DNA of 64,000 nucleotides. Origin: an uncultured Acidobacteriota bacterium. GTDB lineage: Bacteria; Acidobacteriota; Blastocatellia; RBC074. The position numbers and the translations under genes are program-made. The notes beneath the pieces are model-generated. The model saw nothing but the letters and a program-made list of their open reading frames with translations. It did not search any database and was not told the DNA's origin. The stretch spans positions 70,592 to 134,591 of the forward strand of contig CAWEYR010000010.1 of the NCBI GenBank assembly GCA_963813345.1, in the 5' to 3' direction. Positions 1 through 64,000 of this stretch are shown here, one piece after another; position 1 is the first letter of the stretch, and each line of letters opens with the position of its first letter.

Positions 1-1654
1 TGCCGGAGGAATACTTGGAATCGCAGGCGCCATTGGATATGCGTGGCTGATAATGTACGGGTTGCGCAACTGGTGGGTAGGCGCGGTAGGTACCACCATG
101 CTCACGCTCGATCCGCGGCCCGTTACTCTGGCTGTCGGAGTCGCGGCCGGAGTGTTCACCGCCATAGTCTGTTTGATTCTGACCTTACGAGCTATTGCGA
201 GAGTGTCACCACGAAGTCTATTGACTGGAGGACCGTTGAGCGGGCGATCGCTCGCAGGCAATCAGGCAGGACGAGGAGGCTGGATGCTTCGAGTTTCGGG
301 GCTTGTAGCGGGCCTGGCCGCGATCGTCGTACTTGGTGGTGTTGCGATTGGCGTTCCAGGACAAACGGCGGGATTCTTCATTGCCGGGACTCTGCTTTTG
401 TATGCATCGGTGAGTTTCTGGTACCGGTGGTTTCGATCTGACCGTCAGACGCTGATCTCCGGCATTGGGATGTGGAGCCTTGTACGTCTGGGATTTCGCA
501 ATGCCTCTTCGCGCCCTGGAAGAAGCGCACTTTGCATCGCGCTCGTTGCGGCAGCAACCTTTATTATCACCGCGGTCGACGCTTTCAGGCGAGATGCAGG
601 TGCGGCCAGTCAGGACCGAAGATCCGGCACCGGCGGTTACTCGTTAATGGGCGAAACGCTGCTGCCAGTTGTCATCAACCCGCAGAGCGAGTCTGGTCGC
701 GAGGAGTTGAACCTGACAGGAGAACCCTCGCTTGACGGAGTCACGATAGAACGGTTCAGACTGAAACCCGGAGATGACTCGAGTTGTCTGAATCTGTATC
801 AGCCAAAGAATCCCCGGATTCTGGGAGCTCGCGAGGAGTTCATACGAGAAAACCGATTCTCGTTCGGAAACACTCTCGCATCAACTCCGGAAGAGAAAGA
901 GAACCCATGGAGACTGCTTGAGCGTGAATCGATCGATGGCGCCGTGCCTGTAATCGCAGATGCGAATTCGATCGCATACGTTCTTCATGTTGCGGTTGGC
1001 GACGAGCTTCTACTCGGGACATCGAGCGGCACACCATTGCGATTGCGGGTTGCAGGTGCCCTCTCTGACAGCGTGCTTCAAGGTGAGCTCGTTATGTCCG
1101 AAAAGAATTTTCTTCGTCTCTTTCCGGATCGACAGGGTTACCGCTACTTTCTGATCGATGCGCCGGACAACAAGGGAGAGGCGGCGCTTACCGTGCTCGA
1201 GGACCGGCTCTCTGATTATGGCTTCGATGGGAGCTCAACTGCCGAACGGCTGGCAAGCTATCATCAGAGTCGAAAGCACATATCTCTCGACGTTTCAGTC
1301 CCTCGGCGGGCTTGGATTGCTGCTTGGAACTATCGGACTCGGTGCCGTATTGGCGCGCAACGTGATCGAGCGACAACGCGAGCTGGCACTGCTCCGCTCA
1401 GTTGGCTACGAAAAAAGGCACTTCGCAGTGATGGTGATTGCCGAAAACGCAATCCTGCTAGTGCTGGGCGCGGCTACGGGACTTCTGTGCGCACTGATTG
1501 CAACGGCTCCGGCCCTTTACTCGCGCGGTGCTCCACCCCCGCTCAGGTCGCTGCTGCTGCCGCTGCTCGTGGTTCTCGTTGGTCTCGCAGCATCAGCGCT
1601 GGCATTGAGACTGACCGCCTCGACACCACTGCTCAACGCCCTGCGTACTGAGTA
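1..1654 (+). CDS. ABC transporter permease, MacB/FtsX family (5' partial; frameshift near 1262-1268)
   Basis: ORF 53..1651 has no stop before the window start. The FtsX C-terminal helices (LRSVGYEKRHFAVMVIAENAILLVLGAATGLLCALIATAPALY) lie in overlapping ORF 1158..1655 in another frame. The junction reads ...TAERLASYH then RVESTYLSTFQSLGG. Confidence 0.75.
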
Positions 1655-1656
1655 AA

Positions 1657-1685
1657 GGTACGTTGTACCGCCTTCAGGCGGAATC
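1657..1685. repeat. Family B hairpin repeat (GGTACGTTGTACCGCCTTCAGGCGGAATC)
   Basis: Perfect 9-bp stem GATTCCGCC/GGCGGAATC with a TGAA loop. The same unit recurs at 18143, 36736, 51153 and 60105. Confidence 0.8.
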
Positions 1686-1693
1686 TTTGTATG

Positions 1694-1754
1694 CAGTTCA
1701 AGCTTCAGCTTGCTCTTGGCCTATTCGCGCAAAGGCAAGCCTGAAGCCTGAACT
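1694..1754. repeat. Family A palindromic repeat (CAGTTCAAGCTTCAGCTTGC ... GCAAGCCTGAAGCCTGAACTC), degenerate right arm
   Basis: Inverted arms share GAGTTCAAGCTT(C/T)AGCTTGC with copies at 6083, 9164, 15005, 21351, 22488, 47330 and 55690. It fills the gap between convergent genes. Confidence 0.75.
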
Positions 1755-1768
1755 CCATACCAAATACC

Positions 1769-4700
1769 TCAGAAATTCACTCGCAATCCAATCACGATCA
1801 AACGCGATCCGGACGCAGTTGTAACCCGTCCGAAATTCGTCGAATTGATGTTCGTGTTGAACCCGTTGACGTAGTCATCAAAGATCGGAGTGTTCAGCGC
1901 ATCGATCATGTCGACCCTGAACTCAAAGTTTGCGGTCTCAGTGAATCTGAAACGCTTGATGATATTGAAGTCAAAGCGGAACGAACCTGGGCCAAGCAAC
2001 GGAGCCTGCGACAGCGTCCCCAGATTTCCGGCAAGTGGATTGACGAGCACCAGATTGCCTGACGAGTCAGTAATTGCGCGCAGCGTGCTGAGCTGTGCAA
2101 GCGCCGGAGTCATGCCTCCGAGCGACGGATCATTGACCTGGTTGTAACCCGTGTTGAATACAACACCGTTTTCCGTCTTCTGAACCCTGACAAAATCGCG
2201 AGGGAGATTCCCGGCCTGCGTGGGCGTGTTGTCGCCGCCGAAGAAATTGAACGTGTTGATCGGTGCAGTGAACGAGATAGGCGAACCAGCGAACTGATTG
2301 TAGATGACGCCCACCTGCCAGAGTTCGACAAGTCGTGCCACCCATCCACTGTTATTACCAAGGAACTTTCTTCCGGGTCCAAACGGCAGCTCCCAAATAC
2401 CGCTGCTCCGGAAGACGTGTGGAACGTGAAAGGTGAGCAACTTCTTCTCGAGCCCTCGATTGCGGCCGTTTCGAAAGCTGTCAAGAAGCTCCTGACTTGA
2501 CCCATCCTCCTCACCTAGCGTCCGGCTCCAGGTGTAATTCGCCTGCAGCGTCCACCCTCGAGAGAACCTCTTGATCACTTCGGCTTGAAACGAATGGAAA
2601 GACGAGTTGGCATAGTTGCCCGCGAGATTCGCACCCGCAAACTGAGGATTCGCGGTCACAAAGTTTTCCGCCAGGCCGACGCGGCGGAGAAGTCCTCCTC
2701 GTGCACCAGTGAAGTCAGTCGTCGTGTTGAGATAGTTTGCAAACGATCCCGCGCTGTTTGTCGCAAAGAAACCCTGAGTCGTGGTGAACCGACGCACAGC
2801 ATCGGAGCCCGGTGATGGTTGTTCCGTTGACGACGCCGACCCCTGGCACGTTTAAGCCCCATGAAGATCTGGTTGAGCAGGGGCGAGGTTCCACCAGTCT
2901 GTGTTACGAGAAATGCGCCCAAAAGCCCGTTCTCAAAAATATTCGTCTCGTTGATATTTGCGGTCCTGATGAGCTTTGTTCCTTTGCTTCCGACATAACG
3001 CAGGTCGAGCGTGAAGTCGCTCATAAGCTCACGCTGAAGCGTGACGTTCCAGTTCTGGACGTAGGGAGTTCGAAGATTGTCGTCGAAGACACGCACCGTC
3101 TGAACGCGATCGGTCAGTGGAACTGTTTCGAGCGGCCTCCCTTGAGGCACCAGTGGAAGCGTCAGACGCGCAAGGTCGAGATAGCCCGTCGATGTAAACG
3201 TAGTCGTGGTGCGCAGACCAGGCTGATCACCCGCGATGACATCAATCAACCGCAGCGCGCTTCGCTCGTAACCCCACCCGTAGCCCATTCGCAGAGTGGT
3301 CTTGTTCTCACCAAAATATGGAATCGCCCAGCTTAGTCCGATCGCCGGCGCAAAGTTGTTCCAGTCATCGTTGTAGAGCTTCGTGTCGGGCTTGGGCGAG
3401 TTCTTTCCGACAAGCTCGATGTTGGTGAGCTGCCCGTTGAGTCTTCCCGGTTGATAAACGTCGGCAAAGCTCGTCCCGGAAATCCCAAAGACCGAAGATG
3501 ATCCCCCGACCAGTCCTGCAGTCTTTCCGTTCGCTTCGAACACCACTCCGTACCAGTCGTAGCGAAGTCCGAGGTTGAGCGTGAGGTTTCGCGAGACTTT
3601 GAAATCGTCCTTGATAAACCAGCTGAATTCCCTTTGCTGCCACGTTCGCTGCTTCCCTTCTCCCGCAAGATAGACCGGGTTTGGTCCCGCAGGAGCATTG
3701 AACGCTTCTCTCGCGTTCGAGAGCGAACCTGAGAGGTCTGTCAGTACGTTCCGAGCCAGCGTCGCATTGTTTCCGAATACAGCGGCGGTGATGCCCTGGA
3801 CCGCAGCTCCTCCGGCTCCCAGAACCGCGCGCGGAAACACATCGAACGAATTGAAGCCATTCGTCGAAACGAATCGAACCTCGAATCCGCCCTTGAACGT
3901 ATGCTTACCTCTAACCCATGTCAGCGTGTCGGTGTACTGGTAGAGCGGCGAGATGCGGCCCTGTGGGTCATTCGTCAGATTGATCGGATCTGTCACTGAA
4001 GCGAAATCGGGTCCATACGCTACATTGTTGATTACTGGAATCAAGTTGCTGTTTTCAGCAAGTTGCCACGGCGAATTGAAGTCCAGGCGTGATCGTTGCG
4101 CTCCGCCTCTGAATTCATTCAGGAGAGTAGGAGAAAGCGTCGACGTGAGAGAGACCTGATAGAAGTAGTTGAGATTTTTCTGATTACCGCCCGGTGAGTC
4201 AGGATAGGTCTGTGCCATGAATCCGTTGAGAAAATTCTCGTTCTCACGTGAAAAGTTGAACGTCAGCCTGTGAGCCTCAGTGAATTGATGGTCAACGCGA
4301 ACGTTGATCTGGTCCCGATCTGCGCTTGTTCGTCTGATCCATGTGTGACCGGCAGTGTTGAGCCCGTCGCCTGCGCGAAAGTTATTTGGAAGCGGCATGA
4401 CTCCAAGGAGCTTGCTGATTGTCCCGGTCGGATCAGGGCCCGTCCGATTGGGATCACGCGTATAGAGATTGATCGACTGGAGGTCTCCAGTTGCTCCCGC
4501 GGGCCTGACCGGATTTCCATTGAGATCGGTAGTCGGAACCGCGGCGTTGGCGTTTCCATTCTGAACACCTGGATAGAATCTGAATATTCCGCGCCGGGCT
4601 GTATCGGTCAAAACAGTTGATGTCACAGTGCCTCGAGCACGTTGGCGTTGTCCCTCGTAGTTTACGAAGAAGAATGTCTTGTTCTTGATAATCGGTCCAC

Positions 4701-5541
4701 CGACGCGACCACCGAATTGATTTCGAATCAACTCATTGCGTGGCGCACCAATGAGGTTGTTGAAGAATGTATTCGCATTCAGAACGGTATTCCGGTGTGA
4801 CTCAAATGCACTTCCGTGAAACTCGTTTCCACCTGCTTTGGTGGTAAGGATCACCTGACCACTGCCGCGGCCAAACTCGGCGTCAGCTGGTGACGATACA
4901 ACGCGGATTTCATCCACCAGATCGACGCTCATGAAGATGGTTGAGTTAACACCCTGATTGATACGCATGTCCTGAACGTTGATTCCGTCTCGAAGAACAT
5001 TCACCTGCCCAATTCGCCCACCAGCAAAGTTGCTTCCAACCAGACCGGCTTGAGTAAGAACCAGCCCAAGCGCATCGCGATTTGGCAGCGGCAGGTCTTG
5101 AACGCTCTTGCCACTGATCACGCCGCCAACCGAATTCGCGCCGATTGCAAGATTCGGATCTAGCGGTGCACTTACTTTGACAACTTCCTCGGAAATCTGT
5201 CCGACCTCCATTTGAAGGTTGAATACAATTCGCGCCGAAAGCTCAAGGGTCACCTCGTCGTGTATGAGGCGCCGGAAACCGGTTCTTTCAGCGGTTAATC
5301 TATAGATTCCTGGCTGAAGACTCGCGAAGGTGTACACGCCTTCGTCATTGGTCGTAGCACTCGTCGAAGCCCCTGTCCTTGAATGCAAAGCAGTGATTGT
5401 TGCTCCCACCACGGCAGCACCTGCTGGATCACTGACAGTGCCGGATAGCGTGGCGTTTGTGGTTTGGGCACGAACATCGAAACCGGCGATGGAGAAGAAA
5501 GCTATCAACAGCCCAGCGAAAAGAGCTCGAGCACGTCTCAT
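1769..5541 (-). CDS. TonB-dependent outer-membrane receptor with N-terminal carboxypeptidase-regulatory-like domain (frameshift near 2800)
   Basis: ORF 2656..5541 begins with signal peptide MRRARALFAGLLIAFFSIAGFDVRAQ, then a CarboxypepD_reg-like segment (GTVSDPAGAAVVGATITALHS...DEGVYTFASLQPGIYRLTAE) and a plug/barrel. ORF 1769..2797 in another frame supplies the C-terminal barrel ending in the terminal Phe (...IGLRVNF). The 3' tail of the upstream ORF is Arg-rich junk. Confidence 0.85.
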
Positions 5542-6082
5542 CTGATCATCCTCCTGTTTGTCTTCGAACCGTCAGGTCGCCCATCAATGGCCCGTGTGGC
5601 GTTCCGTGGGTCGATTTGATGTAAGATGGCTGCCAAGTGACTCCAACAACTCGTCGTCAAAGTCGTCGAAATCCTGTTGGCAACCTTGATTCCACGTTTG
5701 CCAGTTGCTGCAAGCTTCTGATTCTGCTTAGTGTCAGCGTCCGCGCGGGGAGATGGACCCTCGACAGGCGTGCAATTTTTCGTAAGAGTTACAGGATTTC
5801 GTCTACTTTGGGGGATGCTGGCGTTTCAGTTACTCGGATTTCACAGGCAAAGGAAATGCAAGATAGAATAATCAAGAGCGCTGTTAGTTCAATCTGTACT
5901 TGTGAAAACGCCTACTCGTATTAGTATCAGGACTTTGAAGCTACTCGCGCCTGCTTTCCGGATAATCGGTTAGTTATCACAATCTGTTGAGTGACGTATG
6001 GTGACTGTCAGCGTTGCATAATTGCTATCAATCTAATTGGAATCTCATTTTTTCTGTGAAACTTTTTTTGAGGCACTCGCTA

Positions 6083-6161
6083 GCAACCACAAGCTAAAGC
6101 TTGAACTCAAACTAGTAGTTGAACTATCGAGGTTTGAGTTCGAGCTTTAGCTTGTGGTTGC
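6083..6161. repeat. Family A palindromic repeat, arms in swapped order (GCAACCACAAGCTAAAGCTTGAACTC ... GAGTTCGAGCTTTAGCTTGTGGTTGC)
   Basis: The same arm sequences as copy 22488..22598, but the outer and inner halves are exchanged. It lies in the 660-bp divergent intergenic region. Confidence 0.7.
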
Positions 6162-6201
6162 ACACCAGCCCCTCGGAGACGAGAGGCACTCAGAGAACGC
6201 A

Positions 6202-7451
6202 ATGTCAAATAAACGATACTCTATTTGGAATGGCACCTATTTAGCACTTCTATTCCTTGCGCTACATTCGACTTCGTACTGCTCAGGACTGGAATCAATG
6301 GCGTGGACCTAACCGCGACGGGTCCGTCAGACAATTTCATCATGCCTGCGACACTTCCGGAAAAACTTTCACAAAAGTGGAAAGTAGTCGTCGGCGATGG
6401 GCACTCTTCGCCGGTCGTGTCGAGCTCGCGTGTCTACGTGCTATCCCGGCAAGGCGAGCAGGAGGTCATCGCGTGCTATGAGCTCAGGTCAGGGAAACAG
6501 TTGTGGAAAGAAGCATACATTGCCGCCTACCGGGTCCATCCAGCCGCGACAAATCACGGGAAGGGTCCAAAGTCGACTCCGCTTCTGTTTTCAGGGAAGA
6601 TCTACACAGTCGGTATCACGGGAGTCGTATCCTGTCTTGACGCAGGCACCGGGCGCGTCAAATGGAGAAAGGATCTGTCCAATCAGTTCAAGCAGACGTC
6701 GCCACTTTACGGAACGGCGGTTTCTCCCATCGTCGATCGCGGCCAGCTGATTGTTCATCTGGGAGGGCATGATAACGGCGCATTGATGGCCTTTGATGCC
6801 GAGAGCGGTGCAGTCAAATGGAGCTGGACGGCGGATGGCCCTGGATACTCGTCACCGATCATTGTTGAGCTTGGTCAGACTCGTCACTTGATCACCCAAT
6901 CTCAACGCAATGTAATCGGCGTAGCTCCGGCAACCGGCGAGCTTCTGTGGAAGATTCCCTTCACTACAGAATACGATCAGAACACCGTGACTCCTGTCGT
7001 TGTCGGCGACATGGTAATCTTTTCGGGAATCAACAAGGGCATCGCTGCATATCGATTGGTGAGGAGTGGCGGGAAATGGACCGCCGAGCAGGCCTGGCAA
7101 AACAAGGAGATCAGTCTCTACATGAACTCTCCTGTTGTCGCCGGATCGAAACTCTTCGGGCTTTCGCATAAGAACAAGGGACAGTATTTCTGTCTTGACG
7201 CTAACAATGGAAAGGTCCTTTGGTTGAGTGATGGGCGTCAGGGTGACAACGCGGCGATGCTGATCGCGAAGGGAACGATTCTCTCACTGAGTACAGACGG
7301 GGACCTGACCATCTTTCCTGCAACAGAAAAGATGCCAGGCGAGTTCAAAAAGCTTCGCATCGCAGACAGTCCGACCTGGGCTCATCCCGTGCTCATGGGA
7401 AAAGAGATCCTGGTAAAGGACGCTACAACACTCGCGCTCTGGAGTTTCTGA
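6202..7451 (+). CDS. PQQ-like beta-propeller repeat protein (BamB-like fold), secreted; two frameshifts near 6255-6270 and 6330-6340
   Basis: Signal-peptide-like MSNKRYSIWNGTYLALLFLALHS in frame 1. The hallmark QDWNQWRGPNRDGSV is in frame 2 (ORF 6257..6481). The propeller blades (KWKVVVGDGHSSPVV..., GKIYTVGITGVVSCLDAGTGRVKWRK..., GELLWKIPF...) are in ORF 6225..7451. Confidence 0.7.
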
Positions 7452-7454
7452 GCA

Positions 7455-7530
7455 GGAGTGGGCAGTGGGCTCAGTGCGGCAGTGGTCAGTCGGGCAGTGG
7501 CCAGTGGCAGTCAGTGGCTGTGGTCAGCGG
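7455..7530. repeat. Tandem heptamer-like array (GGCAGTG/GTCAGTG/CCAGTGG units)
   Basis: About 9 imperfect 7-mers right after the PQQ gene stop. The unit resembles the heptamer flanks of Family A copies (compare GGTCAGT at 55661), but no hairpin core is present. Confidence 0.6.
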
Positions 7531-7620
7531 TCATCTGACTCAGACTCTTTCTTCCCCCAGCCTCCACCGCCAGGCGTTTCAATCAGGAACCTTGTTCCAG
7601 CTGGCGCCGTTAACGAGAAC

Positions 7621-9127
7621 TTACCCTGGAGTCTCTTTCTCTGCGCCTTTGATGGTTTTCATCGTGCTGCTCCCAACCTTGCCTGGATCGCCGCCGTTCA
7701 AACCATATGGCGGGAATCGTCGTCTGTCGGAAAGCAGAGAAACTCGAGCGGGAACCAGCACCTCTATCTCACGCACGACTCCGTCGCCGCCGCGGAACCT
7801 TCCATTTCCGCCCGATCCGCGGCGAATCTGATAGCGCCGGACCCGCATCGGATATGCATATTCGAGCGCTTCAACCGGTGTATTGAGCGAGTTCGTCATG
7901 TGTGTATGAACAGCTGAAAGACCATCTCCTGATGGCCTCGCCCCCATTCCGCCTGCGATTGTCTCGTAATACGAGAATTCACGTCCCTGATGTGCGTCCC
8001 AGCCGCCAATCGTCAGATTGTTCATGGTTCCTTGTGACGCTGAAGGGATCCGCGAGGGCGCAGCCTGTGAAAGCGCCTTGAAGAGTACGTCAACGATGCG
8101 TTGCGACGTCTCAACGTTTCCGCCAGCCACCGGCGCTGGTGGCTTCGCGTTGACAATTGTCCCCTCCGGAGCGATCACTTCGATCGGAGAGATTACTCCG
8201 GCACTCGCGGGCACATCACCAGCGATAAGACAGCGGAAGACGTAGTAAACCGCTGAAACCGTGATCGCCTCCACGGCGTTTATGGGACCGTTCACCTGCG
8301 CTGCGCTTCCCTGTGAAATCGACTTTCGCACGATCTCCCTTGATCTCGATCGTGACTCTGATTGGAATCGCATCGGCGCTCTCACCATCATCATCGAGTG
8401 CATCTTCCGCGCGATATATACCATCCGGCATCTCCGAGATTGCCTTTCGAGAGAGCCTCGCAGCGTAGTCAATTAGATGTTTCGCGTACTCACGCACTTC
8501 AGCGATGCCATACTCCTCGACAATATTGAGTATCCTCTCGGTGCCAACTCTCAAGGCCCCAAGCTGAGCCGCCAGGTCTCCCTCGCGCTCTTCGCGTCCG
8601 CGCACATTTGCAAGAAAGAGGCCCAGCAGTTCCAGATCAGTTACACCTCCGCGCGCGAGATGTACGGGAGGAATCCTCAAGCCTTCCTGGTAGATTTCAG
8701 TCGCTGCTCCCATCGAACCCGGGGTCGAACCTCCGATGTCGGCGTGATGGGCGCGGTTTGCAACATAAAAAAGGGGGCCGCTCTGCGATCGGCGAGCAGC
8801 GCGTGAGATTCCAAACACTGGAGCCACAAGAGTGACATCCGGCAGGTGCGTGCCCCCAGCGTAAGGATCATTCAGCATGATCACATCGCCGGCGTTCAGT
8901 TCGCAGCTGGCGATCGCAGCGCTCACCGACATCGGCATCGATCCGAGGTGAACCGGCATGTGATCACCCTGCGCAATAAGCCTTCCGGCGCCATCAAAAA
9001 CGGCGCATGAATAGTCTCGCCGTTCCTTGATGTTTGGAGAAAAGGACGCCCGGCGCAAACTCAAACCCATTTCCTCGGCTACCGAAGTAAACAGGCATCG
9101 AAAAATTTCGAGGCGAATTGAATCCAT
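7621..9127 (-). CDS. hyuB: Hydantoinase B / 5-oxoprolinase subunit (HyuB family); frameshift near 8310-8325
   Basis: ORF 8216..9127: MDSIRLEIFRCLFTSVAEEMG...DHMPVHLGSMP...LNDPYAGGTHLPD. ORF 7621..8472 in another frame: GPINAVEAITVSAVYYVFRCL...YYETIAGGMGARP...GGDGVVREIEVL. The junction is ...VDFTGKRSA then QVNGPINA. Confidence 0.85.
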
Positions 9128-9134
9128 AAGATTG

Positions 9135-9230
9135 CGGGGTCAGGGGTTGGGGATCGGGACTTGTCAGTTCAAGCTTCAGCTTGCTCGTACCATTCGAGCA
9201 TGTAACACAGCAAGCTAAAGCTTGAAAAAT
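9135..9230. repeat. Family A palindromic repeat with G-run flank (GGGGTCAGGGGTTGGGGATCGGG + CAGTTCAAGCTTCAGCTTGCTCG ... CAGCAAGCTAAAGCTTGAA)
   Basis: Hairpin core at 9164..9230. The 9135..9157 flank has four G3-4 runs with 2-3 nt loops, a canonical G-quadruplex motif. Confidence 0.75.
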
Positions 9231-9307
9231 GCTCTGTTCTGCTCTACTCCTTCGCTGGTCCAAGCTTCTTCAATGCAGTAGCGGCTTCAGCCCTCACATC
9301 AACTACC

Positions 9308-10111
9308 TTATCGGTTTCTGCAATCTCCGTTAAGAAGGTCGCGACCCGCTTCCAGCTTGAGCTCTCCAATCCAATACGCGGCCTTGGAGCGGAAATCCGG
9401 GTTGTTGGCCTGCTTCAGTATTCCGGTCAGCTCGTGTGCACCGTTCCTGGTCTTCGAAGATTCGCGAATCGCCTCTTTCGCTATTCTTTGCGTTTCCGCA
9501 TTGTCAGAATCCGACAAGCCGAACAGAAAAAGCATTCCCTTTCGCGAAAAGCCTACGTCGCGCAACTGGAAAATGTAAAGGATGGCCTGACAGCGTGCGT
9601 AGGCGTCACCCCCATCAACAATCGGCCGGCTGTACGGATTGGCAAGGAAGTTGAGCGCAGCGTAGCTTGGCTTGTAGACCTGAAACGAGCACAGCGTGCG
9701 CCCCAGCTCGGCAGTCACTCGCGAATCAGAATCAGAAATAGCTTCCTGAAGGGCGTCAATGGAGTCCCGATCACCAAGTCTCCCGAGTGCCTGTACAGCC
9801 GCCGCTCGCACCAGCGGATCCTTGTCATCACGCATGGCCTTAACGAGTCCCGCTGTTGCCCGCCGGTCACAACTTGAGCCGAGCTCCGAGGCAGCGCCGA
9901 TCCTGGTTGCCGCATCATCTGATTTGAGGCTCGCGAGAGCCGCGGTAACAGTCCTGGTCTTCGCAGGAAGGTTGGCAAGAGATGGACATTGCTCATAGAG
10001 CGGCAATGCTCGCGGTCTCAAGTCCCCTCGTGCTTCCTGTCCAATTGTTAACGTTGTTAACGCTGGAAGAAACGTCACCAGCAATGTCAGCGAGAATGCA
10101 TATCTACGCAT
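9308..10111 (-). CDS. Secreted HEAT-repeat (PBS-lyase-like) protein
   Basis: Signal peptide MRRYAFSLTLLVTFLPALTTLTIG. Repeated DxxxRxxAxxxLGxxG units (DAATRIGAASELGSS, DPLVRAAAVQALGRLG, DSRVTAELGRTL). The stop is 4 nt from the upstream gene's stop region, so the two are co-oriented. Confidence 0.65.
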   Translation of the reverse strand: MRRYAFSLTLLVTFLPALTTLTIGQEARGDLRPRALPLYEQCPSLANLPAKTRTVTAALASLKSDDAATRIGAASELGSSCDRRATAGLVKAMRDDKDPLVRAAAVQALGRLGDRDSIDALQEAISDSDSRVTAELGRTLCSFQVYKPSYAALNFLANPYSRPIVDGGDAYARCQAILYIFQLRDVGFSRKGMLFLFGLSDSDNAETQRIAKEAIRESSKTRNGAHELTGILKQANNPDFRSKAAYWIGELKLEAGRDLLNGDCRNR

Positions 10112-10114
10112 CAG

Positions 10115-11449
10115 CTATCCCAGATCCGGATTGTTTGGCGTCAGCAGCTTAAGCGCACGTGCTGCGTGACCCAGCGCTATTACAAGATCACTCATAAACT
10201 TTACTCCCTGTCCGCGTCCAATCATCGAATCAACCGTCCGTTCAAGCGCGCCTATATCCATCGCTCGCCAACGCACGAGATACTCGTAGAGTCTCTTCTC
10301 GCCTTCCGCGATTCGGCGCTCCTGAGAAGGTGTGATCGCAAAGAGCTTGTGCAATCGGACATAGTTGATCGACTCAAAACAGTGCCCCAGCAACTGAACG
10401 AATGAACGCAGCTTCAATCCTTCGACAGCTATCGGGGGCGCCCCTTTGCCCTCTGTGTCGTAAGTGTATTCAAGTGCGTCAGCATCGCCCTTGAGGCGAT
10501 AAGTCACAATATCGAATTGTTGTTTGATTCGCTGCTCGAGATTGTTTTCGCGATAACCGTGTCTGAGGCACGAAAGAAACCCATACATCGAATGCAGACC
10601 GTAGCAGCTATACGTTCTGATCTCTTTGAAGAATTCCTCTGGCTCCTTTTCTCCGAGCGCCAGTTGCTGAGCCGTTTTGGCCGTCACTGCCTCGTAATCT
10701 GCGAGACCCCGATCAATTACAGTGTTGAGCTCAATCGTCTCGCCGTAAGCATTGGTCCACGTCGATTGATCGGGAGTCATTAGAATTGAGAATGCGATTA
10801 TCCCCCACGGCAGATGATTGATCGTCAGTTCCGGATCGAAGCGCTTGAGATTCTGCGGATCGAATCGAAAAAGCGCTTTTGCGCTATTGCCGAGATCTAC
10901 AAGGCTGTACTCGCGGCCCGAGACGGAAAGCTTTTGATCATTGCTTACACCCGCTTCGAGGAATGTTTTCAGAAAGCTGTTGTCGTGAACTTCATTGATT
11001 CTTTCGAAATAGACGTAACGCTTTCCCGCAACTTCCTTATCGGCAGCATAGGCTGTGCACAGCCGATTCACGGCGTTCGAGCCATCTGTCCGAGTAAAGT
11101 TACGCCCGAACCCGCGAACTGCGTGTATCAGGACATAAGGATTGTCAATCGCGCGCGCATAATACTCGGTGAGCTCATTGACTGAACGCAGCGCGTTCTC
11201 GTAGTTCGGCTCAAGGGTTACCGGCGGCAGTTTGCGCGCAATCGTAGGCTTTGGTGCCTCCACATTGGGTTTGGTTGATTCAAACCATCCTGCCCGGTAG
11301 CCTGCAAACCCTACGCCGGCGGCAGCAATTGCGCCACCTCCAAGAAGTAAGAAATTCCTTCGTTGATTGCTTTGCTGGACGTTCTTTTGAGTGTTTTCCG
11401 GCGGGCGCGAGCCACGCTTTTTCTTTGGCATATATGTCAATACTAACAA
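10115..11449 (-). CDS. Tat-signal hypothetical protein (444 aa, unknown family)
   Basis: Intact ORF. Twin-arginine motif NQRRNFLLLGGGAIAAAGVGFA. No recognisable catalytic motif. Immediately upstream of, and co-oriented with, the HEAT protein. Confidence 0.6.
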   Translation of the reverse strand: MLVLTYMPKKKRGSRPPENTQKNVQQSNQRRNFLLLGGGAIAAAGVGFAGYRAGWFESTKPNVEAPKPTIARKLPPVTLEPNYENALRSVNELTEYYARAIDNPYVLIHAVRGFGRNFTRTDGSNAVNRLCTAYAADKEVAGKRYVYFERINEVHDNSFLKTFLEAGVSNDQKLSVSGREYSLVDLGNSAKALFRFDPQNLKRFDPELTINHLPWGIIAFSILMTPDQSTWTNAYGETIELNTVIDRGLADYEAVTAKTAQQLALGEKEPEEFFKEIRTYSCYGLHSMYGFLSCLRHGYRENNLEQRIKQQFDIVTYRLKGDADALEYTYDTEGKGAPPIAVEGLKLRSFVQLLGHCFESINYVRLHKLFAITPSQERRIAEGEKRLYEYLVRWRAMDIGALERTVDSMIGRGQGVKFMSDLVIALGHAARALKLLTPNNPDLG

Positions 11450-11511
11450 AGAACCCGGGAGCGCCAGGCTCCAGCCTGGCGAATGTCTGTCACGCGCCAG
11501 GCTGGAGCCTG
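11445..11511. repeat. Family C palindromic repeat (CCCGGGAGCGCCAGGCTCCAGCCTGGCG ... CGCCAGGCTGGAGCCTGGCGCTCCCGGG)
   Basis: Near-perfect 28-bp inverted arms with an 11-bp spacer. The second copy is at 16897..16986. It overlaps the last codons of hyuA. Confidence 0.8.
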
Positions 11512-13589
11512 GCGCTCCCGGGCGAATTGCGATTCAGGATCAAATTTCGCCAGGCGTCGACTCGAGCGCGCCATCGCTCGGGAAGCCACGTCGTTGAGCC
11601 ATACTCGACAATGATCGCAGGTGATTCAATTACTTCACCCGGTGAGAAACGCTCGCGATTGTAGACCGCAACTTGTCTCAATCTCGTGCCTACGACTGCC
11701 GATGCACGGTGTGACGGCGTCGCTCGCCTCGCGGCCTTCATTCTGGCTTTAGGTAGGTCGGGTTTTTGCGTGATTCCGTTCGCCCTGAGCCTCAGCGTCA
11801 CAATCTCGATTTCGCGAAGTGGGTCACTGTGCCCATAGCGCTCGAGATGAAGACGGTTGAATTCGCCTATTGGATCACCCGCACCACGGTACTTCGAGCT
11901 CAAAGGACTGACCGCGATAACGCATTGAAAAGGATCTGACCAAATCAGTTTCGCGCCGGGTAAACCCCTCTACTCGAAGATCCGCATGCGCCTTTCTTTC
12001 AAGTCTCAGAAACCTTCGTTCGAAATCAGCACCGAGCGAGTCACCGGCTTTCACCCTCACCATCAGTGTCTGGCTGTAATCTTTCACGACATCGGCAAGA
12101 AGCACACCGAGCGCAGAAAAATTCCCCGGGTCGATCGGAACAATGACTCGGGAGATTCTGAGCGCGTCCGCCAGCGCTACGGCATGCAGCCCGCCTGCGC
12201 CTCCAAAGCTCATCAGAGAAAATAGTCGCGGATCGTGCCCTCGCTCAATTGAAACGAGTCTCAATGCCTGCTCCATGTTCAGATTTGCAACTCGCACGAC
12301 ACCAAGAGCGGCCTCTTCGATACTGAATTTCCGGCTCGAGGCGCGCGCAAGCTCCTTTGCCAGCCTGGCCTAGCGCTGTTCGCGAACGCTCGACATCGAG
12401 CGGCATAGAGTTGGATAGCAGTCCCACCCCGCCAAAGCGGCCAAGGATCAGATTCGCATCGGTGACAGTCGGTTGATCGCCGAGGCCGTAACAGGCGGGT
12501 CCCGGATCAGCTCCCGCCGACTGCGGACCTACACGTAAGGCGCCTCCAGCATCGACTCTCGCAATCGATCCGCCTCCTGCACCCACAGTGTGAATGTCGA
12601 GAACCGGAACAGCGACGGGCAAGCCTGCAAGTATCGCCTCATTCGTGGTTATAGCCTTGCCGGTGGAGAGTGACACGTCGGTCGAGGTGCCACCCATATC
12701 GAATGTAATAACTCGCTTGAAGCCGGCTTGCTTACCAATTGCAAGTGCCGCAACGACTCCGCCGGCTGGACCAGACAGGATGGTCCTAACCGGCTCGCGA
12801 GCTGCTTGCTGAGCGGATATCGACCCACCCGACGATTGCATGATTCGGACGCGTGGCCGGTGCCGGTTCCCTTCAGTAGTGTTCAATCCTTGTTCGAGGT
12901 TGCTCAGATATCGTCCGACTTTCGGCACGAGATAAGCATTGATGACAACGGTAGAAGTCCGCTCATATTCCCGATATTCCGGGAGAATCTCATGAGAAAG
13001 GGAGATATGGACTCCAAGGTCTGAGAGAGCTTTTGCGAGCACGGTCTCATGAACCGGGTTGGCAAATGAAAAGAGCAGACATACGGCAATCGATTCCACG
13101 CGAGCACGTTTCAGCCGCTCACGAAGTTGCGGCAAGAGCTGCCAGGTTGAGATCGTCGAGAATAGAACCATCTGAGGCGATACGCTCGGCAATTCCGAAA
13201 CGCAGATTCCGGGGGACCAGCGGGGAGCGGCGCTCTACGTTCAAGTTATAAAGATCGGGCCGTGCCTGGCGGCCAATCTCGATAACGTCCTCAAAACCCG
13301 CCGTGGTGATAAGCGCCGTGCGAGCCCCTTTGCCCTCGAGAAGAGAATTTGTACCGACAGTCGTGCCGTGCGCGATTTCAATCGCGAGCCCTGGTGGGAC
13401 CGCGCCGTCAACCTGTTTGTCTGCAATCAGTTTGATGATGCGATCGACACCGGCAATAATCGACTTTTCGGGATGACGTGGGGTGGAAGGGAGCTTAAAG
13501 GCGATCCGTTGACCCTTCCAGGTCGCAACGAAGTCGGTGAACGTGCCGCCAGTATCAATCCCTATCCGTAAGTTCAATTGTGTTATCAT
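11490..13589 (-). CDS. hyuA: Hydantoinase A / 5-oxoprolinase subunit (HyuA family); at least 3 frameshifts
   Basis: Four consecutive minus-strand ORFs in different frames (13119..13589, 12245..13192, 11875..12297, 11490..11903). In order they give MITQLNLRIGIDTGGTFTDFV...HGTTVGTNSLLEGKGARTALITTAGFEDVIEIGRQ; ...SIAVCLLFSFANPVHE...FDMGGTSTDVS; ...ERGHDPRLFSLMSFGGAGGLHA; ...FNRLHLERYGHSDPLREIEIVTLRL. Confidence 0.85.
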
Positions 13590-13806
13590 TTACGCGATGT
13601 ATTCATTTTGTGAAACACAATCTGCTTCTCAGCGTGAGAATAACGATGTCGTTTGACTTCACGGCGGGCCGCAGTTGCTTTGCCGGGTAACGTAAGCTAC
13701 AACAGGAGTTCCCCTTTTCGCGCCTGCGGGCCACAGAAAGAACGGGGAGCAATTATCACTTTTCGACGCGCAGACGTCGAGAGTCTTGTGGGAGGATGGA
13801 TCTCTA

Positions 13807-14385
13807 ATGATACGAAAACCGCTGATCGTCGCGCTTACCCTCGTGTGTTTGTTTAGTGCGACGGCACTCGCCCAGAACAAACCACTCGTTTATACGGTCG
13901 GTCCGAAACTCGCAATCGGAACATTGAACACCGGACAGCCAGACGAATATCAGGTCCGTGGCAAAGCCTCATACACGCTCACAGCCGCGAATTCGGATGA
14001 TACGCTGGTGGGAGTTCTAACCTACACGCTTCCCGACGAAGCCCGTCAAAAGATTGCGCAACTCACCGGCAAGCCGGTAGCTCAGGTGCCCGCAACGCAT
14101 ACGTTGAAAGATGTCGTCGCGGAATTCCAGAAGGGTACGGCGTGCCCTGTCGTCCACCTCGAGATCAAGCCGATGGATATGACGGTTGCCGGAACGAAGC
14201 TCCGCTTCACCAAGAAGATGGTTCTTGACGTTCAGGGTCGCGAACCTGGATCGCTCCAGAAGTTCACTCCACAGCAGGAAATGGATATCCAGTTCTGCGT
14301 GTGGACGCGGCAGATCAACAACGGCGCCATTCGCCGCGGGATCATCCAGCGCGTGAATCAGTTGATCGCCGGTGAGAATCCGTAA
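13807..14385 (+). CDS. Secreted hypothetical protein, paralogue 1 (unknown family)
   Basis: Signal peptide MIRKPLIVALTLVCLFSATALA. Shares YTLT, RQKIA, KGTACP, (C)..TRQIN and RRGI motifs with the downstream gene. Confidence 0.65.
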   Translation: MIRKPLIVALTLVCLFSATALAQNKPLVYTVGPKLAIGTLNTGQPDEYQVRGKASYTLTAANSDDTLVGVLTYTLPDEARQKIAQLTGKPVAQVPATHTLKDVVAEFQKGTACPVVHLEIKPMDMTVAGTKLRFTKKMVLDVQGREPGSLQKFTPQQEMDIQFCVWTRQINNGAIRRGIIQRVNQLIAGENP

Positions 14386-14959
14386 CCAGCAAAGGTTATT
14401 GCACATTCTACTGTCGGTAGCGGCGGTTCTGCCTGCATTCCTGATCACGGAGGCGGGGCAGCCCCGCCCTCCGGTCGTCTATACCACGCCTGCGCGCAAC
14501 CTCGAGTTTTCCTTCGTTCCTGCCACGTCGTCGGCTTCCGGTGCGATCAGCTCTCCTGTCGCTCTGGATGGGCGCGCCAATTACACACTCACATCAGTAG
14601 GAGACGACGACAGCCTCAGCGGAACATTTACGATCATTCTTTCGAATGTGGTGCGGCAAAAGATTGCCGAAATTACGCAGTCGAAGGTCGACCAGGTCGC
14701 GGAAACCTACTCGCGTAAGAACGTGCCGGCGAAATTCGCAAAGGGCACGGCCTGCCCAAGTATCGATATCGAATTTGCGGAAGTTGAGATTGACGTGACA
14801 GGTGGTCGGATTGCGACGTCCGGCGCAAAACTTGTCATGCCAGAGTCAGCCGATCGACTAGTACAGTTGATGTGCTTCCTGACCCGCCAGATCAACGCCA
14901 ATCTCGAAAGACGCGGTATCGTCCGCAGCATCAATCGCACGATTGAAGGGGATAAGTGA
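14372..14959 (+). CDS. Secreted hypothetical protein, paralogue 2 (unknown family)
   Basis: Start overlaps the stop region of paralogue 1 by 14 nt. N-terminal hydrophobic segment LLHILLSVAAVLPAFLI. Two cysteines conserved with paralogue 1 (GTACP, MCFLTRQIN). Confidence 0.65.
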   Translation: MRIRNQQRLLHILLSVAAVLPAFLITEAGQPRPPVVYTTPARNLEFSFVPATSSASGAISSPVALDGRANYTLTSVGDDDSLSGTFTIILSNVVRQKIAEITQSKVDQVAETYSRKNVPAKFAKGTACPSIDIEFAEVEIDVTGGRIATSGAKLVMPESADRLVQLMCFLTRQINANLERRGIVRSINRTIEGDK

Positions 14960-14967
14960 GAAGAGGG

Positions 14968-15101
14968 TGCTGAGTGCTGGTGCGGGTGCTGGGTGCTGAG
15001 TATGGAGTTCAAGCTTTAGCTTGCCGTCTGCAATGCATTGCGAACGAGCAAGCTAAAGCTTGAACTCCATACTCAGCACTCAGCACTCAGCACTCAGCAC
15101 T
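14968..15101. repeat. Family A palindromic repeat with GTGCTGA/GGTGCTG heptamer flanks
   Basis: Left flank: about 5 heptamers. Core: GAGTTCAAGCTTTAGCTTGC (15005..15024) ... GCAAGCTAAAGCTTGAACTC (15049..15068). Right flank: 4 x TCAGCAC. Confidence 0.85.
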
Positions 15102-15110
15102 CTCTTTGAA

Positions 15111-15515
15111 TCACCTGCGGTGCGTGATCATACTGTCAACGCTCCACGCGCCGCCTCCCGCGAAGGACAAGTAGAGAAACAGAAAAGAGTACAGCGCAGC
15201 GAGCTCACCACCATTGAGGACAGGGTAAAAGCCTTGTGGCGCGTGAGCCATGAAATAGGCTACGGCCATCATCCCTGAAAGCAGAAAGGCAACGGGCCTG
15301 GTGAAGATACCAAGGAGCAGTAAGAGCCCGCCGAAAAACTCCAGGATTCCTGCAACCAGCACAAGTGCAGGCAAAGGGCTGGGCATAGGTTGCTGGGGTG
15401 GTGGATAGCCAAACAGCTTCTGAGCGCCGTGCTGCATGAAAAGCAACGCAGCTACGATTCGCAAAACGCTGAGTATCCGGGGAGCCCAGGTTGAATACAA
15501 GGATTCGTAGGCCAT
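15111..15515 (-). CDS. DoxX family membrane protein
   Basis: MAYESLYSTWAPRILSVLRIVAALLFMQHGAQKLFGYP... Four TM helices typical of DoxX. The upstream ORF extension overlaps the neighbouring gene and is discounted. Confidence 0.7.
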   Translation of the reverse strand: MAYESLYSTWAPRILSVLRIVAALLFMQHGAQKLFGYPPPQQPMPSPLPALVLVAGILEFFGGLLLLLGIFTRPVAFLLSGMMAVAYFMAHAPQGFYPVLNGGELAALYSFLFLYLSFAGGGAWSVDSMITHRR

Positions 15516-15543
15516 TCGTCCTCCTGTCAGCGATTGTGTTTGA

Positions 15544-16791
15544 TCAGTGACTGTGCGGGTGAGGATGCGTCTGGTAATGCTGTCTGAGCAAGTCCTTGCC
15601 GTAGTCATTTCCGTTGGGCGTTCTGACCACGGTATGAATATGTTCCCGAGTCGGTGTGCGCCGGTCGAGATGCCGGAGCGCAATTGGAAGCTGATGATCA
15701 AACTCGATGAGAATCACCGGGCTCTGAATACGATAGTAGAAAACACTCGTTGAATCTGAGCCGCCGACCCACGCGAACCATGTGTCATCGAGATGTTTTC
15801 GTACTTCATCCATCTTCACTTTCGCATGGCCGTCTCTCATGTTCCGCACGTACTCGTTGATCACCTCCAGCAGTTGCTGCTTTTGTGGTCCGGACAGTTC
15901 CGCCGCTCGTATGCCTGCATAGTTAAGGACGATATTGTCCTTGAAGGCTTCACCAACGTTGTTGTTGCCTGACTTTGAGACGTTGATGATCGCTTTTGCG
16001 CGCTGTTTTTCATCCAGAGCCTTGAGGAGTGCCAGTCCCTTATCCTGCTCGTCCTGCAGCACTCTCGTGCCCGCGTACTTCCCCGCGTTCGCAATCACCG
16101 GTTCAGAACCCATGAAGGTTGGCGACATCACCACCTGATCGCCCATCACAAAGTAATTGATGTTGAGATGATGGCCGTCGAGCTGCCATCCCCACGGCTC
16201 TTTGTCTGAGGGCGACCCCATGACTGTAATCCAATAGAGCGAGTCACCATATTGTTCGAAGTCGTTGTTATTGAGCTCACCGAGCGTGTGGTTGAGATTC
16301 ATGATGTCGCGTGAAAGTTTCAACCCCTTCGCGCTCAGCGACGCGCGCAGCAATCCAATCGCGCTTTCGCGTTGCGCGTCAGACATCTCCTTAAAGCTCG
16401 TACCCTGACGGATATAAAAATGCTGGTTCATCCACTTGCGCCATTCCGGATCATCGACCGCATATTCGGTGCGTGCCCGCTGCTCTTTGGTCAAGGCGGC
16501 AAGGAACAGAGAGGCTGCCTTACGGACTGGTTCCGTTGAGACTCCGGTCGACCGTACAGAAAAAAGGCCCGGTACTACCGCGCCTTCGGTAGTAACGCCT
16601 TTGAACGGTTCCTGAAGGCCCCGCGTTTCAGCATCCTTCGACATTTGCCGGAAACGTTCTTCTCGGCTTGCGGTTTGCGAACCAGGCTGTTGTTGCGAAA
16701 GCGTTCGAACGCCCAGTCCGACAATGGCGAGCAACGCGACATACCCTAGAAACGAAAAGCAACGTGCAATTGGCAAATCTGGATTAGTCAT
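15544..16791 (-). CDS. Secreted hypothetical protein, DUF3500-like, with C-terminal His-rich tail
   Basis: Intact 415-aa ORF. N-terminal anchor or signal LGYVALLAIVGLGV. Motif WGWQLDGHHLNINYF. Ends HYQTHPHPHSH. The family call rests on recall of the GHH-containing DUF3500 and is uncertain. Confidence 0.5.
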   Translation of the reverse strand: MTNPDLPIARCFSFLGYVALLAIVGLGVRTLSQQQPGSQTASREERFRQMSKDAETRGLQEPFKGVTTEGAVVPGLFSVRSTGVSTEPVRKAASLFLAALTKEQRARTEYAVDDPEWRKWMNQHFYIRQGTSFKEMSDAQRESAIGLLRASLSAKGLKLSRDIMNLNHTLGELNNNDFEQYGDSLYWITVMGSPSDKEPWGWQLDGHHLNINYFVMGDQVVMSPTFMGSEPVIANAGKYAGTRVLQDEQDKGLALLKALDEKQRAKAIINVSKSGNNNVGEAFKDNIVLNYAGIRAAELSGPQKQQLLEVINEYVRNMRDGHAKVKMDEVRKHLDDTWFAWVGGSDSTSVFYYRIQSPVILIEFDHQLPIALRHLDRRTPTREHIHTVVRTPNGNDYGKDLLRQHYQTHPHPHSH

Positions 16792-16896
16792 TTAGGTCTC
16801 CTGGGAATCGGTGAAGATCTCCTTTGCGCTAACTCTAGCCCTGATGGGCGATTGACGCCAGACCCACGAGCGTATGTTCGTAGCCGAGAGTCCGTG

Positions 16897-17015
16897 GGAG
16901 CGCCAGGCTCCAGCCTGGCGCGTGTCAATGTCGCTAAGGCGTTCGGCGATGATGACTGCGCCAGGCTGGAGCCTGGCGCTCCCGGGCGCTGGCGCTCCCA
17001 GGGCGGTACAGCGTA
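16897..17015. repeat. Family C palindromic repeat followed by a Family B half-site (GGCGGTACAGCGTAGC)
   Basis: GGGAGCGCCAGGCTCCAGCCTGGCG ... GCGCCAGGCTGGAGCCTGGCGCTCCCGGG, then CGCTGGCGCTCCCAGGGCGGTACAGCGTA. Compare 32866..32901. Confidence 0.8.
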
Positions 17016-17109
17016 GCTTTACTTGCGGTTGCACCATTCTGTGCTAGAATGACGCTGTCCGTCCCCGCAGAATGCCAAGACGAGTTCTATCTTTTTACGT
17101 TTCAGGGGA

Positions 17110-18126
17110 GTGGCCATGTTCAGGAAAGCGATATCCATTGGGGCGCTGAGCATCATTGCTACGGTGTTCTTTGGTCTTGCTGTCACCCAGGCACAGCAGG
17201 AGGTCCAGGAACCCCGGTCAGCAACGCCCGCCCGGCAGGACCTGACTCCGGCGGCTTCCGACGACAAGCAGAAACGCGACCAGGGTCCGGTTGTCAAAGA
17301 GCGCACCGATGTCGTCACACTCTCCGTAACGGTTACAGACCCCTACAATCGTCTTGTTACCGGGCTCAACAAAAACAATTTCGAAATCTTCGAAGACAAG
17401 ATCAAACAGGATATTGAGTTCTTCAGGGATGAAGATGTACCGGTAAGTCTCGGCATAGTATTCGACGTTTCGGGCAGTATGAAAGGCAAGCTCGACCGCG
17501 CGCGCGACGCATTGAAAGCGTTCATCGAGACGAGTCACGATGATGATGACTTTTTCCTCGTCGGATTCAACCAGCGTGCAAATCTGCTCTCGGAATTCGC
17601 AGACGGCTCGAGCGTCGTCAACAAGCTGAGTTTTGTCGACGCCAAAGGGCAGACGGCGCTTTACGATGCAGCATACCTGGGCATCGAAAAAGTCCGGCAG
17701 GGACGGCACGCCAAGCGCGCGCTTCTGCTCATCTCTGATGGCCAGGACAACTCGTCGCGGTACACGTATGGCGAGCTCCGGAAGCTTCTCAAGGAAGCCA
17801 ACGTTCAGATCTACAGTATTGGAATCGTCGAAATGGGCGGCGGTGCGGGCAGCTCGCTTGATCTGCAGGGGCAATCAATTCTCGAAGAAGTCGCTCAGGT
17901 CACCGGCGGAAAGGCATTCTTCCCCCGGTCAGGAGCAGAGCTCGAAGACGCGACAACACGAATTGCGCTTGAACTGCGGCATCAATACAGTATCGGCTAC
18001 ATTCCTACCAACGTGAAGCGTGACGGCCAGTGGCACAAGCTTCGAGTCAAAGTGAACCCGCCAAAGGGTCTTCCGAGTCTCCAGGTAAGGACAAAGGAAG
18101 GCTACTATTCTACGGCTGAGAAGTAG
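17110..18126 (+). CDS. VWA domain-containing secreted protein
   Basis: Signal peptide MAMFRKAISIGALSIIATVFFGLAVTQA. MIDAS-type vWA core (VSLGIVFDVSGSMKG ... LLLISDGQDNSS ... IYSIGI). Confidence 0.8.
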   Translation: MAMFRKAISIGALSIIATVFFGLAVTQAQQEVQEPRSATPARQDLTPAASDDKQKRDQGPVVKERTDVVTLSVTVTDPYNRLVTGLNKNNFEIFEDKIKQDIEFFRDEDVPVSLGIVFDVSGSMKGKLDRARDALKAFIETSHDDDDFFLVGFNQRANLLSEFADGSSVVNKLSFVDAKGQTALYDAAYLGIEKVRQGRHAKRALLLISDGQDNSSRYTYGELRKLLKEANVQIYSIGIVEMGGGAGSSLDLQGQSILEEVAQVTGGKAFFPRSGAELEDATTRIALELRHQYSIGYIPTNVKRDGQWHKLRVKVNPPKGLPSLQVRTKEGYYSTAEK

Positions 18127-18553
18127 ACGTCAGCTGACGCAAGATTCCGCCTGAAGGCGGTACAACGTACCTTACTCCGCTTTTTTCTTTCGTGCCCTTT
18201 GTTTTCTTCTCGGTTTGAAAACTCTTTACAGCTGCGTCTTCGTCGGGGAAGGACTCGATCAGGTCGAGAAGCTGTGTAATCTTCAGCGCGCCGTAAACGC
18301 GGTCGGTCAATCCTACGAGTTTCAACTCGCCACCACCGTCCTTGACCCTCTTGTAAGCGCGCACGATCTCGCCGATGCCCATGCTGTCGATGATAGGCAC
18401 CTCAGTCAGATTGAGCAGTATTTGATTGGTTCCAGTGCCCATAACCCTGTCGATAAGCATCTGTAACTGGAATCCACCCTGTCCCTTGATGAATTTTCCA
18501 CGAAGGTCCAGCGACGCGATCGTTTCCACGTAATGTATGCCAATCGTTAACAT
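18110..18553 (-). CDS. STAS-domain protein (anti-sigma-factor antagonist, SpoIIAA-like) with repeat-encoded C-terminal extension
   Basis: MLTIGIHYVETIASLDLRGKFIKGQ...DSMGIGEIVRAYKRVKDGGGELKLVGL...VYGALKITQL. The last 12 or so residues ([14 protein letters not shown]) are translated from the Family B repeat. The start could alternatively be upstream at 18613. Confidence 0.7.
   Translation of the reverse strand: MLTIGIHYVETIASLDLRGKFIKGQGGFQLQMLIDRVMGTGTNQILLNLTEVPIIDSMGIGEIVRAYKRVKDGGGELKLVGLTDRVYGALKITQLLDLIESFPDEDAAVKSFQTEKKTKGTKEKSGVRYVVPPSGGILRQLTSTSQP
18143..18171. repeat. Family B hairpin repeat (reverse orientation: GATTCCGCCTGAAGGCGGTACAACGTACC)
   Basis: Exact reverse complement of the 1657..1685 copy. 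Lies in the 3' end of the STAS ORF. Confidence 0.8.
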
Positions 18554-19203
18554 AGATGTGGGGAATACTCTTCCAGAGCCGTTTTCTGCGGAAGGCGCTC
18601 TAAGCAGCGCCAAAGTACATCCTGCATTCTAACCGACAAGATGCTAAGTTCAAACCGTTGTCACTGGTGGTGACTCGGTTACTTCGAAAAACCTACTCTC
18701 TCCCGTTCGCGACCACTTTACAAACACAGTTCAAAAAAATGAGGTTGGTGTGAGCCAATTCGCCGCAAAATTTCGCCTTCCCGATTGAGACCGCAGGCAA
18801 CAGGTTAGTTGCCTCGCGCAGTGGTGAAGCCGTTGGCCAAGTGTCAATGCCATTTCAAGAAAACGCAGGCTGGTGAGCTTCCACCGTGCCAGACAGCAGA
18901 CCAGAGTTATTGGCCTGCAAAGGAGAAGATCATGTTTGTGGAAATCATGGGAATCTTCCTGTTGTTCAGCGCCAGCTTCTTACCGTCCACGACCCAATCA
19001 GATGGCGGATTGACCTCCCCGAAGCGCGTCGAGCAGCATCGCATCGTTACGCGTCCTGACCTCTCTCACGAGTACTTGCTTAACCCAGCTAGTTCCGGCT
19101 GCCCAAGCTGCCGCCCCCGTTGAGATTTCAATGGGGTACGTGCCGGGACGAGTATGAGACCCCGCATTGAACCAAAACCAGTTCGCGATAGGAGGATGTA
19201 TCG

Positions 19204-21164
19204 TGAAAAAGAAGATAGACCACATCACCAACCCAATCACTCTTGCAATCGTCATAGCCGGATTGGCGGTCGCGCTGCCGCTGTCGACAGTGAGCGCGAG
19301 GTTTTCTACGTCCGCGCAAGCCGCTAACAGATATTCAGACGAATCCACTCTCTTGCAGGATTCGCTGCAGGAAGCCGTGGCGGACACGCGCTACGAGGCG
19401 CGTTGGGAAGAAAGACCGGCGAAAGGCATGTTGCCGTCCGCGTACCACGCGCCCAACCCCGCGCAGCAGTATGACGCGTATTTCACACCGAACGGCTTAA
19501 GCCTCACGCCGCAAGTGACCGCGCCGAATGACGCTATGCCGAAGTGGCGAGTGGGAATGAGGCTCATCGGTTTCGGCTATGGAGAGGATCTCCTAAATGT
19601 GGGTACAGCTGCGATAGAGACGCACGGCGCCAGAATTGAGTACCGCCGGACCTGGCTGCCGATTACCGAGTGGTACGTCAACAAGGCCGCGGGGCTGGAG
19701 CAAGGCTTCACCATCGACACTGCGCCGGGAACAAAGTCAGAGCGCGAGCCGTTGAGGCTGGCGTTAGAACTGACAGGCGACGTGAGCGCGGAATTGGCGA
19801 ACGGAGGGCAAAGCATCGTCTTCAAACTAGCGGACGAGAAACCAGCAGTGACCTATAGCGGCCTGTATGCCTATGACGCGCAAGGCCGAGAACTGCCGTC
19901 CGAGATGAATCTGAGCAAGGGGCAGGTGATTCTCGAGGTGGATGACGAGAATGCAATTTATCCGGTGACGATTGATCCCACTTTTAGTGTGCAGACGAAA
20001 ATAGTCCACCCCTTTGCTGCGAGTGATCCCGAGTTTTCTGGTAGTTCGGTTGCTATTTACGGCAACACTGTCGTGGTCGGCGCGCCGAGTAAAAATGATG
20101 GTGCTAACGTCAATCAAGGCGTGGCGTATGTACTCACGTATTCCAATAATGTCTGGGGCCACCAGGCGACACTTCGGCCTAGCGATGGCGCGACCGATGA
20201 CCATTTTGGCGTCTCTGTTGCGATCAGCGGTAATACTATCGTGGTGGGGGCGCGTCACGCTGACGTCAATTCCAACAGCGATCAAGGCGCGGCTTACGTG
20301 TTTGTGCGCAACGGCGGCATTTGGACCGAACAACAAAAGGTAACCGACTTTTTTGGCGGAATGGCTCAAGATCGCTTCGGCACTTCTGTTGCCATCAGCG
20401 TAGATACATTGGTGGTGGGGGCGGACCCCTTCCCACGTCAAGGCGCGGCGTATGTGTTCGTGCGCAGCAGCGGCGTTTGGAGCCCGCAACAAAAACTGAC
20501 AAACAGCACCGGAACGACCTATGACATTTTCGGCGTCAGGGTCGCCATCAGCTTGAATACTGTGGTGGTGGGTGCGGCGCAGGACACGATTGGCTTCAAC
20601 TCGCCGCAGGGCTCGGCCTACGTCTTCGTTCGCAACGGAACCGTTTGGAACCAGCAGGCCAGGCTGATTGCCGGAGACGGAGCGGCCGGCGACCAGTTCG
20701 GGTTCTCAGTAGCCATTAGCGGAGATTCGGTCGTAGTCGGCGCGCCTTTTGATTCTGTCGGGACCAACTCTCTTCAAGGTTCGGCCTACGTTTTTACGCG
20801 TACCCTCTCGTCATGGAACCAGCAGGCAAAACTAACTGCGAGCGATGGGAAGGTTGGTGACTATTTCGGCTGGTCGGTCGCCATACACGGTTATACGATC
20901 GTGGTGGGAGCGCCTCATGACGACGTGCAGAGCTCTCAGCAGGGTTCTGCCTATGTGTTCGTGCAGACCGGCCAAATCTGGAGTCAGCAACAGCAGCTTA
21001 CCGCCTTTGACGGGTGGGCTTCCGACAAGTTCGGCACCTCAGTAGCCACCAGCGCCGGCGCGATCGTGGTAGGGGCGCCTTTGGATGACTTTCCTTATGG
21101 GGCCTGCCGTCCCTGGTGCAACAGCTCTGCTGACCAAGGCTCAGCCTACGTATTCAGACAATGA
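19204..21164 (+). CDS. Secreted FG-GAP / integrin-alpha-like beta-propeller repeat protein
   Basis: GTG start with signal peptide MKKKIDHITNPITLAIVIAGLAVALPLSTVSA. About 280-aa unknown N-domain, then seven repeats of about 60 aa (QGxAYVFxRxGxxWxQQxKLxAxDGxxxDxFGxSVAISGxTxVVGAP). Confidence 0.8.
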
Positions 21165-21350
21165 TGTTTTCCGGACTTAATCACTATGGACGAGTAGGCT
21201 GAACTCGTCCGGCCGGCGCACTGACGAACACCTTCGTCGAGGCGCCGGTCCCTATCCTGGACTAGCCGAAATCGCGCACGAAAGTTTCCCACCGTTTCTT
21301 CATCGTCTCCATGAAACCCTGAGCGCGTTTGGGGGGAGGCCGGAACTAAG

Positions 21351-21399
21351 TTTGAGTTCAAGCTTCAGCCTGTGATGACAGCTGAACTTGAACTCAAAT
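21351..21399. repeat. Family A palindromic repeat, short degenerate copy
   Basis: TTTGAGTTCAAGCTTCAGCCTGT GATGAC ACAGCTGAACTTGAACTCAAA. Confidence 0.65.
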
Positions 21400-22473
21400 T
21401 ATTCGCTCTCACCGGGCGGCTTCGGTGGCGCCACAGGCTGCTGCTGAGGCTGTGGCTGTTGCTGCTGCTGTTGAACCTGAGGTGGGCGGCGGCGCGGCTG
21501 TCTGGGTACAGGTTTTGCGCTCGCGATCTCGATGTATGTCTTGATAATCCGCTCCCGCTCTGCAGGATCAACGATGAGATAGCGGTGTTTGCCCTCTGGT
21601 GACGCTGCGAACTTTGTGCGGCCATCATCTAGCACGCTGATGGTACCGCGGTTCCGATAACTTGAAATAACCCGCCTTAGACCGTACAGCATAGAGTACA
21701 GCGGCCATCGCCAGCGTCGGCGCATCATAGGGCATTGACTTGTAGGCGCGGTAAGCGTCAACGACAGGATGCGCTGGCGTCCACGCGAAATCCTTTTCAA
21801 TGCTTGCTCCTGGGAAAAGAAGTGACGAACCGACCTCATCGCCTGCAGCAATCACGGGAGTCGGCCATTCCAGGAAGAGCTTCCTCGCAGCCGGAATGTC
21901 GGTCGTGGCATTGAACTGCGGCGGGCCGCCTGGGTACGCGCCACAGGCAATCGAAAGAAACTGCACCTTGCGGGAGATGATATCTTTTGCGCCGTGGACA
22001 TCAAGCAGGCTCGCCAGATTGCTCGCAGGCCCGGTCAACACAACAATGCAACTTTGATCGGGCTGCTGCGCGATCGCGTTTCGGATCAGCGCTCTCACTT
22101 CGGCAGTGTCGGTGAGCTTTTCGATTCCGTGTGAGTAGACTGGCTTACCCTCCTCGTTACGTCTTGCCAGCGGCACCGTCAGCATCGGAGTGTCTTCGGG
22201 CAGCTTGCCGTTTTCGGCAAGACCCACGGGCAGTGTCCGTCCGACTGCTCCGAAGGCGCCGCTTGAGGCTCCTCCATAGAATCTACCAATGGCCTCGCAA
22301 AATGCCGCGGATTTGAGGTTGGGTTTGCTTACGCTGAGCGAGACGACGCGGGCTTCGCGCTTTCCTTCAAACCCGTAGAGCAAAGCCAGAGCAAGCGCCT
22401 CATCAACGCTCGAACCGAGCCCCGAATCGAAGATGATTCCTACCGGTTGTGTCTCTTGTGCCTGATCCTGCAT
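21399..22473 (-). CDS. Nucleoside-hydrolase-like protein with degenerate aspartate motif and Q/P-rich C-terminus; frameshift near 21640-21665
   Basis: ORF 21625..22473: GIIFDSGLGSSVDEALALALLYG in place of the canonical DxDxxxDD, and the rest of the IU-nucleoside-hydrolase fold. ORF 21399..21851 in another frame continues ...NRGTISVLDDGRTKF... and ends PRQPRRRPPQVQQQQQQPQPQQQP. Confidence 0.55.
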
Positions 22474-22487
22474 TTAAAGACCGCTTG

Positions 22488-22598
22488 GAGTTCAAGCTTT
22501 AGCTTGTGGTCGGCCCTGAATACGAAAAGTCCGCCAAGAACAATGCATCCTCTTTGAGGGTAACAATGCAACCACAAGCTAAAGCTTGAACTCAAACC
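22488..22598. repeat. Family A palindromic repeat, long-spacer copy
   Basis: GAGTTCAAGCTTTAGCTTGTGGT ... (58-bp spacer) ... GCAACCACAAGCTAAAGCTTGAACTCAAAC. Confidence 0.85.
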
Positions 22599-22634
22599 TC
22601 GTTGGCAAAACTGTCCGGGTTTGAACTCTGAACC

Positions 22635-23978
22635 TTAACTTAATGTCAGCCCATCCAGCCGCCCGGTCGCATCGCCAAAATTGTCGGTGCGAACTCCCAT
22701 GCGATCCATCATAGTCAAAAAGAGGTTCGCGAGCGGCGTCTCGCGCCGGTAGACTATGCGCTGGCCTGTCTTGAAACTCTTTCCACCGCGTCCGGCGATA
22801 AGTGTCGGCAGGTCTTCGTGAGTGTGCCGGTTGCCATCAGAGAGTCCAGCGCCGTAGACAATCATCGAGTTGTCGAGCATGGTCGCATCACCCTCCCTGA
22901 TCGCTTTCAATCGTGTAATCCACTTTACAAACTGTTCGGTGTGATATGTGTTTATCTGCGCGACTTTCTCCATTGTCGGTGGATCATTGCGGTGATGCGT
23001 CAGCGGATGATGGCCGTCCGGAATTCCGAGTTCGCGGTAGGCACGCGACGTTCCTTCTCGGGTGACAATGAAAGTTACAACGCGCGTCATGTCAGCCTGA
23101 AACGCTACCGTGATCATGTCGGTCATCAACTTGAAGTGTTCGGCGAAATCGGCCGGAATGCCGTACGGCTTCTCCATACCGGGATTGATTTCGGTCTTAT
23201 CATTTTCGGCCTTGTCAAGCTGGCGCTCGATCTCACGAATCGAACTCAGATACTCATCGAGCTTGCGTTTGTCCGTGGGACCCAACGTCGATTGCAGTCT
23301 CGTCGTATCGGCGATCACCACGTCCATCACGCTTCTACGGATTCTGCTTTGTTGCGCGCGAGCCTCAGGGGTAAGCGCGGCGCTTTGACCGAACAATCGC
23401 TCGAATAGCTGTCGCGGATTGAGAATTGGAGGCAGTGGCTGCGTTTCGCTCTTCCATGCAAGATTGTTCGTATACGCACACGAATATCCGGAATCGCAGT
23501 CGCCAGCCTGCCGGGCGTCCTCGATTCCTACCTCAAGGGAAGGGAATCTCATTTTGCTGCCGGTCTGACTTGCCACGATCTGATCGCAGGAGACACCTGA
23601 CAGAATGTCAGACTTGCTCTTACGGACGTGAACGCTTGTCAGATAGGAACCGCAACACCTGCCGTGATCGCCAGGCCCGTCCTGCCATGCGCGGCCGGCG
23701 TTGTTCGTCAGGTTGCTGAGCAGCAGAATGTCATCCTTCAATGGTTCAAGCGGCTTCAGTACCCTCGGCAACTCCTGCAGCTTCCCTTCATACGCCGGAT
23801 TCCAATGCTCCATCATTATTCCGTTGGGAACATAGACGAACATCATCCGGACGGGCGTCTCGCCGGGAATCCGGCTGGAAGCAAACGCCGGCGTCATCGC
23901 ATCGAGCAATGGAAGTGCAACGGCAGTTCCCATCCCTTTGAGTACCGTTCTACGGGAGAGTGCCTTGCGTGTAATCAT
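22635..23978 (-). CDS. DUF1552 family protein with Tat signal
   Basis: MITRKALSRRTVLKGMGTAVALPLLDAMTPAFA. HHPLTHHRND and HTHEDLP motifs typical of DUF1552. Intact. Confidence 0.85.
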   Translation of the reverse strand: MITRKALSRRTVLKGMGTAVALPLLDAMTPAFASSRIPGETPVRMMFVYVPNGIMMEHWNPAYEGKLQELPRVLKPLEPLKDDILLLSNLTNNAGRAWQDGPGDHGRCCGSYLTSVHVRKSKSDILSGVSCDQIVASQTGSKMRFPSLEVGIEDARQAGDCDSGYSCAYTNNLAWKSETQPLPPILNPRQLFERLFGQSAALTPEARAQQSRIRRSVMDVVIADTTRLQSTLGPTDKRKLDEYLSSIREIERQLDKAENDKTEINPGMEKPYGIPADFAEHFKLMTDMITVAFQADMTRVVTFIVTREGTSRAYRELGIPDGHHPLTHHRNDPPTMEKVAQINTYHTEQFVKWITRLKAIREGDATMLDNSMIVYGAGLSDGNRHTHEDLPTLIAGRGGKSFKTGQRIVYRRETPLANLFLTMMDRMGVRTDNFGDATGRLDGLTLS

Positions 23979-26341
23979 CGATGAGTTACCTCCTTCGGTT
24001 TCATGACGCCAGTTCCCGAAATCGCCTCACCGCGCCTGGACTGAAAAGGCAGGCTCTCGGCAATCTCGTAAATCAGTGTCTGAAACTGGTAGCCGGAAGC
24101 CGCCAGCTCTCTGTTGATCTCATTGATTGTTCTTCTATCGTAGCGCTCGACGCCGCGGCCGAGGGCATAGGTCAACATCTTTTCCGTCAGACAACGGACG
24201 AACTCGGGGAGTTCACCCTTGAGCAGGACGCGCATTTCCGCCGGGCTTTGGAATGACTTCCCGTTTGGAAACGTCCCGCTCGAATCAATCGGAAATTTGC
24301 CGTCGACTGTCCGCCATCGCCCGATTGCATCATAGTTCTCGAGACCGAAACCGAGAACATCCATCCGATAGTGACACGCGGCGCAGGTCGCATTCGAACG
24401 ATGCTTCTCGAGTTGCTGCCTCAGTGAGCCCGAATTGCCTACCGATTCCTCATCAATCACCGGCACGTCAGGCGGAGGAGGGGGCGGAGGCGCGCCGAGA
24501 ATATTCTGGAGCAAATACTTTCCGCGAATCACAGGCGAGGTGCGTGTCGGATAACTCGAGACGGTGAGCACGCTCGCTTGCGCAAGAATCCCGCCACGCT
24601 GATCGGTCTTCAATTCAACGCGACGGAACTCGGGACCTTTGACGCCTTCGATACCGTAATGTTTCGCCAGCAGCTCATTCAGGAACGTAAACTTCGCATC
24701 GAGAAAATCAGAGAGCGGGCGATTCTCGCGGAGCATGGCTTCGAAAAAAAGGCGCGTTTCTGTCTTCATTGCCTCACGCAACTCCGGGCTCCACGCGGGA
24801 AACTTCTGAGGATCCGGTTTGACAACATCCAGGTTGCGCGTCTCGAGCCATTGACCGGCAAAATTGTCCGCAAGTGCCGCCGTCTTGTCGTCGGAAAGCA
24901 TTCGTTTGATCTGCGCCGCGAGCGTGTCGGGTGAGCGCAGCTTGCCGGCTTCTGCCAGGGTCAACAACTCATCATCCGGCATCGAGCTCCAGAGAAAGTA
25001 GCTCAACCTCGATGCAAGCTCGATGTCACTTATCTGATGTATCTTTGTCGCGTCGTTCGGGTCCGGATCGCGCTCGATGCGGAAGAGGAAATGAGGCGAA
25101 ACAAGCATCGCCTGGATGGCGACCTGCACTCCCTGTTCGGCGCTCAACCCATCGCTCCCTCCGCCCTTTGAGACACTCGCGAGCTTCACAAGTGCTGCAA
25201 TCTCACTCTTTGTGACAGGGCGGCGGTAAGCGCGCCTGGCAAGTGAGGCGACGATCTTTTCAACGCATGCCCTGCCAGTGCCCGGGTCGCAAACCAGGAG
25301 CTTCTTGCGGCTGGGTTTGACCTGAGATGATTGGAACGGTCCGACAAAGATCATCGAGCCGATAAATTTGTTCGTCTTGCGGTTGTAAGCGTCCTTCTCC
25401 GAAAGACCCTTAACGAAATCGTCATTGATAAAAGCGACGCGAAAAGTATGGTCACCTTCCGGAAGATAAAGCCGCATCTCTTCCTCGGAATACGGATCGA
25501 AGTAAACGAGCTTTGATGGTTTGGTTTCCACGGGCATCGTGTGCAGCAGCTTGCCATCCATCCAGAAGCCCATCGTTACAGGTTTCGCATCGGCGGCTCG
25601 CTCGCCCGGAAGGCCGAAGCGAATGATGTATTCTCCGTCCCAATCGATGCGATGTGTCGCCTCGATCGTGCTCACATCCGGCTGCCTGATGTTTGCATCC
25701 TTTCGGCTGTACTCGACCTCGAGCGGCTTTTTGGGAAGCGGATCCGCTCCGATCGCCCTTGCCGCGATCCGCTCTGCCGCAGTCATGTACTTCTCCATCA
25801 GTACGGGTGAGATCGTCAGGACGTCTGCGATGTTATCAAAGCCGTCGCCCGAGTCATCAACAGGGAACTCGTCAGTTGCTCGGAAATCGATTCCCAGAAG
25901 GTCGCGAACAGTGTTCGCATACTCAACGCGGTTTAGCCTGCGTGCGGTAACACGTCCTGGGTCGGGCCTGGCCTGGAGGTCTGCCTGCTCAAAGAAAACT
26001 TCGAGCCAGCGGACCACTTTTTGCAGTTCCTCCTGTGACGGGCGTGGAATGCCCTTCGGAGGCATCTCGCCGGTGCGGATCTTGAGTAACAGGAGTTCCC
26101 ATTTCTCGCGGTTCTGCATGACAGATGCCGCTGTCTGAAATGCCTCAAGGTTCAGATTGCCCGACTTGAGCTCAGCGCTGTGGCACATGTAACAATTCGC
26201 CGCGAGGAACGGCTTTATTGTTTGTTGAAAGCTCGATTCAGATGAAGCCTCCTGCGCCTGCCTGGCGGGTAAGAAACCGGCAGCACCTACGATCGTGAAG
26301 AGCAGTATGATCACCGAGCGGAGCAGTCTTGTTTTCACCAT
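23975..26341 (-). CDS. DUF1592/DUF1595/DUF1587/DUF1588/DUF1585 multi-domain protein with N-terminal cytochrome-c-like CxxCH
   Basis: Signal peptide, then ...LAANCYMCHSAELKSGNLNLEAF. 788 aa, intact. 4-nt overlap with the downstream DUF1552 gene, the classical conserved pair. Confidence 0.8.
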   Translation of the reverse strand: MVKTRLLRSVIILLFTIVGAAGFLPARQAQEASSESSFQQTIKPFLAANCYMCHSAELKSGNLNLEAFQTAASVMQNREKWELLLLKIRTGEMPPKGIPRPSQEELQKVVRWLEVFFEQADLQARPDPGRVTARRLNRVEYANTVRDLLGIDFRATDEFPVDDSGDGFDNIADVLTISPVLMEKYMTAAERIAARAIGADPLPKKPLEVEYSRKDANIRQPDVSTIEATHRIDWDGEYIIRFGLPGERAADAKPVTMGFWMDGKLLHTMPVETKPSKLVYFDPYSEEEMRLYLPEGDHTFRVAFINDDFVKGLSEKDAYNRKTNKFIGSMIFVGPFQSSQVKPSRKKLLVCDPGTGRACVEKIVASLARRAYRRPVTKSEIAALVKLASVSKGGGSDGLSAEQGVQVAIQAMLVSPHFLFRIERDPDPNDATKIHQISDIELASRLSYFLWSSMPDDELLTLAEAGKLRSPDTLAAQIKRMLSDDKTAALADNFAGQWLETRNLDVVKPDPQKFPAWSPELREAMKTETRLFFEAMLRENRPLSDFLDAKFTFLNELLAKHYGIEGVKGPEFRRVELKTDQRGGILAQASVLTVSSYPTRTSPVIRGKYLLQNILGAPPPPPPPDVPVIDEESVGNSGSLRQQLEKHRSNATCAACHYRMDVLGFGLENYDAIGRWRTVDGKFPIDSSGTFPNGKSFQSPAEMRVLLKGELPEFVRCLTEKMLTYALGRGVERYDRRTINEINRELAASGYQFQTLIYEIAESLPFQSRRGEAISGTGVMKPKEVTHR

Positions 26342-26379
26342 TTGTGATGGTCCGTAGTGAACTCAACCCGACTAAGTGT

Positions 26380-26398
26380 GAGTTCAAGCTTTACGTGC
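26380..26398. repeat. Family A solo half-site (GAGTTCAAGCTTTACGTGC)
   Basis: Left-arm sequence only. No matching right arm within 150 bp. Confidence 0.5.
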
Positions 26399-26567
26399 TT
26401 TTGCCGGTCGAAGCCCGGCGTTTTCCGGACGATACTAGTATCTCGCAATATGGACCAGAGTTAAATCAATTAGCGTTTGAAATCGAAGGCGTTGTTACGT
26501 ACCCCGTCAGGCGATGGCATGCCACCATCTGGCATCAACCCTTCGATCGTGCCGGGCCGAGCCGGCA

Positions 26568-29219
26568 TCAGCCGAAATCCCGCAGGAAAGCTTCCCACTG
26601 TTTCTTCATCTTCTCCATGAAAGCCCGAAACTGAGGATCGCTCCTCAGGCTGTTCAACGCCGGTTCCGTGTTGAATAACGGGTAAGTGGGCATCCCGTGT
26701 TCAGCGGTGTTTTCCAGCCATTCCATCGCCTGTTGTTTCCTGCCCATCAAGGCATAAGCGCAGGCGATGCTGAATTCAGCATGATGGAAATGCGATTTGC
26801 CTTGCCCGCCCTCAATCGCTAAGCGGATTTGCTCCTCCGCTTCCCGTCGCCTGCCCGCGTCCGCGAGTAGAACCGCGTAGGCGCCGTGAAGATCGTAACG
26901 GTTACCTCTGGATTCTCGGCTGAATTCTTTTTCCACCAGGGCAAATGCCTCATCCTTCCGGCCAAGATGCCAAAGCGTCAGTCCCATCTCCCAGGCAAAA
27001 CCGGGATTGTTTGCCTTCTGGAACTCAGCCAGCGCCAATTCATATTTTTGCTGGAACCAGTAAATGCGCGCTATGCGCGGTGGCGCGCCGGGATCATTTG
27101 GTTCCAGTCTCAAGGTAGTTTGTAGTTCAGCCATCGCCTGATCGAGCAGGCCAAGGTGAACAAGCAAGGCACCCAAAACGCGATGTGCGATCGCGAGGTT
27201 AGGGTCAATTTCCAGGGCCCGCCGAAAGTCTTTGATTGCCCGGTCATTAGGAAAACCATTAGGAAGAGTCCAGGTCAGATTGCCACGTATGACATAGGCT
27301 CTTGCTAAATTCGGATCGAGGTTGAGCGCTTTTTGCAGGGCGACATAGATCTCTCCTCATACTTCTTGTCCGACTGATTGAAGAAGAGAATGGCAGATGC
27401 GGATGCTATGCCAGCATGCGCCAGCGCATAGGACGGATCGAGCGTCGTGGCGCGATCGAACATTGCTATAGCCTTCTCCATATTCTCTTTCCCACCCTCG
27501 TTAGCCAGATAATAGCTGCCTCGTAAGTAATAATCGTATGCCTCCGCGTTCTTCGTGGGCGGGCTGGCGAGTTGTTTTTCTTCGCCGGCAGTCAGAGTTA
27601 CGTTGAGAGCTTTGACCACGTTAGATGAAATATCGTCCTGCAATTCGAAAGCATGTCTTCATCTCTCGATCCAGGGTTTTGGCCCAGAGCGATGCACCGT
27701 CTGGCACCCTGAGCAAATTCAGGCTGACTCGCAGGTGGTCACCTACGCGTTGCACCGAACCATCGAGCACCGCGTCAACCTGCAGCTCACGGCCAACCTC
27801 CAACGGATCAACTTTCTGATTATGGTAGCCGTGGACGGCGCTGATAGGGCGCACAACGAGTGTCTTCATCTGGCTCGTCCGTGTGATGATGGCGTCAGCG
27901 ATGCCCAGCCCCAGATAATCATCACCCGTCTCACGGTTGAGTGATTTGAACGGCAGCACGGCCAGCGACCTGACTTCGGTCACCGCTTGTTGATTCGTCG
28001 TTTGTTTAGGGCGGGAGAGCACGAAGATGAGCACTGCTACCGCCAATACCGCAAGGGTCGCAATGATTAAGAAGGGACGTGCCCGGCGCCTTCCGCTCAG
28101 CTCCCGGCTCTTCACCGCCGTAACGGCCGCTGGTGACTGCAGATCTCGCTCGAGGTCTCTCAAGTCGGTACACAATTGTGCCGCCGATTGGTAACGTTCC
28201 TCTCGATCCTTCGCCAGACACTTGCTTACGATCCGTTCCAGTGCAGCTGGTGTTTCAGCTCGATGCTTCCTTAACGGCGGTGGCTCGGCGATCAGTAGAG
28301 CAGCCATCTCGTCGCTCATTGTCGCGCCTGCAAACGGCCTGCACCCCGCGATCATCTCGTAGAGCATCACTCCCAGACTGAAGATGTCTGTCCGGTGATC
28401 CACCTTCTGCCCGCGAGCCTGCTCCGGCGACATATAACTCACTGTTCCCATCACTACGCCGGACTCCGTGCTCAGCGGCGCTGGCGCTGCTGTTTGTGAA
28501 TCAGCCACCACCGTTGACGCAGGCTGCTCCGTGAGCTTGGCCAGGCCGAAGTCGAGGATTTTGACCAGTCCGTCGGGCCGCACCATTACGTTCTCCGGCT
28601 TGATGTCACGGTGGATGATCCCGGCCTCGTGCGCTAAGCTCAACGCGCCTGCAATCTGAATGGCTATCCCCGTCGCATGGCTAACGGCCAGCCCCCCACG
28701 CTTGATGATCGCTCGCAGCGTCTCGCCTTCGACAAACTCGCTGACGATGTAGTGCGCGCCGCCATCTTCGCCGATCTCATGAATGGTGAGGATGTTCGGG
28801 TGATTTAGTGCTGAGGCCGCCTTTGCTTCGCGTTCAAAACGACGAAGCCGGTCGGGGTTTTTGGTGAAGACTGCGGGCAGCACTTTGAGCGCGACCTTAC
28901 GCTCGAGCTTCGTATCTTCGGCCAGGAAGACTTCTCCCATTCCACCCCGGCCGAGCTGGCTGACGATCACATAAGGCCCGATTCGGCGCCCCGCTTGAAA
29001 TTCATTGCTTTCTTCTGTTGGCCCGGCAGTCTCCGCAAAGACTGGCGAATCAATGAAGCTGCCCTCCCGCTCGTGCGCGACGAGCAATCGCTCGGCTTCC
29101 GCGCGCAACTGCTCATCGTCGCCGCACACCTTCGCCAGATGGGCTGCACGCGCCTCTCCCTGAAGCTCCAGCGCCTCGTGGAACAGAACGTCCAGTTTTT
29201 TCCAGCGTTCCGGTGTCAT
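26568..29219 (-). CDS. Ser/Thr protein kinase with TM segment, periplasmic domain and C-terminal TPR repeats (two frameshifts near 27630 and 27320)
   Basis: Kinase motifs [32 protein letters not shown] segment [18 protein letters not shown]. The protein continues in ORF 27305..27643 ([19 protein letters not shown]...) and the TPR ORF 26568..27176 in other frames. Confidence 0.8.
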
Positions 29220-29221
29220 CG

Positions 29222-29785
29222 CTATTCATTACTGATTTCGCTGCGCAGGAAGGCGCGAGCCAGACTCCAATCGCGCTTGACCGTGGCCGGCGATATCTTC
29301 ATCGCTTCCGCCGTCTCCTCAATGGTCAACCCGCCGAAATAGCGCAACTCCACGATCCGCGACTTCTGTGCGTCCATCGCTTCCAACCGCCGGAGCGCGT
29401 CATCGAGCGCGAGCAGGTTGACATCGCGGTCTTCGGCCTGCCGATCGGCTTTGCTGAGCGACAGCAGATATTCACCCCCGCCTCGTTTGGCCGCCTGCCG
29501 GCTGCGCGCGTGTTCGACCAGGATGTGTCGCATCCGCACCGCCGCGATGCCGAAGAAGTGCGCCCGGTTCTGCCAATCTACATCCTTTTCATCCACCAGC
29601 CGCAGATAGGCCTGATGAACCAGGTCGGAAGGTTGCAGGGTGTGGCCGGGTCGCTCCTGGCGCAGGTAGTACCTGGCCAAACGCCTCAGCTCGCTGTAGA
29701 CCCGTGACGCCAATTCATCGAGCGCGGCCTGATCGCCGTTGCGCCACTTGACCAACAGTTTAGTAATCGTGGCCTGGGGTGTCAT
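29222..29785 (-). CDS. ECF sigma factor, STK-associated type (ECF43/TIGR02999-like)
   Basis: Region 2 (LVHQAYLRLV) and region 4 (LTIEETAEAMKISPATVKRDWSLARAFL). The stop is 3 nt from the kinase start. Confidence 0.8.
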   Translation of the reverse strand: MTPQATITKLLVKWRNGDQAALDELASRVYSELRRLARYYLRQERPGHTLQPSDLVHQAYLRLVDEKDVDWQNRAHFFGIAAVRMRHILVEHARSRQAAKRGGGEYLLSLSKADRQAEDRDVNLLALDDALRRLEAMDAQKSRIVELRYFGGLTIEETAEAMKISPATVKRDWSLARAFLRSEISNE

Positions 29786-29978
29786 TGCTCATAGCTCGGC
29801 CGTCACAAGCAAATTCAAAACGACGGCGCTGGTGATTCTCGCGCTTTTCCTGCCAGCAGGATTGATCTTTGACAGCGAACAACCGTGTATTATCAGCGAG
29901 TTGGAGTGGTTCTTTGAGGTACTAACCGACAAAATGCTAAGATCACAGCGCATTTGTATTTCGAAAAGGAATCATACG

Positions 29979-30650
29979 ATGAAAGACAGTGCTGACGCCA
30001 TCATTCGTAGTGAACAGGCTGGTTATCTGAGCGGCCTGCTTCCACCGCGCGATTCCCTGCTCAGCGAAATGGAAGCCTATTCGGCCGAGAATCACGTTCC
30101 CAGCTCCGATCCAGAGGTCGCGCTGTTTCTCGCGATTACGGCCCGGGCGATGAAGGCCCGGCGCGCCCTCGAGGTGGGCACTGCCATTGGTTACGGCGCG
30201 ATTGTTATGGCACGCGCGATGGGTGATGACGGAAAGGTCACGACGATCGATCCGAGCGAAGAGCGAATCGCGACCGCGCGCAATTTTATTGCAAGGGCCC
30301 AGTTGACGTCACAAATCGAGATCGTCAAAGGCAAAGCGCTCGACATCATCCCAAAACTCGACCCGGGCTTCGATCTGGCCTATATCGACGCGGTCAAAGA
30401 GGAGTATACGGATTATCTGAACGTCATCGTTCCGAAGATGAGGATCGGCGGGGTAATCGTTGCCGACAACGTCCTCTGGAAGGGTCAGGTTGCCAGCGGC
30501 AACCTCCGTTCTCCTGACCAGGAGTCGTCCACAAACGCATTGCGTGACTTCAATCAGGTCTTTACAACCCATCCGCAGCTCAATTCAATCATTCTTCCAC
30601 TTGGAGATGGCCTCGCATATGGAATCAAGATCGCAGGCATTGGCAGCTGA
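29979..30650 (+). CDS. Class I SAM-dependent O-methyltransferase (family 3, caffeoyl-CoA OMT/YrrM-like)
   Basis: LEVGTAIGYGAIVMARAMGDDGKVTTID...FDLAYIDAVKEEY...GGVIVADNVLWKG. The start is chosen at MKDSADAII. The upstream part of the ORF overlaps the sigma-factor gene. Confidence 0.75.
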   Translation: MKDSADAIIRSEQAGYLSGLLPPRDSLLSEMEAYSAENHVPSSDPEVALFLAITARAMKARRALEVGTAIGYGAIVMARAMGDDGKVTTIDPSEERIATARNFIARAQLTSQIEIVKGKALDIIPKLDPGFDLAYIDAVKEEYTDYLNVIVPKMRIGGVIVADNVLWKGQVASGNLRSPDQESSTNALRDFNQVFTTHPQLNSIILPLGDGLAYGIKIAGIGS

Positions 30651-31635
30651 CGCTACCGCCCCTGAGGTGTCGATCGAAGGGATACAGTCGGCGCGCGACG
30701 TGGTCTATCGTCATATCGAGCGCACGCCACTCGGAAGCTATCCCCTTCTCGACGCGGCGCTTGGGACTCGAATTCTCGTGAAGCACGAAAACCATCTGCC
30801 GACAGGCGCGTTCAAGATTCGGGGTGGGCTCAACTTTCTGCATCACTTCAGCACCGCGCGGACTCACGATGGAGTCATCACCGCCACGCGCGGTAATCAC
30901 GGGCAATCGATAGCGCTTGCAGCAAGCCTCTTCAACACTCCATCAACGGTCGTCGTTCCCTTTGGCAATAATCCGGAAAAGAATGAGGCAATGCGCGCTT
31001 ACGGTGCGCGGCTCATCGAGTTCGGCCGTGACTTTGATGAAGCGCGAGAAGAAGCCGAACGCCTGGCCGCAAGCGAGAATCTGCGGAACGTACATCCGGC
31101 CAATGAGCCTGTGCTGATAAACGGGGTAGGAACTTATGCTCTCGAGATCGTCGACTGGCTGAAAGCACGGAACGAAACTCTTGATGCGATTTTTGTTCCG
31201 ATCGGTCTCGGCAGCGGTATCTGCGGAGTGGCTACGGTCTTCAAAGCGCTTTCGCCTGAGACAAGAATCATCGGAGTTCAGGCGGAAGGTGCACCGAGCA
31301 TATTCCTCTCGTGGCAGGCCGGTCACGCGGTTTCGACGCCCGGGGCACATACAATGGCGGATGGAATTGCAACGCGCGTGCCGGCCGAGCTGACCCTGGA
31401 TATCATTCTGAAAAAAGTTGATGAAGTGATGCTGGTCAGCGAAAGCGAGATCATTCGCGCGATCAGGCTGATCTGGCGGACGACACACAACCTGGTCGAA
31501 GGTGCCGCAGCAAGCGCTGTTGCAGCCGCCGTCAAGTCGAAGGAGAAGCTCAAGGGGAAGACGGCAGGCTGCGTGCTGAGCGGCGCCAATCTCGACTCAG
31601 CTACGATCGCTACCGTGTTTTCAAGACTGGATTGA
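30607..31635 (+). CDS. PLP-dependent threonine/serine dehydratase family protein (copy 1, intact)
   Basis: LVKHENHLPTGAFKIRGGLNF ... GNHGQSIALAASLF ... SGANLD. The start at MASHMESRS overlaps the OMT 3' end. Confidence 0.75.
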   Translation: MASHMESRSQALAADATAPEVSIEGIQSARDVVYRHIERTPLGSYPLLDAALGTRILVKHENHLPTGAFKIRGGLNFLHHFSTARTHDGVITATRGNHGQSIALAASLFNTPSTVVVPFGNNPEKNEAMRAYGARLIEFGRDFDEAREEAERLAASENLRNVHPANEPVLINGVGTYALEIVDWLKARNETLDAIFVPIGLGSGICGVATVFKALSPETRIIGVQAEGAPSIFLSWQAGHAVSTPGAHTMADGIATRVPAELTLDIILKKVDEVMLVSESEIIRAIRLIWRTTHNLVEGAAASAVAAAVKSKEKLKGKTAGCVLSGANLDSATIATVFSRLD

Positions 31636-31646
31636 TCCCAACGCCT

Positions 31647-31762
31647 GGGAGCGCCGGCCTCCGGCCGGCCACGAGCCGCGAAGCGTGCGAGTCGTGGAGA
31701 GTCCTTGTGCTGAAGACTCGCACGCTTCGCGGCTCGTGGCCGGCCGGGAGGCCGGCGCTCCC
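31647..31762. repeat. Family D 116-bp palindrome (GGGAGCGCCGGCCTCCGGCCGGCCACGAGCCGCGAAGCGTGCGAGTC ... GACTCGCACGCTTCGCGGCTCGTGGCCGGCCGGGAGGCCGGCGCTCCC)
   Basis: Near-perfect inverted halves. Terminal GGGAGCGCC/GGCGCTCCC shared with Family C. Second copy at 32766..32882. Confidence 0.85.
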
Positions 31763-31792
31763 AGGCGCGCTGCAAGGTACCTAAGTTCTATT

Positions 31793-32832
31793 ATGCTTAC
31801 ATTCGACGATATTCTTGCGGCGCGCACACGCATTGAAGGAGTCGCGCATCGCACACCAGTGATCACATCGCGACAATTCAATCGCGACGCCGGGTGTCAG
31901 GTCTATCTTCAAATGCGAAAACCTTCAGCGCGCTGGCGCCTTCAAGTTTCGTGGTGCCTACAACCGGATCGCGTCGCTCAGTCCTGAGGAACGCAAGCGT
32001 GGAGTCCTTGCCTACTCTTCCGGAAATCATGCTCAGGCTGTTGCCCTCGCTTCGAGCCTCTTCGACATTCACGCGACGATTGTCATGCCAGAAGATGCTC
32101 CGCGTTTGAAGGTCGAGGCGACGCGCAGTTATGGTGCGGAGATCGTTTTTTACAACCGGTACACCGAGAACCGTGAAGAGACCGGCGAACGTCTTAGCAG
32201 GGAGCGGGGACTCGCTCTTGTACCACCTTACGACGACTATGCCGTTATGGCTGGCCAGGGAACGGTGGCACTCGAGCTTCTTGAAGAGGTGCCGGGTCTC
32301 GAATATCTGCTGGTGCCGGCGAGTGGCTGCGGGCTTCTGGCCGGATGCGCAACTGCAGCCAGACATATGATGCCTGGTATTCCGCATTTACGGAGTCGAA
32401 CCGGAAGCTGGAAATGACACCTGGCAATCGTTTCGCAAGGGTGAGCGTGTCGAGATAGCAGTTCCAAAAACGATCGCCGACGGACTGCAGACTTCAGCCC
32501 CCGGCAAACTGACATTTCCGATAGTCAAGGAACACGTCAACGATATCCTGCTTGTCAGCGACAACGAACTCATTGAAACATTGAGTTTCATTCTGCAACG
32601 CGCAAAGGTTCTTGTTGAACCTTCAGGGGTTGCCGGCGCTGCAGCCGTCCGTCACCAGAAACTGGATTGCCGCGACGCTCGTGTTGGTGTCGTACTGTCT
32701 GGCGGAAACGTAGATCCCGAGAAACTCTCACAATACCTGGTAGCAACGGGCATTAGTAGTGCCGCTGGGAGCGCGGCTCCGGGCCGGCCACGAGCCGCGA
32801 AGCGTGCGAGTCGTGGAGAGTCCTCGTGCTGA
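31793..32832 (+). CDS. PLP-dependent threonine dehydratase paralogue (copy 2), disrupted by frameshifts near 31909 and 32385; 3' end runs into repeat
   Basis: MLTFDDILAARTRIEGVAHRTPVITS...GCQVYL in frame 2. KCENLQRAGAFKFRGAYN...SSGNHAQAVALASSLF...LVPASGCGLLAG in frame 0. YGVEPEAGNDTWQSF...LVEPSGVAGAAAV...VLSGGNVDPEKL in frame 1. Each junction is consistent with a single extra C. Confidence 0.7.
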
Positions 32833-32901
32833 AGACTCGCACGCTTCGCGGCTCGTGGCCGGCCCGGAGGCCGGCGCTCCCAGGGGCGGTACAACGTACC
32901 C
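32766..32901. repeat. Family D palindrome (copy 2) followed by Family B half-site (GGCGGTACAACGTACC)
   Basis: About 95% identical to 31647..31762, in the same orientation. Followed by CAGGGGCGGTACAACGTACCC, as at 16987..17015. Confidence 0.85.
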
Positions 32902-32983
32902 TTTGGACTTCATGCCTTAGCTTTGCACTTCTCCTCGCCAAAAGATAAAATGGCAGTCTTTGGCTCGTGTTCCTGAAATCCCT

Positions 32984-33847
32984 ATGTCCTGGTTCAAGCG
33001 CAAGGACGAAAAGATTGTTGACATAACGCCGCCCGAAGAGCGAACGGTAAAGACTGAAGGCATTTTCGCGAAATGCGAGAATGAGCAATGCGGCGCAACA
33101 ATCTATCGAAAAGACCTCCGCGCAAACCTTAGTGTCTGTCCACAGTGTGCCTATCACTTCCGGATCACTGCGCGCGAACGTCTGCAATTGCTCTTCGATA
33201 ATGGAGAATACGAAGAGCGCGACCGGGACATCGCGCCAACCGATCCGCTCGGCTTTGTTGATCAGTCGTCTTACCTCGATCGCCTCAAGCGAAGTCAGAA
33301 GACGACAGGGCTCCTTGATGCTGTCATAATCGCTGAAGGCAAGCTTTCCGGCCGGAAGCTGGTAATCGCTGCCATGGAGTTCAACTTCATCGGTGGCAGC
33401 ATGGGCTCAGTAGTAGGTGAGAAGATTACACTTGCGATCGAGTATTGCCTTGAAAAGCGGTTACCGCTGCTGATTGTGTCATGTTCCGGCGGAGCGCGGA
33501 TGCAGGAAGGAGTTCTCTCGCTCATGCAAATGGCGAAGATATCCGCAGCGCTTGCGCGACTGGATGAGGCTCGTTTGCCTTATATCTCGCTTATGACGAA
33601 TCCCACTACCGGCGGAGTCACCGCCAGTTTTGCAATGCTGGGTGATCTGAACATTGCTGAACCCGGAGCGATTATCGGCTTTGCAGGCTCGCGCGTGATC
33701 GAACAGACGATCCGGCAGAAGCTTCCCAAAGGATTTCAACGCTCTGAATTTCTGCTGGATCATGGAATGCTTGACGCTGTTGTAGACCGCCGGCAGTTGA
33801 AGGAGTTTCTTTCAAAAGCGCTTCTATTTGCCGGTCCCGACGCCTGA
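32984..33847 (+). CDS. accD: Acetyl-CoA carboxylase carboxyltransferase beta subunit
   Basis: MSWFKRK... zinc ribbon CENEQCGATIY...CPQCAYHF, then the carboxyltransferase core GGSMGSVVGEK...SCSGGARMQEG. Intact. Confidence 0.9.
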   Translation: MSWFKRKDEKIVDITPPEERTVKTEGIFAKCENEQCGATIYRKDLRANLSVCPQCAYHFRITARERLQLLFDNGEYEERDRDIAPTDPLGFVDQSSYLDRLKRSQKTTGLLDAVIIAEGKLSGRKLVIAAMEFNFIGGSMGSVVGEKITLAIEYCLEKRLPLLIVSCSGGARMQEGVLSLMQMAKISAALARLDEARLPYISLMTNPTTGGVTASFAMLGDLNIAEPGAIIGFAGSRVIEQTIRQKLPKGFQRSEFLLDHGMLDAVVDRRQLKEFLSKALLFAGPDA

Positions 33848-33849
33848 GC

Positions 33850-34880
33850 ATGCCTCGAATCCCTCGAATGCCTTCAATGACCACGGCTACGACGATCCTT
33901 TTCTTCGTGATTTCTTTTATCTCGCCGGCATGCCCGAGCAGCCAATCGAAAGGATCAAGTGCTGAGACGACTCCTGCCCCGGCTGCGACTGCGGAGACAA
34001 AGTCACAGTCGCAGACGCGCACGACTCCCTTTGATGCAGATCGCGCATTTGCTCATGTCAAAGCGCAGGTCGACCTCGGTCCACGGCCAGCAGGGTCGAC
34101 CACACTCGAAAAGGCGCGGGAATATATTACTGCGCGAGCTCAAGAGCTACGGTTTGCCTGTTTCTTTAGTGGAGTTTCAGGCGAAGACACCGAAGGGCAA
34201 AGTGGCAATGAAGAACATCATTGCCGAGCTTCCGGGAAGCTCGCCGGAAGTCATCATTCTTGCCAGCCATTACGATACAAAGCCGTACAATGAGTTCACA
34301 TTCGTCGGAGCGAATGATGGCGGATCGAGCACTGGAGCGCTTCTTGAGATAGCGCGCGTGCTCAAGCAACAGGGGCCGCGGAAGTTCACCTATCAGTTCG
34401 TGTTCTTTGATGGCGAGGAAGCATTCTGCGAAGGCTGGAGCGAGTGCCTGGGTGGCAAGGACAATACCTACGGCAGCCGGCACATGGCAGATCAGCTTCG
34501 CGCTACAGGACAGCTGAAAAAGATCAAGGCTCTTATTCTTCTCGATATGATCGGAGACAAGGTATCTGACGATACCACGCGAGCAGAGCTCTACTGGCTG
34601 GCTGGTAGACTCGATCTGGGGAACAGCAGCAGAGCTCGGATATCAGAAGGAGTTTCCGAGCCGCACGTTTGCGGTTGGCGATGACGATCATATGCCCTTC
34701 ATCCGCGCCGGCATACCGGCTGTAGATATTATCGACCTTGAGTATGGTGTAGGTCTGGAGGACAATCGTTACTGGCACACAAAAGAAGATACACTTGATA
34801 AGCTCAGCCCCCGCAGTTTGAAAATCGTGGGAGACATAGTGATCCTGAGCCTCCCCAGGATCGAGTCGCAGATCCGCTAA
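33850..34880 (+). CDS. M28 family peptidase (lipoprotein); two frameshifts near 34130 and 34660
   Basis: Lipobox-like FISPACPSS. Three ORFs in three frames: FDADRAFAHVKAQVDLGPRPAGS...; HYDTKPYNEFTFVGANDGGSSTGALLEIARVL...FFDGEEAF...LLDMIGD; MPFIRAGIPAVDIIDLEYG...YWHTKEDTLDKL. Confidence 0.75.
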
Positions 34881-34956
34881 TCCACATCTGGCTGGAATAC
34901 AATTTCGCTCGGACTGTGAGCTTTTTGTCGCGTGATCGCAGGGAAGGACGGGGTGG

Positions 34957-35199
34957 ATGAACAAGTGGGAGTACTTGACTGTTGACTGGGGCGAAATCCG
35001 TAAGATCGGTTCACGAATCACTGGAGAGGATTTCATCGACGCAAACGTCGATGCCGGGCTCAACTCTCTCGGACAGGAAGGATGGGAGCTTGTGAGCGTT
35101 TACGTCGATGGCTATGCCGTTCATCGAAGCAACAAGGGCGAGGAGCTGCTCTCGAGCAGCCGCTACGTAAAATACACGTTCAAGCGGCCCGCAAGCTGA
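34957..35199 (+). CDS. DUF4177-like small protein
   Basis: MNKWEYLTVDWGEI...GWELVSVYVDGYAVHRS. 80 aa. Confidence 0.55.
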   Translation: MNKWEYLTVDWGEIRKIGSRITGEDFIDANVDAGLNSLGQEGWELVSVYVDGYAVHRSNKGEELLSSSRYVKYTFKRPAS

Positions 35200-35209
35200 A
35201 CATTCATCA

Positions 35210-35470
35210 ATGTCCTCACCACAAATTGATCGGCTGGCAGACTTCCTCTCATCGATTCTCAATGAGCGGGAAGAGTTAACTTTACTCTTATATACACCCT
35301 TTGGAATTGCGCGCGGAAAGCTCAAGCGCGGATCAATCGGTGAAGCCTTCGAGCTTCGCGATGTAACGGTCGAGCACTACTCGAATCATCTTCCCACCGG
35401 TCATTACAAAAGCCTGCTGATAACCCTGTCAGACGTCCAGGGCTGCGCCGTGCTCGAAGAGTACCTGTAA
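35210..35470 (+). CDS. Hypothetical small protein (86 aa)
   Basis: Intact ORF with coding-like composition. No recognised motif. Confidence 0.4.
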   Translation: MSSPQIDRLADFLSSILNEREELTLLLYTPFGIARGKLKRGSIGEAFELRDVTVEHYSNHLPTGHYKSLLITLSDVQGCAVLEEYL

Positions 35471-35477
35471 GTGCAAT

Positions 35478-35570
35478 TTGGAGTGCGGCGACCTGGCGCC
35501 GCTTCAGCTTGCTCCTTCGGATTACGTGCGTCGCGAAGACTCAAGCGGCGCCAGAGACGCCGCACTCCAA
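35478..35570. repeat. Family E palindromic repeat (TTGGAGTGCGGCGACCTGGCGCCGCTTCAG ... TCAAGCGGCGCCAGAGACGCCGCACTCCAA)
   Basis: Inverted arms of about 30 bp. Second copy at 43940..44027. Confidence 0.75.
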
Positions 35571-35586
35571 TTGGCGCTCCCAGCAT

Positions 35587-35808
35587 CTACACCTTTTTGC
35601 GGGTGCCAGTGGCGTGGTCGATGACTTCCTTGATGTCCTTGAAGACTATCTTGGTGATCTTTCCTTCGGTGTTGCGAATCTTGACTGCGGGCTTGCTGAA
35701 GGGCTGAGTGCTACGCAGATTGTCGATCTTACCTCGTGCGTGCCGGCCATCAATCGCAATGACTTCGACGTCGGAACTGTCAAGCATTGACTGCAGGATC
35801 TCCATCAT
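35587..35808 (-). CDS. Hypothetical small protein (about 73 aa)
   Basis: MMEILQSMLDSSDVEVIAIDGRHARGKIDNL... Convergent with 35210..35470 across the Family E repeat. Confidence 0.35.
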   Translation of the reverse strand: MMEILQSMLDSSDVEVIAIDGRHARGKIDNLRSTQPFSKPAVKIRNTEGKITKIVFKDIKEVIDHATGTRKKV

Positions 35809-35836
35809 CGAAAAGAAGTCAGTCACGATTGGCCCC

Positions 35837-36713
35837 TCAAAATGGAATCCAAGAACCGAGAAGCGCCGCCGCTGAAGCCTCGCGCGCGCCCGGCGGCGAC
35901 GCAAGAAGAACTACGGCCTGAACGGCGTTGAATACAAAGTGCGTCGCGACACACGGCAACAATTGCCCGGTAAAAGCGCGCAAAAGCGTCAATACAAGAC
36001 TCAACGAGAGAATTGCGGCAATCGCGGCGGGACTTCCCCAGTACTGAGGAACGTGAACGATGGCAAAGAGCAGGGTCACTAGTGTAACCGCAGATCTTCC
36101 ACCCACTCGCGTTCTCAATCGGCGCATAAATCAGCCCACGATAAACGATCTCTTCGACAAATGGAGCAGTCGCAACTGCAAGAATCACGATGAAGATGCG
36201 CACCGAGAACCCCAGATCGAGCAATCGTTCAAAGTCTGTCTTGCCGTGTGGCAGTACCCTCTCGAGAATGAGTGCGAACCCAAGCATCATCAACGCGAGC
36301 GCGACTGCATGAATTGACTTGAACTGGGGGTGCCATTTCCACCCGAGTGTCTGCCAGAACGGCCTCGTTCCGCGACCCGTAACCACCCACCAGCAGAAGA
36401 CCAGAGTGATGCCGTGCGCAATGAGTGTCGCCACGAGCGTTGCCATAGCCAGCGGAGTATTCAATTCGAAGGCAGGTCGCTCGCCAGTCCAGTACCAGCC
36501 GATACCCAGATAGAGGAATGCCGCGACCAACTGAAGCACAAAGAGAACTACAACGCTCGCAATCCAGACAAGGAAAGCCTTGCCAACGCCCCAACTTCGC
36601 TGAACGGAAGCGGAAGGAGGTGGAGTCAATTCGGAGGCGCAGCGCGGACATGAACTCGCATACGCGTGTTCCAGAGGAAAACCGCACTGATTGCATACTG
36701 CTGTTACAGACAC
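35837..36713 (-). CDS. CPBP family intramembrane metalloprotease (CAAX protease) with N-terminal zinc ribbon; frameshift near 36100-36130
   Basis: CNQCGFPLEHAYASSCPRCASEL. EExxxR motif TAPFVEEIVYRGLIY. FxxxH motifs (LLFAIVHVPQYW, THFVFNAV) in ORF 35837..36127 in another frame. Confidence 0.75.
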
Positions 36714-36735
36714 CGGTGGAATCTACTTTCTTTTG

Positions 36736-36803
36736 TACGTTGTACCGGCTTTAGCCGGAATCTTCGAATTTCAGGATTCCGCCTGAAGGCGGTACAACGT
36801 ACC
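36736..36803. repeat. Family B double (inverted pair) hairpin repeat
   Basis: GTACGTTGTACCGGCTTTAGCCGGAATC + 10 nt + GATTCCGCCTGAAGGCGGTACAACGTACC. Overlaps the NUDIX 3' end. Confidence 0.8.
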
Positions 36804-37352
36804 TGCCATAAGCAGCGCGATTAAGGTCTTTGAGTCTTCGATCTCGCCCTTCTTCGCAAGCTCAATTGCCTCTTCTAAGGGCAAGTAAACGACGTCGAGT
36901 GTTTCATCCTCATCCAGGTCCTGGCGGGCTTTTTCAAGACCGGTTGCCAGAAAAACATGTAGCTTCTCTTCGCAGAAGCCAGGAGTCGAATAAAACTCGG
37001 CAAGCTTCTCCATCTTGCCAGGACGCGCGCCAATCTCGGCTTCGATCTCCCGACGCGCACAGTCATCCGGGGATTCGCCCACTTCTATCCTGCCAGCGGG
37101 AATCTCGAGAACCTCACGTCCCGCCGGATGACGATACTGCCTGACGAGCGCAACTCTTCCGTCAGCAAATACCGGAAGTCCTCCGGCGCCTCCCGGATGG
37201 CGCACAACTTCGCGGACGATCTCGCGGCCGTTCTCGTCAAGGAGACGATCGTGGTCAACGTCAAAAATCAGTCCTTTGAAAATTCGGGTCGACTCAATAA
37301 GGCGTGGTGGCAAAGCTTTTTCCGACCTACCTGGGTTTGATTTCGCGGCCAT
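36771..37352 (-). CDS. NUDIX hydrolase (ADP-ribose pyrophosphatase-like)
   Basis: Nudix box GREVLEIPAGRIEVGESPDDCARREIEAEIG. Confidence 0.8.
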   Translation of the reverse strand: MAAKSNPGRSEKALPPRLIESTRIFKGLIFDVDHDRLLDENGREIVREVVRHPGGAGGLPVFADGRVALVRQYRHPAGREVLEIPAGRIEVGESPDDCARREIEAEIGARPGKMEKLAEFYSTPGFCEEKLHVFLATGLEKARQDLDEDETLDVVYLPLEEAIELAKKGEIEDSKTLIALLMAGTLYRLQAES

Positions 37353-38349
37353 TTACAGCAGGTGCGCAGGAAATAGCTTCGCGCAGTTTGTCGATGACGA
37401 TCCGGCTCAGCTCGTCATATGAGGCGCTGATGGTGAACCCTGCAGCATTGCAGTGACCACCTCCGCCGAACTGCTCTGCAACGCGGGCGACATTGACGCG
37501 ATTCTTCGAACGCAAACTGATTCGATAGGTCGAAGCCGCGAGCTCGCGAAAAAACGCAACCGCCTCGACATCGCCGACAGTGAGCGGGTAGTTGATGATT
37601 CCGTCGGAGTCGTCTTCTGTTGCTCCGGTTTCATCCATCGCATCCTTGGTCATTTTGATCCACGCGATACGCCCGCTTTCGTCTCGTTCAAGCGTCGACA
37701 GCACGCGACCAACCAGCTGCACTTTGGCATAAGGGTAGGAATAGAAGATCGCCTGCGAAAGCTTGGCAGGCTGCGCTCCGTGACGTACCAGCTCGCTCGC
37801 GATTTTAAACGTTCTTTCAGTAGTGTTTGAAAAGTGGAACGAACCTGTGTCCGTAAGCAGCGCAGCATAGACACAGCTTGCAAGCTCTGGTGTGATCCTG
37901 GCTCCGATCGCCTTGGCGAGGTTGTAGACCATTTCGCCTACAGCCGCCGCCGTTGAGTCGATCCAGTTGATGTCGCCAAAAAGCTCGGTCGTAGAGTGGT
38001 GATCAATATTGACCACGAACTCGCGCTCGAGACCTGGCAGGCCGGGCCGTGACACATCACTGCACTCAATCACAAAGACCGCGTCATACTTGCGATCGAC
38101 CGCAGGAACCACTCGCACCTCATCGGCACCCGGGAGTTTCGCGTAGGCGTGAGGTACCGTGTCGCACATCACCACTTCTGCATCCTTCTTGAGCCCTTTG
38201 AGTATCCAGCACAGGGCGAGCGACGAGCCCAGGCTGTCGCCATCGGGTCTGATGTGCGATGTAATCGCGAAACGATTTTGTTTCTCAATAGATCTCATAA
38301 CCTGACTTAGCATATCAACTGACTCCGGCTTCTTTCTCGCTTTGCGCAA
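37327..38349 (-). CDS. nrnA: DHH/DHHA1 phosphoesterase (NrnA-like oligoribonuclease / pAp phosphatase)
   Basis: HIRPDGDSLGSSLAL (DHH). GGGHCNAAGF (DHHA1). Confidence 0.8.
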   Translation of the reverse strand: MRKARKKPESVDMLSQVMRSIEKQNRFAITSHIRPDGDSLGSSLALCWILKGLKKDAEVVMCDTVPHAYAKLPGADEVRVVPAVDRKYDAVFVIECSDVSRPGLPGLEREFVVNIDHHSTTELFGDINWIDSTAAAVGEMVYNLAKAIGARITPELASCVYAALLTDTGSFHFSNTTERTFKIASELVRHGAQPAKLSQAIFYSYPYAKVQLVGRVLSTLERDESGRIAWIKMTKDAMDETGATEDDSDGIINYPLTVGDVEAVAFFRELAASTYRISLRSKNRVNVARVAEQFGGGGHCNAAGFTISASYDELSRIVIDKLREAISCAPAVNGREIKPR

Positions 38350-38767
38350 GTGCGCTCTGCTCGTCGTCGCCCTCCAGGGGGCTTTCTGATGCGCCTTCCG
38401 AAGGCGTTTCTGTGCTGAAACCGGTTGTCTCCTTTTTCACTTCCTCGAGTATCTCTTCCATCCGCGCGCCCGTCTCGACTGATGGGTCGAAAACAAAAAC
38501 CAACTCAGGGCTATGCCTCAAACGCATCCGCGAGCTCAGTTGCCGGCGGATGAATCCCGACGCCCTGTTGAGAGCCTCGAGCGTCCGCTTGACATCTTCC
38601 TGGGAACCGAGAACGCTGACGTAGACTTTTGCCTGACGCTGATCAGGGCTGAGGCGAGCACTGGTCACGGTCGCAAAACCAACACGAGGATCTCGTACCT
38701 CCAGCAGAAGTATCTCGCCGATCCTCATTTTCAATTCCTGTGCGAGCCTTTCGGCACCGTGAGCCAT
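38315..38767 (-). CDS. rbfA: Ribosome-binding factor A with acidic C-terminal extension
   Basis: ELKMRIGEILLLEVRDPRVGFATVTSARLSPDQRQAKVYVSVLG...LVFVFD. Confidence 0.85.
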   Translation of the reverse strand: MAHGAERLAQELKMRIGEILLLEVRDPRVGFATVTSARLSPDQRQAKVYVSVLGSQEDVKRTLEALNRASGFIRRQLSSRMRLRHSPELVFVFDPSVETGARMEEILEEVKKETTGFSTETPSEGASESPLEGDDEQSALAQSEKEAGVS

Positions 38768-38771
38768 TAGC

Positions 38772-41640
38772 CTATAACTGGGTGGCGGCCACCTTTTCGG
38801 TAATGTAGGCTTCGATCACGTCGCCCACCTTGTAGTCGTTGAATCTTTCGATCGTAATTCCGCATTCAAAGCCCTGAGCAACTTCGCTCACGTCATCCTT
38901 GAAACGCCGCAGACTTCCAATCGGAGTATCAAAAATCACCACACTGTCACGAATCAGACGGCCTCGCGCCGTTCTCTTTATTGATCCGCTGGTGACCATG
39001 CATCCTGCAATGTTGCCGATCTTGGGAACCCGGATCACGTCCCTGATCTCAGCCTTGCCGATGACGGTCTCCTTGATCGTCGCGTCCAGCATCCCGATCA
39101 TCGCGGCACGAATCTCTTCCTCAACCTTATAGATGATCGAGTGAAGCCGGATATCGACGTCTTCCTGCCTTCCGACCTCGTCGGCGCGCGCCTCGGGGCG
39201 AACGTTGAACCCAATGATGACCGTCGCCGCACCTGCCGTCGTCACGTTAGACGCACTTGCGAGCAGAACATCGGACTCGGTGATCGCTCCAACGCCGGAA
39301 CGAATAATCCGTACCTTGACGCGGTCCGTCGAAAGCTTGACCAGCGTATCCTTGAGAACCTCGACCGAACCCTGGACGTCGGCCTTCAGAATCACAAGCA
39401 GTTCCTTGACCTCGCCTGCCTCGAGTTGCGCATGCAACTGATCGAGACCGCGCGCCGCTGTGCGCGAAAGCGCCTGCATTCGTGCTTTCGATTGACGAAA
39501 CTCTGAAATCTGCTGCGCCTTCGTAATGTCGGTTACGGCCTGGAATTGATCTCCGGCCGATGGAACGCCCTGAAGTCCAAGCACTTCAACCGGCGTCGAT
39601 GGCCCGACTTCCTGCACCTGACGTCCGCGATCATCGATCAGCGCCCGCACGCGCCCGAAGAAATTGCCGACGATGAACGGATCGTGGATATGCAGTGAGC
39701 CGTTCTGTATGAGCAGCGTCGCAACCGCACCACGACCGCGATCCAGCTTGGCCTCGAGCACAGTTCCCGTCGCCAGTCGTTTGGGATTCGCCTTAAGATC
39801 GAGAATGTCGGACGTCAACAGGATCATCTCGAGGAGCGAATCAATGTTCTGGTTCTTCTTCGCTGAAACCTCAACCATCGTAGTCGTACCGCCCCAGCTG
39901 TCCCAAAGCAGACCTCGATCCGCAAGCTCCTTCTTGACTCGTTCAGCATTGGCGTCGGGTTTGTCGACCTTGTTGATCGCAACAACGATCGGAACGTTGG
40001 CAGCCCTCGCGTGTTCGATCGCCTCGATCGTCTGAGGCATTACTCCGTCATCCGCCGCGACCACGAGCACAACAACGTCCGTGACCTTGGCGCCGCGGGC
40101 ACGCATCAGTGTGAACGCTTCGTGACCCGGCGTGTCCAGAAACACGATGCGGCGTTGTTTGGTCGGATCATCGGGATTGGTCACGTCGACTGCATAGGCT
40201 CCGATGTGCTGAGTTATCCCGCCAGCTTCACCTTCAGCGACGCGCGCCTTCACGAATCGCATCGAGCAGGCTCGTCTTGCCGTGATCGACGTGTCCCATG
40301 ACTGTCACCACGGGCGCGCGCGTGTCAGTATCTTCCATCGCCTCAGGCGTGACTTCGAATTCTGACTCGATCGTCATGTCTTCGAACGCACCAACCGAAA
40401 CGTCGAATCCGAACACTCGGCCGATTTCCTGCGCTACGTCAGGATTCAGCGTCTGGTTGATGGTCGCCATAATGCCGCGTTCAAAGAGCAGCGAAACCAC
40501 ATCTTTCGGTTTGACTTCGAGCTTGTCAGCGAACTCGCGAACCGTCGTTCCTTCGACCACACGAATCGGCTTGAGGTCTGTGGGAATCACGCGGACCTTT
40601 GGAGGCACGATCGGTGTCGGCCCTCTGCGGGACGATATCTTGAGCTGATGTCCTTCCTGGCGGTCTGGCTGACCTCCGCGCGGTCGCGTGCTGTGCCGGC
40701 CCTTATGCCGCGTGTCTTTCGGCGGTATATAGACGCTTCGCTGTTGTGCCCCAGAAGGCAGTAAGTGAGGTTCGCTACTTGCTGAAGCGTCGGTTCTGAC
40801 ACTGCGCGTCAGACGCTCTTGGAGGTTGCCGGTCGATCGAGTCCCCGGTAGTACTCGTTCTGGGCGACGTGGATGTCGTCGAGCGACCCGCAGTCGTCGC
40901 GGGAGTCCGCGCCGCTGGAGTTGCCGTCGGAGACGCGGGTGGCCGTGGCCGCGGTGTCAGCCTGATCACACTTGTCCCAGCGGTCCGATCCGGAACTCGT
41001 GGCGGATGCGCAGGGGACAACGGTCGCGATGAAGGAGTCGGCGTAGCAGGAGGCGTAATTGTAGTTTCGGTTGTAGTGGTCGCTGGAGCCGGTTCAACGG
41101 GCGCGGTCTCTGCCTCAAGCGCCGGCGCTTCCGCCGCGCAGCAGCAGGCTCGATCTCGACCTCTTCAGCCTCTTCGACCTCGGGCTCGATAGGGACCAAA
41201 GGTGCCGTATCAGGAACAGCAGCAGGAATCGGAGCCGGAGCTGGCGGTTGAGGAACAAGCTTCACGACGCGCGCGCGAGGCTGTTCGATAGTCTGAGTCG
41301 ATGGCGCCGCCTCTACCTGCGGAACGGGAGCGGCTTCCACGACTTCGGGCTCTTGTGCTGGAGCGGCAGCCGACCCTTCCGCCGTTGGAAGCGGTGCCGT
41401 CTGCTTAACAGTCTTGACGAGGCGCGCCGTGCGATGAATGTTCGGAGCGTCTTTCTTCGGGTAGTAGGTTTCCCGAATCTTCTCGGCAATATTATCGTCG
41501 AGCGTGTTCGATGGCACGCTGACATCGACGCCGAGCCGTCGCGCGTCTTCAAGCACCTTGCGGTTCTCGAGCTTCAATTCTTTGGCTAACTCGTAAATTC
41601 TGACCTTGCCCATGGATTCCTTTGAGGCTGCATCATTCAC
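38772..41640 (-). CDS. infB: Translation initiation factor IF-2 (at least 3 frameshifts: about 40260, about 40610-41150)
   Basis: N-terminus MGKVRIYELAKELKLENRKVLEDARRLGV (40966..41640). G-domain VTVMGHVDHGKTSLLDAIR (40234..40608) continues as VAEGEAGGITQHIGAY...DTPGHEAF...NKVDK in 38772..40262, through the C2 beta-barrel to the stop. Confidence 0.9.
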
Positions 41641-43309
41641 GCCTCGGTTTTCTGTTCAAGCTCATTTTCGTGGACGGCCTCAGACGGGATCTCGTCCTCG
41701 GCGCCCACGCTCACAGCTTTTTCATCGTGTTTTTCCTCAGAGACTTCGGCTGATTCAGTCGTTGCTTCAGCTTCAGTCTTTAGGTTGTTGTCGATCTCTT
41801 CGGCTTCCGATTGCTCGTTCACCGATACTTCATCTACTGGCTGCTCCTCAGGAGCTTCCGATTCATCTGGCGCGGTCGACTGCTCGAGAGCGCCCTGTTC
41901 TTCATCTTCAGCTACGACGACTTCGCCTTCGCCCTCGCCCTCACCGCCTTCGTCTGCCCTCGACCGTTTCGCCCGCAGCGCCCTCTTCGAGTACGCCTTC
42001 TTCACCAAGCTCGGCTTCCTGAGCCTTTGCCGCGCGTGCATCTGCGATAGCGCGAGCATCGTCAATCAGGTCCTCAGCATCATCGAAGCTCAGATCCAGC
42101 CAGTCGCACAGATCGTCGACAGCAACCTCCGCAAGTTGTTCGATCGTTTCGACACCGTGCTCAGCGAGGAGCTCAGAATCGGATGAGTGTAATCCCTTCG
42201 ATCAGTGTCAACGGGACAACCGGTGCGCTGATGAGACGCTCCATCTGCTGAGCGATCTCCCGTTTCATCTCCTCTTCACTGCGGATATCGATGTCCCAGC
42301 CGACGAGCTTGGCGGAAAGTCTGACGTTCTGTCCCCGTTTTCCGATAGCCAGGCTCTGTTGATCAGTCTCGACAGTCACCTGAAGTTTCTTGTTCTCGAA
42401 GTCAAGAACCGTCACGCGACTGACTTTGGCTGGGGAGAGTGCGTTGGCGGCAAAGATCGCGGGGTCTTCGGACCATTCGATGATATCGATCTTCTCACCC
42501 CTGAGCTCGCGAATGATCGATTGGACTCGCGATCCCTTCATTCCAACGCAGGCGCCGACCGGATCCACGTCTCTTTCATTCGAGACAACAGCGATCTTGG
42601 CGCGTTCGCCGGGCTCGCGAACGGCTGCCTTGATGACGACCGTTCCATCATAGATCTCAGGCACTTCCATCTCGAAAAGGCGCTTGATGAGCTCGGGGCT
42701 CGTTCGCGACACTTCCACCTGCGGGCCTTTGGCTTCGCGATGAACTGTGGAAATGACAACACGAACGCGTTCACCCTGGGTGAACGTCTCGTTGCGCGAT
42801 TGCTGCTGCTTCGGCATGACTGCTTCGATAGTGGAACCCAGATCGATAATGATCCGCCCACCTTCAAAGCGCTTCACATAACCGTTGATCAGTTCGCCTA
42901 CGCGTCCGATGTACTCCTCGTAGACGTTGTTGCGTTCCGCTTCGCGGACTTTCTGAAGGATGATCTGTTTGGCAGTCTGGGCGGCGATGCGTCCCAGGTC
43001 TTCCATCGGCCTCGGCAACTCGAGAAGATCGCCGACTTCAGCACCCTCTCCGACCTCGACATTGGCTTCTTCTACTGTCATCTCGCGCGCTGAATCAGCG
43101 ACCTCGTCGACAACAGTCTTGACTGCGAACAGTTCGACGGTGCCGTTCTCGAGGTTGTATCGCGCGTGTAGATCTTCTCCGGACTTGAACTGCTTTCGCG
43201 ATGCAGTCACAACCGCATCCTCGATCGCCGAGATAATGATCTGCGAGTCGATGTTCTTTTCCTTGCTGAGAAGCTCAATGTTCTGTGCAATTGAACTCAG
43301 AGTGTTCAT
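41637..43309 (-). CDS. nusA: Transcription termination/antitermination factor NusA with long acidic C-terminal tail (2 frameshifts near 42190 and 42065)
   Basis: S1/KH core in ORF 42173..43309. AR-type segment SDSELLAEHGVETIEQLAEVAVDDLCDWLDLSFDDAEDLIDDARAIADARAAKAQEAELGEEG in a second frame (42065..42190). Acidic tail EGEGEGEVVVAEDEE...ENELEQKTEA in ORF 41637..42065. The stop overlaps the infB ATG (ATGA). Confidence 0.85.
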
Positions 43310-43365
43310 ATTTCCTTATGATCAAAATGATCAAATGATCAAAACGTTCAATTATCAAACCTGGA

Positions 43366-43833
43366 TCAAAGCTCCAGATCAATGTTAGCCTTTACAATCA
43401 TGCTCAGCGGCAGCCGGTGCCGCTTTCCCGTCTCATCCTCGAGGAGTGCCGCCGGCCCGTCTATGCTCTCCTGATCGAGTCCCACCAAAGTACCGTGGAA
43501 ATTCCGTTGGCCAGCGATCGGTTCGGCCATCCGAATATGCGCCGGGTTTCCGGCAAATCGTTCGTAATCGGCGGCTTTGTAGAGTCCGCGATCGAGGCCC
43601 GGCGAGGCAACCTCGAGTGTGTATTGGTGCGGAATCGGGTCTTCGACGTCGAGAAGAAGACTTACCCGGTCGCTTACGCGGGCGCAGTCATCGGCCGTAA
43701 CACCCCCGGGCTTATCAATGAAGATGCGGAGAAACCTGTTCTTTCCCACCGTCATTTCGGCATGAACAAGTTCGTATCCTTCATTTGTGGTGACGCGCTC
43801 TATTATTTCCTGAACTCTCGGGTCCAATATCAC
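43366..43833 (-). CDS. rimP: Ribosome maturation factor RimP
   Basis: GYELVHAEMTVGKNRFLRIFIDKPGGVTADDCARVSDRVSLLLD...LEVASPGLDR. Confidence 0.85.
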   Translation of the reverse strand: MILDPRVQEIIERVTTNEGYELVHAEMTVGKNRFLRIFIDKPGGVTADDCARVSDRVSLLLDVEDPIPHQYTLEVASPGLDRGLYKAADYERFAGNPAHIRMAEPIAGQRNFHGTLVGLDQESIDGPAALLEDETGKRHRLPLSMIVKANIDLEL

Positions 43834-43939
43834 GTCCCTGATGTGAAAAAGGTGGGCTCTCGCCCACCTCAGACGTAAAGATGATGATATCGGAAGGCTA
43901 CAAGGAAATCAAGCAAGCTGAAGCTCGTGAGCCGCAATG

Positions 43940-44027
43940 TTGGAGTGCGGCGGCTTGGCGCCGCTTTAGTCTCCTGCAGAATGATCCGATCGGGAGACTA
44001 AAGCGGCGCCGAGCCGCCGCACTTCAA
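43940..44027. repeat. Family E palindromic repeat (TTGGAGTGCGGCGGCTTGGCGCCGCTTTAGTCTCC ... GGAGACTAAAGCGGCGCCGAGCCGCCGCACTTCAA)
   Basis: Outer arms match the 35478..35570 copy. The inner stem differs. Confidence 0.75.
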
Positions 44028-44041
44028 ATTGGGCTCCAGGC

Positions 44042-44497
44042 TCAGCTTGTAGCCGCGGTGGTTACTTGTGGCAAACCGGTTTCCGGATGCTCATCAATAT
44101 CCCGCTTGATGGCGTCGAGAATTCCATTAATGAATTGAGTCGCTTCGTGTGTTGAAAAACGGCGGGCAATTTCGAGGGCTTCATTGATCGCAACTGTCTT
44201 CGGCGTCTCGGGCTGGTAAAGGAACTCGTATACGGCCAGGCGAAGAAGATTGCGGTCTACCACAGCCATGCGCGATATGCGCCAGTGCTCGGTTCGCAGC
44301 TTGATTCGTTCATCAATCTCTTTCAGGTGGGAAACTGTGCCGAGAACAAGGTCGTTTGCGAATATGCGGACATCCTCCGCCCCGTCCGCCAGCTCGCTCC
44401 AGTAAGTCTTGAGCAGATCGTCGACCGGCACTTGAGCCATGTCATGCTGAAACAGCATTTGAAGCGCGCATTCACGCGCTTTTCGCCGGGCACCCAT
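44042..44497 (-). CDS. nusB: Transcription antitermination factor NusB
   Basis: ARRKARECALQMLFQ...RISRMAVVDRNLLRLAVYEFLY. Confidence 0.85.
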   Translation of the reverse strand: MGARRKARECALQMLFQHDMAQVPVDDLLKTYWSELADGAEDVRIFANDLVLGTVSHLKEIDERIKLRTEHWRISRMAVVDRNLLRLAVYEFLYQPETPKTVAINEALEIARRFSTHEATQFINGILDAIKRDIDEHPETGLPQVTTAATS

Positions 44498-44526
44498 AAG
44501 CTTTCAATATACTGCCATGAAATTGC

Positions 44527-44991
44527 TCAGACCTCCCTGAGCAAGTTGCACATCTCGATGGCTGACATCGCAGCCTCAAATCCCTTGTTGCCGGCTTTCA
44601 CGCCAGCCCGGTTGACGGCCTGCTCGACTGTATCCGCAGTAATGATACCGTAACTCACCGGCAAACCGGTCTCCGCTGCAGCAGCAGCGATTCCTTTCGT
44701 CACCTCGGACGCGATGTATTCAAAGTGAGGCGTTTCCCCACGAATCACACAGCCTACACAAATGATGGCATCGAATCGTCCGGTCGCAGCGAACCGGCGG
44801 GCTGCGAGCGGAATCTCGAACGATCCGGGAACACGAATGATCGTGATGTCGTCATCGCGCGCACCGAGACGCCGAAGCGCGTCTTCGGCACCACTCACGA
44901 GCCTGCCGACAATCAGTTCATTCCAACGGCTGGCGACAATCGCAAAGCGAAATCCTTCAGCGCTCAGCCGTCCTTCAAGTATCCTGCTCAT
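44527..44991 (-). CDS. ribH: 6,7-dimethyl-8-ribityllumazine synthase
   Basis: FAIVASRWNELIVGRLVSGAEDAL...VPGSFEIPLAA...ICVGCVIRGETPHFEYIA. Confidence 0.9.
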   Translation of the reverse strand: MSRILEGRLSAEGFRFAIVASRWNELIVGRLVSGAEDALRRLGARDDDITIIRVPGSFEIPLAARRFAATGRFDAIICVGCVIRGETPHFEYIASEVTKGIAAAAAETGLPVSYGIITADTVEQAVNRAGVKAGNKGFEAAMSAIEMCNLLREV

Positions 44992-45055
44992 ACCAGAATC
45001 TCAGTATAGTGACCACGCGTGGTCAAGGTCAAACATCCGACTCGCACATGATAGC

Positions 45056-45961
45056 TCATCGAGTGCTCAGCGATTGAGGCTTTGGATTGCGAGGATCTGA
45101 ATAGTCATAAAAACCAAGTCCCGATTTCCGCCCCAGGAGTCCGGCAAGGACCATCCTCTTGAGCAGCGGAGGGGGCGCGAAACGTTGCTCACGAAACTCC
45201 TCAAACATGATGTTGGCGATGTAGTAAGTCGTTTCGAGTCCCACAAAATCGAGCAGCGTGAACGGGCCCATCGGGTGCCCGCACCCGAGTTTCATCGCGT
45301 TGTCGATGTCAACGATTGTTCCGACACCGTTCTCGTACGCGCGAATTGCATCCAGCATGTAGGGAACAAGCAGGCGATTGACTATGAATCCCGAACGATC
45401 ACTCGTGCGCACGACCGTCTTTCCGAGTGATTCCCCGAACTCGGCAGCTTTATCGAAGACTTCATCATCTGTGACGATCGTGCGAACTACTTCGACCAGC
45501 TTCATGATCGGGACCGGGTTGAAGAAGTGGAGCCCTACAAATCTACGCTGCCGTTCGAGCGGGACAGCTCTCATTATTTCTGTTACAGAGAGCGACGAGG
45601 TGTTGGTGGCAAAGATCGCGTCGCGCTTGCAGATGGCATCAAGTCTGGTGAACAGATCATTCTTGACGCCGAGGTTCTCGACGATCGCTTCGATTGTTAT
45701 ATCGACATCCGCCAGGTCTTCGATGCTCGTCGTTCCTTTGAGACGCCCGAGCGTCGCATCGCGATCCGCCGCGCTGACAGCCGCTTTGTCGACAAGGCGC
45801 GCGAGCGATTGCTCGATGCTCTTCATTCCGCGCGCGACAAGTTCGTCACTCACCTCAACGAGTGTTACCTCGTAACCGCTTGCGGCTGCGACCTGTGCGA
45901 TCCCCGATCCCATCAAGCCAGCACCAACGATGCCAGCACGTTTAATATTCATTACATACAC
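45056..45961 (-). CDS. hbd: 3-hydroxybutyryl-CoA / 3-hydroxyacyl-CoA dehydrogenase
   Basis: Rossmann motif GIVGAGLMGSGIAQV. ...FFNPVPIMKLVEV... Confidence 0.85.
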   Translation of the reverse strand: MYVMNIKRAGIVGAGLMGSGIAQVAAASGYEVTLVEVSDELVARGMKSIEQSLARLVDKAAVSAADRDATLGRLKGTTSIEDLADVDITIEAIVENLGVKNDLFTRLDAICKRDAIFATNTSSLSVTEIMRAVPLERQRRFVGLHFFNPVPIMKLVEVVRTIVTDDEVFDKAAEFGESLGKTVVRTSDRSGFIVNRLLVPYMLDAIRAYENGVGTIVDIDNAMKLGCGHPMGPFTLLDFVGLETTYYIANIMFEEFREQRFAPPPLLKRMVLAGLLGRKSGLGFYDYSDPRNPKPQSLSTR

Positions 45962-45976
45962 CTCCCTTTGAGCGCG

Positions 45977-47239
45977 TCATTCGGGTCGCGATTCAACTAC
46001 GCCGTATTTACGTCCTGTCGACGAGACCCAACTGCGAAGTTCCTGGCTTGCCTGCGAAAACTTTTGCGCATTGTCGCGAAGGATTGATCGCCTGAGTGCC
46101 GCGTCCGATTCAAGCAATGCCTTTCGCTGCACACGCAGCACATCGGCCAAATCGCGCCTGATGGCGTCTGCTGTTTCATCGGGCGCGTACGTCGACTCCA
46201 GCATTTGCGCAACCCGATCGAGTCGCTGAGTGACCTCATCCGTCTTGTTCGAATCTCTATCGGCACTAATCGATTGCTGCATCACTCGATTGGCTTCGTT
46301 GATGCTATCGAGAAAACTCCCGATCGAGGATGCACGGCGCGAGAGATGAGGAGAGCTGACTTGCCATGCGCGGAGAAAACTATAGCCGACAATTACAACC
46401 GAGATCGCGAGTACCGCGAGACCTATAGTGGAAATGCGTTCCTTCCCGGGCGCGATGTAAGGAATCAGAATCGCTGCAAGTGCGCCACATACCAGACCGC
46501 CAATGTGCGCTGAGTTATCGATGACAGGGACTGAGAAGCCAATCAGAAGATTGATTGCAATTACAGGAAGAACACCGCTGCCAAATCCTCGCCTGAATGC
46601 TGCCGGTAGCTCGTGTCTGTACTTGTAGCCGAAGACAGCGAGAACTCCAAAGAGACCAAATATCGCTCCCGATGCTCCAACGGATGGAATGCTTGGGTCC
46701 CGGCGAAGCAGCACGCTTCCGATGTAGCTACCCGCAACACCCGCAACTCCACAGAGAAGATATATGAGCACAAACCGGGCAGAGCCATATAGTCTTTCCA
46801 CCTGAGGACCCACCATCCAAAGTGCATACGAGTTGGAAGCGATATGAATCAACCCGCCGTGAATGAAGATCGGCGTGATCAGTCGAAACCACTCTCCCTG
46901 CTGGCTGAGAAGCTCATTTGTCTTGGCTCCAAACGCTACCAGGGTTGCCGGGTCGACGCCCGAGACAAGATTGGTCAGAAAATTTCCGCCAGCGGCGGCG
47001 GTCATAATGAGATAGATGAGAGCATTCAGTATGAGAATGGCGTAAGTCAGCGGCGTGGCGCGAGAGAAATAAGCTCGCGCGAACGCCTGGGTTGACCTCG
47101 CCTGGTCGGTCTCGACGACGGCCTGAACCGAGCGCATGCCGCAATTCACGCATTCGGGAGAGTTAGACGGTGTAGGCCGCCCACATCTCGTGCATATGCG
47201 AAACGGCCGCGGATCCGGGCCAACATTTTCCAAAGACAT
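45977..47239 (-). CDS. Rhomboid family intramembrane serine protease with N-terminal zinc ribbon
   Basis: CTRCGRPTPSNSPECVNCGM. Catalytic GASGAIFGLFG and HIGGLVCGAL. The ORF extends upstream through the Family A repeat, so the start is set at MSLENVG. Confidence 0.8.
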   Translation of the reverse strand: MSLENVGPDPRPFRICTRCGRPTPSNSPECVNCGMRSVQAVVETDQARSTQAFARAYFSRATPLTYAILILNALIYLIMTAAAGGNFLTNLVSGVDPATLVAFGAKTNELLSQQGEWFRLITPIFIHGGLIHIASNSYALWMVGPQVERLYGSARFVLIYLLCGVAGVAGSYIGSVLLRRDPSIPSVGASGAIFGLFGVLAVFGYKYRHELPAAFRRGFGSGVLPVIAINLLIGFSVPVIDNSAHIGGLVCGALAAILIPYIAPGKERISTIGLAVLAISVVIVGYSFLRAWQVSSPHLSRRASSIGSFLDSINEANRVMQQSISADRDSNKTDEVTQRLDRVAQMLESTYAPDETADAIRRDLADVLRVQRKALLESDAALRRSILRDNAQKFSQASQELRSWVSSTGRKYGVVESRPE

Positions 47240-47267
47240 AGTCCGCGATTCTATCCGATTTCGCTGT

Positions 47268-47427
47268 AGTGCTAAGTGCTGAGTGCTGAGTGCTGAGTGC
47301 TGAGTGCTGAGTGCTGAGTGTTGCAGTCTGAGTTCAAGCTTCAGCTTGCTGATCTGCGATATCCCATAGACAGCAAGCTGAAGCTTGAACTCCATACTCA
47401 GCACCCAGCACTCAGCACTCAGCACTT
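47268..47427. repeat. Family A palindromic repeat with asymmetric GTGCTGA heptamer flanks (7 left, 4 right)
   Basis: (GTGCTGA)x7 + GAGTTCAAGCTTCAGCTTGCTG (47330..47351) + 19-bp loop + CAGCAAGCTGAAGCTTGAACTC (47371..47392) + (TCAGCAC)x4. Best-preserved copy. Confidence 0.9.
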
Positions 47428-47462
47428 CTTCGGGCCTTTAAAGTTTGGTAGACTCAACGGCG

Positions 47463-49088
47463 ATGGCTTTGTTCAAACCTGACGAAAAGCGCGTCGAAGG
47501 GTCAAGTGCTGCAGCTGTTGCCGAAAACGCTCCTCAGGTCAGCCAGACCAAGGCGAGGCCGCGTGCCTTCTCGATTGGCGGACTGATCGATTCGTTTCTT
47601 GCACTTCTGAGCGCGGTGCCATTTGGCATCTTCCTGCTGGTCCTCCTGATATCAGCCTGCATGATAGGAATGCTGATTCAGCAGGTCGAGCTCCAGACCT
47701 TTCCGAAATACTTTGCAGAGCTGACACCTTCGGAAAAACTGATCTATGGCAGATTGGGATTTTTTGATATTTATCACGTCTGGTATTTCAATCTGCTGCT
47801 TCTGCTCCTGAGTCTGAACATCATTCTCGCGTCGATCGACCACTTTCCCAAAGCATGGAGCTTCGTCCGAAAGAAGAAGCTTACTGCGTCGCCGACCTTC
47901 GCGATGACACAACGGTTCAGGGAACAGGTTTTGATGCTCGGCTTCGATCGCGCTGAACTTTCGAAACGGGCGCAGGAAGCTGCGAAGGCGCTCAAGTTCA
48001 AGATTCGCACGACCGACGAGACTGACCGCACAACCATCTTCGCTGAGCGTGGGGCGTGGAATCGGCTCGGTGCTTACGCAGTACACGTTGGACTGCTGAC
48101 GATCTTTGCTGGCGGATTCCTCACAAGTCGAGGGCACACTGGTGGAGTCTGGATGGAGCCGGGCGAGACGAATGATCGGATGACGAAACAGGTCTTCAAT
48201 TTCGAAGGCGCTTCAACTCAGTTCGCCATCGGGAATCAAGACCTCGAGCTTCCCTTCTCTCTCGAGTGCCTCGATATTCAGCAGAAACTGATCAATAAGG
48301 ATGGTGGAATCGAAACCCCAAACACTCTTGATTGGCTGACTCGAGTGCGGATCAGGGACAATGAGAACGGACAGCAGGAGGAAGCTCTTGTTCACATGAA
48401 CAAGCCGTTTGACTACCGGGGCTATCGATTCTTTCAGGCGTCAGTTACGGAATTCGGAAGCGCACGCAGCGTCCGGCTCCGCGCAATTCCAGCCGCGGGT
48501 GGAACGGCAGAAGAAATCACAATTCCTCGCGGGGGCGAAGCGCGTCTGAGTGACGGCACTCGCGTTGTCTACAGGGAATTCAATCCTGATTTCAGAGTGG
48601 GTCCGGACCGCACTATTGATTCCGGTCCCGGCGTTACGTCTTACGCGAGGCCTGCGGCGCATCTCGATGTGATAAGACCAAACGGTGAGAGGGGCGATTC
48701 CTGGGCATTTACCGAAGCCGTTACAGAGACGTTGACGCAGCAAACGGCGAATGCGCCGTTTCTTCAGTCAATGCTTGCGGCCGGAGGCGGCTACAGGTTT
48801 GTTCTTCTCGACTTCGAAAAGGTAGCGAAGGCCCATATGCTCTCAGTCCAGTACGACCCGGGTGTCAAGGTCGTCTATGTCGGGTTCACGCTGCTTTGTA
48901 TGACGCTTATCGGAGTATTCTTCTTCTCGCACCAGCGAATGTGGATTGTTGTTGAAGACGGCAGGGTATCGCTCGGGGGCGACTCGAACCGCAATCGGCT
49001 GGGGTTTGAAGAGCGTCTTAAGAGGATCGCCGCCCGGATACGCGATCCGCACAAGAGAGAAGAAGTTGATAACACTCTCCGCGACTAA
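47463..49088 (+). CDS. resB: Cytochrome c biogenesis protein ResB/Ccs1
   Basis: ResB topology: N-terminal TM helices, a large soluble domain, a C-terminal TM helix. FPKAWSFVRKKKL. An alternative TTG start lies at 47445. Confidence 0.75.
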   Translation: MALFKPDEKRVEGSSAAAVAENAPQVSQTKARPRAFSIGGLIDSFLALLSAVPFGIFLLVLLISACMIGMLIQQVELQTFPKYFAELTPSEKLIYGRLGFFDIYHVWYFNLLLLLLSLNIILASIDHFPKAWSFVRKKKLTASPTFAMTQRFREQVLMLGFDRAELSKRAQEAAKALKFKIRTTDETDRTTIFAERGAWNRLGAYAVHVGLLTIFAGGFLTSRGHTGGVWMEPGETNDRMTKQVFNFEGASTQFAIGNQDLELPFSLECLDIQQKLINKDGGIETPNTLDWLTRVRIRDNENGQQEEALVHMNKPFDYRGYRFFQASVTEFGSARSVRLRAIPAAGGTAEEITIPRGGEARLSDGTRVVYREFNPDFRVGPDRTIDSGPGVTSYARPAAHLDVIRPNGERGDSWAFTEAVTETLTQQTANAPFLQSMLAAGGGYRFVLLDFEKVAKAHMLSVQYDPGVKVVYVGFTLLCMTLIGVFFFSHQRMWIVVEDGRVSLGGDSNRNRLGFEERLKRIAARIRDPHKREEVDNTLRD

Positions 49089-49117
49089 CTGTTAATTGCA
49101 ATCATCGGAGGATAGAA

Positions 49118-50734
49118 ATGGGCCAGGCAAGTAATTCAATCAATGTGCCGGTAGCGGGCTCTCCCGGATTCGGAATTGGGAATCTCAAAATCGTCAGATT
49201 CCTTCCCGCAATACTACCGCTTATCGGCGCAGGGCTGGTTGTCGCGGCGCGAAAGAAGCTCGGACCGGGCTCGATGCCGGATGACGGATCGCTGATTGTA
49301 ATAGCGGTGCTCTGTTATATCGGAGCGGCAGCGGCGCTTCTCACGAACTTCTGGGCTCCGATCCGCATGCTGGAAAGATTTGGGCTGATCGTCGGCTCTC
49401 TCGGCGTGTTCTTCAATCTTTCAGGCTGGCTGGTACGGTGGGTAACTGCAGGCGAGCGCGAGAACTGGATTCGGATGACCAACCAGATTACGGGCGAATA
49501 CCATTCCTGGTGGTTCTTCTCCTACGTTCCGTTTGCGAATCTCTACGATCTCTCGGTTGCATTCGCCTTCGGAGCCGGCTTCGCGACGATGCTTGTGAGC
49601 AATCGGCCGAAAGCCCGTTTTGCGGGCGCGCTATCGATGCCTCTTATTGCGCTGGTCCTGCTCCTCGCGATCTTTATCGGCGATGAGTTCATGAATCTGC
49701 CTCCTGTGCTCGATAGCTACTGGCGCCCGATTCACGTCGGAGTGGCATCACTCAGTTATGGCGTCGCGCTGGTGAGCTTCGCGCTTGCGGTTCTCTACCT
49801 GGTGAAGGACGGCTTAAAGATAGAATCGATGGGGATTGCTGTGACTACGTTTCTTCTTGCAGGATTCGTGATTTTCAGCAACGCCTTCTCGTTCTTCACG
49901 GCGAGCTACAAGCTTACCCCGGTGATTCCTGCCGACAACGGCATATTGGCAGTGCGACCTTTGCACCTGGCACTTCCAGGCGTCGGCACGTTTGTAGCGA
50001 TTTCAATGATCATGCTGTTTGCCGTAGCAGTGTGCTTCATAGTCTACAGTGTGAAGAAGAACGAACAGGCAAAGCGCATTGGTCACCTCGTCCTGCGTGC
50101 TTCGCTGATACCGCAGGCGATCGGCATTGCAATGCTCTTCTATCGAATGAGGACGATGCGAGACCTCGGAACACTGGTAGAGGACACCCAATTACCAGCG
50201 CTTGGCAGATGGCTGGCCGGCGCGAATGCGGATCAGATGCCGGCGGCTCAACTTGTCGAGGGAGCGCGCAACTGGCTTGGGCAAAATGGCCCGCTTATGG
50301 TGTTTGACTCGCGCTCGAATCCGGTCGAGATCGCATCACTGATCACGGCCTTTGTCGCAACGCTCTTTGTAGTCTTCTTCAGCATTCAGACCGAACGGAT
50401 TCGGGAAAGTCTTCCAGCAAGGGAGAGGCTCGACAGTTTGATCTACAAGACAGTTGGCGTAGCCTTTGCTGGACTTGCAGTCCTCCTCGTGACGGGAGCG
50501 GTCTGGGCGAACGAGTCGTGGGGACGTTACTGGGGATGGGATGCAAAGGAGACGGGAGCGCTGGTGGCATGGCTCGCATACGCTGGGTATCTCCATACGC
50601 GAATTGCGCATGGATGGTCCGGCAGAAAGAGCGCCTATTTTGCTCTCGTCGGATTTCTACTTGTGATCTTTACCTATCTCGGAGTGAGTTTCCTTCTGCC
50701 GGGACTGCATTCATACGCAGGCGGGCTTGAATAG
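49118..50734 (+). CDS. ccsA: Cytochrome c-type biogenesis protein CcsA (ResC) with N-terminal extension
   Basis: Trp-rich WWD motif ESWGRYWGWDAKETGALVAWLAY. Conserved His in HTRIAHGW. 538 aa. Confidence 0.8.
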   Translation: MGQASNSINVPVAGSPGFGIGNLKIVRFLPAILPLIGAGLVVAARKKLGPGSMPDDGSLIVIAVLCYIGAAAALLTNFWAPIRMLERFGLIVGSLGVFFNLSGWLVRWVTAGERENWIRMTNQITGEYHSWWFFSYVPFANLYDLSVAFAFGAGFATMLVSNRPKARFAGALSMPLIALVLLLAIFIGDEFMNLPPVLDSYWRPIHVGVASLSYGVALVSFALAVLYLVKDGLKIESMGIAVTTFLLAGFVIFSNAFSFFTASYKLTPVIPADNGILAVRPLHLALPGVGTFVAISMIMLFAVAVCFIVYSVKKNEQAKRIGHLVLRASLIPQAIGIAMLFYRMRTMRDLGTLVEDTQLPALGRWLAGANADQMPAAQLVEGARNWLGQNGPLMVFDSRSNPVEIASLITAFVATLFVVFFSIQTERIRESLPARERLDSLIYKTVGVAFAGLAVLLVTGAVWANESWGRYWGWDAKETGALVAWLAYAGYLHTRIAHGWSGRKSAYFALVGFLLVIFTYLGVSFLLPGLHSYAGGLE

Positions 50735-50737
50735 CGA

Positions 50738-51151
50738 ATGCCAGACCTTGAACTTGAGTACACCCTTTTCTGTGAGGATGTGCGCTTTGAGGCCTCTAAT
50801 CACCTGAGCCTGATGGGCGTGACTCATCAGGTAGTTGTTCCTCGCCTGCCAATCACGGTTATCAAGTTCGCAGTGATAACTCACTGGCGAGGTGAGGGGC
50901 AGTATTTGAGTGAAGTTCGTATCCTGACGCCCGATCGAATGCAGACAGTAGCGGTGTCTCAGCCGGGAAGCTTTGTAGTTCCGGCTGACGGCTACTCAGA
51001 CAATGTCACTGTCTTCGTGAACCTCAATATCTTCCAGTCCGGCAATCATGTCGTTCAGGTACTGGTAAATTCAAATGTGTTCGCGGAGCGTTTGCTGCCT
51101 GTAATGCTCATGGAAAACCAGCCGGTTCCCGAGAGCGAACACGTCAACTAG
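50738..51151 (+). CDS. Hypothetical protein (137 aa), translationally coupled to ccsA
   Basis: Start 4 nt after the ccsA stop. No recognised motif. Coding-like composition. Confidence 0.45.
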   Translation: MPDLELEYTLFCEDVRFEASNHLSLMGVTHQVVVPRLPITVIKFAVITHWRGEGQYLSEVRILTPDRMQTVAVSQPGSFVVPADGYSDNVTVFVNLNIFQSGNHVVQVLVNSNVFAERLLPVMLMENQPVPESEHVN

Positions 51152-51152
51152 G

Positions 51153-51220
51153 CATGTCGTACCGCCTTCAGGCGGAATCGTGACAAGCAAAGATTCCGCC
51201 TGAAGGCGGTACAACGTGCC
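51153..51220. repeat. Family B double hairpin repeat
   Basis: CATGTCGTACCGCCTTCAGGCGGAATCG + 11 nt + GATTCCGCCTGAAGGCGGTACAACGTGCC. Confidence 0.8.
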
Positions 51221-51237
51221 ATCATCCAAAGTCACCC

Positions 51238-53577
51238 ATGAGCGAAAACAAGAATCTCGATCAGCTCTCGATCAATACCATACGCACACTTGCGATGGAT
51301 GCAGTTCAAAAGGCGAACTCGGGCCATCCTGGAATGCCGATGGGTATGGCCGCGGCGGCTTACGTGCTGTGGACGCGGCATCTGAGGCATAACCCAAAGA
51401 ACCCGAAGTGGCCAAACCGCGATCGCTTTGTGCTCTCTGCCGGCCACGGCTCGATGCTCCTCTACAGTCTTCTTTATCTGACGGGTTACGACGATTATCC
51501 GCTCGAGCAGTTGAAGCAGTTTCGTCAATGGGGAAGCCTGACGCCCGGACATCCGGAATCTGAGCTTACTCCCGCTATCGAAACCACAACAGGACCCCTC
51601 GGACAGGGTTTCGCCAACGGCGTCGGCATGGCGATTGGCGCTGAGTATCTTGTGGCCAATTTCAATCGCCCGGATCACGAGATATTCGACTATTACATCT
51701 ATTCCATCTGCTCTGATGGCGATCTCATGGAAGGCGTAGCTTCGGAGGCTGCGTCGATGGCAGGACACCTGAAGCTTGGCCGGCTGATCTATCTTTACGA
51801 TGACAATCAGATTTCGATCGATGGCAGCACATCGTTTGCCTTTACAGAAGACCCCGGGGCACGCTTCGAGGCCTACAACTGGCATGTCCAGGAAATTGAA
51901 GCGAATGATCTCGATGCAGTCGACAGGGCAATCAGGGCGGCAAAGGCTGACCCGCGACCATCGTTGATCCGAACAAAGTCGATCATCGGCTTTGGCAGTC
52001 CCAATAAAGCCGGCACGGCCAAAGCGCATGGCGAGCCCCTCGGCGTCGAGGAGGTGAAGCTGTCAAAGGAGAATCTGGGCTGGGAGTTCGATGAACCGTT
52101 CACGGTCCCCGAGGAAGCGCTCACGAACTTTCGACACGCGATAGAACGAGGACGTTCGCTTGAAGCGGGATGGGTGGAACGTGTTGCAGCATACTCGAAA
52201 GCACACCCTGATCTCGGCGCGCAATGGAGCGATTGGTCGAAGGGAAAGCTGCCCATCGGCTGGAACGAAGCGATGCCGCAATTCCCTCCCGATAAGCCGA
52301 TGGCGACGCGCGAAGCTTCCGGAAAGACTTTGAATGCTTTCGCAAAGACGCTTCCAATGCTGCTCGGTGGATCGGCAGACCTGCGACCTTCCAACAATAC
52401 CTTTCTCGAAGGGATGGGCGAATTCCAGCCGGACAATCGTGCCGGGCGCAACTTCCACTTTGGTGTACGCGAGCACGGAATGGGTTCGGTGATGAACGGA
52501 ATCGCGCTGACGCGTCCGCTCATTCCCTTTGGCGGCACGTTCATGATCTTCTATGACTACATGAGACCGCCAGTGCGCCTTGCCGCGATGATGGGTTTGC
52601 AGGTGATCTATGTCTACACGCACGACAGCATCGGACTTGGCGAAGATGGACCGACGCATCAACCAGTCGAGCAGTTGGCGGGGCTGCGCTCCGTTCCTAA
52701 TCTGACTTTGATACGACCGGCGGATGCGAACGAAACTGCGGTTGCGTGGCGCGTCGCTCTCGAGAACCGGCACGGGCCGACCGCGCTTGCCCTCACGCGC
52801 CAAAAACTCCCGGTGTTTGATCGGACGAAATACGCTTCAGCCGAAGGCCTTGCGCGTGGGGCATATGTGATGAGCGACCCGACAGGCGGCAAAGTGGATG
52901 TCATCCTCATCGCGACCGGGTCCGAAGTGTCAGTAGCTATCGACGCTCAGGATATTCTGGCAAGGGATGGCATCGGAGTCAGAGTTGTCAGCATGCCAAG
53001 CTGGGAGCTTTTCGAGAAGCAATCGAAAGACTATCAGGAGTCGATACTTCCTCGCGCAGTTACAGCACGTCTCTCCATCGAGGCGGGTGTCGCGCTTGGA
53101 TGGACAAAATATGTCGGATTGCAGGGCACGACGATCTCGATCGAGCGCTTTGGAGCCTCAGCGCCTTACCAGACGATCATGGAGCACCTTGGATTCACGG
53201 CAACCAATGTCGTGGATAAGGTGCACGCAATGTTTAAATCGTTTGGAGTACTGCTTGGTACCGCTTCAGGCGTGCATCGTGCGAGCGGAAGAAAAGCGGT
53301 GCCAAGATTCCGCCTCAAAGGCGCGTACTGCCTAGGGCAGTACAATGAATACACTCCAGCGCTTTCCCTCCGAACGAACGCGGTCACAACAAACCCTGCA
53401 TTGATGGCGCGCGTAAATGCGTTGCGAGTCACCTCGCGCCATAGCCGCGCCATGTGTGGCTGGTCGCGCAACAAACGGTTGATATCGAGAGGAATCTCGA
53501 TTGCCACACTTGTGGCATTGTCATCCGAAACGATCTCCTTCGGACACTCCGATTCCTCACACCTCACGATCGTCTGA
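51238..53577 (+). CDS. tkt: Transketolase (ORF reads through; native end probably near 53245)
   Basis: [27 protein letters not shown]...[18 protein letters not shown]...[11 protein letters not shown]. Alignment to canonical transketolases of about 665 aa places the end after ...[11 protein letters not shown]. The last 110 codons are low-quality read-through across a degenerate Family B element. Confidence 0.85.
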
Positions 53578-54116
53578 CAATCTTCCGGCAATCTATCGCG
53601 ATCCTCACGTTCCGTCTTGAGATTCCAGGTCACCCACAGGCGATCGGTTGCAATGCTGTGAAGAAAGCTCGAGGTCTCTTCGCCATAGAAGTTGACAAGA
53701 TATCTGTCCGAAATGACGCCGAGCTTCGCGATATTGAAGTAAGCGTTCACGCTCTGCAGCGGATCAAATGTCCAGGTGATTCGATCGATCCCACTCGCGA
53801 GCGCGCGATCCCGCTGAGCGAGCTTTAGTTCATAACCTATATTGTGATTGCGAAATGACGGTCTGACCGCGGCCATATGAGAGTGGATCGTGACCCTGCC
53901 ATGCTCAAAACCAGGGAATCCATAGACAAAACCGGCCAGTTCGCTCCCATCGAATGCTCCTACCAGAACACCGCCGGCCTCCCTCGCGGCAACCAACTGC
54001 GAAAACGGAACGATGTCGCGGTCTTCAAACCCCCAGACGTCCTTCTGAAGGTCTTCCGCAAGACGCATCTCAGCGATGCTCGTAATGTCCCGGATGATAA
54101 GGTTGTGCGATGCCAA
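53166..54116 (-). CDS. GNAT-like acetyltransferase-family protein (uncharacterised; WTFDPLQ motif); 3' end uncertain (about 53340)
   Basis: GFVYGFPGF...[25 protein letters not shown]...[21 protein letters not shown]. The C-terminal 57 residues of the ORF are Arg/Pro-rich read-through across the Family B-like element. Confidence 0.45.
53258..53332. repeat. Degenerate Family B-like double hairpin
   Basis: GGTACCGCTTCAGGCG ... GATTCCGCCTCAAAGGCGCGTAC. Lies between the convergent tkt and 53166..54116 genes. Confidence 0.5.
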
Positions 54117-54118
54117 CT

Positions 54119-55064
54119 TTATACCCTTGGCTTCAGCCCCTCGATGATGTCGCGATCTCGTGAACCGGTGTGACAGACGATGCAGGATTGCTGACCGCGC
54201 TCGTCAAAATCCGAAACGAGCGCATAGGTAAGTCCGCGGTCAGACCACGTGATCACATTCAGTCCAGCAATCGAATGGTAATGAAAGTTCAGACCCTTGA
54301 ATGGAATCTGTTCGCCTCCCGATGGCATGGCAGATTCGTTCGAAGTGACGACCAGCGTGATCGGACGCTGGCGCATTCGATATGCGACACACGCGGCATA
54401 GTCATTCTGAAGCGCGACGAGGCGAGCTCCTTCAAGCTCGTATAATCGCTCCTGACCTGACGATTCCTGGTAGTTCGGTAGCTTGAAACTGAAGCTCACC
54501 TTCCCCGCGAACCACTCAGAGATTTCCTGCGGGGAATCAGAAGTAATCTCGAGCGGGAGCTGCCCTCGAAGCCGCCTCTCATGTCGAATCAACTGCAAGC
54601 CGCGCAAAATCTGACGGCTCGGAGCGAAGCGTCGGCCGGTTGCGGTTGAAAGCGAGGTAAATGAACGACGCGAGGGCCGCTAACACCAGGCCAACCGCAA
54701 TCCAACGTTTGCCAAACCTTGGCAGACCGGAAGCGGCAAAGGGTCCGTCGATCGTTCCTGCGATCTTTCGTGCAATCCTTCTCCTCAGCCGGTTAGACGC
54801 GGTCGGGGAGCGACGGCTATTGGACGACCGAGTCTCCTCGGCAAGAATGCCGGCTAGTCTTGCGCGCAATTCCGAAGGCGTTTCGTCGAGAGGCCGAGCT
54901 TGCCGGACGCTCAACAGAAAACTCTCTTCGTTCTCGAAGAACGCGCGGCAGGCGTGACACGAAGAGAGATGTGCTTCCACATCTTCACGCTCGCGGTCAT
55001 CGAGCTCACCGTCAAGAAAAAACGCCATCTGCGCTCGAAAATTGTCACACCCGTTGACTGGCAT
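54119..55064 (-). CDS. Anti-sigma factor, zinc-finger (ZAS) type with TM helix and large periplasmic domain; frameshift near 54590
   Basis: zf-HC2 motif HLSSCHACRAFF. TM helix WIAVGLVLAALASFIYLAF. The C-terminal domain continues in ORF 54119..54607 in another frame. Confidence 0.7.
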
Positions 55065-55067
55065 AAA

Positions 55068-55616
55068 CTACGAAACAGTGCGTAATCTTGATTCCTTAAG
55101 CAGCGTACGAAGATTCTCCCGGGCGCGACCGAGCCTCGACATCACGGTTCCGGTCGGACAGTCGAGAATATTGGCTATCTGCTGATAGGTGAAACCTTCA
55201 AACTCACGCAACACGATTACCTCGCGGTGAGGCCCGGGCAGGCGTTTGATAGCCGCACGCACCTCCTCGCGCTCTGCTTTCCTTACCAGGAGAACGTACG
55301 GATCGTCTGAATTCGCAACAGAGCGAGTCGCGATCCTGAAGTCATCGTCACCATCCAAATCGACAAACGCCGGCCCGTTCCGTCTATGGCGAAGCTCATT
55401 CAGCCAGACGTTCCGCAGTATGGCAAACATCCAGCCTTTGAGATTGCTATCGGGAACCAGGTGCCCGAACGCTCTCACGGCCCGAAGGTAGGTCTCCTGG
55501 ACGAGGTCTTCGGCCTCAGTCCGGCGGTGCGTCAACGCCATGGCATAACCGTAGAGCGCGTCGAGATACCCCAGCGCCTCATCACTAAACTCACCTACAT
55601 CACCTCGGTTTGCCAT
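55068..55616 (-). CDS. ECF (group IV) sigma-70 factor
   Basis: Region 2 EDLVQETYLRAVRAF. Region 4 FTYQQIANILDCPTGTVMSRLGRAR. The stop is 3 nt from the anti-sigma start. Confidence 0.85.
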   Translation of the reverse strand: MANRGDVGEFSDEALGYLDALYGYAMALTHRRTEAEDLVQETYLRAVRAFGHLVPDSNLKGWMFAILRNVWLNELRHRRNGPAFVDLDGDDDFRIATRSVANSDDPYVLLVRKAEREEVRAAIKRLPGPHREVIVLREFEGFTYQQIANILDCPTGTVMSRLGRARENLRTLLKESRLRTVS

Positions 55617-55660
55617 CTTCGAAAGAATAACACGCGACCATAGGCAACTATTCCGAAGAA

Positions 55661-55814
55661 GGGGTCGGTGGTCAGTGGTCAGTGGTCAGTGTGAGTTCAG
55701 AGCTTCAGCTTGCTCTCAAAGATCGAGCTGCTAACGACAGACAAGTCTAAAGCTTCGAACTTCCATGACACTGACCACTGACCACTGACCCCTGACCCCC
55801 GACCCCCTCCCCTG
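55661..55814. repeat. Family A palindromic repeat (degenerate core) with GGTCAGT heptamer flanks and C-run tail
   Basis: GGGGTCGGT(GGTCAGT)x3 + GTGAGTTCAGAGCTTCAGCTTGCTC ... GTCTAAAGCTTCGAACTTC + (ACTGACC)x3 + CCCTGACCCCCGACCCCCTCCCC. Confidence 0.8.
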
Positions 55815-55829
55815 CTATACTATCGCTCC

Positions 55830-56822
55830 GTGACTTCACCCACGCGTTCGACATTAAAGCTTGTAGCCATTGGCGGCGGCACCGGTCTTGGGACCCTGCT
55901 GCGCGGCGTCAAGCCGTACCTTTCCACATCTTCGATACCCGGGTTGGAACTGACGGCAATCGTCACGGTCACTGATGATGGCCGCAGCTCGGGGAGACTC
56001 CGCGGCGAGTTCAGTGTACTGCCACCCGGTGACATTCGAAATTGCCTTTCTGCGCTTGCCGACGACGATTTGATCGTTTCGCATCTCTTCCGGCACCGGT
56101 TCCCCGGCGGAGGCGAGATCGGCGGGCATTCGCTTGGAAACCTGATTATTCTCGCACTTGGCCAGATGAAGGGTGATTTCCTTGGCGGAATTGAGGAAGC
56201 GCGAGCACTCCTCGGCATTGAAGCACGCGTTCTGCCTTCAACGCTCGATCAGGTTAACCTCGTCGCGAGGATGCAGGATCGTCTGGTGCGCGGCCAGGTT
56301 GCCATAAAATCGCAATTCGAGAGGATTGAGCAGCTTTCACTTTCGCCGGAAGACGCGCGCGCTTTGCCACAGGCAGTCGAAGCCATAGAAGATGCAGACC
56401 TGATAACACTGGGACCCGGCTCGCTCTTCACGAGCGTCATTGCAAACCTCCTTGTTCCGGGTATTCGCGACGCATTGACGCGATCCTGGGCGCGGAAGAT
56501 ATACATCTGCAACGTCATGACTGAGGCCGATGAGACTGACGGATTCAAGGCAATCGACCATATGAAAGAGATAGGTCGTTATGCCCCGGGGATTAAGATC
56601 GACTTTGGTCTTTTCAATTCGTCGCCAATCTCGACCGAGATGAGAGAGCGTTATGCTCAAGAGAAGGCGGTGGTCCTTGATCCTCCTCGAGAAAGTGATT
56701 TCGGGGAGACTGAGGCGCGCATGGTCGCGCTCCCGCTGGCATCCGAGGAGCGCGTTGTGCGTCACGATCCGTGGCGTTTGAGCAAGGCGATTCTCGACCT
56801 CTATAATGACGACGTCTCATGA
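55830..56822 (+). CDS. yvcK: Gluconeogenesis factor YvcK / CofD-like (UPF0052)
   Basis: [23 protein letters not shown]...[20 protein letters not shown]...PPGDIRNCL. Confidence 0.8.
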
Positions 56823-58213
56823 AACATCCTCTAACTGTACTTATTCTCGCAGCCGGCCTTGGGACGCGCATGAAAAGCACCAGGGCCAAAGTATTGCACC
56901 AGCTTGGCGGCCGTCCTCTGATAGCGCACGTTCTTAGAACGGTCGCACGCCTTGACCCTGATCGAATTGTCGTCGTCCTGGGCCATCAGGCTGACGAGGT
57001 AAAGTCCGCGTCAATTGACGCGTTAGCGGGATTGCCGGGGCAAGAGCGGCTCGAATTTGTGCTTCAGTCAGAGCAGCGAGGGACCGGGCACGCAGTTCTT
57101 TGCGCGCAGGAAGCACTCAGCAGGTCAGACGGAGACGTTCTGGTTGTTTATGGCGATGTGCCTCGCGTTCGGACAGAGACTCTTCGCGCATTGGTCGAAA
57201 TGCACTCTCAGCAGGAAAATGCAGCTACTCTGATAACTGCAATTGTGAACGACCCCTACGGATACGGGCGCATTATTCGAACCGCAGGCAACGACGCGGG
57301 TAAGCTCGAGCGCATCGTTGAAGAGAAAGATGCAAATCCGGACGAGCGGAAAATAAGAGAGGTCAATCCGGGTTTCTATTGCTTTGACGCTCGATCGCTG
57401 CTGGAGGCGCTCAAGCATCTGAATACCGACAATGCTCAAGGTGAGTATTACCTCACCGACGTACCGGCGCTGGCAATCAAGAACGGCGCGAGAGTCGGAA
57501 CGCTTACCCTCTCCACAGTTGAGGAGCTCATGGGCATAAACACGAGAGCGGAACTCGCCGAGACGTGGAAGCGAATGAGACAGGAGATTCTTGAGCGGCT
57601 TATGAGTTCAGGTGTAACAATCGTTGATCCCGCTTCAACCTACATTGACGACTCTGTCGAGATCGGTCAGGACACGATCATTCATCCTCAGGTGATCATC
57701 GAAGGCAATTCGCGAATTGGCAGCAATTGTGAGATCTTTTCGTGGACACGCCTCCGCAATGTCGACATTGGCACCGGTTGCCGCGTTCTCAATTCATGTC
57801 TGATCGTTGACAGCAAGCTTACGGAGAAGAACTCGGTCGGGCCTTTTGCACACTTAAGGATGAATGCCGAGCTGCTTCCTGAAGCCGTGGTCGGCAATTT
57901 TGTCGAGGTAAAGAAATCCCGCCTGGGAAGAAAAACCAAATCAATGCACCTGACATACCTGGGTGATGCGACGCTTGGCGATCGCGTAAATATCGGCGCA
58001 GGTACTGTCACTTGCAATTACGATGGAAAGCAGAAGAACGAGACTCATATTGAAGACGATGTCAAAATCGGATCAGACACCATGCTTGTCGCCCCGGTGC
58101 GCGTCGGTCGCGGTTCAGTCTCAGCTGCAGGATCGGTAATCATCGAGGATGTGCCACCGGATACGCTTGTCGCCGGTGTGCCCGCAAAAGCCAAGAAAAA
58201 AGTCTCGCGTTAG
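56819..58213 (+). CDS. glmU: Bifunctional UDP-GlcNAc pyrophosphorylase / GlcN-1-P N-acetyltransferase
   Basis: [21 protein letters not shown]-terminal left-handed beta-helix hexapeptide repeats. 4-nt overlap with yvcK. Confidence 0.9.
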
Positions 58214-58237
58214 AAAGTTCCCTTCCGGAGTAAATCG

Positions 58238-60103
58238 ATGTGCGGAATAGTCGGATACGTCGGCGGGCAGGAAGCCGTGCCCGTGATCATTGAAGGCCTG
58301 CGCCGTCTTGAATACCGCGGATATGACTCAGCCGGAATCGCGGTTGTCGATGAATCCGGCGAGCTCAATCTTCGAAGAGCCAGCGGCAAACTGCGTAATC
58401 TTGAAGAGGTATTGAAGGAGTCCCCAATTGCGGGAGACTATGGCGTTGGACACACGCGTTGGGCGACGCACGGTCGTCCGACCGAAGAGAATGCCCATCC
58501 GCATCGCGATTGCAGAGGCCGGATTGTAGTCGTCCACAACGGCATTATCGAAAACTATTTGATGCTCAAGCGCGAGCTTCAGGCAAAAGGCCACCATTTT
58601 GTAACCGAGACAGATACGGAAGTGATTGCGCATCTGATTGAGGCAGAAATGCACGGCGGTTCAGGCGGCGGATTTCCGGACGCCGTCCGAAGGGCGCTTG
58701 GCCACGTACGCGGAATCTATGCTCTGGCAGCGCTTTCTGCTGATGATCCGCACAGAATTGTGGCTGCGCGGCTTGGACCTCCAATCGTCATCGGACTCGC
58801 TGATCGTGAATTCTTTGTGGCTTCGGATATTCCCGCGATTCTTCCGCACACTCGTGACATGGTTTTCCTCGATGATGGCGACGTTGCGGTCATCGATCGT
58901 GCCGGCGTCCGAATATTCAACCGCGACGGAGTCGAGTCCGCGCCAAAGGTCCAGCACATAACGTGGGACCCGGTGCTTGCTGAGAAGGGCGGATACAGAC
59001 ACTTCATGCTCAAGGAAGTGTTCGAACAGCCGCGCGCCGTTCGCGATACAGCACAGGGAAGGATCTCAGTTGACACTGGACACGTATTCCTGGAGGAGGT
59101 AGCGGCGGCGATCGGAAATGTTCGAGAGGTCACAGACATTAAGATTTCTGCATGCGGTACAGCGTGGCACGCTGCTCTGGTGGCCAAACATCTGATAGAG
59201 GAGATGAGCAGGATTCCAGTAGAGGTCGACTACGCATCAGAGTTTCGCTATCGCAATCCTATACTTACTCCCAGCACACTGATGGTTGTGATTTCGCAAT
59301 CGGGAGAGACCGCCGACACGCTCGCCGCGCTCCGCGAAGCGAAGAATAAAGGATGCCGAACTGTCGCCATCTGCAATGTTCCCGGCGCGATGATGACGCG
59401 AGAGGCAGACGGCACACTCTACACTCACGCTGGTCCGGAGATCGGTGTCGCGTCGACAAAGGCATTTACGTCGCAGCTCGTGGCGGCTTATCTGCTGGCG
59501 CTCTTTCTTGGACAGGAACGAGGAACGCTCAAGGATGACGAACTGCGGCACCACGCACAAATGCTTTCGGAGCTTCCTGTCAGGCTCGAATCTCTGCTCG
59601 AGGGAGGAGTAGCCTACGATGAACTGGCAAAAGAGTTCTTCCGAGCCTCCGATTTTCTCTATCTCGGCCGGGGTATCAATTTTCCAATCGCTCTCGAAGG
59701 CGCTCTGAAGCTCAAAGAGATTTCCTACATTCACGCAGAAGGATACGCTGCCGGGGAGATGAAACACGGGCCGAATGCGCTTATTGATGAAAGCCTGCCT
59801 GTAGTGATTATCAACACGCTGGATCCTGATTCGCCATCATCGCGTCTGCGATATGAAAAGACGCTTTCGAATATTCAGGAGGTCAAGGCGCGCGATGGGC
59901 GTGTGATTGCCATCGTAACCGAAGGTGATCAGGAGACGCGCGGTATGGCAGACCACGTGATCGAGATTCCACATTCAAGCGAGCTTCTCTCACCTGTCCT
60001 CGCGGTTGTCCCGCTTCAACTGCTTGCCTATCACATCGCAGTCAGAAGAGGATGCGACGTCGATCAGCCAAGGAATCTCGCTAAGTCCGTGACGGTGGAA
60101 TAA
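58238..60103 (+). CDS. glmS: Glutamine--fructose-6-phosphate aminotransferase
   Basis: [10 protein letters not shown] (N-terminal Cys nucleophile). Two SIS domains. Ends ...KSVTVE. Confidence 0.9.
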
Positions 60104-60104
60104 T

Positions 60105-60187
60105 GTACGTTGTACCGCCTTTTAGGCGGAATCGCGGAAGCCAAAGTCGTGGAATCCAGGATTCCGCCTGAAGGCGGTACAACGACC
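60105..60187. repeat. Family B double hairpin repeat
   Basis: GTACGTTGTACCGCCTTTTAGGCGGAATC + 26 nt + GATTCCGCCTGAAGGCGGTACAACGACC. Lies directly after the glmS stop. Confidence 0.8.
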
Positions 60188-60209
60188 TTCCCGGACTTCA
60201 CGGCAGAAA

Positions 60210-62167
60210 CTACTTCCTGGCAAGTACTACAGGAGATTGCTCAGCCGCCAGAATACGTTGAAAAAAGCTGCGTACCTCAGAATACTGCTCGACCGGAATC
60301 GTCGCTGCCTTGAGGATCAGTGAGCGCTTGAAGATAAGGTGGCCGTCCTTGACTTCATACTTTACCGCGTAATTGCCAAACGAATGATTGAGCTCCGTGC
60401 CCTCCGGAATCTCATCAGTTTCGAATCCTGAAGGTAGTTTGATTTTCACAATTTCGCTGTACGCTTCTGCAGTGAGCACGACCGGTTGTGTGCGCTTTGC
60501 CGCAGTGAGAAAGACGGTCGAGCGGCGCGAGACGATTGCCGGTTTGAACATCAGCAGATTGCCACGCATCGATTTCGCGTAGCTGGGTGTCGTGAATTCG
60601 ACGTCGAGCACGAATTGTCCAGTATGCCAACTGTCCACCGGCTCAGCTTTTAGAACTTGTGCCGCGGGTACAGTCTGCGTGACCCAGACTTCAATAATCT
60701 TGTTGTACTGCGAACGCGCGGTCCGCTTTAATGTGCGACGCTCGTCAACAGCCGCCTGACCGTATGAACGTTCACGAATTGTAGCCGTCAGCGAGCCGTT
60801 TTCTGCGAGTACAGCGTCGACGGTTCGCTCCAACCGGTTTGCTTCAGGTGGGGTGACAGGCATCCTCACCAGGTCGCCCGCTTCACCTGCCGATATCAGT
60901 GCAAAGCTGCCTTGTTCGTGGTCCGGTAAGTCACCGAGCGGCGTATCGTCATCGGTCGGGTCAAAGATCAGCAGTCGACCGAGAGTCGGATGTTTGATGA
61001 CCGTCGCCGCCTCAGTCGCATCAGCGACTTTGACGGCGATAATGCAGTGATTGAATTGCTGGGGCGAAGGCCATTCCGGCCGTACACGGTTTGGGTCACC
61101 GGAGTAGATGACTACCGGGTATGCTTCGATGCCCAGAGACTTCAGCATTGCTCGCATCAGGTTCGCTTTGTCTTTGCAGTCACCGTAATTCTTGCTGAAG
61201 ACGTCAGCCGCCGAGTGCGGGCGGTATCCACCTCCGCGGCCAACATCGATTTGAATCGAAATGTAGTTGACGCTTTGTGCGTAGCGGCCAATAGCCTGAA
61301 TGCGCTCGAGCTCGTTTTTTGAACCTGCCGTCAGCTCGCGTGCTTTTGCTGCCATCGCTTCGTTGAAGTTCGCTTGAGGGTCGCTCAGTTCGCTTGTGTA
61401 ACGGGAAACGTCCTTCCAGGTATTAAAGCTCCTGAGGATTGTCCCTTTCCCCTGTGGCGGGTATATGTTGACGGCAATGTAGGTGCCAGGCAGCCTGGGA
61501 CTTGCCGGCTCGATCTCGATTGGCTTCAGATCTCTTAGTTCCCACGAGTAACTTCCCCCGTTCACTGCGGGTTCGATCTTATCGTGGTTGAACGCGATGC
61601 CTTCGGCGCGCCAGCCTGGCGGCATTGAAACGGTCAGTCGCGACATCACGACCGGATTCATGGTCTGGAAATACCACAGAAACTGTGAAAAGACTCCGCG
61701 CTCATCAGTAACAATCTCGTAGCCAAAAACACAACCGGCTTCAGCATCGTCCGCGGCAGAGATCACGCGTTCGCGGACATCGTTATACACGTCGTTGTCA
61801 GCTACCGCGCTATCAACAGTCTCTTTCTTGCCATAGCTTCTGATCTCCCCTGTCGGGCGAATCAGCCAGGCGCGCATGTCTTTCACCCGGCTCAGACCCG
61901 GTGTAGTACGCTTCGCTTGCTCTGGCGTAGCCGCGGCCTTCGCGCGAGAGTATCCTCACTGCCCACCAGGTCGTCGTCGCTATCCTGCCGTCCTCTTCGA
62001 CTGTCTTGCGTGATTCGTCGTGCAGCACGACAGCGTGAACTTCCTTGGCATGAGGTCGGCACATTGAGTGAAGCTGCTTGCTTTAGCCAGGGCGGTGGGT
62101 CATCGGCAAACGCAACTGCGCTCATCACGAAAAGCACGCAGGTACAAGCCATCAACCTATTGAACAT
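60210..62167 (-). CDS. DUF3857 / transglutaminase-like / DUF3858 secreted protein (frameshifts near 61890 and 62065)
   Basis: Signal peptide MFNRLMACTCVLFVMSAVAFA (ORF 61892..62167). Middle fragment in ORF 61813..62064. Transglutaminase core SKNYGDCKDKANLMRAMLKSLGIEAY at about 61170..61192 in ORF 60210..61886. Confidence 0.7.
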
Positions 62168-62195
62168 CTGTCTGCTCCTGTTTTCACTGGTCGAA

Positions 62196-64000
62196 TCACT
62201 GTTTTGTCGCGGAAGCTGACGCGTTCTGCTTCAACGTGATGGCATGTTGGTCCGATAGGTGGATGACATCGAACGCCTTCTTCAGCAACGGGTAGTTCTT
62301 TTTCTCGATCACAAGCAGAGTGAACCGGAGTGTACGCGAATAGACGAGCGTTTTCTGATCTTTTGTGAGCACTGATCTTGACGTCATAATTGCCGGCATC
62401 ACCAAAATTGAGCGGGCTCGGTGCGTCGGCATTGTCCAGGACGAAGCCTTCGGGTAGCGTGATCTCGACGTCGTCCTGCTGCGGTGGACTGAAAATGGAA
62501 ATAAATATCGTGAAGTCGCGAATTGGATGGAAACATCGCTCCCAGTCCTTTCTGAAAGAACGCCGGGCTGCAGAAAGAGCCGCTTGCCTGTACGTTCGGC
62601 GTATCCGGGAACCCGCACCTTGTACGAATAGACAAAAGGTTTGACAGGATCAGTAGCGCTTTGGATCTTAATCTCGGAAACTTCGGCGCCGATTCGCCCT
62701 TTGACCGAATCGCTCAGTCTCTTTTCGCGCGTTTCAGGAGTCTCGTCGTCGTACTCCTCTTTCATATCGACGGCGAAATGGCCAGTGAATTCGACCTGAA
62801 CCTGGCCCTCGAGCGTCCCGTCTTCCGAGAGCCGCAACTTTGCTGAGCGCTTCGTCACCGACTTCTCCGGTGGCGCAAGAAGTGTATCGACAAACTGAGG
62901 CTCTTTCGAATCTGTCACCAGAGCTTTCATCCCCTCTTCCTGCCACCGCAACATACCAAAGGGGACATAAGCGCTGCCTGGATCGAAGAACCGCCACCCA
63001 TCACCCAACTTCACTGCAATGTTGTAGCCACGGAGGAAATAGGAATCCAGAAAGTTCATGTCGAAGAACTTTCGACTGCGGTCCCCGATGAGAGCATAAC
63101 GGGCGTCGAATCCGCTGGCTGCAGCCATGGCGGCAAAAAGGAAATTGATGTCGGAGCCGTTGCCATAGCCTCGCTTAAGTGTCTCAGCCGGCGAACGGTT
63201 TTCCTTTAGCTTCGCGAGCTGTTCAGCTGTCAGACCCGAAGCATCGTCGGCTACGTTCTTGATCTTTGTACGGGAATAGTTGAAAAGACGTTCGAGCTTT
63301 TGCTCTGGTTGAGTGGCATCACCTATGGCCTCGTTAGCAACGCGACGAACCTCGTCGGTGAGCTTCATCTCTCCTTTGCGAAGTTCATACACGCGCTTGC
63401 CCTCGTCCTTCCAAAACTCCACTGGCGCTTTCCTCGCGTCCGGTGAGTAAAAGACCAACATCCAGGCTTTCACCTGGTCCTCCGGTGGCATGTGGGCCTC
63501 TTCACGAAATGCGGGCACGTTCGTCAATTCCATGCGGAAATAGCCATCCCTGTCCTTCACGAATTGTTGTGCGCTGGCCTGGAATGCGATCGTCCTCATC
63601 GGGCTGCTGACATACGGGTTTGGCTTCAGGTAGTAGCGAACTACGTGCGTCGGAATTTCGCGCTGCAACTCCATCTTGACGTAGTTGGTTATATAGCCAT
63701 AGACCTCCCGCCAGCGGTACTCAATGATGGCGCCCGGCTCAATACCCGGAATTGCGAAAGACTTCGCTTTCAGCTTGAAGCTGCCTGCTTTGACAAGCTC
63801 GCGGTCGAAAATGGCATCTTTCTTCAGTTCTATGATCGTACCGTCGGGTTTGATAGTGCGCGCGGCAACATCTTTAACGGATACGTCGGAGAGGTACGGG
63901 ATGTCGATCTTGGAATGTGCTTCTTTGCCCCGCTCGGTGAAGATTTTGATGCGGACGAAATGTGTGAAGTCCGTGCCCGCATCCGATGCTGTATTGATGT
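62196..64000 (-). CDS. DUF3857/transglutaminase-like paralogue, catalytic Cys replaced (GYGNGSD); 5' end beyond window; 2 indels near 62380-62520
   Basis: The frame of ORF 62196..63674 continues without a stop to the window edge (...IEYRWREVYGYITNYVKMELQREIP...). The Cys-motif position reads KRGYGNGSDINFLFAAMAAASG (about 63150..63170). A short out-of-frame stretch (FSPPQQDDVEITLPEGFVLDNADAPSPLNF) indicates two compensating indels. Confidence 0.6.
   Translation of the reverse strand, partial: INTASDAGTDFTHFVRIKIFTERGKEAHSKIDIPYLSDVSVKDVAARTIKPDGTIIELKKDAIFDRELVKAGSFKLKAKSFAIPGIEPGAIIEYRWREVYGYITNYVKMELQREIPTHVVRYYLKPNPYVSSPMRTIAFQASAQQFVKDRDGYFRMELTNVPAFREEAHMPPEDQVKAWMLVFYSPDARKAPVEFWKDEGKRVYELRKGEMKLTDEVRRVANEAIGDATQPEQKLERLFNYSRTKIKNVADDASGLTAEQLAKLKENRSPAETLKRGYGNGSDINFLFAAMAAASGFDARYALIGDRSRKFFDMNFLDSYFLRGYNIAVKLGDGWRFFDPGSAYVPFGMLRWQEEGMKALVTDSKEPQFVDTLLAPPEKSVTKRSAKLRLSEDGTLEGQVQVEFTGHFAVDMKEEYDDETPETREKRLSDSVKGRIGAEVSEIKIQSATDPVKPFVYSYKVRVPGYAERTGKRLFLQPGVLSERTGSDVSIQFATSRYLFPFSVHRSRTTSRSRYPKASSWTMPTHRARSILVMPAIMTSRSVLTKDQKTLVYSRTLRFTLLVIEKKNYPLLKKAFDVIHLSDQHAITLKQNASASATKQ

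Follow-up and report, generated by a model that had tools for sequence, protein, structure and literature searches.

Organization of the locus

In the 64,000-nt stretch of DNA analysed here (the window), four genes follow one another on the minus strand in the order hyuA (11490..13589), X (10115..11431), HEAT (9244..10111) and hyuB (7524..9127, the end being approximate and projected from L096, a 96%-identical contig), and one palindromic repeat lies in each of the two spacers that flank the central pair. The A and B genes of hydantoinase-type enzymes are usually adjacent or fused. The initial annotation had placed a two-gene module between hyuA and hyuB on the same strand, and both of its ORFs (11449..10115 and 10111..9308) are indeed found between the Hydantoinase_A pieces, matched at 13589..11490, and the Hydantoinase_B pieces, matched at 9127..7621.

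The limits of the two ORFs had to be revised. The 444-aa ORF of X exists (11449..10115, with a TTG start at 11449), but the ATG at 11431 is the more probable start, which gives X 438 aa, since the start methionine conserved in 54 homologues aligns to M7 (residue numbers below count from the 444-aa ORF). The HEAT ORF (9308..10111) is likewise present, but 9308 is not the true end of the gene: a 1-nt insertion near 9333 cuts the ORF short, and the reading continues in another frame to a stop codon at 9246-9244, giving a protein of ~288 aa. The HEAT gene starts 3 nt after the stop codon of X.

Frameshifts in hyuA, hyuB and HEAT

In tblastn searches (for hyuA with the intact HyuA of L002 as query), hyuA falls into four frame pieces (frames 1, 2, 3 and 1) and hyuB into three (frames 2, 3 and 1). 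Compared with L096, hyuA carries 1-nt insertions at ~13139, ~12370 and ~11880 and a 1-nt deletion at ~12875, and hyuB carries 1-nt insertions at ~8311 and ~7642. The Pfam domains Hydant_A_N, Hydantoinase_A and Hydant_A_C are nonetheless recovered on the four ORF pieces of hyuA, and Hydantoinase_B on both ORF pieces of hyuB, with E-values down to 1e-101, and the genes are intact in relatives.

These lesions could mark a decaying locus in which hyuA, hyuB and HEAT are true pseudogenes and X alone is intact, as their distribution (three frameshifts in hyuA, two in hyuB, one in HEAT, none in X) would suggest. Every lesion is however a single-base difference from a contig of 96% identity in which hyuB is intact (532 aa), the pN/pS values are only 0.02-0.04 for hyuA and 0.11 for hyuB, L096 and L001 are themselves frameshifted at other positions, and a gene for an unrelated outer-membrane protein in the window is frameshifted as well. 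We therefore regard decay as very unlikely. Because hyuB is intact in the close relative and pN/pS is low for both hyu genes, the frameshifts in hyuA and hyuB, like the one in HEAT, look like sequencing errors.

Flanking repeats and the question of a recent insertion

A repeat on each side of the module had been described from the start, and both are present. The one on the hyuA side ('Family C', 11454..11522) sits at the 3' end of hyuA, upstream of X, and is a perfect palindrome with 28-nt, 100% complementary arms into which the last hyuA codons extend; its predicted RNA fold has an energy of -78.5 kcal/mol (z = -12.6), and a second copy lies at 16893-16986, against an expectation of 0 chance matches. 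The element on the hyuB side ('Family A', 9136..9226) consists of a G-tract (9136-9160) and a hairpin with 18-nt arms (9168-9226), folds at -35.4 kcal/mol (z = -4.2), and recurs as further hairpin copies at 1697, 15008-15064 and 47333-47389. No Rfam family matches either repeat, the search having returned only sub-threshold hairpin look-alikes. The two represent different REP-like families: like REP elements they are short, GC-rich and very stable palindromes, multicopy (as counted within the 64 kb only) and located in intergenic spacers and gene ends, and like REP elements both vary between close relatives. At the same site L096 has a diverged copy of the hyuA-side palindrome, which is absent from the equivalent spacer of L001 (a locus whose X is 90% identical) and of seven other loci; in L001 the hyuB-side hairpin family is found elsewhere and a different element fills the HEAT-hyuB spacer.

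The initial annotation had raised the possibility that a repeat-mediated event inserted the module. A recent acquisition of this kind, in which a MITE- or transposon-like event would have put X-HEAT between adjacent hyuA and hyuB and left the repeats as scars, would account for the presence of repeats in both spacers, for a total GC content of X below that of its neighbours, and for the fused or adjacent A and B parts of solved homologues (7hk5_A). It is contradicted on five counts: (i) the order hyuA-X-HEAT-hyuB is kept in ~20 Blastocatellia genomes in which X identity goes down to ~50%, among them L001 and L002 (X 55% identical), and the majority of these genomes have no repeats there; (ii) the seven further hyuA-X spacers that were checked contain no inverted repeats, and the HEAT-hyuB junctions of relatives are typically shorter than 30 nt or overlapping (a 4-nt overlap in L002, 5 nt in L086); (iii) the two repeats are of different families, with neither a terminal repeat nor a target duplication in common, and a search for direct or inverted repeats bracketing the X-HEAT module found none; (iv) L001 has other elements at both spacers; and (v) GC3 of X is not lower on average (13 loci), so that its low total GC reflects amino-acid composition and not foreign origin. 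Differing flanking elements, the lack of a bracketing repeat and the occupation of the same site in relatives without repeats do not describe a transposon- or MITE-bounded insertion, and the last of these is the very finding that the initial annotation had set against its own proposal. A recent repeat-mediated insertion is thus refuted, and we give the scar scenario virtually no credence. It is possible that X-HEAT was inserted once, long ago, in the ancestor of the hyu-linked clade described below. In our reading the flanking palindromes are lineage-specific REP-like elements that colonised both spacers at a later time and may function as transcript hairpins; the hyuA-side palindrome in particular may serve as a transcript-end or stabiliser hairpin.

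Conservation of the X-HEAT module

The 82 loci examined were retrieved via X, and wherever hyuA and hyuB lay together X-HEAT was found between them; as the loci were retrieved through X, an empty hyuA-hyuB site could not show up in this set. X and HEAT are adjacent in ~70 of 77 loci, across the whole class, often overlapping and with spacers mostly of -14 to +50 nt, so that the module is real and tightly coupled. In ~18 loci (type B) hyuA is displaced and X-HEAT-hyuB are still together. Stand-alone X-HEAT pairs account for about half of the loci, with mreBCD, scpAB, a class I Trp/Tyr-type tRNA synthetase gene, xseA and sucD as neighbours; since X-HEAT is also found without hyu genes, it does not depend on HyuAB. 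At least 24 MAGs of the set carry two X-HEAT copies, the usual genome content being one hyu-linked and one stand-alone copy, and in a tree of X the hyu-linked copies form one clade, apart from the stand-alone copies. X evolves with a dN/dS of 0.03-0.05, and both X and HEAT are under strong purifying selection. The core unit is therefore an autonomous two-gene X-HEAT module inside an old, conserved Blastocatellia hyuA-X-HEAT-hyuB arrangement.

Export signal, conserved residues and fold of X

X combines an N-terminal twin-arginine signal-anchor with a globular domain (residues ~80-440). The twin-arginine motif noted at the outset, QRRNFLLLGGGAIAAAGVG, is present, and the signal is conserved among homologues, with R30 and R31 retained in at least 90% of 54 sequences. 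The protein of the window scores below threshold against Pfam TAT_signal (15.8 bits) and UCR_Fe-S_N (17.7 bits, cut-off 24), but the S/T-R-R-x-F-L-K-like motif followed by a moderately hydrophobic h-region has the features of a Tat signal, and PF10399, the Rieske Tat-signal model, is matched by 34 of the 54 homologues (best E = 8e-6), TM_PetC (PF25471) by six. Distant relatives carry a Tat, Sec or lipoprotein signal in every case. Within the globular domain the residues H109, E153, H155, W215, C282, G284, H286, R318, G355, H356, E359 and H428 are family-wide; across phyla five His, two Glu, one Cys, one Arg and one Trp are kept, and in one subgroup C282 is replaced by Ser and H428 by Tyr.

The initial annotation had found no recognisable domain in X, and our searches bear this out. 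The globular domain gave no match in Pfam, NCBIfam or PDB-chain sequence searches, and the AF2 model, which is confident (pLDDT 87.8, core >95), has no neighbour in the PDB by Foldseek (best match E = 0.095, TM 0.22) or in BFVD. PADLOC defence-protein models did not match X, and a role of X-HEAT as a defence system was dropped on that ground. Searches of plasmids by tblastn with X and with one distant relative yielded nothing; with a distant-relative alignment, a word-index search returned 11 proteins and a metagenome scan (alignment A4) four short contigs with little context. A literature search retrieved nothing relevant on hydantoinase together with HEAT repeat and twin-arginine, or on Blastocatellia oxoprolinase. 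Other identities that we considered were set aside: an imelysin/EfeO-like protein (suggested by the GHxxE motif) and a type-3 copper or tyrosinase-like protein (suggested by six His), as neither fold is in the Foldseek PDB list; and a substitute for ResB/CcsB, which rests on one context (L090), X having no multiple TM helices. The ORF upstream of the Hyphomicrobium homologue proved to be no paralogue of X (hhalign probability 0.1).

The HEAT protein

The secreted HEAT/PBS-lyase-like protein of the initial annotation is well founded. The ORF has a hydrophobic N-terminus and scores above the gathering cut-offs of HEAT_2 (65.7 bits, cut-off 27.7) and HEAT_PBS (34.7 bits, cut-off 20.9), and AF2 predicts with a pLDDT of 91.4 an alpha-solenoid of 13 paired helices, for which Foldseek lists alphaRep proteins, CpcE (5n3u) and deoxyhypusine hydroxylase, the HEAT/alphaRep matches reaching a probability of 1.00. 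Homologues have classical Sec signal peptides with AxA-type cleavage sites, and the protein is therefore periplasmic. C42, C81, R102, S189-R190-K191 and T221/N223/G224 are invariant. PADLOC gave a generic repeat-level match only (HEAT-ARM_XIII, 21.9 bits) and no assignment to a defence system.

A putative tethered metalloprotein and its partner

Genome context outside the Blastocatellia offers a pointer to function. In the Tat-bearing P0139 subgroup, four of five neighbourhoods contain genes that handle Cu, Fe or haem: one has a multicopper oxidase, SCO1 and PCYCGC, and the others a YHS domain, P19 iron transport with polyferredoxin, and CcdA with CcsA; the fifth (L095) has no such genes. The Hyphomicrobium relative (P0133) adjoins a TonB-dependent receptor, and no gene linked to metals lies beside the distant relative P0170 (L089). 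The contexts that point to metals are few in number and all belong to distant relatives, and L089 and L095 are uninformative.

We propose, with slightly better than even confidence in the reading as a whole, that an old hyuA-X-HEAT-hyuB unit encodes a tethered periplasmic metalloprotein (X), its scaffold (HEAT) and a co-expressed HyuAB, in a locus that acquired its repeats later and owes its frameshifts to sequencing errors. X would acquire its fold before leaving the cytoplasm, probably by enclosing a Cu or Fe ion, would be exported by Tat and would stay tethered at the outer face of the inner membrane. The HEAT solenoid, exported by Sec, would bind to it there in stoichiometric amounts, as its scaffold or partner. 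In the hyu-linked paralogue this periplasmic activity would be expressed together with HyuAB, the ATP-dependent lactam/hydantoin hydrolase of the cytoplasm, X-HEAT and HyuAB probably being two steps of one pathway. Metal binding by X, the X-HEAT complex and an enzymatic activity are all putative. Points that weigh against the proposal are the small number of metal-related contexts, the occurrence of X-HEAT without hyu genes, the cytoplasmic location of HyuAB together with a conserved unit that includes no transporter, and the replacement of C282 and H428 in one subgroup.

Instead of being a metalloenzyme, X may have no catalytic role and may serve in the periplasm for binding, for sensing or as a structural component of the envelope, with its conserved His, Glu and Cys used for ligand binding or folding. 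This would suit a protein in which no catalytic fold or motif is recognised, whose partner is a generic protein-binding solenoid and whose Hyphomicrobium homologue lies beside a receptor gene. However, when a protein with a Tat signal keeps five His, two Glu and one Cys throughout its family, the simplest explanation is a cofactor site that is completed before the protein is exported, and Cu/Fe redox genes occur in the neighbourhoods of several relatives, so that we think a non-catalytic X unlikely.

The tie to HyuAB is a separate matter. X-HEAT could be a self-sufficient periplasmic module, unrelated to HyuAB, that was fixed in the hyu operon by chance and shares nothing with it except the promoter, a view to which the stand-alone pairs among housekeeping genes, the difference in compartment (periplasm versus cytoplasm) and the frequent displacement of hyuA in type B loci all lend weight. 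Against this, the hyu-linked copies make up a long-lived clade of their own, HEAT and hyuB often lie 4-30 nt apart or overlap, and the type B loci preserve X-HEAT-hyuB in spite of the displaced hyuA. We consider a chance association possible but rather doubtful, and prefer the co-expressed, functionally linked unit described above.

A bolder version of the proposal, which we put forward as an improbable conjecture, is that X is the first member of a new fold family, one of periplasmic metalloenzymes that are exported by Tat and anchored in the membrane, and that X and its HEAT partner carry out a periplasmic step whose product enters the cell and has its ring opened by HyuAB, encoded on the same transcript. 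If true, the Blastocatellia, abundant soil bacteria with few cultured members, would typically possess a two-compartment catabolic pathway that has not been described before. Here a family that lacks annotation, Pfam model and PDB structural neighbour is nonetheless under strong purifying selection, shares a family-wide His/Glu/Cys signature, has an exported partner of its own and is present at least twice in many of the genomes examined. This makes X a concrete candidate for a new periplasmic metalloprotein fold, and the permanent place of one copy between hyuA and hyuB provides a starting point for the search for its substrate.

Comparison with known systems

Rieske proteins are inserted by Tat and keep the signal as a membrane anchor, which suggests the same for X. 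The N-terminus of X resembles the Rieske Fe-S signal-anchor in its RR-x-F-L motif, in the Gly/Ala-rich hydrophobic helix that follows and in having no obvious AxA site; unlike in the Rieske proteins, the likeness ends after the first ~50 residues, and the globular domain has neither the Rieske fold nor the Cys-x-His cluster motifs.

The HEAT protein shares its repeat type (HEAT_2, HEAT_PBS) with CpcE/CpcF, NblB and alphaRep, and its predicted solenoid matches alphaRep and CpcE (5n3u_A) with E ~1e-5; akin to cpcE, its gene adjoins that of a partner protein. The partner is however X and not a CpcF-like HEAT protein, and the HEAT protein has invariant Cys, SRK and T-x-N-G motifs of its own, which set it apart from CpcE/NblB-type proteins. 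An identity as a CpcE/F or NblB lyase was rejected because the scores fall well short of the equivalog cut-offs of NCBIfam (32.5 versus 300 bits for NblB, 28.7 versus 330 for CpcE), because a Sec signal is present and because no phycobiliprotein genes occur in any X-HEAT context examined.

The flanking genes are clear members of the HyuA/HyuB, CapA/CapB and N-methylhydantoinase group (Pfam Hydantoinase_A and Hydantoinase_B), with N-methylhydantoinase 7hk5 and 6yra as closest solved relatives. They score below the caprolactamase equivalog thresholds (306 and 502 bits against a cut-off of 1000), and at the substrate level they were assigned neither to the caprolactamase nor to the acetophenone carboxylase family. 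The HyuA and HyuB queries both map to the single chain 7hk5_A: where that known enzyme has its A and B parts fused, the locus described here has two genes for exported proteins interposed between them.

Gene order and frameshifts at the hyu locus

On the minus strand of the window, the hydantoinase/oxoprolinase A and B subunit genes (hyuA, 13589..11490, Hydantoinase_A-type in Pfam; hyuB, 9127..7621, Hydantoinase_B-type), present as four and three frame pieces, respectively, flank a 444-aa ORF carrying the twin-arginine motif QRRNFLLLGGGAIAAAGVG (X, 11449..10115) and a 267-aa ORF matching Pfam HEAT_2 and HEAT_PBS (HEAT, 10111..9308). This order, with a repeat in each spacer towards hyuA and hyuB, is real, as the initial annotation had it. 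The HEAT start codon follows the X stop codon after only 3 nt. Since the start Met conserved in 54 homologues aligns with X residue 7 (numbering from the 444-aa ORF), the true start is most likely the ATG at 11431, which predicts a protein of 438 aa. The HEAT gene extends in another frame up to a stop at 9246-9244.

A reference contig from a species-level relative (L096), found via the HEAT protein, is 96% identical to the window across 9.3 kb. Relative to L096, the window shows 1-nt insertions at ~13139, 12370 and 11880 and a 1-nt deletion at 12875 in hyuA, a 1-nt insertion at ~9333 in HEAT, and 1-nt insertions at ~8311 and 7642 in hyuB, which is an intact gene of 532 aa in L096. Frameshifts of their own occur elsewhere in L096 and in the 90%-related locus L001, at positions other than those of the window, and codon-wise pN/pS between window and L096 was 0.02-0.04 for hyuA, 0.11 for hyuB and 0.03 for X. 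Because the indels are single bases, hyuB is intact in L096, the relatives are shifted at other sites and pN/pS is low, the frameshifts in the window are most likely sequencing errors; indel-prone assemblies fit these data, gene decay does not. Positions 1..20000 are generally indel-error-prone: the alignment with L096 opens 33 gaps over 9.3 kb, most of them single-base, and a CarboxypepD_reg/TonB-like outer-membrane protein ORF (2656..5541, minus strand) has an out-of-frame tail.

Divergent from hyuA lie tandem genes for paralogous secreted proteins of ~195 aa (13786..14385 and 14372..14959, plus strand), which have no Pfam or PADLOC match. This pair (33 members in the loci), together with a VWA gene, is kept upstream of hyuA in nearly all loci with the order hyuA-X-HEAT-hyuB, and may be part of the same functional unit. 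Adjoining the pair are DUF3500 and DoxX genes (15544..16791 and 15111..15701, minus strand), a block also present in L001; in L096 the DUF3500 gene is present and a DoxX gene was not called.

X and HEAT form a conserved pair

Close homologues of X (n = 291) all come from Acidobacteriota/Blastocatellia and are all unnamed or 'hypothetical'. When one genome per species was scanned, Blastocatellia MAGs yielded 112 matching stretches; the 80 loci retained were classified by mapping HyuA, HEAT and HyuB and by clustering every neighbouring ORF. Four arrangements emerged: (i) hyuA-X-HEAT-hyuB (type A, ~20 loci, among them the window, L001 and L002, the last with 55% X identity); (ii) X-HEAT-hyuB where hyuA is displaced or falls outside the range (~18 loci); (iii) X-HEAT-sucD preceded by an opposite-strand LOG-like gene (~17 loci); and (iv) X-HEAT with scpB/scpA and then a class I Trp/Tyr-type tRNA synthetase gene downstream (~5 loci). 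Stand-alone pairs are surrounded by housekeeping genes such as mreBCD, scpAB, xseA and sucD. The expected pairing with a HEAT protein largely held, HEAT directly following X in ~70 of 77 loci (spacers mostly -14 to +50 nt), but a few loci have X without HEAT.

Two copies occur in at least 24 MAGs, typically one linked to hyu and the other stand-alone, and in a neighbour-joining tree of X the hyu-linked copies, the window's included, form one clade and the stand-alone copies another. Adjacency, duplication and tree together show X-HEAT to be an old, self-contained module, one paralogue lineage of which was already part of the hyu operon when these genomes diverged (~50% X identity). The main alternative, that the linkage is devoid of functional meaning, is favoured by the stand-alone copies, but we consider it rather unlikely, given that the hyu-linked copies group together and that tight HEAT-hyuB junctions remain in loci from which hyuA has moved. 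As judged from these comparisons, our results show X and HEAT to be a conserved, putatively co-translated pair of predicted exported proteins, with one paralogue fixed within the hyuAB operon.

The flanking repeats are dispersed elements

Between hyuA and X lies a perfect palindrome whose arms measure 28 nt (11454-11522; predicted fold -78.5 kcal/mol, z = -12.6), and the HEAT-hyuB spacer has a G-tract (9136-9160) and a hairpin (9168-9226). Further copies occupy other spacers of the window, at 16893-16986 for the palindrome and at 1697..1714, 15008-15064 and 47333-47389 for the hairpin; this genome therefore carries both families as dispersed REP-like elements, for which Rfam has no matching family. 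In L096, diverged copies occupy both spacers flanking X-HEAT. In L001, the hyuA-X spacer contains a fragment of the other hairpin family and the HEAT-hyuB spacer (10190..10410) an unlike palindromic element of ~190 nt with an AT-rich core, flanked by GGGGTCA-type runs on one side and (CCCTGAC)n heptamer runs on the other. Arms with G-tracts seem to be widespread among these elements. No inverted repeat was found in the hyuA-X spacer of seven other type A loci, and HEAT-hyuB junctions in other loci overlap or span a few nt.

The initial annotation had proposed a novel periplasmic two-gene module, possibly inserted by a repeat-mediated event. The module stands, but the repeat-mediated insertion does not: relatives keep the same order without repeats, X-HEAT is not bracketed by any repeat, direct or inverted, and its two flanking elements are mutually unrelated. 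Because the arrangement is kept across Blastocatellia, a recent insertion is also dismissed. The elements behave like REP-type palindromes colonising spacers. Total GC of X is ~2.4 points below that of hyuA and hyuB in all 13 loci compared, and as GC3 is not lower, this dip reflects amino-acid composition.

X belongs to an extracytoplasmic family outside the described domains tested

The absence of a recognisable domain in X was borne out: the globular domain of the window protein and of 84 family members, each scanned, has no Pfam or NCBIfam match, X has no sequence relative in the PDB, and the domain lies outside every described family tested here. A profile search among 1.84 billion representative proteins returned only 274 clusters, comprising a compact group from Blastocatellia, a mid-distance group whose members (360-400 aa) likewise carry RR-x-F-L signals, and a distant group whose signals are of Sec or lipoprotein type; named members, from Hyphomicrobium and Polyangiaceae, are annotated 'hypothetical protein'. 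With export signals in all groups, the family is consistently predicted to be extracytoplasmic. Among Blastocatellia members, 34 of 54 match the Rieske Tat signal model PF10399 and six the PetC anchor model; the hydrophobic stretch is followed by a conserved G-Y-x-A-G-W-F and lacks an AxA site, suggesting an uncleaved Tat signal-anchor. Residues H109, G115, E153, H155, W215, C282, G284, H286, R318, G355, H356, E359 and H428 are kept across 93 distant and 40 near members, with C282 replaced by Ser and H428 by Tyr in one subgroup, and dN/dS of X is 0.03-0.05.

Outside Blastocatellia, a small and anecdotal sample of seven X neighbourhoods includes genes for multicopper oxidase, PCYCGC, cytochrome c and SCO1 (L091, 8..5348); CcdA-like DsbD_2 and CcsA-like Cytochrom_C_asm, of cytochrome c biogenesis type (L090, 3504..6496); LGT, a YHS domain and PEMT (L097); and hemerythrin, P19-type iron transport and polyferredoxin. 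In Hyphomicrobium (L098/L099, 6721..12234), the homologue WP_325454895.1 has a secreted alpha/beta-hydrolase-like ORF on one side and a TonB-dependent receptor on the other; L089 and L095 have no informative neighbours. These neighbourhoods, like Tat export and the His/Glu/Cys signature, would fit a role in the periplasm that involves metal handling or depends on metal. Two of L090, L091 and L097 (mid-distance, Tat-bearing relatives) share an ICMT/PEMT-type methyltransferase, and an AraC regulator, a metallo-beta-lactamase-fold gene and a PQQ dehydrogenase lie near WP_325454895.1.

A possible exported pair coordinated with HyuAB

HyuA and HyuB fall unremarkably within the ATP-dependent hydantoinase/oxoprolinase/caprolactamase group; their closest solved relatives are the N-methylhydantoinase 7hk5 (A and B in one chain) and 6yra, and they are equivalogs of no named enzyme. 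HEAT homologues bear classical Sec signal peptides, and HEAT itself is modelled as a plain alpha-solenoid (pLDDT 91.4) matching alphaRep binders, CpcE and deoxyhypusine hydroxylase, with C42, C81, R102, S189-R190-K191 and T221/N223/G224 invariant. Its scores lie far under the NCBIfam equivalog cut-offs of both NblB and CpcE.

We lean, by a modest degree, towards a picture in which folded X would leave via Tat and remain membrane-anchored, pair with the HEAT solenoid in the periplasm and, at the hyu locus, have its activity coordinated with HyuAB. More tentatively, X may carry a metal site, with the metal taken up in the cytoplasm. X constitutes a well-defined, conserved family, possibly with a new fold, and a reasonable experimental target. 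Among known systems, its N-terminus would work like a Rieske signal-anchor, and its putative partner resembles the HEAT scaffolds of PBS-lyase type.

Follow-up and report, generated by a model that had tools for sequence, protein, structure and literature searches.

Results

Genes and palindromic repeats in the window

The stretch of DNA analysed here (64 kb in length, referred to as the window) represents part of the core chromosome of an acidobacterium of the Blastocatellia type that has not been cultured, and its assembly is rich in indels. REP/BIME-like palindromic repeats belonging to at least five families were detected at approximately 19 intergenic sites, and all of these loci, irrespective of family, lie outside conserved coding sequence. 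Near the middle of the window are two adjacent genes on the + strand, referred to as dehydratase 1 (30607..31635) and dehydratase 2 (31793..32832). The former is intact, in keeping with the preliminary description, and encodes a PRK06110-type, PLP-dependent threonine dehydratase (373.8 bits; cut-off 317); the latter encodes a paralogue of the threo-3-hydroxy-L-aspartate ammonia-lyase type (458.3 bits after repair; cut-off 452). Downstream is accD (32984-33847), preceded by a promoter-like site (32922..32951, + strand) situated in a block that is conserved in the relatives L121 and L122 and that starts just past a variable, repeat-bearing segment.

Two family D palindromes flank dehydratase 2. 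The first, D1, occupies the spacer between the two dehydratase genes (116-nt core 31647-31762, extended 31642..31767; ends CGCCTGGGAGCGCC...GGCGCTCCCAGGCG); it starts 9-11 nt past the dehydratase 1 stop codon and ends approximately 30 nt ahead of the dehydratase 2 ATG (31793). The second, D2 (32767..32881), has the same orientation and extends over the gene end of dehydratase 2, for which it provides the last ≈22 codons and the stop, the TGA at 32830-32832 being located within the D2 loop. The left 9-mer of D2 is degenerate (GGGAGCGCG). D1 and D2 are identical at 112/118 positions (95%) in direct orientation and at 103/121 in reverse, which agrees with the identity of about 95% and the shared orientation reported earlier; the 116-nt D1 at 31647 was also placed correctly, while the D2 start had been set one base early, at 32766. 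Both are near-perfect hairpins with arms of 33-36 nt, 100% complementarity and a 21-nt loop, and DNA folding gave -84.9 kcal/mol (z = -15.3) for D1 and -80.2 kcal/mol (z = -13.9) for D2. Canonical intrinsic terminators were considered and rejected, as a terminator scan gave none at D1 or D2 and neither is followed by a T-tract.

D1 can be divided into an outer and an inner part. The outer part consists of a left unit (31647..31671, + strand), with the foot GGGAG followed by the hairpin GCCGGCC-TCC-GGCCGGC, and its inverted partner (31738-31762). Between these is an inner palindromic core (31668..31741) with inverted arms CACGAGCCGCGAAGCGTGCGAGTCG and the 21-nt loop GTGGAGAGTCCTTGTGCTGAA. When the D1 left arm is folded alone it forms two small hairpins.

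Families C and D share a REP-like terminal unit

It had been noted that families C and D have the same terminal 9-mer in spite of unrelated interiors. Our counts corroborate this: GGGAGCGCC or its complement occurs ten times in the window compared to 0.95 expected, and 0/100 shuffled sequences reached ten sites. Nine of the ten are in or adjoin intergenic palindromes (11457+/11511-, 16896+/16975-/16991-, 31647+/31754-, 32873- and 35573-), while the tenth, at 20906 within an FG-GAP repeat gene, represents a chance occurrence. Nine C/D half-units are thereby distributed over five intergenic sites within 64 kb. One is a lone terminal half-site (35573..35583, - strand; GGCGCTCCCAG), which abuts a family-E palindrome (35480-35568).

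Family C is represented by a doublet at 11454..11522, composed of two inverted units GGGAG-CGCCAGGCT-CC-AGCCTGGCG that are 11 nt apart (folding: -45.7 kcal/mol, z -12.7), and by a composite at 16893..17017. The latter comprises a C doublet (16896-16983), an extra iteration of GGCGCTCCC (16991-16999) and a family B right half-site (17000-17017), and is flanked by the starts of divergent genes and not by a 3' end. A B right half-site is also present after D2, where the right half of a B hairpin is accompanied by the second small hairpin of that repeat (32882..32900; AGG-GGCGG-TACAACGTACC), and a possible B left half, GTGCCGCT, precedes D2 at 32759-32766. The two right half-sites, AGGGCGGTACAGCGTAGC (17000-17017) and AGGGGCGGTACAACGTACC (32882-32900), are near-identical, the second having one extra G; the 30-nt junction at the second is 100% identical to positions 379-408 of L044. 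The proposal that the elements at 16897 and D2 are composites that include family B thus held.

The terminus that families C and D have in common takes the form of a REP-like unit, i.e. a conserved foot, YGGGAG, joined to a hairpin that varies by compensatory substitutions. In the C unit GGGAG is followed by CGCCAGGCT-CC-AGCCTGGCG and in the D unit by (C)GCCGGCC-TCC-GGCCGGC. Among 28 C-type units from many genomes the variable triplets are perfectly complementary in 24 (GGG/CCC 13, AGG/CCT 10 and GAG/CTC 1), a count for which the 3' half-stem was outside the search pattern. As in REPINs, the inverted doublets fold as single hairpins (11457-11519, 16896-16983, 31647-31762 and 32767-32881; z -10 to -15). 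The foot deviates from GT[AG]G in that GGGAGC is preceded by CT, CC or GT, with GTGG present in the copy at 16893 alone.

Inverted termini, variable interiors, dispersal, and presence/absence differences between relatives are also what would be expected of MITEs, that is, non-autonomous derivatives of DDE-type insertion sequences having GGGAGCGCC... as terminal inverted repeats and being mobilised in trans. We regard this as very unlikely. Inspection revealed no flanking direct repeats, hence no target-site duplication, at any of the four C/D elements in the window, and no transposase with matching ends was found in any locus examined. Moreover, each terminus is a foot-plus-hairpin unit with a covarying stem, which is the signature of a REP and not of a terminal inverted repeat, and units exist outside doublets, both as a bare single hairpin (CCTGGGAGCGCCGGCC-TCC-GGCCGGCGCTCCCAGG in L093) and as the lone half-unit at 35573.

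A scan of the genome collection with GGGAGCGCCRGSCTCC gave at least 120 matches, mostly by chance in GC-rich genomes, and approximately 20 genuine units were recognised among the matches listed; conservation of the 9-mer across phyla is partly imposed by the search pattern used. Rfam gave no match in the window at gathering thresholds, and for the D-bearing loci only sub-threshold matches to miRNA hairpins, which we consider spurious. Our literature searches returned no exact-sequence match for the unit and no paper on REPs in Blastocatellia, and neither GGGAGCGC nor GGCTCCAGCC has an exact match in the table of Quentin et al. (PMC6006769) or in the searchable literature.

Family D is dispersed and repeats differ between relatives

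Metagenome assemblies of independent origin (L133 and, inverted, L128) carry copies with more than 90% identity to D1, at loci unrelated to that of the window. L124 carries a partial D with the left terminal unit, the left core arm and a degenerate right arm, and is without the right terminal unit. In L052 and L122 the D-type termini surround another palindromic core, and the cores are therefore exchangeable; this sustains the suggestion that C and D constitute one superfamily with exchangeable interiors, in which the common terminus is the REP-like unit (foot plus hairpin). Two other origins were discarded: an assembly artefact caused by fold-back reads, since the elements recur in independent assemblies, and a phage origin, since both the unit and the D core are absent from the viral contigs.

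Comparison with close relatives showed that different repeat families occupy the same intergenic sites. The spacer between the dehydratase genes is occupied by orthologous D copies in the window and L121 and by a heptamer hairpin in L122. In the spacer before accD, D plus the B half-site in the window corresponds to a family A repeat in L121 and an intact B hairpin in L122; hence, D2 is absent from L121, the closest relative. Likewise, where the DUF3500|VWA spacer of the window combines C with a B half-site, L122 has an intact B doublet. That a relative has an intact family-B hairpin at two C/D sites explains the "B half-sites".

These data bear on whether the palindromes are mobile. They could be immobile structures that the host retains for stabilising mRNA 3' ends, for Rho-dependent or atypical termination or for binding proteins, and that diversify in place; E. 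coli REPs are known to have roles of the mRNA-stabiliser, terminator and protein-binding type. The extreme stability of the hairpins and their location just 3' of stop codons (9-11 nt for D1) and 5' of the conserved promoter-like block of accD would fit such a function. We nevertheless judge this unlikely, given that near-identical D copies reside at unrelated loci in different assemblies, that unrelated families swap at one site between relatives with 88-95% identity, and that the C copy at 16896 is flanked by divergent gene starts; terminators with a T-tract and Rfam matches at gathering thresholds are lacking as well. A host function and mobility could hold together.

The dehydratase genes are ancient paralogues

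The preliminary description suggested that recombination between the D repeats had generated a tandem duplicate of a threonine dehydratase gene, one copy of which was decaying. Two repeats that are 95% identical, have the same orientation and are spaced 1.1 kb apart around one of two adjacent PALP-family genes, together with frameshifts in the second gene, make the idea understandable; our data refute it, and both of the findings that the preliminary description named as counter-evidence were obtained. The two proteins are 32% identical and are assigned to different NCBIfam equivalogs (PRK06110 and PRK07048), and the nucleotide identity, 56%, is near the 53% obtained for shuffled sequence, so the alignment that was to date a recent duplication speaks against one. 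Each dehydratase is 88-95% identical to its own orthologues, and the paralogues are thus not closer to each other than to these. A single-copy arrangement was sought at orthologous loci, and the tandem pair was instead found in all five relatives examined (72-95% identity). In those with 72-74% identity the spacers at the dehydratase genes are 13-65 nt and without a C/D palindrome, and at both D positions a relative with 88% identity carries repeats of other families. Finally, the D repeats enclose the second gene alone and no duplicated unit, and D2 is missing in L121. We conclude that the dehydratases are ancient, functionally distinct paralogues that are arranged in tandem across the class.

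Dehydratase 2 had further been described as degenerate. It does contain two +1 frameshifts, each due to one inserted base (near 31902-31906 and near 32380), while dehydratase 1 aligns with its L122 orthologue in a single frame. The infB, hydantoinase A and M28 peptidase genes in the window are similarly frameshifted; relative to L122, four of nine genes are affected (≈8 shifts per ≈9.5 kb), with one shift in the G domain of the essential infB. Because the shifts extend to infB and further genes of the window, the degenerate state of dehydratase 2 is probably an artefact, and sequencing or assembly errors are the most likely cause of its shifts. Lineage-specific inactivation, perhaps following disruption of the 3' end by D2, would make the gene a genuine pseudogene, and both the repeat-encoded tail of ≈22 codons and the fact that neither inserted base is within a long homopolymer could be taken to support this. 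This is a rather improbable reading in view of the density of shifts across the region, and as dehydratase 2, besides the two indels, is 87-89% identical to its L122 orthologue (conserved domain) and free of stops or other damage. In addition, the orthologues P0002 and P0003 also end within a REP hairpin (...DSA*, GAT TCC GCC TGA) and are otherwise intact.

Discussion

On the whole, the C/D repeats are fairly likely to be REP/BIME-like nested doublets, probably mobilised by a Y1 transposase, and they did not duplicate the dehydratase gene. Their structure, the covarying stems, the differences between relatives and the spread of D copies are direct observations, whereas the part played by a Y1 transposase and the choice of loops as targets are our inference. 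Two inverted (Y)GGGAG units form a REPIN/BIME-like doublet that folds as one long hairpin, and family D is such a doublet with a second, unrelated palindromic doublet filling the spacer. The inner arms of D resemble CnGA-foot units, and other copies hold an E-like doublet between D termini. A RAYT/TnpA-REP-like Y1 transposase with its gene at another place in the genome may move or copy the elements in the form of single-stranded hairpins, and such movement would leave no target duplication. Preferred landing sites might be in or beside existing REP hairpins just 3' of genes, as a result of which palindromes would become nested in palindromes, with C/D doublets set in B loops and inner cores set in C/D doublets. 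Dehydratase 2 would lie between two D copies because the intergenic DNA on either side of it is a landing site; D1, common to the closest relative, is presumably old, and D2 may be a lineage-specific arrival in a family-B hairpin. The insertion-in-B-loop reading draws on two filled-versus-intact comparisons in error-prone sequence where the left half-sites are degenerate.

Pfam detected no Y1 transposase among ≈30 ORFs in the window, tblastn with E. coli RayT gave no RAYT in the window and more than 130 additional loci, and a regular-expression search for HUH/Y motifs over all six-frame ORFs of these sequences gave no Y1 candidate. Membership in the REP-RAYT family is therefore putative.

The repeats resemble the REPs, BIMEs and REPINs of E. 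coli and Pseudomonas in several ways: a short unpaired foot is followed by a GC-rich hairpin of 7-10 bp, inverted doublets form one long hairpin, and the elements are extragenic and often just past stop codons; there are several families per genome, mosaic or composite clusters and no target duplication. They differ in that the foot is (Y)GGGAG(CGCC) and not GT[AG]G, that the conserved stretch is 9 nt and reaches into the stem, that the window and the 130+ loci yielded no RAYT gene, and that the host is a Blastocatellia-type acidobacterium, whereas work on REPIN-RAYT systems has dealt mainly with Gammaproteobacteria (PMC5581495).

According to Quentin et al. (2018; PMC6006769) class 3 TnpA-Y1 genes are found mainly in Planctomycetes, Acidobacteria and Proteobacteria, and are flanked by high-copy structures with a CnGA foot, of which there are ≈600 in Solibacter. 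The D core arm CACGAGCCGCGAAGCGTGCGAGTCG agrees with a Planctomyces limnophilus unit, CACGAGCCGGAAGCGTGAGCGACGGGT (Table S1, PMC6006769), at 17/18 positions with one gap, a short match expected by chance at approximately 1 in 100 by rough estimate. The foot of the arm is ACGA (CCGA in L124) and its fold, (((((..((((.....))))..))))), is the weak stem/internal loop/stem associated with a CnGA foot. Shared with the class 3 units are thus the CnGA foot, GAGCCG(C)GA..GT, a predicted stem, 2x2 internal loop and stem, and the host phyla, while the perfect inverted pair nested in another REP doublet sets the D core apart, as do the differing 3' half of the unit and a neighbourhood in which we saw no class 3 gene. 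The C/D unit is also similar to the subclass 2.7 REPs of the same study, for example GTAG-CGCCGGC-CTCCGT-GCCGGCG (PMC6006769). Those of Desulfomonile (GTAGCGCCGGCCTCCGTGCCGGCG) and Solibacter (GTGGGGCAGCCATTCCTGGCTGTC) are nearly identical to the D terminal unit in stem/loop composition (CGCCGGCC-TCC-...) and differ in the foot sequence. Moreover, composites of a degenerate GTAG unit and an unrelated stem-loop exist in hundreds of copies in Pseudomonas (Di Nocera et al. 2013, PMC3733652), where a REP unit is likewise joined to an unrelated stem-loop.

Similar behaviour is seen among other mobile elements. The insertion sequences IS1397 and ISKpn1 target REP hairpins, and here one repeat seemingly lands in the hairpin of another, with B half-sites around C/D and an intact B kept in a relative. 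The inserted object is in our case a non-coding palindrome and not an insertion sequence, and we infer loop targeting from two cases only. Rickettsia palindromic elements insert in gene ends and, as for D2 in dehydratase 2, the element provides the C-terminal codons and stop of a gene.

A broader reading, which we put forward as tentative and more doubtful than probable, is that the hairpin with a (Y)GGGAGCGCC foot defines an uncatalogued cross-phylum REP superfamily of carrier doublets with hierarchical, loop-targeted nesting through one or more unstudied Y1 transposases. The phyla named in this context are Acidobacteriota, Planctomycetota, Chlorobiota, Verrucomicrobiota, Hydrogenedentota, Desulfobacterota and Proteobacteria; class-3-type CnGA and E-type units would enter carriers, carriers would enter family-B REP loops, and REP loops would routinely give stop codons to adjacent genes.

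Taken together, a false lead is removed from this locus, which contains no recent duplicate and probably no pseudogene, and frameshifts in the assembly should not be read as biology. REP/BIME-type repeats are documented in Blastocatellia, a major but poorly studied group of soil bacteria, and an intergenic palindrome is linked at the sequence level to the little-known repeats of class 3 Y1 transposases. The comparisons of filled and intact sites suggest that REP-type palindromes nest in one another and, if a cognate transposase is found, this lineage would be a useful non-gammaproteobacterial system in which to study how REPs move and select their targets.

Terminal units of the family C and D palindromes

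The window contains ten occurrences of the nonamer GGGAGCGCC and its complement where 0.95 are expected, and none of 100 dinucleotide shuffles gave as many. Nine of these sites lie in or beside intergenic palindromes (11457/11511, 16896/16975/16991, 31647/31754, 32873 and 35573), in agreement with the preliminary description that families C (doublets at 11454-11522 and 16893-17017) and D (copies D1, 31647-31762, and D2, 32767-32881) share a terminal 9-mer. The tenth, at 20906, is a chance site within a gene for an FG-GAP repeat protein (665 aa, 19167-21164); this gene carries seven tandem repeats of approximately 165 nt (direct-repeat families D1 and D3, labels separate from those of the family D palindrome copies).

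With coordinates slightly corrected, the two D copies are indeed approximately 95% identical and in the same orientation (112/118 directly, 103/121 in reverse), which is set by an asymmetric 21-nt loop, and their arms of 33-36 nt are 100% complementary. Folding as ssDNA gave -84.9 kcal/mol for D1 (z = -15.3) and -80.2 kcal/mol for D2 (z = -13.9), and z-scores of -12.7 and -10.2 for the two C elements. D1 starts approximately 9 nt past the stop codon of dehydratase 1 (30607-31635) and ends approximately 30 nt ahead of the ATG of dehydratase 2 (31793-32832), while D2 overlaps the end of the latter.

The C/D terminus is larger than a 9-mer and is a foot-plus-hairpin unit, GGGAG-CGCCAGGCT-CC-AGCCTGGCG in family C and GGGAG-(C)GCCGGCC-TCC-GGCCGGC in family D, and every C and D element is bounded by two such units, inverted. 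Genome collections were scanned with GGGAGCGCCRGSCTCC and the matches listed were mostly chance ones; the search pattern lacks the 3' half of the stem, and in all sequence examined, including these matches, a perfect stem, 6 bp or longer, followed 46 of 188 scorable 9-mer occurrences. Among C-type units from many genomes the variable triplets were perfectly complementary in 24 of 28 (GGG/CCC in 13, AGG/CCT in 10 and GAG/CTC in one), so that the stem varies in a compensatory manner and the foot and loop stay fixed. One Acidobacteriota locus (L093) has a lone, bare hairpin, CCTGGGAGCGCCGGCC-TCC-GGCCGGCGCTCCCAGG. The anatomy of REP/BIME/REPIN repeats is made up of these same features: a foot that is conserved, a hairpin that covaries, units paired in inverted orientation and placement outside genes.

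The terminal motif (C)TGGGAGCGCC / GGCGCTCCCAG is also iterated two to three times (window 16975-16999; L121 9820-9965 and L122 13543-13694 in the closest relatives; L052 7474-7607), often symmetrically around the palindrome, such that the entire structure stays self-complementary.

The window encodes neither a Y1 transposase nor one of another type, its genes being ordinary chromosomal ones (hydantoinases, DUF3500, a VWA protein, an ECF sigma factor and kinase, accD, infB, nusA, nusB, ribH and others), and no Y1 transposase was detected in the examined loci from other genomes and metagenomes. The repeats matched no Rfam family at gathering thresholds, have no T-tract terminator, and no viral copy was found.

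Exchangeable cores and composite elements

The foot-plus-hairpin reading also applies to families A (GGAGT-T-CAAGC-TTYA-GCTTG), B (GTAC-CGCC-TTCA-GGCG) and E (GGAGT-GCGGCG-...-CGCCGC). In L052 and L122, D-type termini surround a different palindrome, the E-like doublet GCGGCG-CTTGT-CGCCGC, with additional iterations of the terminal motif on either side; the proposal of one superfamily with exchangeable cores is thereby borne out.

Orthologous spacers differ among close relatives. Between the two dehydratases the window and L121 have a D element and L122 a pure (GTGCTGA)n heptamer hairpin; between dehydratase 2 and accD the window has D2 and the right half of a B hairpin, L121 a family A doublet and L122 an intact B hairpin; and in the DUF3500/VWA spacer the window has a C doublet with GGGCGGTACAGCGTAGC on the right and a degenerate GAGTCCGT on the left, and L122 an intact B doublet. 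The accD promoter-like site lies within a conserved block that begins directly after the variable repeat segment.

A B half-site follows the C element at 16896 and D2, as described previously, and L122 has intact B at both sites, which supports the composite reading. At each of these two window sites a C/D element occupies the expected loop position of a B hairpin (CCGCC-TNNA-GGCGG), which explains the half-sites; (GTA)CCGCC also precedes the D copies in three metagenomic loci (L124, L128 and L133). These two comparisons, in error-prone sequence, suggest that C/D doublets may land in, or replace, B-hairpin loops; no target duplications are visible at the window C/D elements.

Some REP elements supply stop codons. 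The dehydratase 2 ORF enters D2 for approximately 22 codons and stops at a TGA in its loop (32830-32832). In the orthologues (L122 10960-10984; P0002 and P0003) GAT TCC GCC TGA lies in a family B hairpin with the TGA, the stop codon after ...DSA, in the loop. The hydantoinase A ORF appears to stop (11490-11492) between the two units of the C doublet 11457-11519.

Two family E palindromes (GGAGTGCGGCG...CGCCGCACTCC) are situated 3' of genes at 35480-35568 and 43940-44027, the former directly adjoining a lone C/D half-site (35573-35583) as a further composite junction. Family A palindromes are placed between symmetric heptamer arrays, (GTGCTGA)n/(TCAGCAC)n or (GGTCAGT)n/(ACTGACC)n (window 14968-15102, 47268-47430 and 55658-55809; L122 9873-9995; L044 5500-5640), and L122 also holds a hairpin of heptamers alone. 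The arrays are reminiscent of cyanobacterial STRR heptamer repeats.

The dehydratase pair

The preliminary description considered a repeat-mediated tandem duplication of the dehydratase gene. Once its two single-base insertions are taken out, dehydratase 2 shares 32% identity with dehydratase 1 across 319 residues, and the genes are 56% identical at the nucleotide level versus 53% when shuffled. The two pass different NCBIfam equivalogs, PRK06110 (threonine dehydratase; 373.8 bits, cut-off 317) for dehydratase 1 and PRK07048 (threo-3-hydroxy-L-aspartate ammonia-lyase; 458.3 bits, cut-off 452) for dehydratase 2, and homologues of the latter are plentiful in Blastocatellia and other Acidobacteriota. 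Gene order (methyltransferase - PALP - PALP - accD) is identical in the two closest relatives found (L121, 95% identity; L122, 88%), and the PALP-PALP tandem recurs in three more distant genomes (72-74% identity) with spacers of 13, 65 and 58 nt that hold no C/D palindrome; a single-copy arrangement was not seen in these relatives. Since the copies are this divergent and some relatives carry the pair without a C/D palindrome in the spacer, a recent duplication was rejected.

Dehydratase 2 was also described as degenerate. Alignment with L121 and L122 attributes its frameshifts to one surplus base around 31902-31906 and another around 32380, so the shifts do exist in the sequence, but other genes of the window are frameshifted too: essential infB (38772-41655; including a shift between the GHVDHGKT and GGITQHIGA motifs of the G domain), hydantoinase A (11490-13589; three), the M28 peptidase adjoining accD (33883-34877; two) and hydantoinase B (7621-9127), which is likewise split. 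Relative to L122, four of nine genes compared are shifted (approximately eight shifts in approximately 9.5 kb). The assembly is thus indel-rich, probably long-read, two shifts per 1-kb gene are within expectation and apparent pseudogenes in the window are not to be trusted. Apart from its two indels, dehydratase 2 matches its orthologue at 87-89% identity and shows no other damage; real gene decay, which would make it a true pseudogene, is improbable, and its degenerate state is probably an artefact.

The family D core and its possible relation to class 3 Y1 transposase repeats

The interior of D, flanked by its two terminal units, is a further perfect palindrome whose arms read CACGAGCCGCGAAGCGTGCGAGTCG. 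When metagenomes were scanned with 21 nt of the core arm, D-family copies came up at three unrelated loci (L124, partial; L128, in opposite orientation; L133), the complete ones (L128 and L133) being >90% identical to D1; family D is hence dispersed.

Class 3 Y1/HuH transposase genes occur mainly in Planctomycetes, Acidobacteria and Proteobacteria and are flanked by atypical CnGA-foot structures, with approximately 600 copies in Solibacter usitatus (Quentin et al. 2018, PMC6006769); the units in Table S1 of that study include CACGAGCCGGAAGCGTGAGCGACGGGT (Planctomyces limnophilus) and CnGAGCCGCGACCGTNAGGGAGCG... (Solibacter and Legionella). The D arm agrees with the P. limnophilus unit in 17 of 18 positions, allowing for one gap, has GAGCCG..A..GT in common with all published class 3 units and, folded alone, forms a stem, internal loop and stem as these do. 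The D core could consist of two class-3-type units, paired as a doublet and lodged in the spacer of a C/D-type doublet; the match is short, which makes this a lead rather than proof. The D terminal unit resembles subclass 2.7 REPs (e.g. GTAG-CGCCGGC-CTCCGT-GCCGGCG; PMC6006769), and the GGGAGCGC(C) unit is absent from the table in PMC6006769 and from the searchable literature.

The scan also found, in other organisms, a different repeat of approximately 170 nt that has 24 nt, ACGAGCCGCGAAGCGTGCGAGTCG, in common with the D core (L125-L127, L129-L132 and L134-L137) and may likewise carry the class-3-type CnGA unit. This repeat is dispersed, its ACGAGCCGCGAAGCGTGCGAGTCG is flanked by CCGCGCCCCAAGGGGCGCGG-type hairpins, and pilin genes and IS5/IS66-like ORFs are close by.

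Distribution of the terminal unit

Among the matches listed, genuine units were present in an Acidobacteriota MAG that has several of the window repeat families (L044, L052 and L093), in a Planctomycetota MAG (L002 and others) where the unit is often found at contig ends, and in single MAGs each of Chlorobiaceae, Hydrogenedentota, Verrucomicrobiota, Desulfobacterales and a proteobacterial lineage. The foot and loop of the window unit recur in an unrelated phylum, Planctomycetota. In that MAG, SOY_64_metabat_319 (L002, L005, L015, L035, L045, L064 and L105) many contigs start or end in CCGGGAGCGCCGGGCTCCAGCCCGGCTC, followed by purine/pyrimidine-rich spacers, implying a copy number so high that it fragments the assembly.

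Taken together, the repeat anatomy is real, and the elements, on their sequence characteristics, behave like REP/BIME/REPIN repeats; membership of a family associated with RAYT, the Y1 transposase class tied to REPs, cannot be claimed given a non-canonical foot and no Y1 transposase gene in the window or the examined loci. Of modest additional interest are the sequence link to class 3 Y1-transposase repeats, the foot conserved across phyla and the nesting of palindromes within palindromes.

Follow-up and report, generated by a model that had tools for sequence, protein, structure and literature searches.

The repeat at 47263-47427 of the window (i.e., the whole 64-kb stretch of DNA analyzed in this study) probably represents a family of bacterial REP/REPIN hairpins of the type spread by REP-associated tyrosine transposases (RAYTs), with its core being a REPIN. 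That is, the core is likely to be composed of two inverted REP units, and they would belong to a family for which we have found no description; the arm sequence did not turn up in the literature searched, and no Acidobacteria family with such a consensus was listed. Two traits of this REP family are unusual: it is distributed over several phyla, and it is often nested in variable-number tandem repeats of 7 bases. While the original prediction considered that the repeat does not match REP/BIME, the arms are independent stem-loops with covarying stems, are found singly or paired in inverted doublets of either order, and bracket a REP-associated tyrosine transposase gene at 62 of 69 loci. Indeed, small stem-loop units, singlets/inverted doublets, and a bracketed transposase make up the architecture described for REP/REPIN/BIME (PMC3116915, PMC3733652). 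Our analysis also supports the description of the repeat as a dispersed, intergenic, hairpin-forming, and non-autonomous family.

The composite opens with a left heptamer array (47269..47324, plus strand) of one GTGCTAA, six GTGCTGA, and one GTGTTGC, preceded by a partial unit at 47263-47268, and this array constitutes the outer 5' half of a long hairpin; in the output of Tandem Repeats Finder, it appears as the row 47263-47333 (period 7, 10.0 copies, about eight units of GTGCTGA). The left REP unit (47325..47349, plus strand), assigned by an exact arm match at 47330-47349, a position matrix of 289 arms, and stem covariation, begins with a degenerate tag AGTCTG and AGTT; CAAGC (47335-47339) and GCTTG (47344-47348) then form the stem around the loop TTCA (47340-47343), and a C closes the unit. 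A central spacer of 23 nt, TGATCTGCGATATCCCATAGACA (47350..47372, no strand assigned), constitutes the apical part of the REPIN hairpin; it is wholly different from the spacer at the same locus in L127, and is about 75% similar to the one in an unlinked copy from a different genome (L013 733-865). The right REP unit (47373..47397, minus strand) is the reverse complement of the left one; it matches the arm exactly at 47373-47392 (minus strand, inverted repeat I1) and has the tag GTATG(G) in the minus-strand reading. The right heptamer array (47398..47425, plus strand) reads TCAGCAC, CCAGCAC, TCAGCAC, and TCAGCAC, the inverse of the left array, and corresponds to the Tandem Repeats Finder row 47396-47426 with 4.4 copies (four units of TCAGCAC). 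Overall, the region 47255-47435 is predicted to fold into one long hairpin (DNA, -68.4 kcal/mol, z -12.8; RNA, -116 kcal/mol, z -13.0). The same locus carries the element in the independent assemblies L127, L131, and L133, and it is thus not an assembly artefact. On its two sides are the divergently transcribed rhomboid and resB genes, on which any effects would be secondary; promoter displacement or a hairpin in the 5'-UTR is possible.

When up to three mismatches were allowed, the arm GAGTTCAAGCTTYAGCTTGC had 12 matches in the window as opposed to none in 100 dinucleotide-preserving shuffles of the window, confirming that the repeat is real, and each of the nine positions listed in the original prediction was found to hold a copy or a remnant. 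All the copies in the window are placed between ORFs with Pfam support. A REP doublet with no heptamer arms (1688..1760, no strand assigned, as with all the copies below), identified from the arm matches and the sequence, has convergent genes on either side, and a solo REP of a CCGCC-TTCA-GGCGG sub-family (1660-1690) lies directly upstream of it. The swapped arm order proposed for the copy at 6083 also holds, given that its arms at 6089/6136 are in the opposite order; namely, 6083..6161 is a doublet with inward tags (“tail-tail”), composed of an R-type arm (6089-6108) and an L-type arm (6136-6155) and corresponding to the inverted repeat I3. This doublet is between divergent genes, and Rfam gives it only generic miRNA-hairpin matches far below the gathering score. 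The doublet at 9135..9229 has arms at 9165-9184 and 9210-9229, the right one of which is decayed, with about four G-rich heptamers (GGGGTCA-like) on the left side only.

A second copy of the composite (14967..15102, I2) is located between convergent genes and comprises about five GTGCTGA, a GTATGG-tagged REP doublet with a palindromic spacer of 23 nt, and four TCAGCAC. The compact, imperfect doublet at 21348..21400 sits at the junction of a 2.5-kb indel relative to L133, where this REP remnant marks a rearrangement junction, and the doublet at 22483..22630, with a 66-nt spacer and an extra REP tail, lies between two co-directional genes. What remains at 26355..26395 is a remnant, in which the R-arm tail GTGAACTCAAC is followed by a truncated L arm GAGTTCAAGCTTTA. 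Finally, a degenerate doublet with indels in its arms (55658..55809, I9 and I10) lies between GGTCAGT arrays and CTGACCA/CTGACCC arrays, with divergent genes for an ECF sigma factor and cofD as its neighbors. Four copies are flanked by heptamer arrays; besides those at 47330, Tandem Repeats Finder confirmed the arrays at 14967-15001 and 15071-15102 and at 55663-55691 and 55771-55806.

The copies were also thought to sit mostly between gene ends, but their contexts are evenly divided into three convergent, three co-directional, and three divergent gene pairs. Six of the nine copies are downstream of at least one gene, and the remaining third between divergent genes is unusual in comparison with classical REPs. 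Furthermore, a sister sub-family, GTACC-GCC-TTCA-GGC-GGAATC, occurs at 1660, 36735, 51151, and 60121 in the window, and because it belongs to the same superfamily, the window contains at least 13 elements. The density of about one element per 5-7 kb implies hundreds of copies per genome. As for other kinds of elements, a CRISPR array was ruled out by the inverted, not direct, arms and by the irregular, kilobase-scale spacing of the copies, and the tRNA scan found no tRNAs.

Each arm constitutes its own REP unit of 24-25 nt, GTTYRG-AGTT-C·NNN·C-TTYA-G·NNN·G, in which a single-stranded 5' tail of 10 nt (GTTYRG-AGTT) precedes a 5-bp stem closed by a conserved TTYA loop, and the three inner pairs of the stem are free to covary. 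The boundaries of the unit are sharp, with random sequence upstream of -6 in the position matrix of 289 arms. In 149 distinct arms from loci chosen by RAYT homology, 98.1% of the cells in the arm stems were paired versus 74.3% in shuffles, none of the 500 shuffles reaching the observed value, and double-sided changes numbered 177 versus 52; stems slid as controls were paired in at most 38% of the cells. At least eight stem variants were seen, including AAG/CTT, CGC/GCG, AAA/TTT, CGA/TCG, AAC/GTT, and AAT/ATT. All variable pairs were kept in both arm-local stems in 80 of 97 doublets, and full arm-to-arm complementarity was kept in only 23. The arms occur alone or as inverted doublets with their tags either outside or inside; in the loci, which had been selected by the arm itself, together with the window, 97 doublets were counted against 80 singlets, placing the singlet:doublet ratio below 2, the threshold used for REPINs. 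Because the predicted recognition unit stays conserved from phylum to phylum while its stem covaries, it serves as a clean natural mutagenesis map of the features that RAYT probably reads, namely the tail, the loop, and the shape of the stem but not its sequence.

The transposase was examined in a RAYT clade from Acidobacteriota-like contigs. Among 69 metagenomic loci chosen by protein similarity alone, the 62 loci mentioned above have arms on both flanks of the RAYT-type Y1 transposase gene, with an L-arm upstream and an R-arm downstream, each no more than 300 nt away, and 68 have an arm on at least one flank, while the background frequency is 7 arms in 132 kb. Individual cases include L051, L123-L126, and L080, and the orientation is such that the L-arm is upstream and the R-arm downstream of the gene. 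The protein of L051 matches Pfam Y1_Tnp (PF01797) with 24.9 bits (cut-off, 23), and the only PDB match of the RAYT is 4ER8 (TnpA-REP, E = 2e-5), to which its HUH and Tyr motifs align. With NCBIfam REP_Tyr_transpos the score is 78.2 bits, slightly short of the equivalog threshold of 80, compared with 18 bits for IS200. The RAYT of this clade has a length of 199 aa. In 20 aligned homologues, furthermore, there is no variation at H87 and H89 (the HUH His pair), N151, or V153, and hardly any at Y147. Judging from these sequence features, the associated protein appears to be a RAYT with the Y1_Tnp fold, closer to TnpA-REP than to IS200 TnpA. No RAYT gene was found in the 64-kb window, and the RAYT link in the source organism thus rests on analogy with its relatives, in which the bracketed gene was observed and by which it is suggested for the source genome.

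The system shares a Y1/HUH enzyme, the absence of target duplication, and a gene between left and right hairpins with IS200/IS605, where the Y1 enzyme TnpA acts on sub-terminal single-stranded hairpins; by analogy, a small imperfect hairpin with an adjacent single-stranded tail is also predicted here to be the recognition unit. It differs from IS200/IS605 in the preference of the protein scores for RAYT (78 versus 18 bits), in that the two ends are inverted copies of one unit, and in the overwhelming majority of the units being gene-less doublets or singlets. REPIN/REP-BIME with RAYT (Nunvar 2010; Bertels & Rainey 2011, PMC3116915; Ton-Hoang 2012; Messing 2012, PDB 4ER8) resembles the present family in the short extragenic palindromic unit, the singlets and inverted doublets folding to a hairpin, the variable spacer of similar length, the unit-bracketed Y1/HUH RAYT gene, the presence/absence polymorphism between strains, the lack of target-site duplication, and the implied hundreds of copies per genome. 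Unlike in REPIN/REP-BIME, where GTAG abuts the stem, the tag is GTTYRG followed by AGTT, and a stem of just 5 bp carries the TTYA tetraloop. One unit is common to at least four phyla, while classical families are mostly genus- or order-specific; also, one third of the copies are between divergent genes, and a subset is nested in inverted heptamer arrays, for which we have found no report on REPINs.

With the GTAG-tagged REPs and their HH, TT, and HT dimers, a superfamily described by Di Nocera et al. (2013, PMC3733652), the present family shares dimers with tags outside (47330 and 15005) or inside (6089/6136) and the coexistence of several families per genome, and degenerate tags such as GYRG and GTRG are known in that superfamily (PMC3733652). 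In the present family, however, GTAG is at its expected place (-9..-6) in only 18 of 289 arms (6%), albeit enriched at one position, and a 4-nt AGTT linker separates the tag from the stem; because of this low frequency, the family is not filed as GTAG REP. Acidobacteriota conserve GTTYRG as the tag, and Verrucomicrobiota conserve GTTGG. Although the repeat was proposed to be possibly specific to this lineage, the exact 19-mer is present in MAGs of at least four phyla (four to six), and the arm family was found, in variants that differ by phylum, in Acidobacteriota, Verrucomicrobiota, Lentisphaerota, and Planctomycetota. To our knowledge, REPINs and RAYTs have been studied almost only in Proteobacteria; the REP/RAYT system now appears to extend to uncultured phyla of soil, among them Acidobacteriota and Verrucomicrobiota.

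Comparison among strains revealed that REPINs are mobile: their sites are either occupied or empty, and their cores are exchanged. In a close strain, L133, the site at 22488 is empty (70 nt versus 220 nt), with flanks of 95-97% identity and the genes 11 nt apart. The variable number claimed for the heptamers was borne out as well, since at four orthologous sites (9165, 15005, 47330, and 55690) the genomes have different numbers of units. At 47330, L127 has four units in the left array and the same four units in the right array, and the left array of L132 is made of degenerate units; the 15005 composite has other unit counts and a diverged spacer in L133 and L134. At 9165, L133 retains the same doublet with five heptamers and an intact right arm, and L134 has about nine GGGGTCA units around a different core. 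Similarly, the 55690 site in L132 has (GGGGTCA)n/(TGACCCC)n around a different palindrome. Cores are exchanged at 47330, 55690, and 9165. L132 and L134 keep heptamer arms around unrelated cores, and at two or three of the orthologous sites the arms predate the core. Because several of the compared assemblies are long-read MAGs with frameshifts, single-base differences inside the arrays may be sequencing errors. An apical motif shared by two L132 cores, GGCCGTTCTGA, was also considered, but its occurrences elsewhere were mostly chance matches.

The heptamer arms are inverted tandem 7-nt repeats that lengthen the stem of the hairpin. In these genomes, tandem repeats with a period of 7 (106 arrays) greatly outnumber those with periods of 6, 8, and 9 (11, 13, and 11, respectively), and adjacent period-7 arrays formed 17 inverted pairs and no direct pairs. 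They belong to the type of heptanucleotide simple-sequence repeats of Xanthomonas (GGGAATC) and of Nostoc/Calothrix (the cyanobacterial STRR, GGGGAYT); in Xanthomonas, 70 of 186 heptamer arrays are convergent inverted pairs with the potential to form stem-loops (Rehm et al. 2015, PMC4692102). As in those organisms, the arrays are intergenic, typically with about four units, and vary in copy number between relatives. In contrast to the one genome-wide unit there, however, the unit here varies by locus (GTGCTGA, GGTCAGT, GGGGTCA, CAAATGA, and others), and the center is occupied by a REP doublet or another palindrome. Many of the units are not G-rich, and because most of them (GTGCTGA, CAAATGA, ATTTACG, and others) have no G-runs, we rejected the explanation based on G-quadruplex. 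Small dispersed repeats nested in heptamer arrays were reportedly noticed by Elhai in 2008 in Nostoc.

These features raise the alternative that the heptamer-array hairpin is primary, namely a separate, self-expanding class of palindromes in which REP doublets are one of several occupants of the apex, or, in a related version, that RAYT itself makes a 7-nt stutter at the REP tail. The alternative, which we regard as rather unlikely, draws on 14 of the 17 inverted heptamer pairs having no REP between them, on the conserved arms with differing cores at orthologous sites, and on the convergent heptamer pairs in Xanthomonas, which are unexplained (PMC4692102). Furthermore, (GAGTTCA)n arrays beside RAYT genes run outward from the tail side of the REP, always on its outer side, and the REP can itself be read as three degenerate heptamers in phase (GTTYRGA, GTTCAAG, and CTTYAGC). 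Nonetheless, over 95% of the REP doublets have no heptamer arms, and slippage alone suffices for the changes in copy number. Also, the heptamer, the core, and the spacer recur together at the unlinked locus in another genome (L013 733-865), which suggests copying of the whole unit and favors a mobile composite over insertion into an array already in place. As a separate matter, descent of the heptamer units from REP tails was considered and rejected, given that three or more in-phase heptamers are found in only 13 of 545 arms, which are not mutually independent, and that seven of them with 5/7 identity to GTTCAGA are suggestive only.

Another alternative is a functional structured RNA, such as bidirectional terminators, mRNA-stabilizing 3' hairpins, or RNase III sites, with its conservation reflecting selection at the RNA level instead of mobility. 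The very stable hairpin predicted for RNA, the gene upstream of six of the nine copies, and the covariation compatible with RNA pairing would all be expected of such an RNA, and REPs in other bacteria have been co-opted as structured RNA elements (PMC3733652). We nevertheless find this quite improbable, in that the covariation backs the small arm-local stems but not the long hairpin, no T-tract follows the stem, and three of the nine copies are between divergent genes. Rfam returned no match at the gathering score, generic models of miRNA-precursor hairpins matching only far below the threshold. An empty site in a strain with flanks of 95-97% identity and the replacement of the core by unrelated palindromes at orthologous sites also speak against it, as does the tight bracketing of a transposase gene, which would be unexpected of an RNA regulatory motif.

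The original prediction further described the repeat as MITE-like, which in the classical sense would mean a deletion derivative of a DDE-type IS with the arms as terminal inverted repeats, which duplicates its target site as it moves by cut-and-paste. The inverted arms around a short, variable interior, the dispersal of the copies over intergenic sites, and the presence/absence polymorphism between strains are in line with such an element, but neither target-site duplications nor a DDE transposase was found, and direct flank repeats of 3-8 nt numbered 1, 0, 0, 0, 0, and 0, respectively, in 96 doublets. The arms are themselves covarying stem-loops and occur solo and in both relative orders. 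When 3,533 ORFs of 118 loci were clustered all against all, moreover, only common housekeeping protein families recurred near the arms, with ECF sigma factors as the largest cluster (7 loci); no transposase other than RAYT recurred, and the sole gene consistently bracketed by the arms is the Y1/HUH RAYT. A classical MITE is therefore largely refuted and very improbable. A double-stranded DNA binding site, at which a dimeric protein such as an operator-binding or nucleoid protein reads the palindrome, has a practically negligible chance despite the palindromic nature and the location of some copies in promoter regions (e.g., 47330 and 55690 between divergent genes), since the neighboring genes are functionally unrelated and the stem bases change freely while complementary, which fits single-strand pairing but not sequence-specific recognition of a duplex.

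In the REPIN reading that we prefer, the REP would fold on single-stranded DNA and be the recognition unit of a single-copy, trans-acting RAYT (Y1/HUH), as judged by homology to E. coli TnpA-REP. Such a RAYT may nick and rejoin at the REP tail and thereby copy, excise, or replace REPINs in intergenic DNA. The arrays would grow and shrink via slipped-strand mispairing at the base of the hairpin, seeded in some loci perhaps by GAGTTCA, the terminal heptamer of the REP itself, and REPINs may insert preferentially at the single-stranded apex of heptamer hairpins or travel with the arms as a composite unit.

More tentatively, and with considerable doubt on our part, the inverted heptamer-array hairpins might be an element class of their own, found in several phyla, with locus-specific units, outliving their centers, and mechanistically tied to RAYT by one of two routes: (a) 7-nt units are gained or lost as RAYT cleaves and rejoins DNA at the REP tail, or (b) the single-stranded apex is a preferred landing site for REPINs and other palindromes. 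The former would amount to transposase-driven birth of microsatellites and the latter to onion-like nested palindromes, and either route, if true, would explain the long-noted excess of heptanucleotide repeats in Xanthomonas and cyanobacteria. If the link between REP and heptamers is merely coincidental, the repeat is a well-characterized new member of a known family. The nesting of REPINs in heptamer arrays connects two repeat phenomena that have lacked an explanation, and points to a testable mechanism by which heptanucleotide repeats may originate. On a practical side, the elements break short-read assemblies at their loci (L128-L131) and also mark the junctions of rearrangements, with consequences for MAG quality and strain typing.

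The repeat family is real and well defined: across the 64-kb window, which derives from a Blastocatellia/Pyrinomonadaceae-type MAG of the Acidobacteriota (~55% G+C), its arm GAGTTCAAGCTTYAGCTTGC has 12 matches with at most three mismatches, and none was found in 100 shuffles. Every copy position listed in the original prediction holds a copy or a remnant. The swapped arm order described for the 6083 copy was borne out, with arms at 6089 and 6136, and Tandem Repeats Finder recovered the heptamer arrays bracketing the cores on both sides at 15005, 47330, and 55690; at 9165, G-rich heptamers lie on the left. In the focal copy at 47330, eight left heptamers (47269-47324; GTGCTAA, six GTGCTGA, and GTGTTGC) are followed by the left arm (47325-47349), a 23-nt spacer (47350-47372), the right arm (47373-47397), and four right heptamers of the TCAGCAC type (47398-47425). 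This entire stretch is predicted to fold into a single hairpin both as DNA (-68.4 kcal/mol, z = -12.8) and as RNA (-116 kcal/mol, z = -13.0). Also, irrespective of heptamer type, composites with heptamer arms often have GAAGAAG as the outermost left flank and CTTCTTC as the outermost right flank (window 14960-14966, 47426-47432, and 55652-55658; also the loci L013, L030, L070, L127, and L132 from other genomes and metagenomes), and this could mean either that the terminus is conserved or that certain targets are preferred.

The focal element occupies most of the 223-bp spacer between the divergent genes for a rhomboid protease (minus strand, ATG at 47239) and resB (plus strand, ATG at 47463). 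Only 23 and 36 nt are left before the start codons of rhomboid and resB, respectively, and we therefore infer that at least one of the two promoters must be located inside the hairpin or on its far side. A minus-strand sigma-70-like candidate, a consensus match only, combines a -35 TTAGCA at 47275-47270, namely the variant first heptamer, with a -10 TAGAAT at 47253-47248. The gene pairs around the nine copies are convergent, co-directional, and divergent in three cases each.

Each arm is an independent stem-loop and thus more than half of a hairpin. The 19-mer AGTTCAAGCTTYAGCTTGY was scanned against 185,579 species genomes and gave at least 117 stretches; in copies among the matches listed, the two arms of a pair are often not complementary to each other, the partner being self-compensated (e.g., CAACC-TAAA-GGTTG, CAGCC-TAAA-GGCTG, and CACGC-TGAA-GCGTG). 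Indeed, in 80 of 97 doublets (two inverted arms around a spacer) neither arm-local stem has lost any of its three variable base pairs, whereas full arm-to-arm complementarity is kept in only 23. A position matrix of 289 arms gives the unit G-T-T-Y-R-G / A-G-T-T / C-N-N-N-C / T-T-Y-A / G-N-N-N-G / Y, the ends of which are sharp, with random composition upstream of -6 and downstream of +18. In 149 distinct arms from loci picked via protein homology and not arm sequence, the 5-bp stem is paired in 98.1% of cells compared with 74.3% in shuffles, none of 500 shuffles reaching the observed value; double-sided stem changes number 177 versus 52 in shuffles, and pairing in slid controls does not exceed 38% of cells. 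The stem occurs in the variants AAG/CTT, CGC/GCG, AAA/TTT, CGA/TCG, AAC/GTT, and AAT/ATT. A palindrome recognised sequence-specifically as a duplex is argued against by this covariation, which favours intra-strand pairing.

Clustering by protein family revealed no family enriched beside the arms. With E. coli RayT (from NC_000913) as the query, nonetheless, Y1-transposase genes were found in the loci L051, L080, and L004. The L051 protein (199 aa) is above the cut-off of Pfam Y1_Tnp and scores 78.2 bits against NCBIfam REP_Tyr_transpos (cut-off 80) and 18 bits against IS200. Its sole solved relative is TnpA-REP (4ER8), with which the HUH and Tyr motifs align, and several of its 1,392 homologues at E <= 1e-10 carry the JGI name "REP-associated tyrosine transposase" (RAYT). 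An L-arm upstream and an R-arm downstream, the two orientations of the unit, accompany the RAYT gene in L051, L123/124, L125, and L126, and the R-arm in L125 overlaps the stop codon. A metagenome scan using 20 aligned RAYT homologues gave 80 loci, and 69 of them extend for 120 nt or more on either side; 62 of these 69 have both an upstream L-arm and a downstream R-arm within 300 nt of the gene, and 68 have at least one arm, with only 7 arms elsewhere in 132 kb of RAYT loci. A gene bracketed by its REPs is the defining REP-RAYT arrangement (PMC3116915; PMC6006769). The arms belong to a RAYT, on the analogy of the bracketing seen in the loci of relatives. In one RAYT homologue, P0186 (L123/L124 1501-2172), the HHNPVHHGYVK motif is internally duplicated with a short insert between, which may be a REP-like insertion within the transposase gene.

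The family is therefore a new REP/REPIN family of an already known kind, presumably serviced by a RAYT in the source genome as well. In terms of the REP dimers described previously (PMC3733652), the swapped-arm copy 6089/6136 is a tail-tail dimer and the solo arms are singlets; the spacers are likewise similar in length and variable in sequence. The family is unusual in its non-GTAG tag with a minimal covarying stem, its cross-phylum spread, and its nesting in variable-number inverted heptamer arrays. A MITE-like nature had also been proposed, but a classical MITE is excluded because direct target-site duplications are absent at the doublets.

The original prediction was accurate in its description of the repeat but wrong in two points of classification. 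A mismatch to REP/BIME is contradicted by arms that are stem-loops, occur as singlets and dimers, and bracket RAYT genes; nor is the family specific to this lineage, since among the matches listed the 19-mer occurs in Acidobacteriota (at least 72 stretches), Verrucomicrobiota (at least 29), Lentisphaerota (at least 6), Planctomycetota (at least 4), KSB1 and Calditrichota (at least 1 each), and unclassified or mislabelled bins (at least 4). Several of the listed stretches are on contigs of 0.4-3.5 Mb, so that binning error is no general explanation of the cross-phylum hits. Outside the search seed, Acidobacteriota arms have the tag GTTYAG and partner stems CAGCC or CAACC, and Verrucomicrobiota arms the tag GTTGG and partner stems CACGC. 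Judging from these sequences, the hits resemble a superfamily that has split into diverged sub-families more than the product of a single recent transfer. The "family D" palindromes GTACGTTGTACCGCCTTCAGGCGGAATC of the window (GTACC-GCC-TTCA-GGC-GGAATC; 1660-1690, 36735-36802, 51151-51220, and 60121-60172) fit the REP template AGT[TAC]C-CGCC-TTYA-GGCG-G, are also found beside RAYT genes, and belong to the same superfamily. The family D doublet at 51151 is conserved in L127 and L132 at the orthologous position, and a second RAYT paralogue may be indicated by this family. In a Verrucomicrobiota MAG (L033 2797-3700), furthermore, REP arms form a higher-order cluster: a 220-nt unit is tandemly repeated at least four times and begins each time with a GTATGG-tagged arm.

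Four relatives were alignable with the window, L133 with flanks 93-98% identical and L127 and L132/L134 at ~82%, L132 and L134 being two stretches of one contig. As an empty-site comparison had been called for, it is pertinent that site 22488 is occupied in the window but in L133 is empty, with just 11 nt between the two genes; a 2.5-kb indel also separates the window from L133, and the REP remnant at 21354 lies at one of its ends. The proposed variation in heptamer counts was also observed. At 47330, L127 has 4 left units versus 8 in the window, an unrelated 23-nt spacer, and TTTA/TAAA loops on both arms versus TTCA/TGAA, and L132 keeps GTGCTGA/TCAGCAC remnants with an unrelated palindrome between. 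At 9165, L133 has the doublet as in the window with an intact right arm and 5 G-rich heptamers versus 4, and in L134 a different nested palindrome is enclosed by ~9 GGGGTCA and ~3 TGACCCC units. The GTGCTGA-flanked doublet at 15005 is present in all three genomes (left units ~5, 3.7, and 4; right units 4, 4, and 2), its spacer being strongly diverged even in the close strain and palindromic nonetheless. At 55690 in L132, (GGGGTCA)n and (TGACCCC)n flank a (GATTTTA)3 palindrome. Among more distant relatives, L121 carries another palindrome family in the rhomboid/resB region, and L118 has nothing there. The short-read contigs L128-L131 end at or inside the focal element, and one of them (L128 1-90) stops in a long poly-C run directly before the right flank, an artefact that assembly or sequencing produced at the repeat. 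Also, the outer-membrane beta-barrel and hydantoinase B genes (window 1769-5541 and 7621-9127) are each split into two overlapping ORFs and are both intact in L134 and L133, which points to frameshifts, whether from errors in long-read assembly or in pseudogenes, and hence calls for caution over single-base details in the repeats.

In 985 kb of fetched loci plus the window, arrays of at least three copies are dominated by period 7 (106 arrays versus 11, 13, and 11 for periods 6, 8, and 9), and adjacent period-7 arrays form 17 inverted pairs and no direct one. Since 14 of the 17 pairs are REP-free (loop 5-45 nt), each with its own unit (for example, CAAATGA, GAGTTGA, ATTTACG, AGGGATG, CAGTTTT, and AATTGGT), inverted heptamer-array hairpins are an entity in their own right. 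Only 13 of 545 REP arms have three or more in-phase heptamers, and these are concentrated in the lineage of the window and one other MAG, within the GTATGG-tagged sub-family. The arrays are connected to the REP by those beside RAYT genes, (GAGTTCA)n or (TGAACTC)n, which repeat the REP's own terminal heptamer and are always on the tail side, and by the REP sequence itself, which parses as in-phase degenerate heptamers (GTTYRGA, GTTCAAG, and CTTYAGC). Against this connection, the L013 copy, with the heptamer of window 47330 and a similar spacer at an unrelated locus, suggests that the heptamer-REP composite can be copied whole. The arrays would grow and shrink through slippage at the hairpin foot and outlast the hairpin centre, which RAYT-dependent insertion or exchange would renew; the 7-nt stutter may also have arisen directly through the enzyme. 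Convergent GGGAATC pairs in Xanthomonas and heptamers in Nostoc are unexplained precedents (PMC4692102). A solo direct CAGTGGN-type array, with neither inverted partner nor REP, lies just past the stop codon of a BamB-like gene (window 7457-7530).

Other repeats were noticed as well. A palindromic family with arms like GGGAGCGCCAGGCTCCAGCCTGGCG is present at window 11454-11522, 16896-16983, and 31642-31767, and its relative at L121 3770-3880 sits in the rhomboid/resB spacer, which the REP element occupies in the window. The inverted repeat CCGGCCGGCCACGAGCCGCGAAGCGTGCGAGTC, perfect over 33-36 nt and closed by a 21-nt loop, has two copies (31661-31747 and 32777-32869), one of which is nested in the family-B palindrome at 31642-31767. 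A further hairpin family, TTGGAGTGCGGCGGCTTGGCGCCGCTTTAGTCTCC, at 43940-44027 and 35465-35583 gave weak, sub-threshold hits to Rfam hairpins, and several acidobacterial loci (L141, L170, and L100) share an unrelated repeat, GCCCGCCCGCTAMCGCAGGCGGTTCTGAC, which once lies immediately beside a REP arm.
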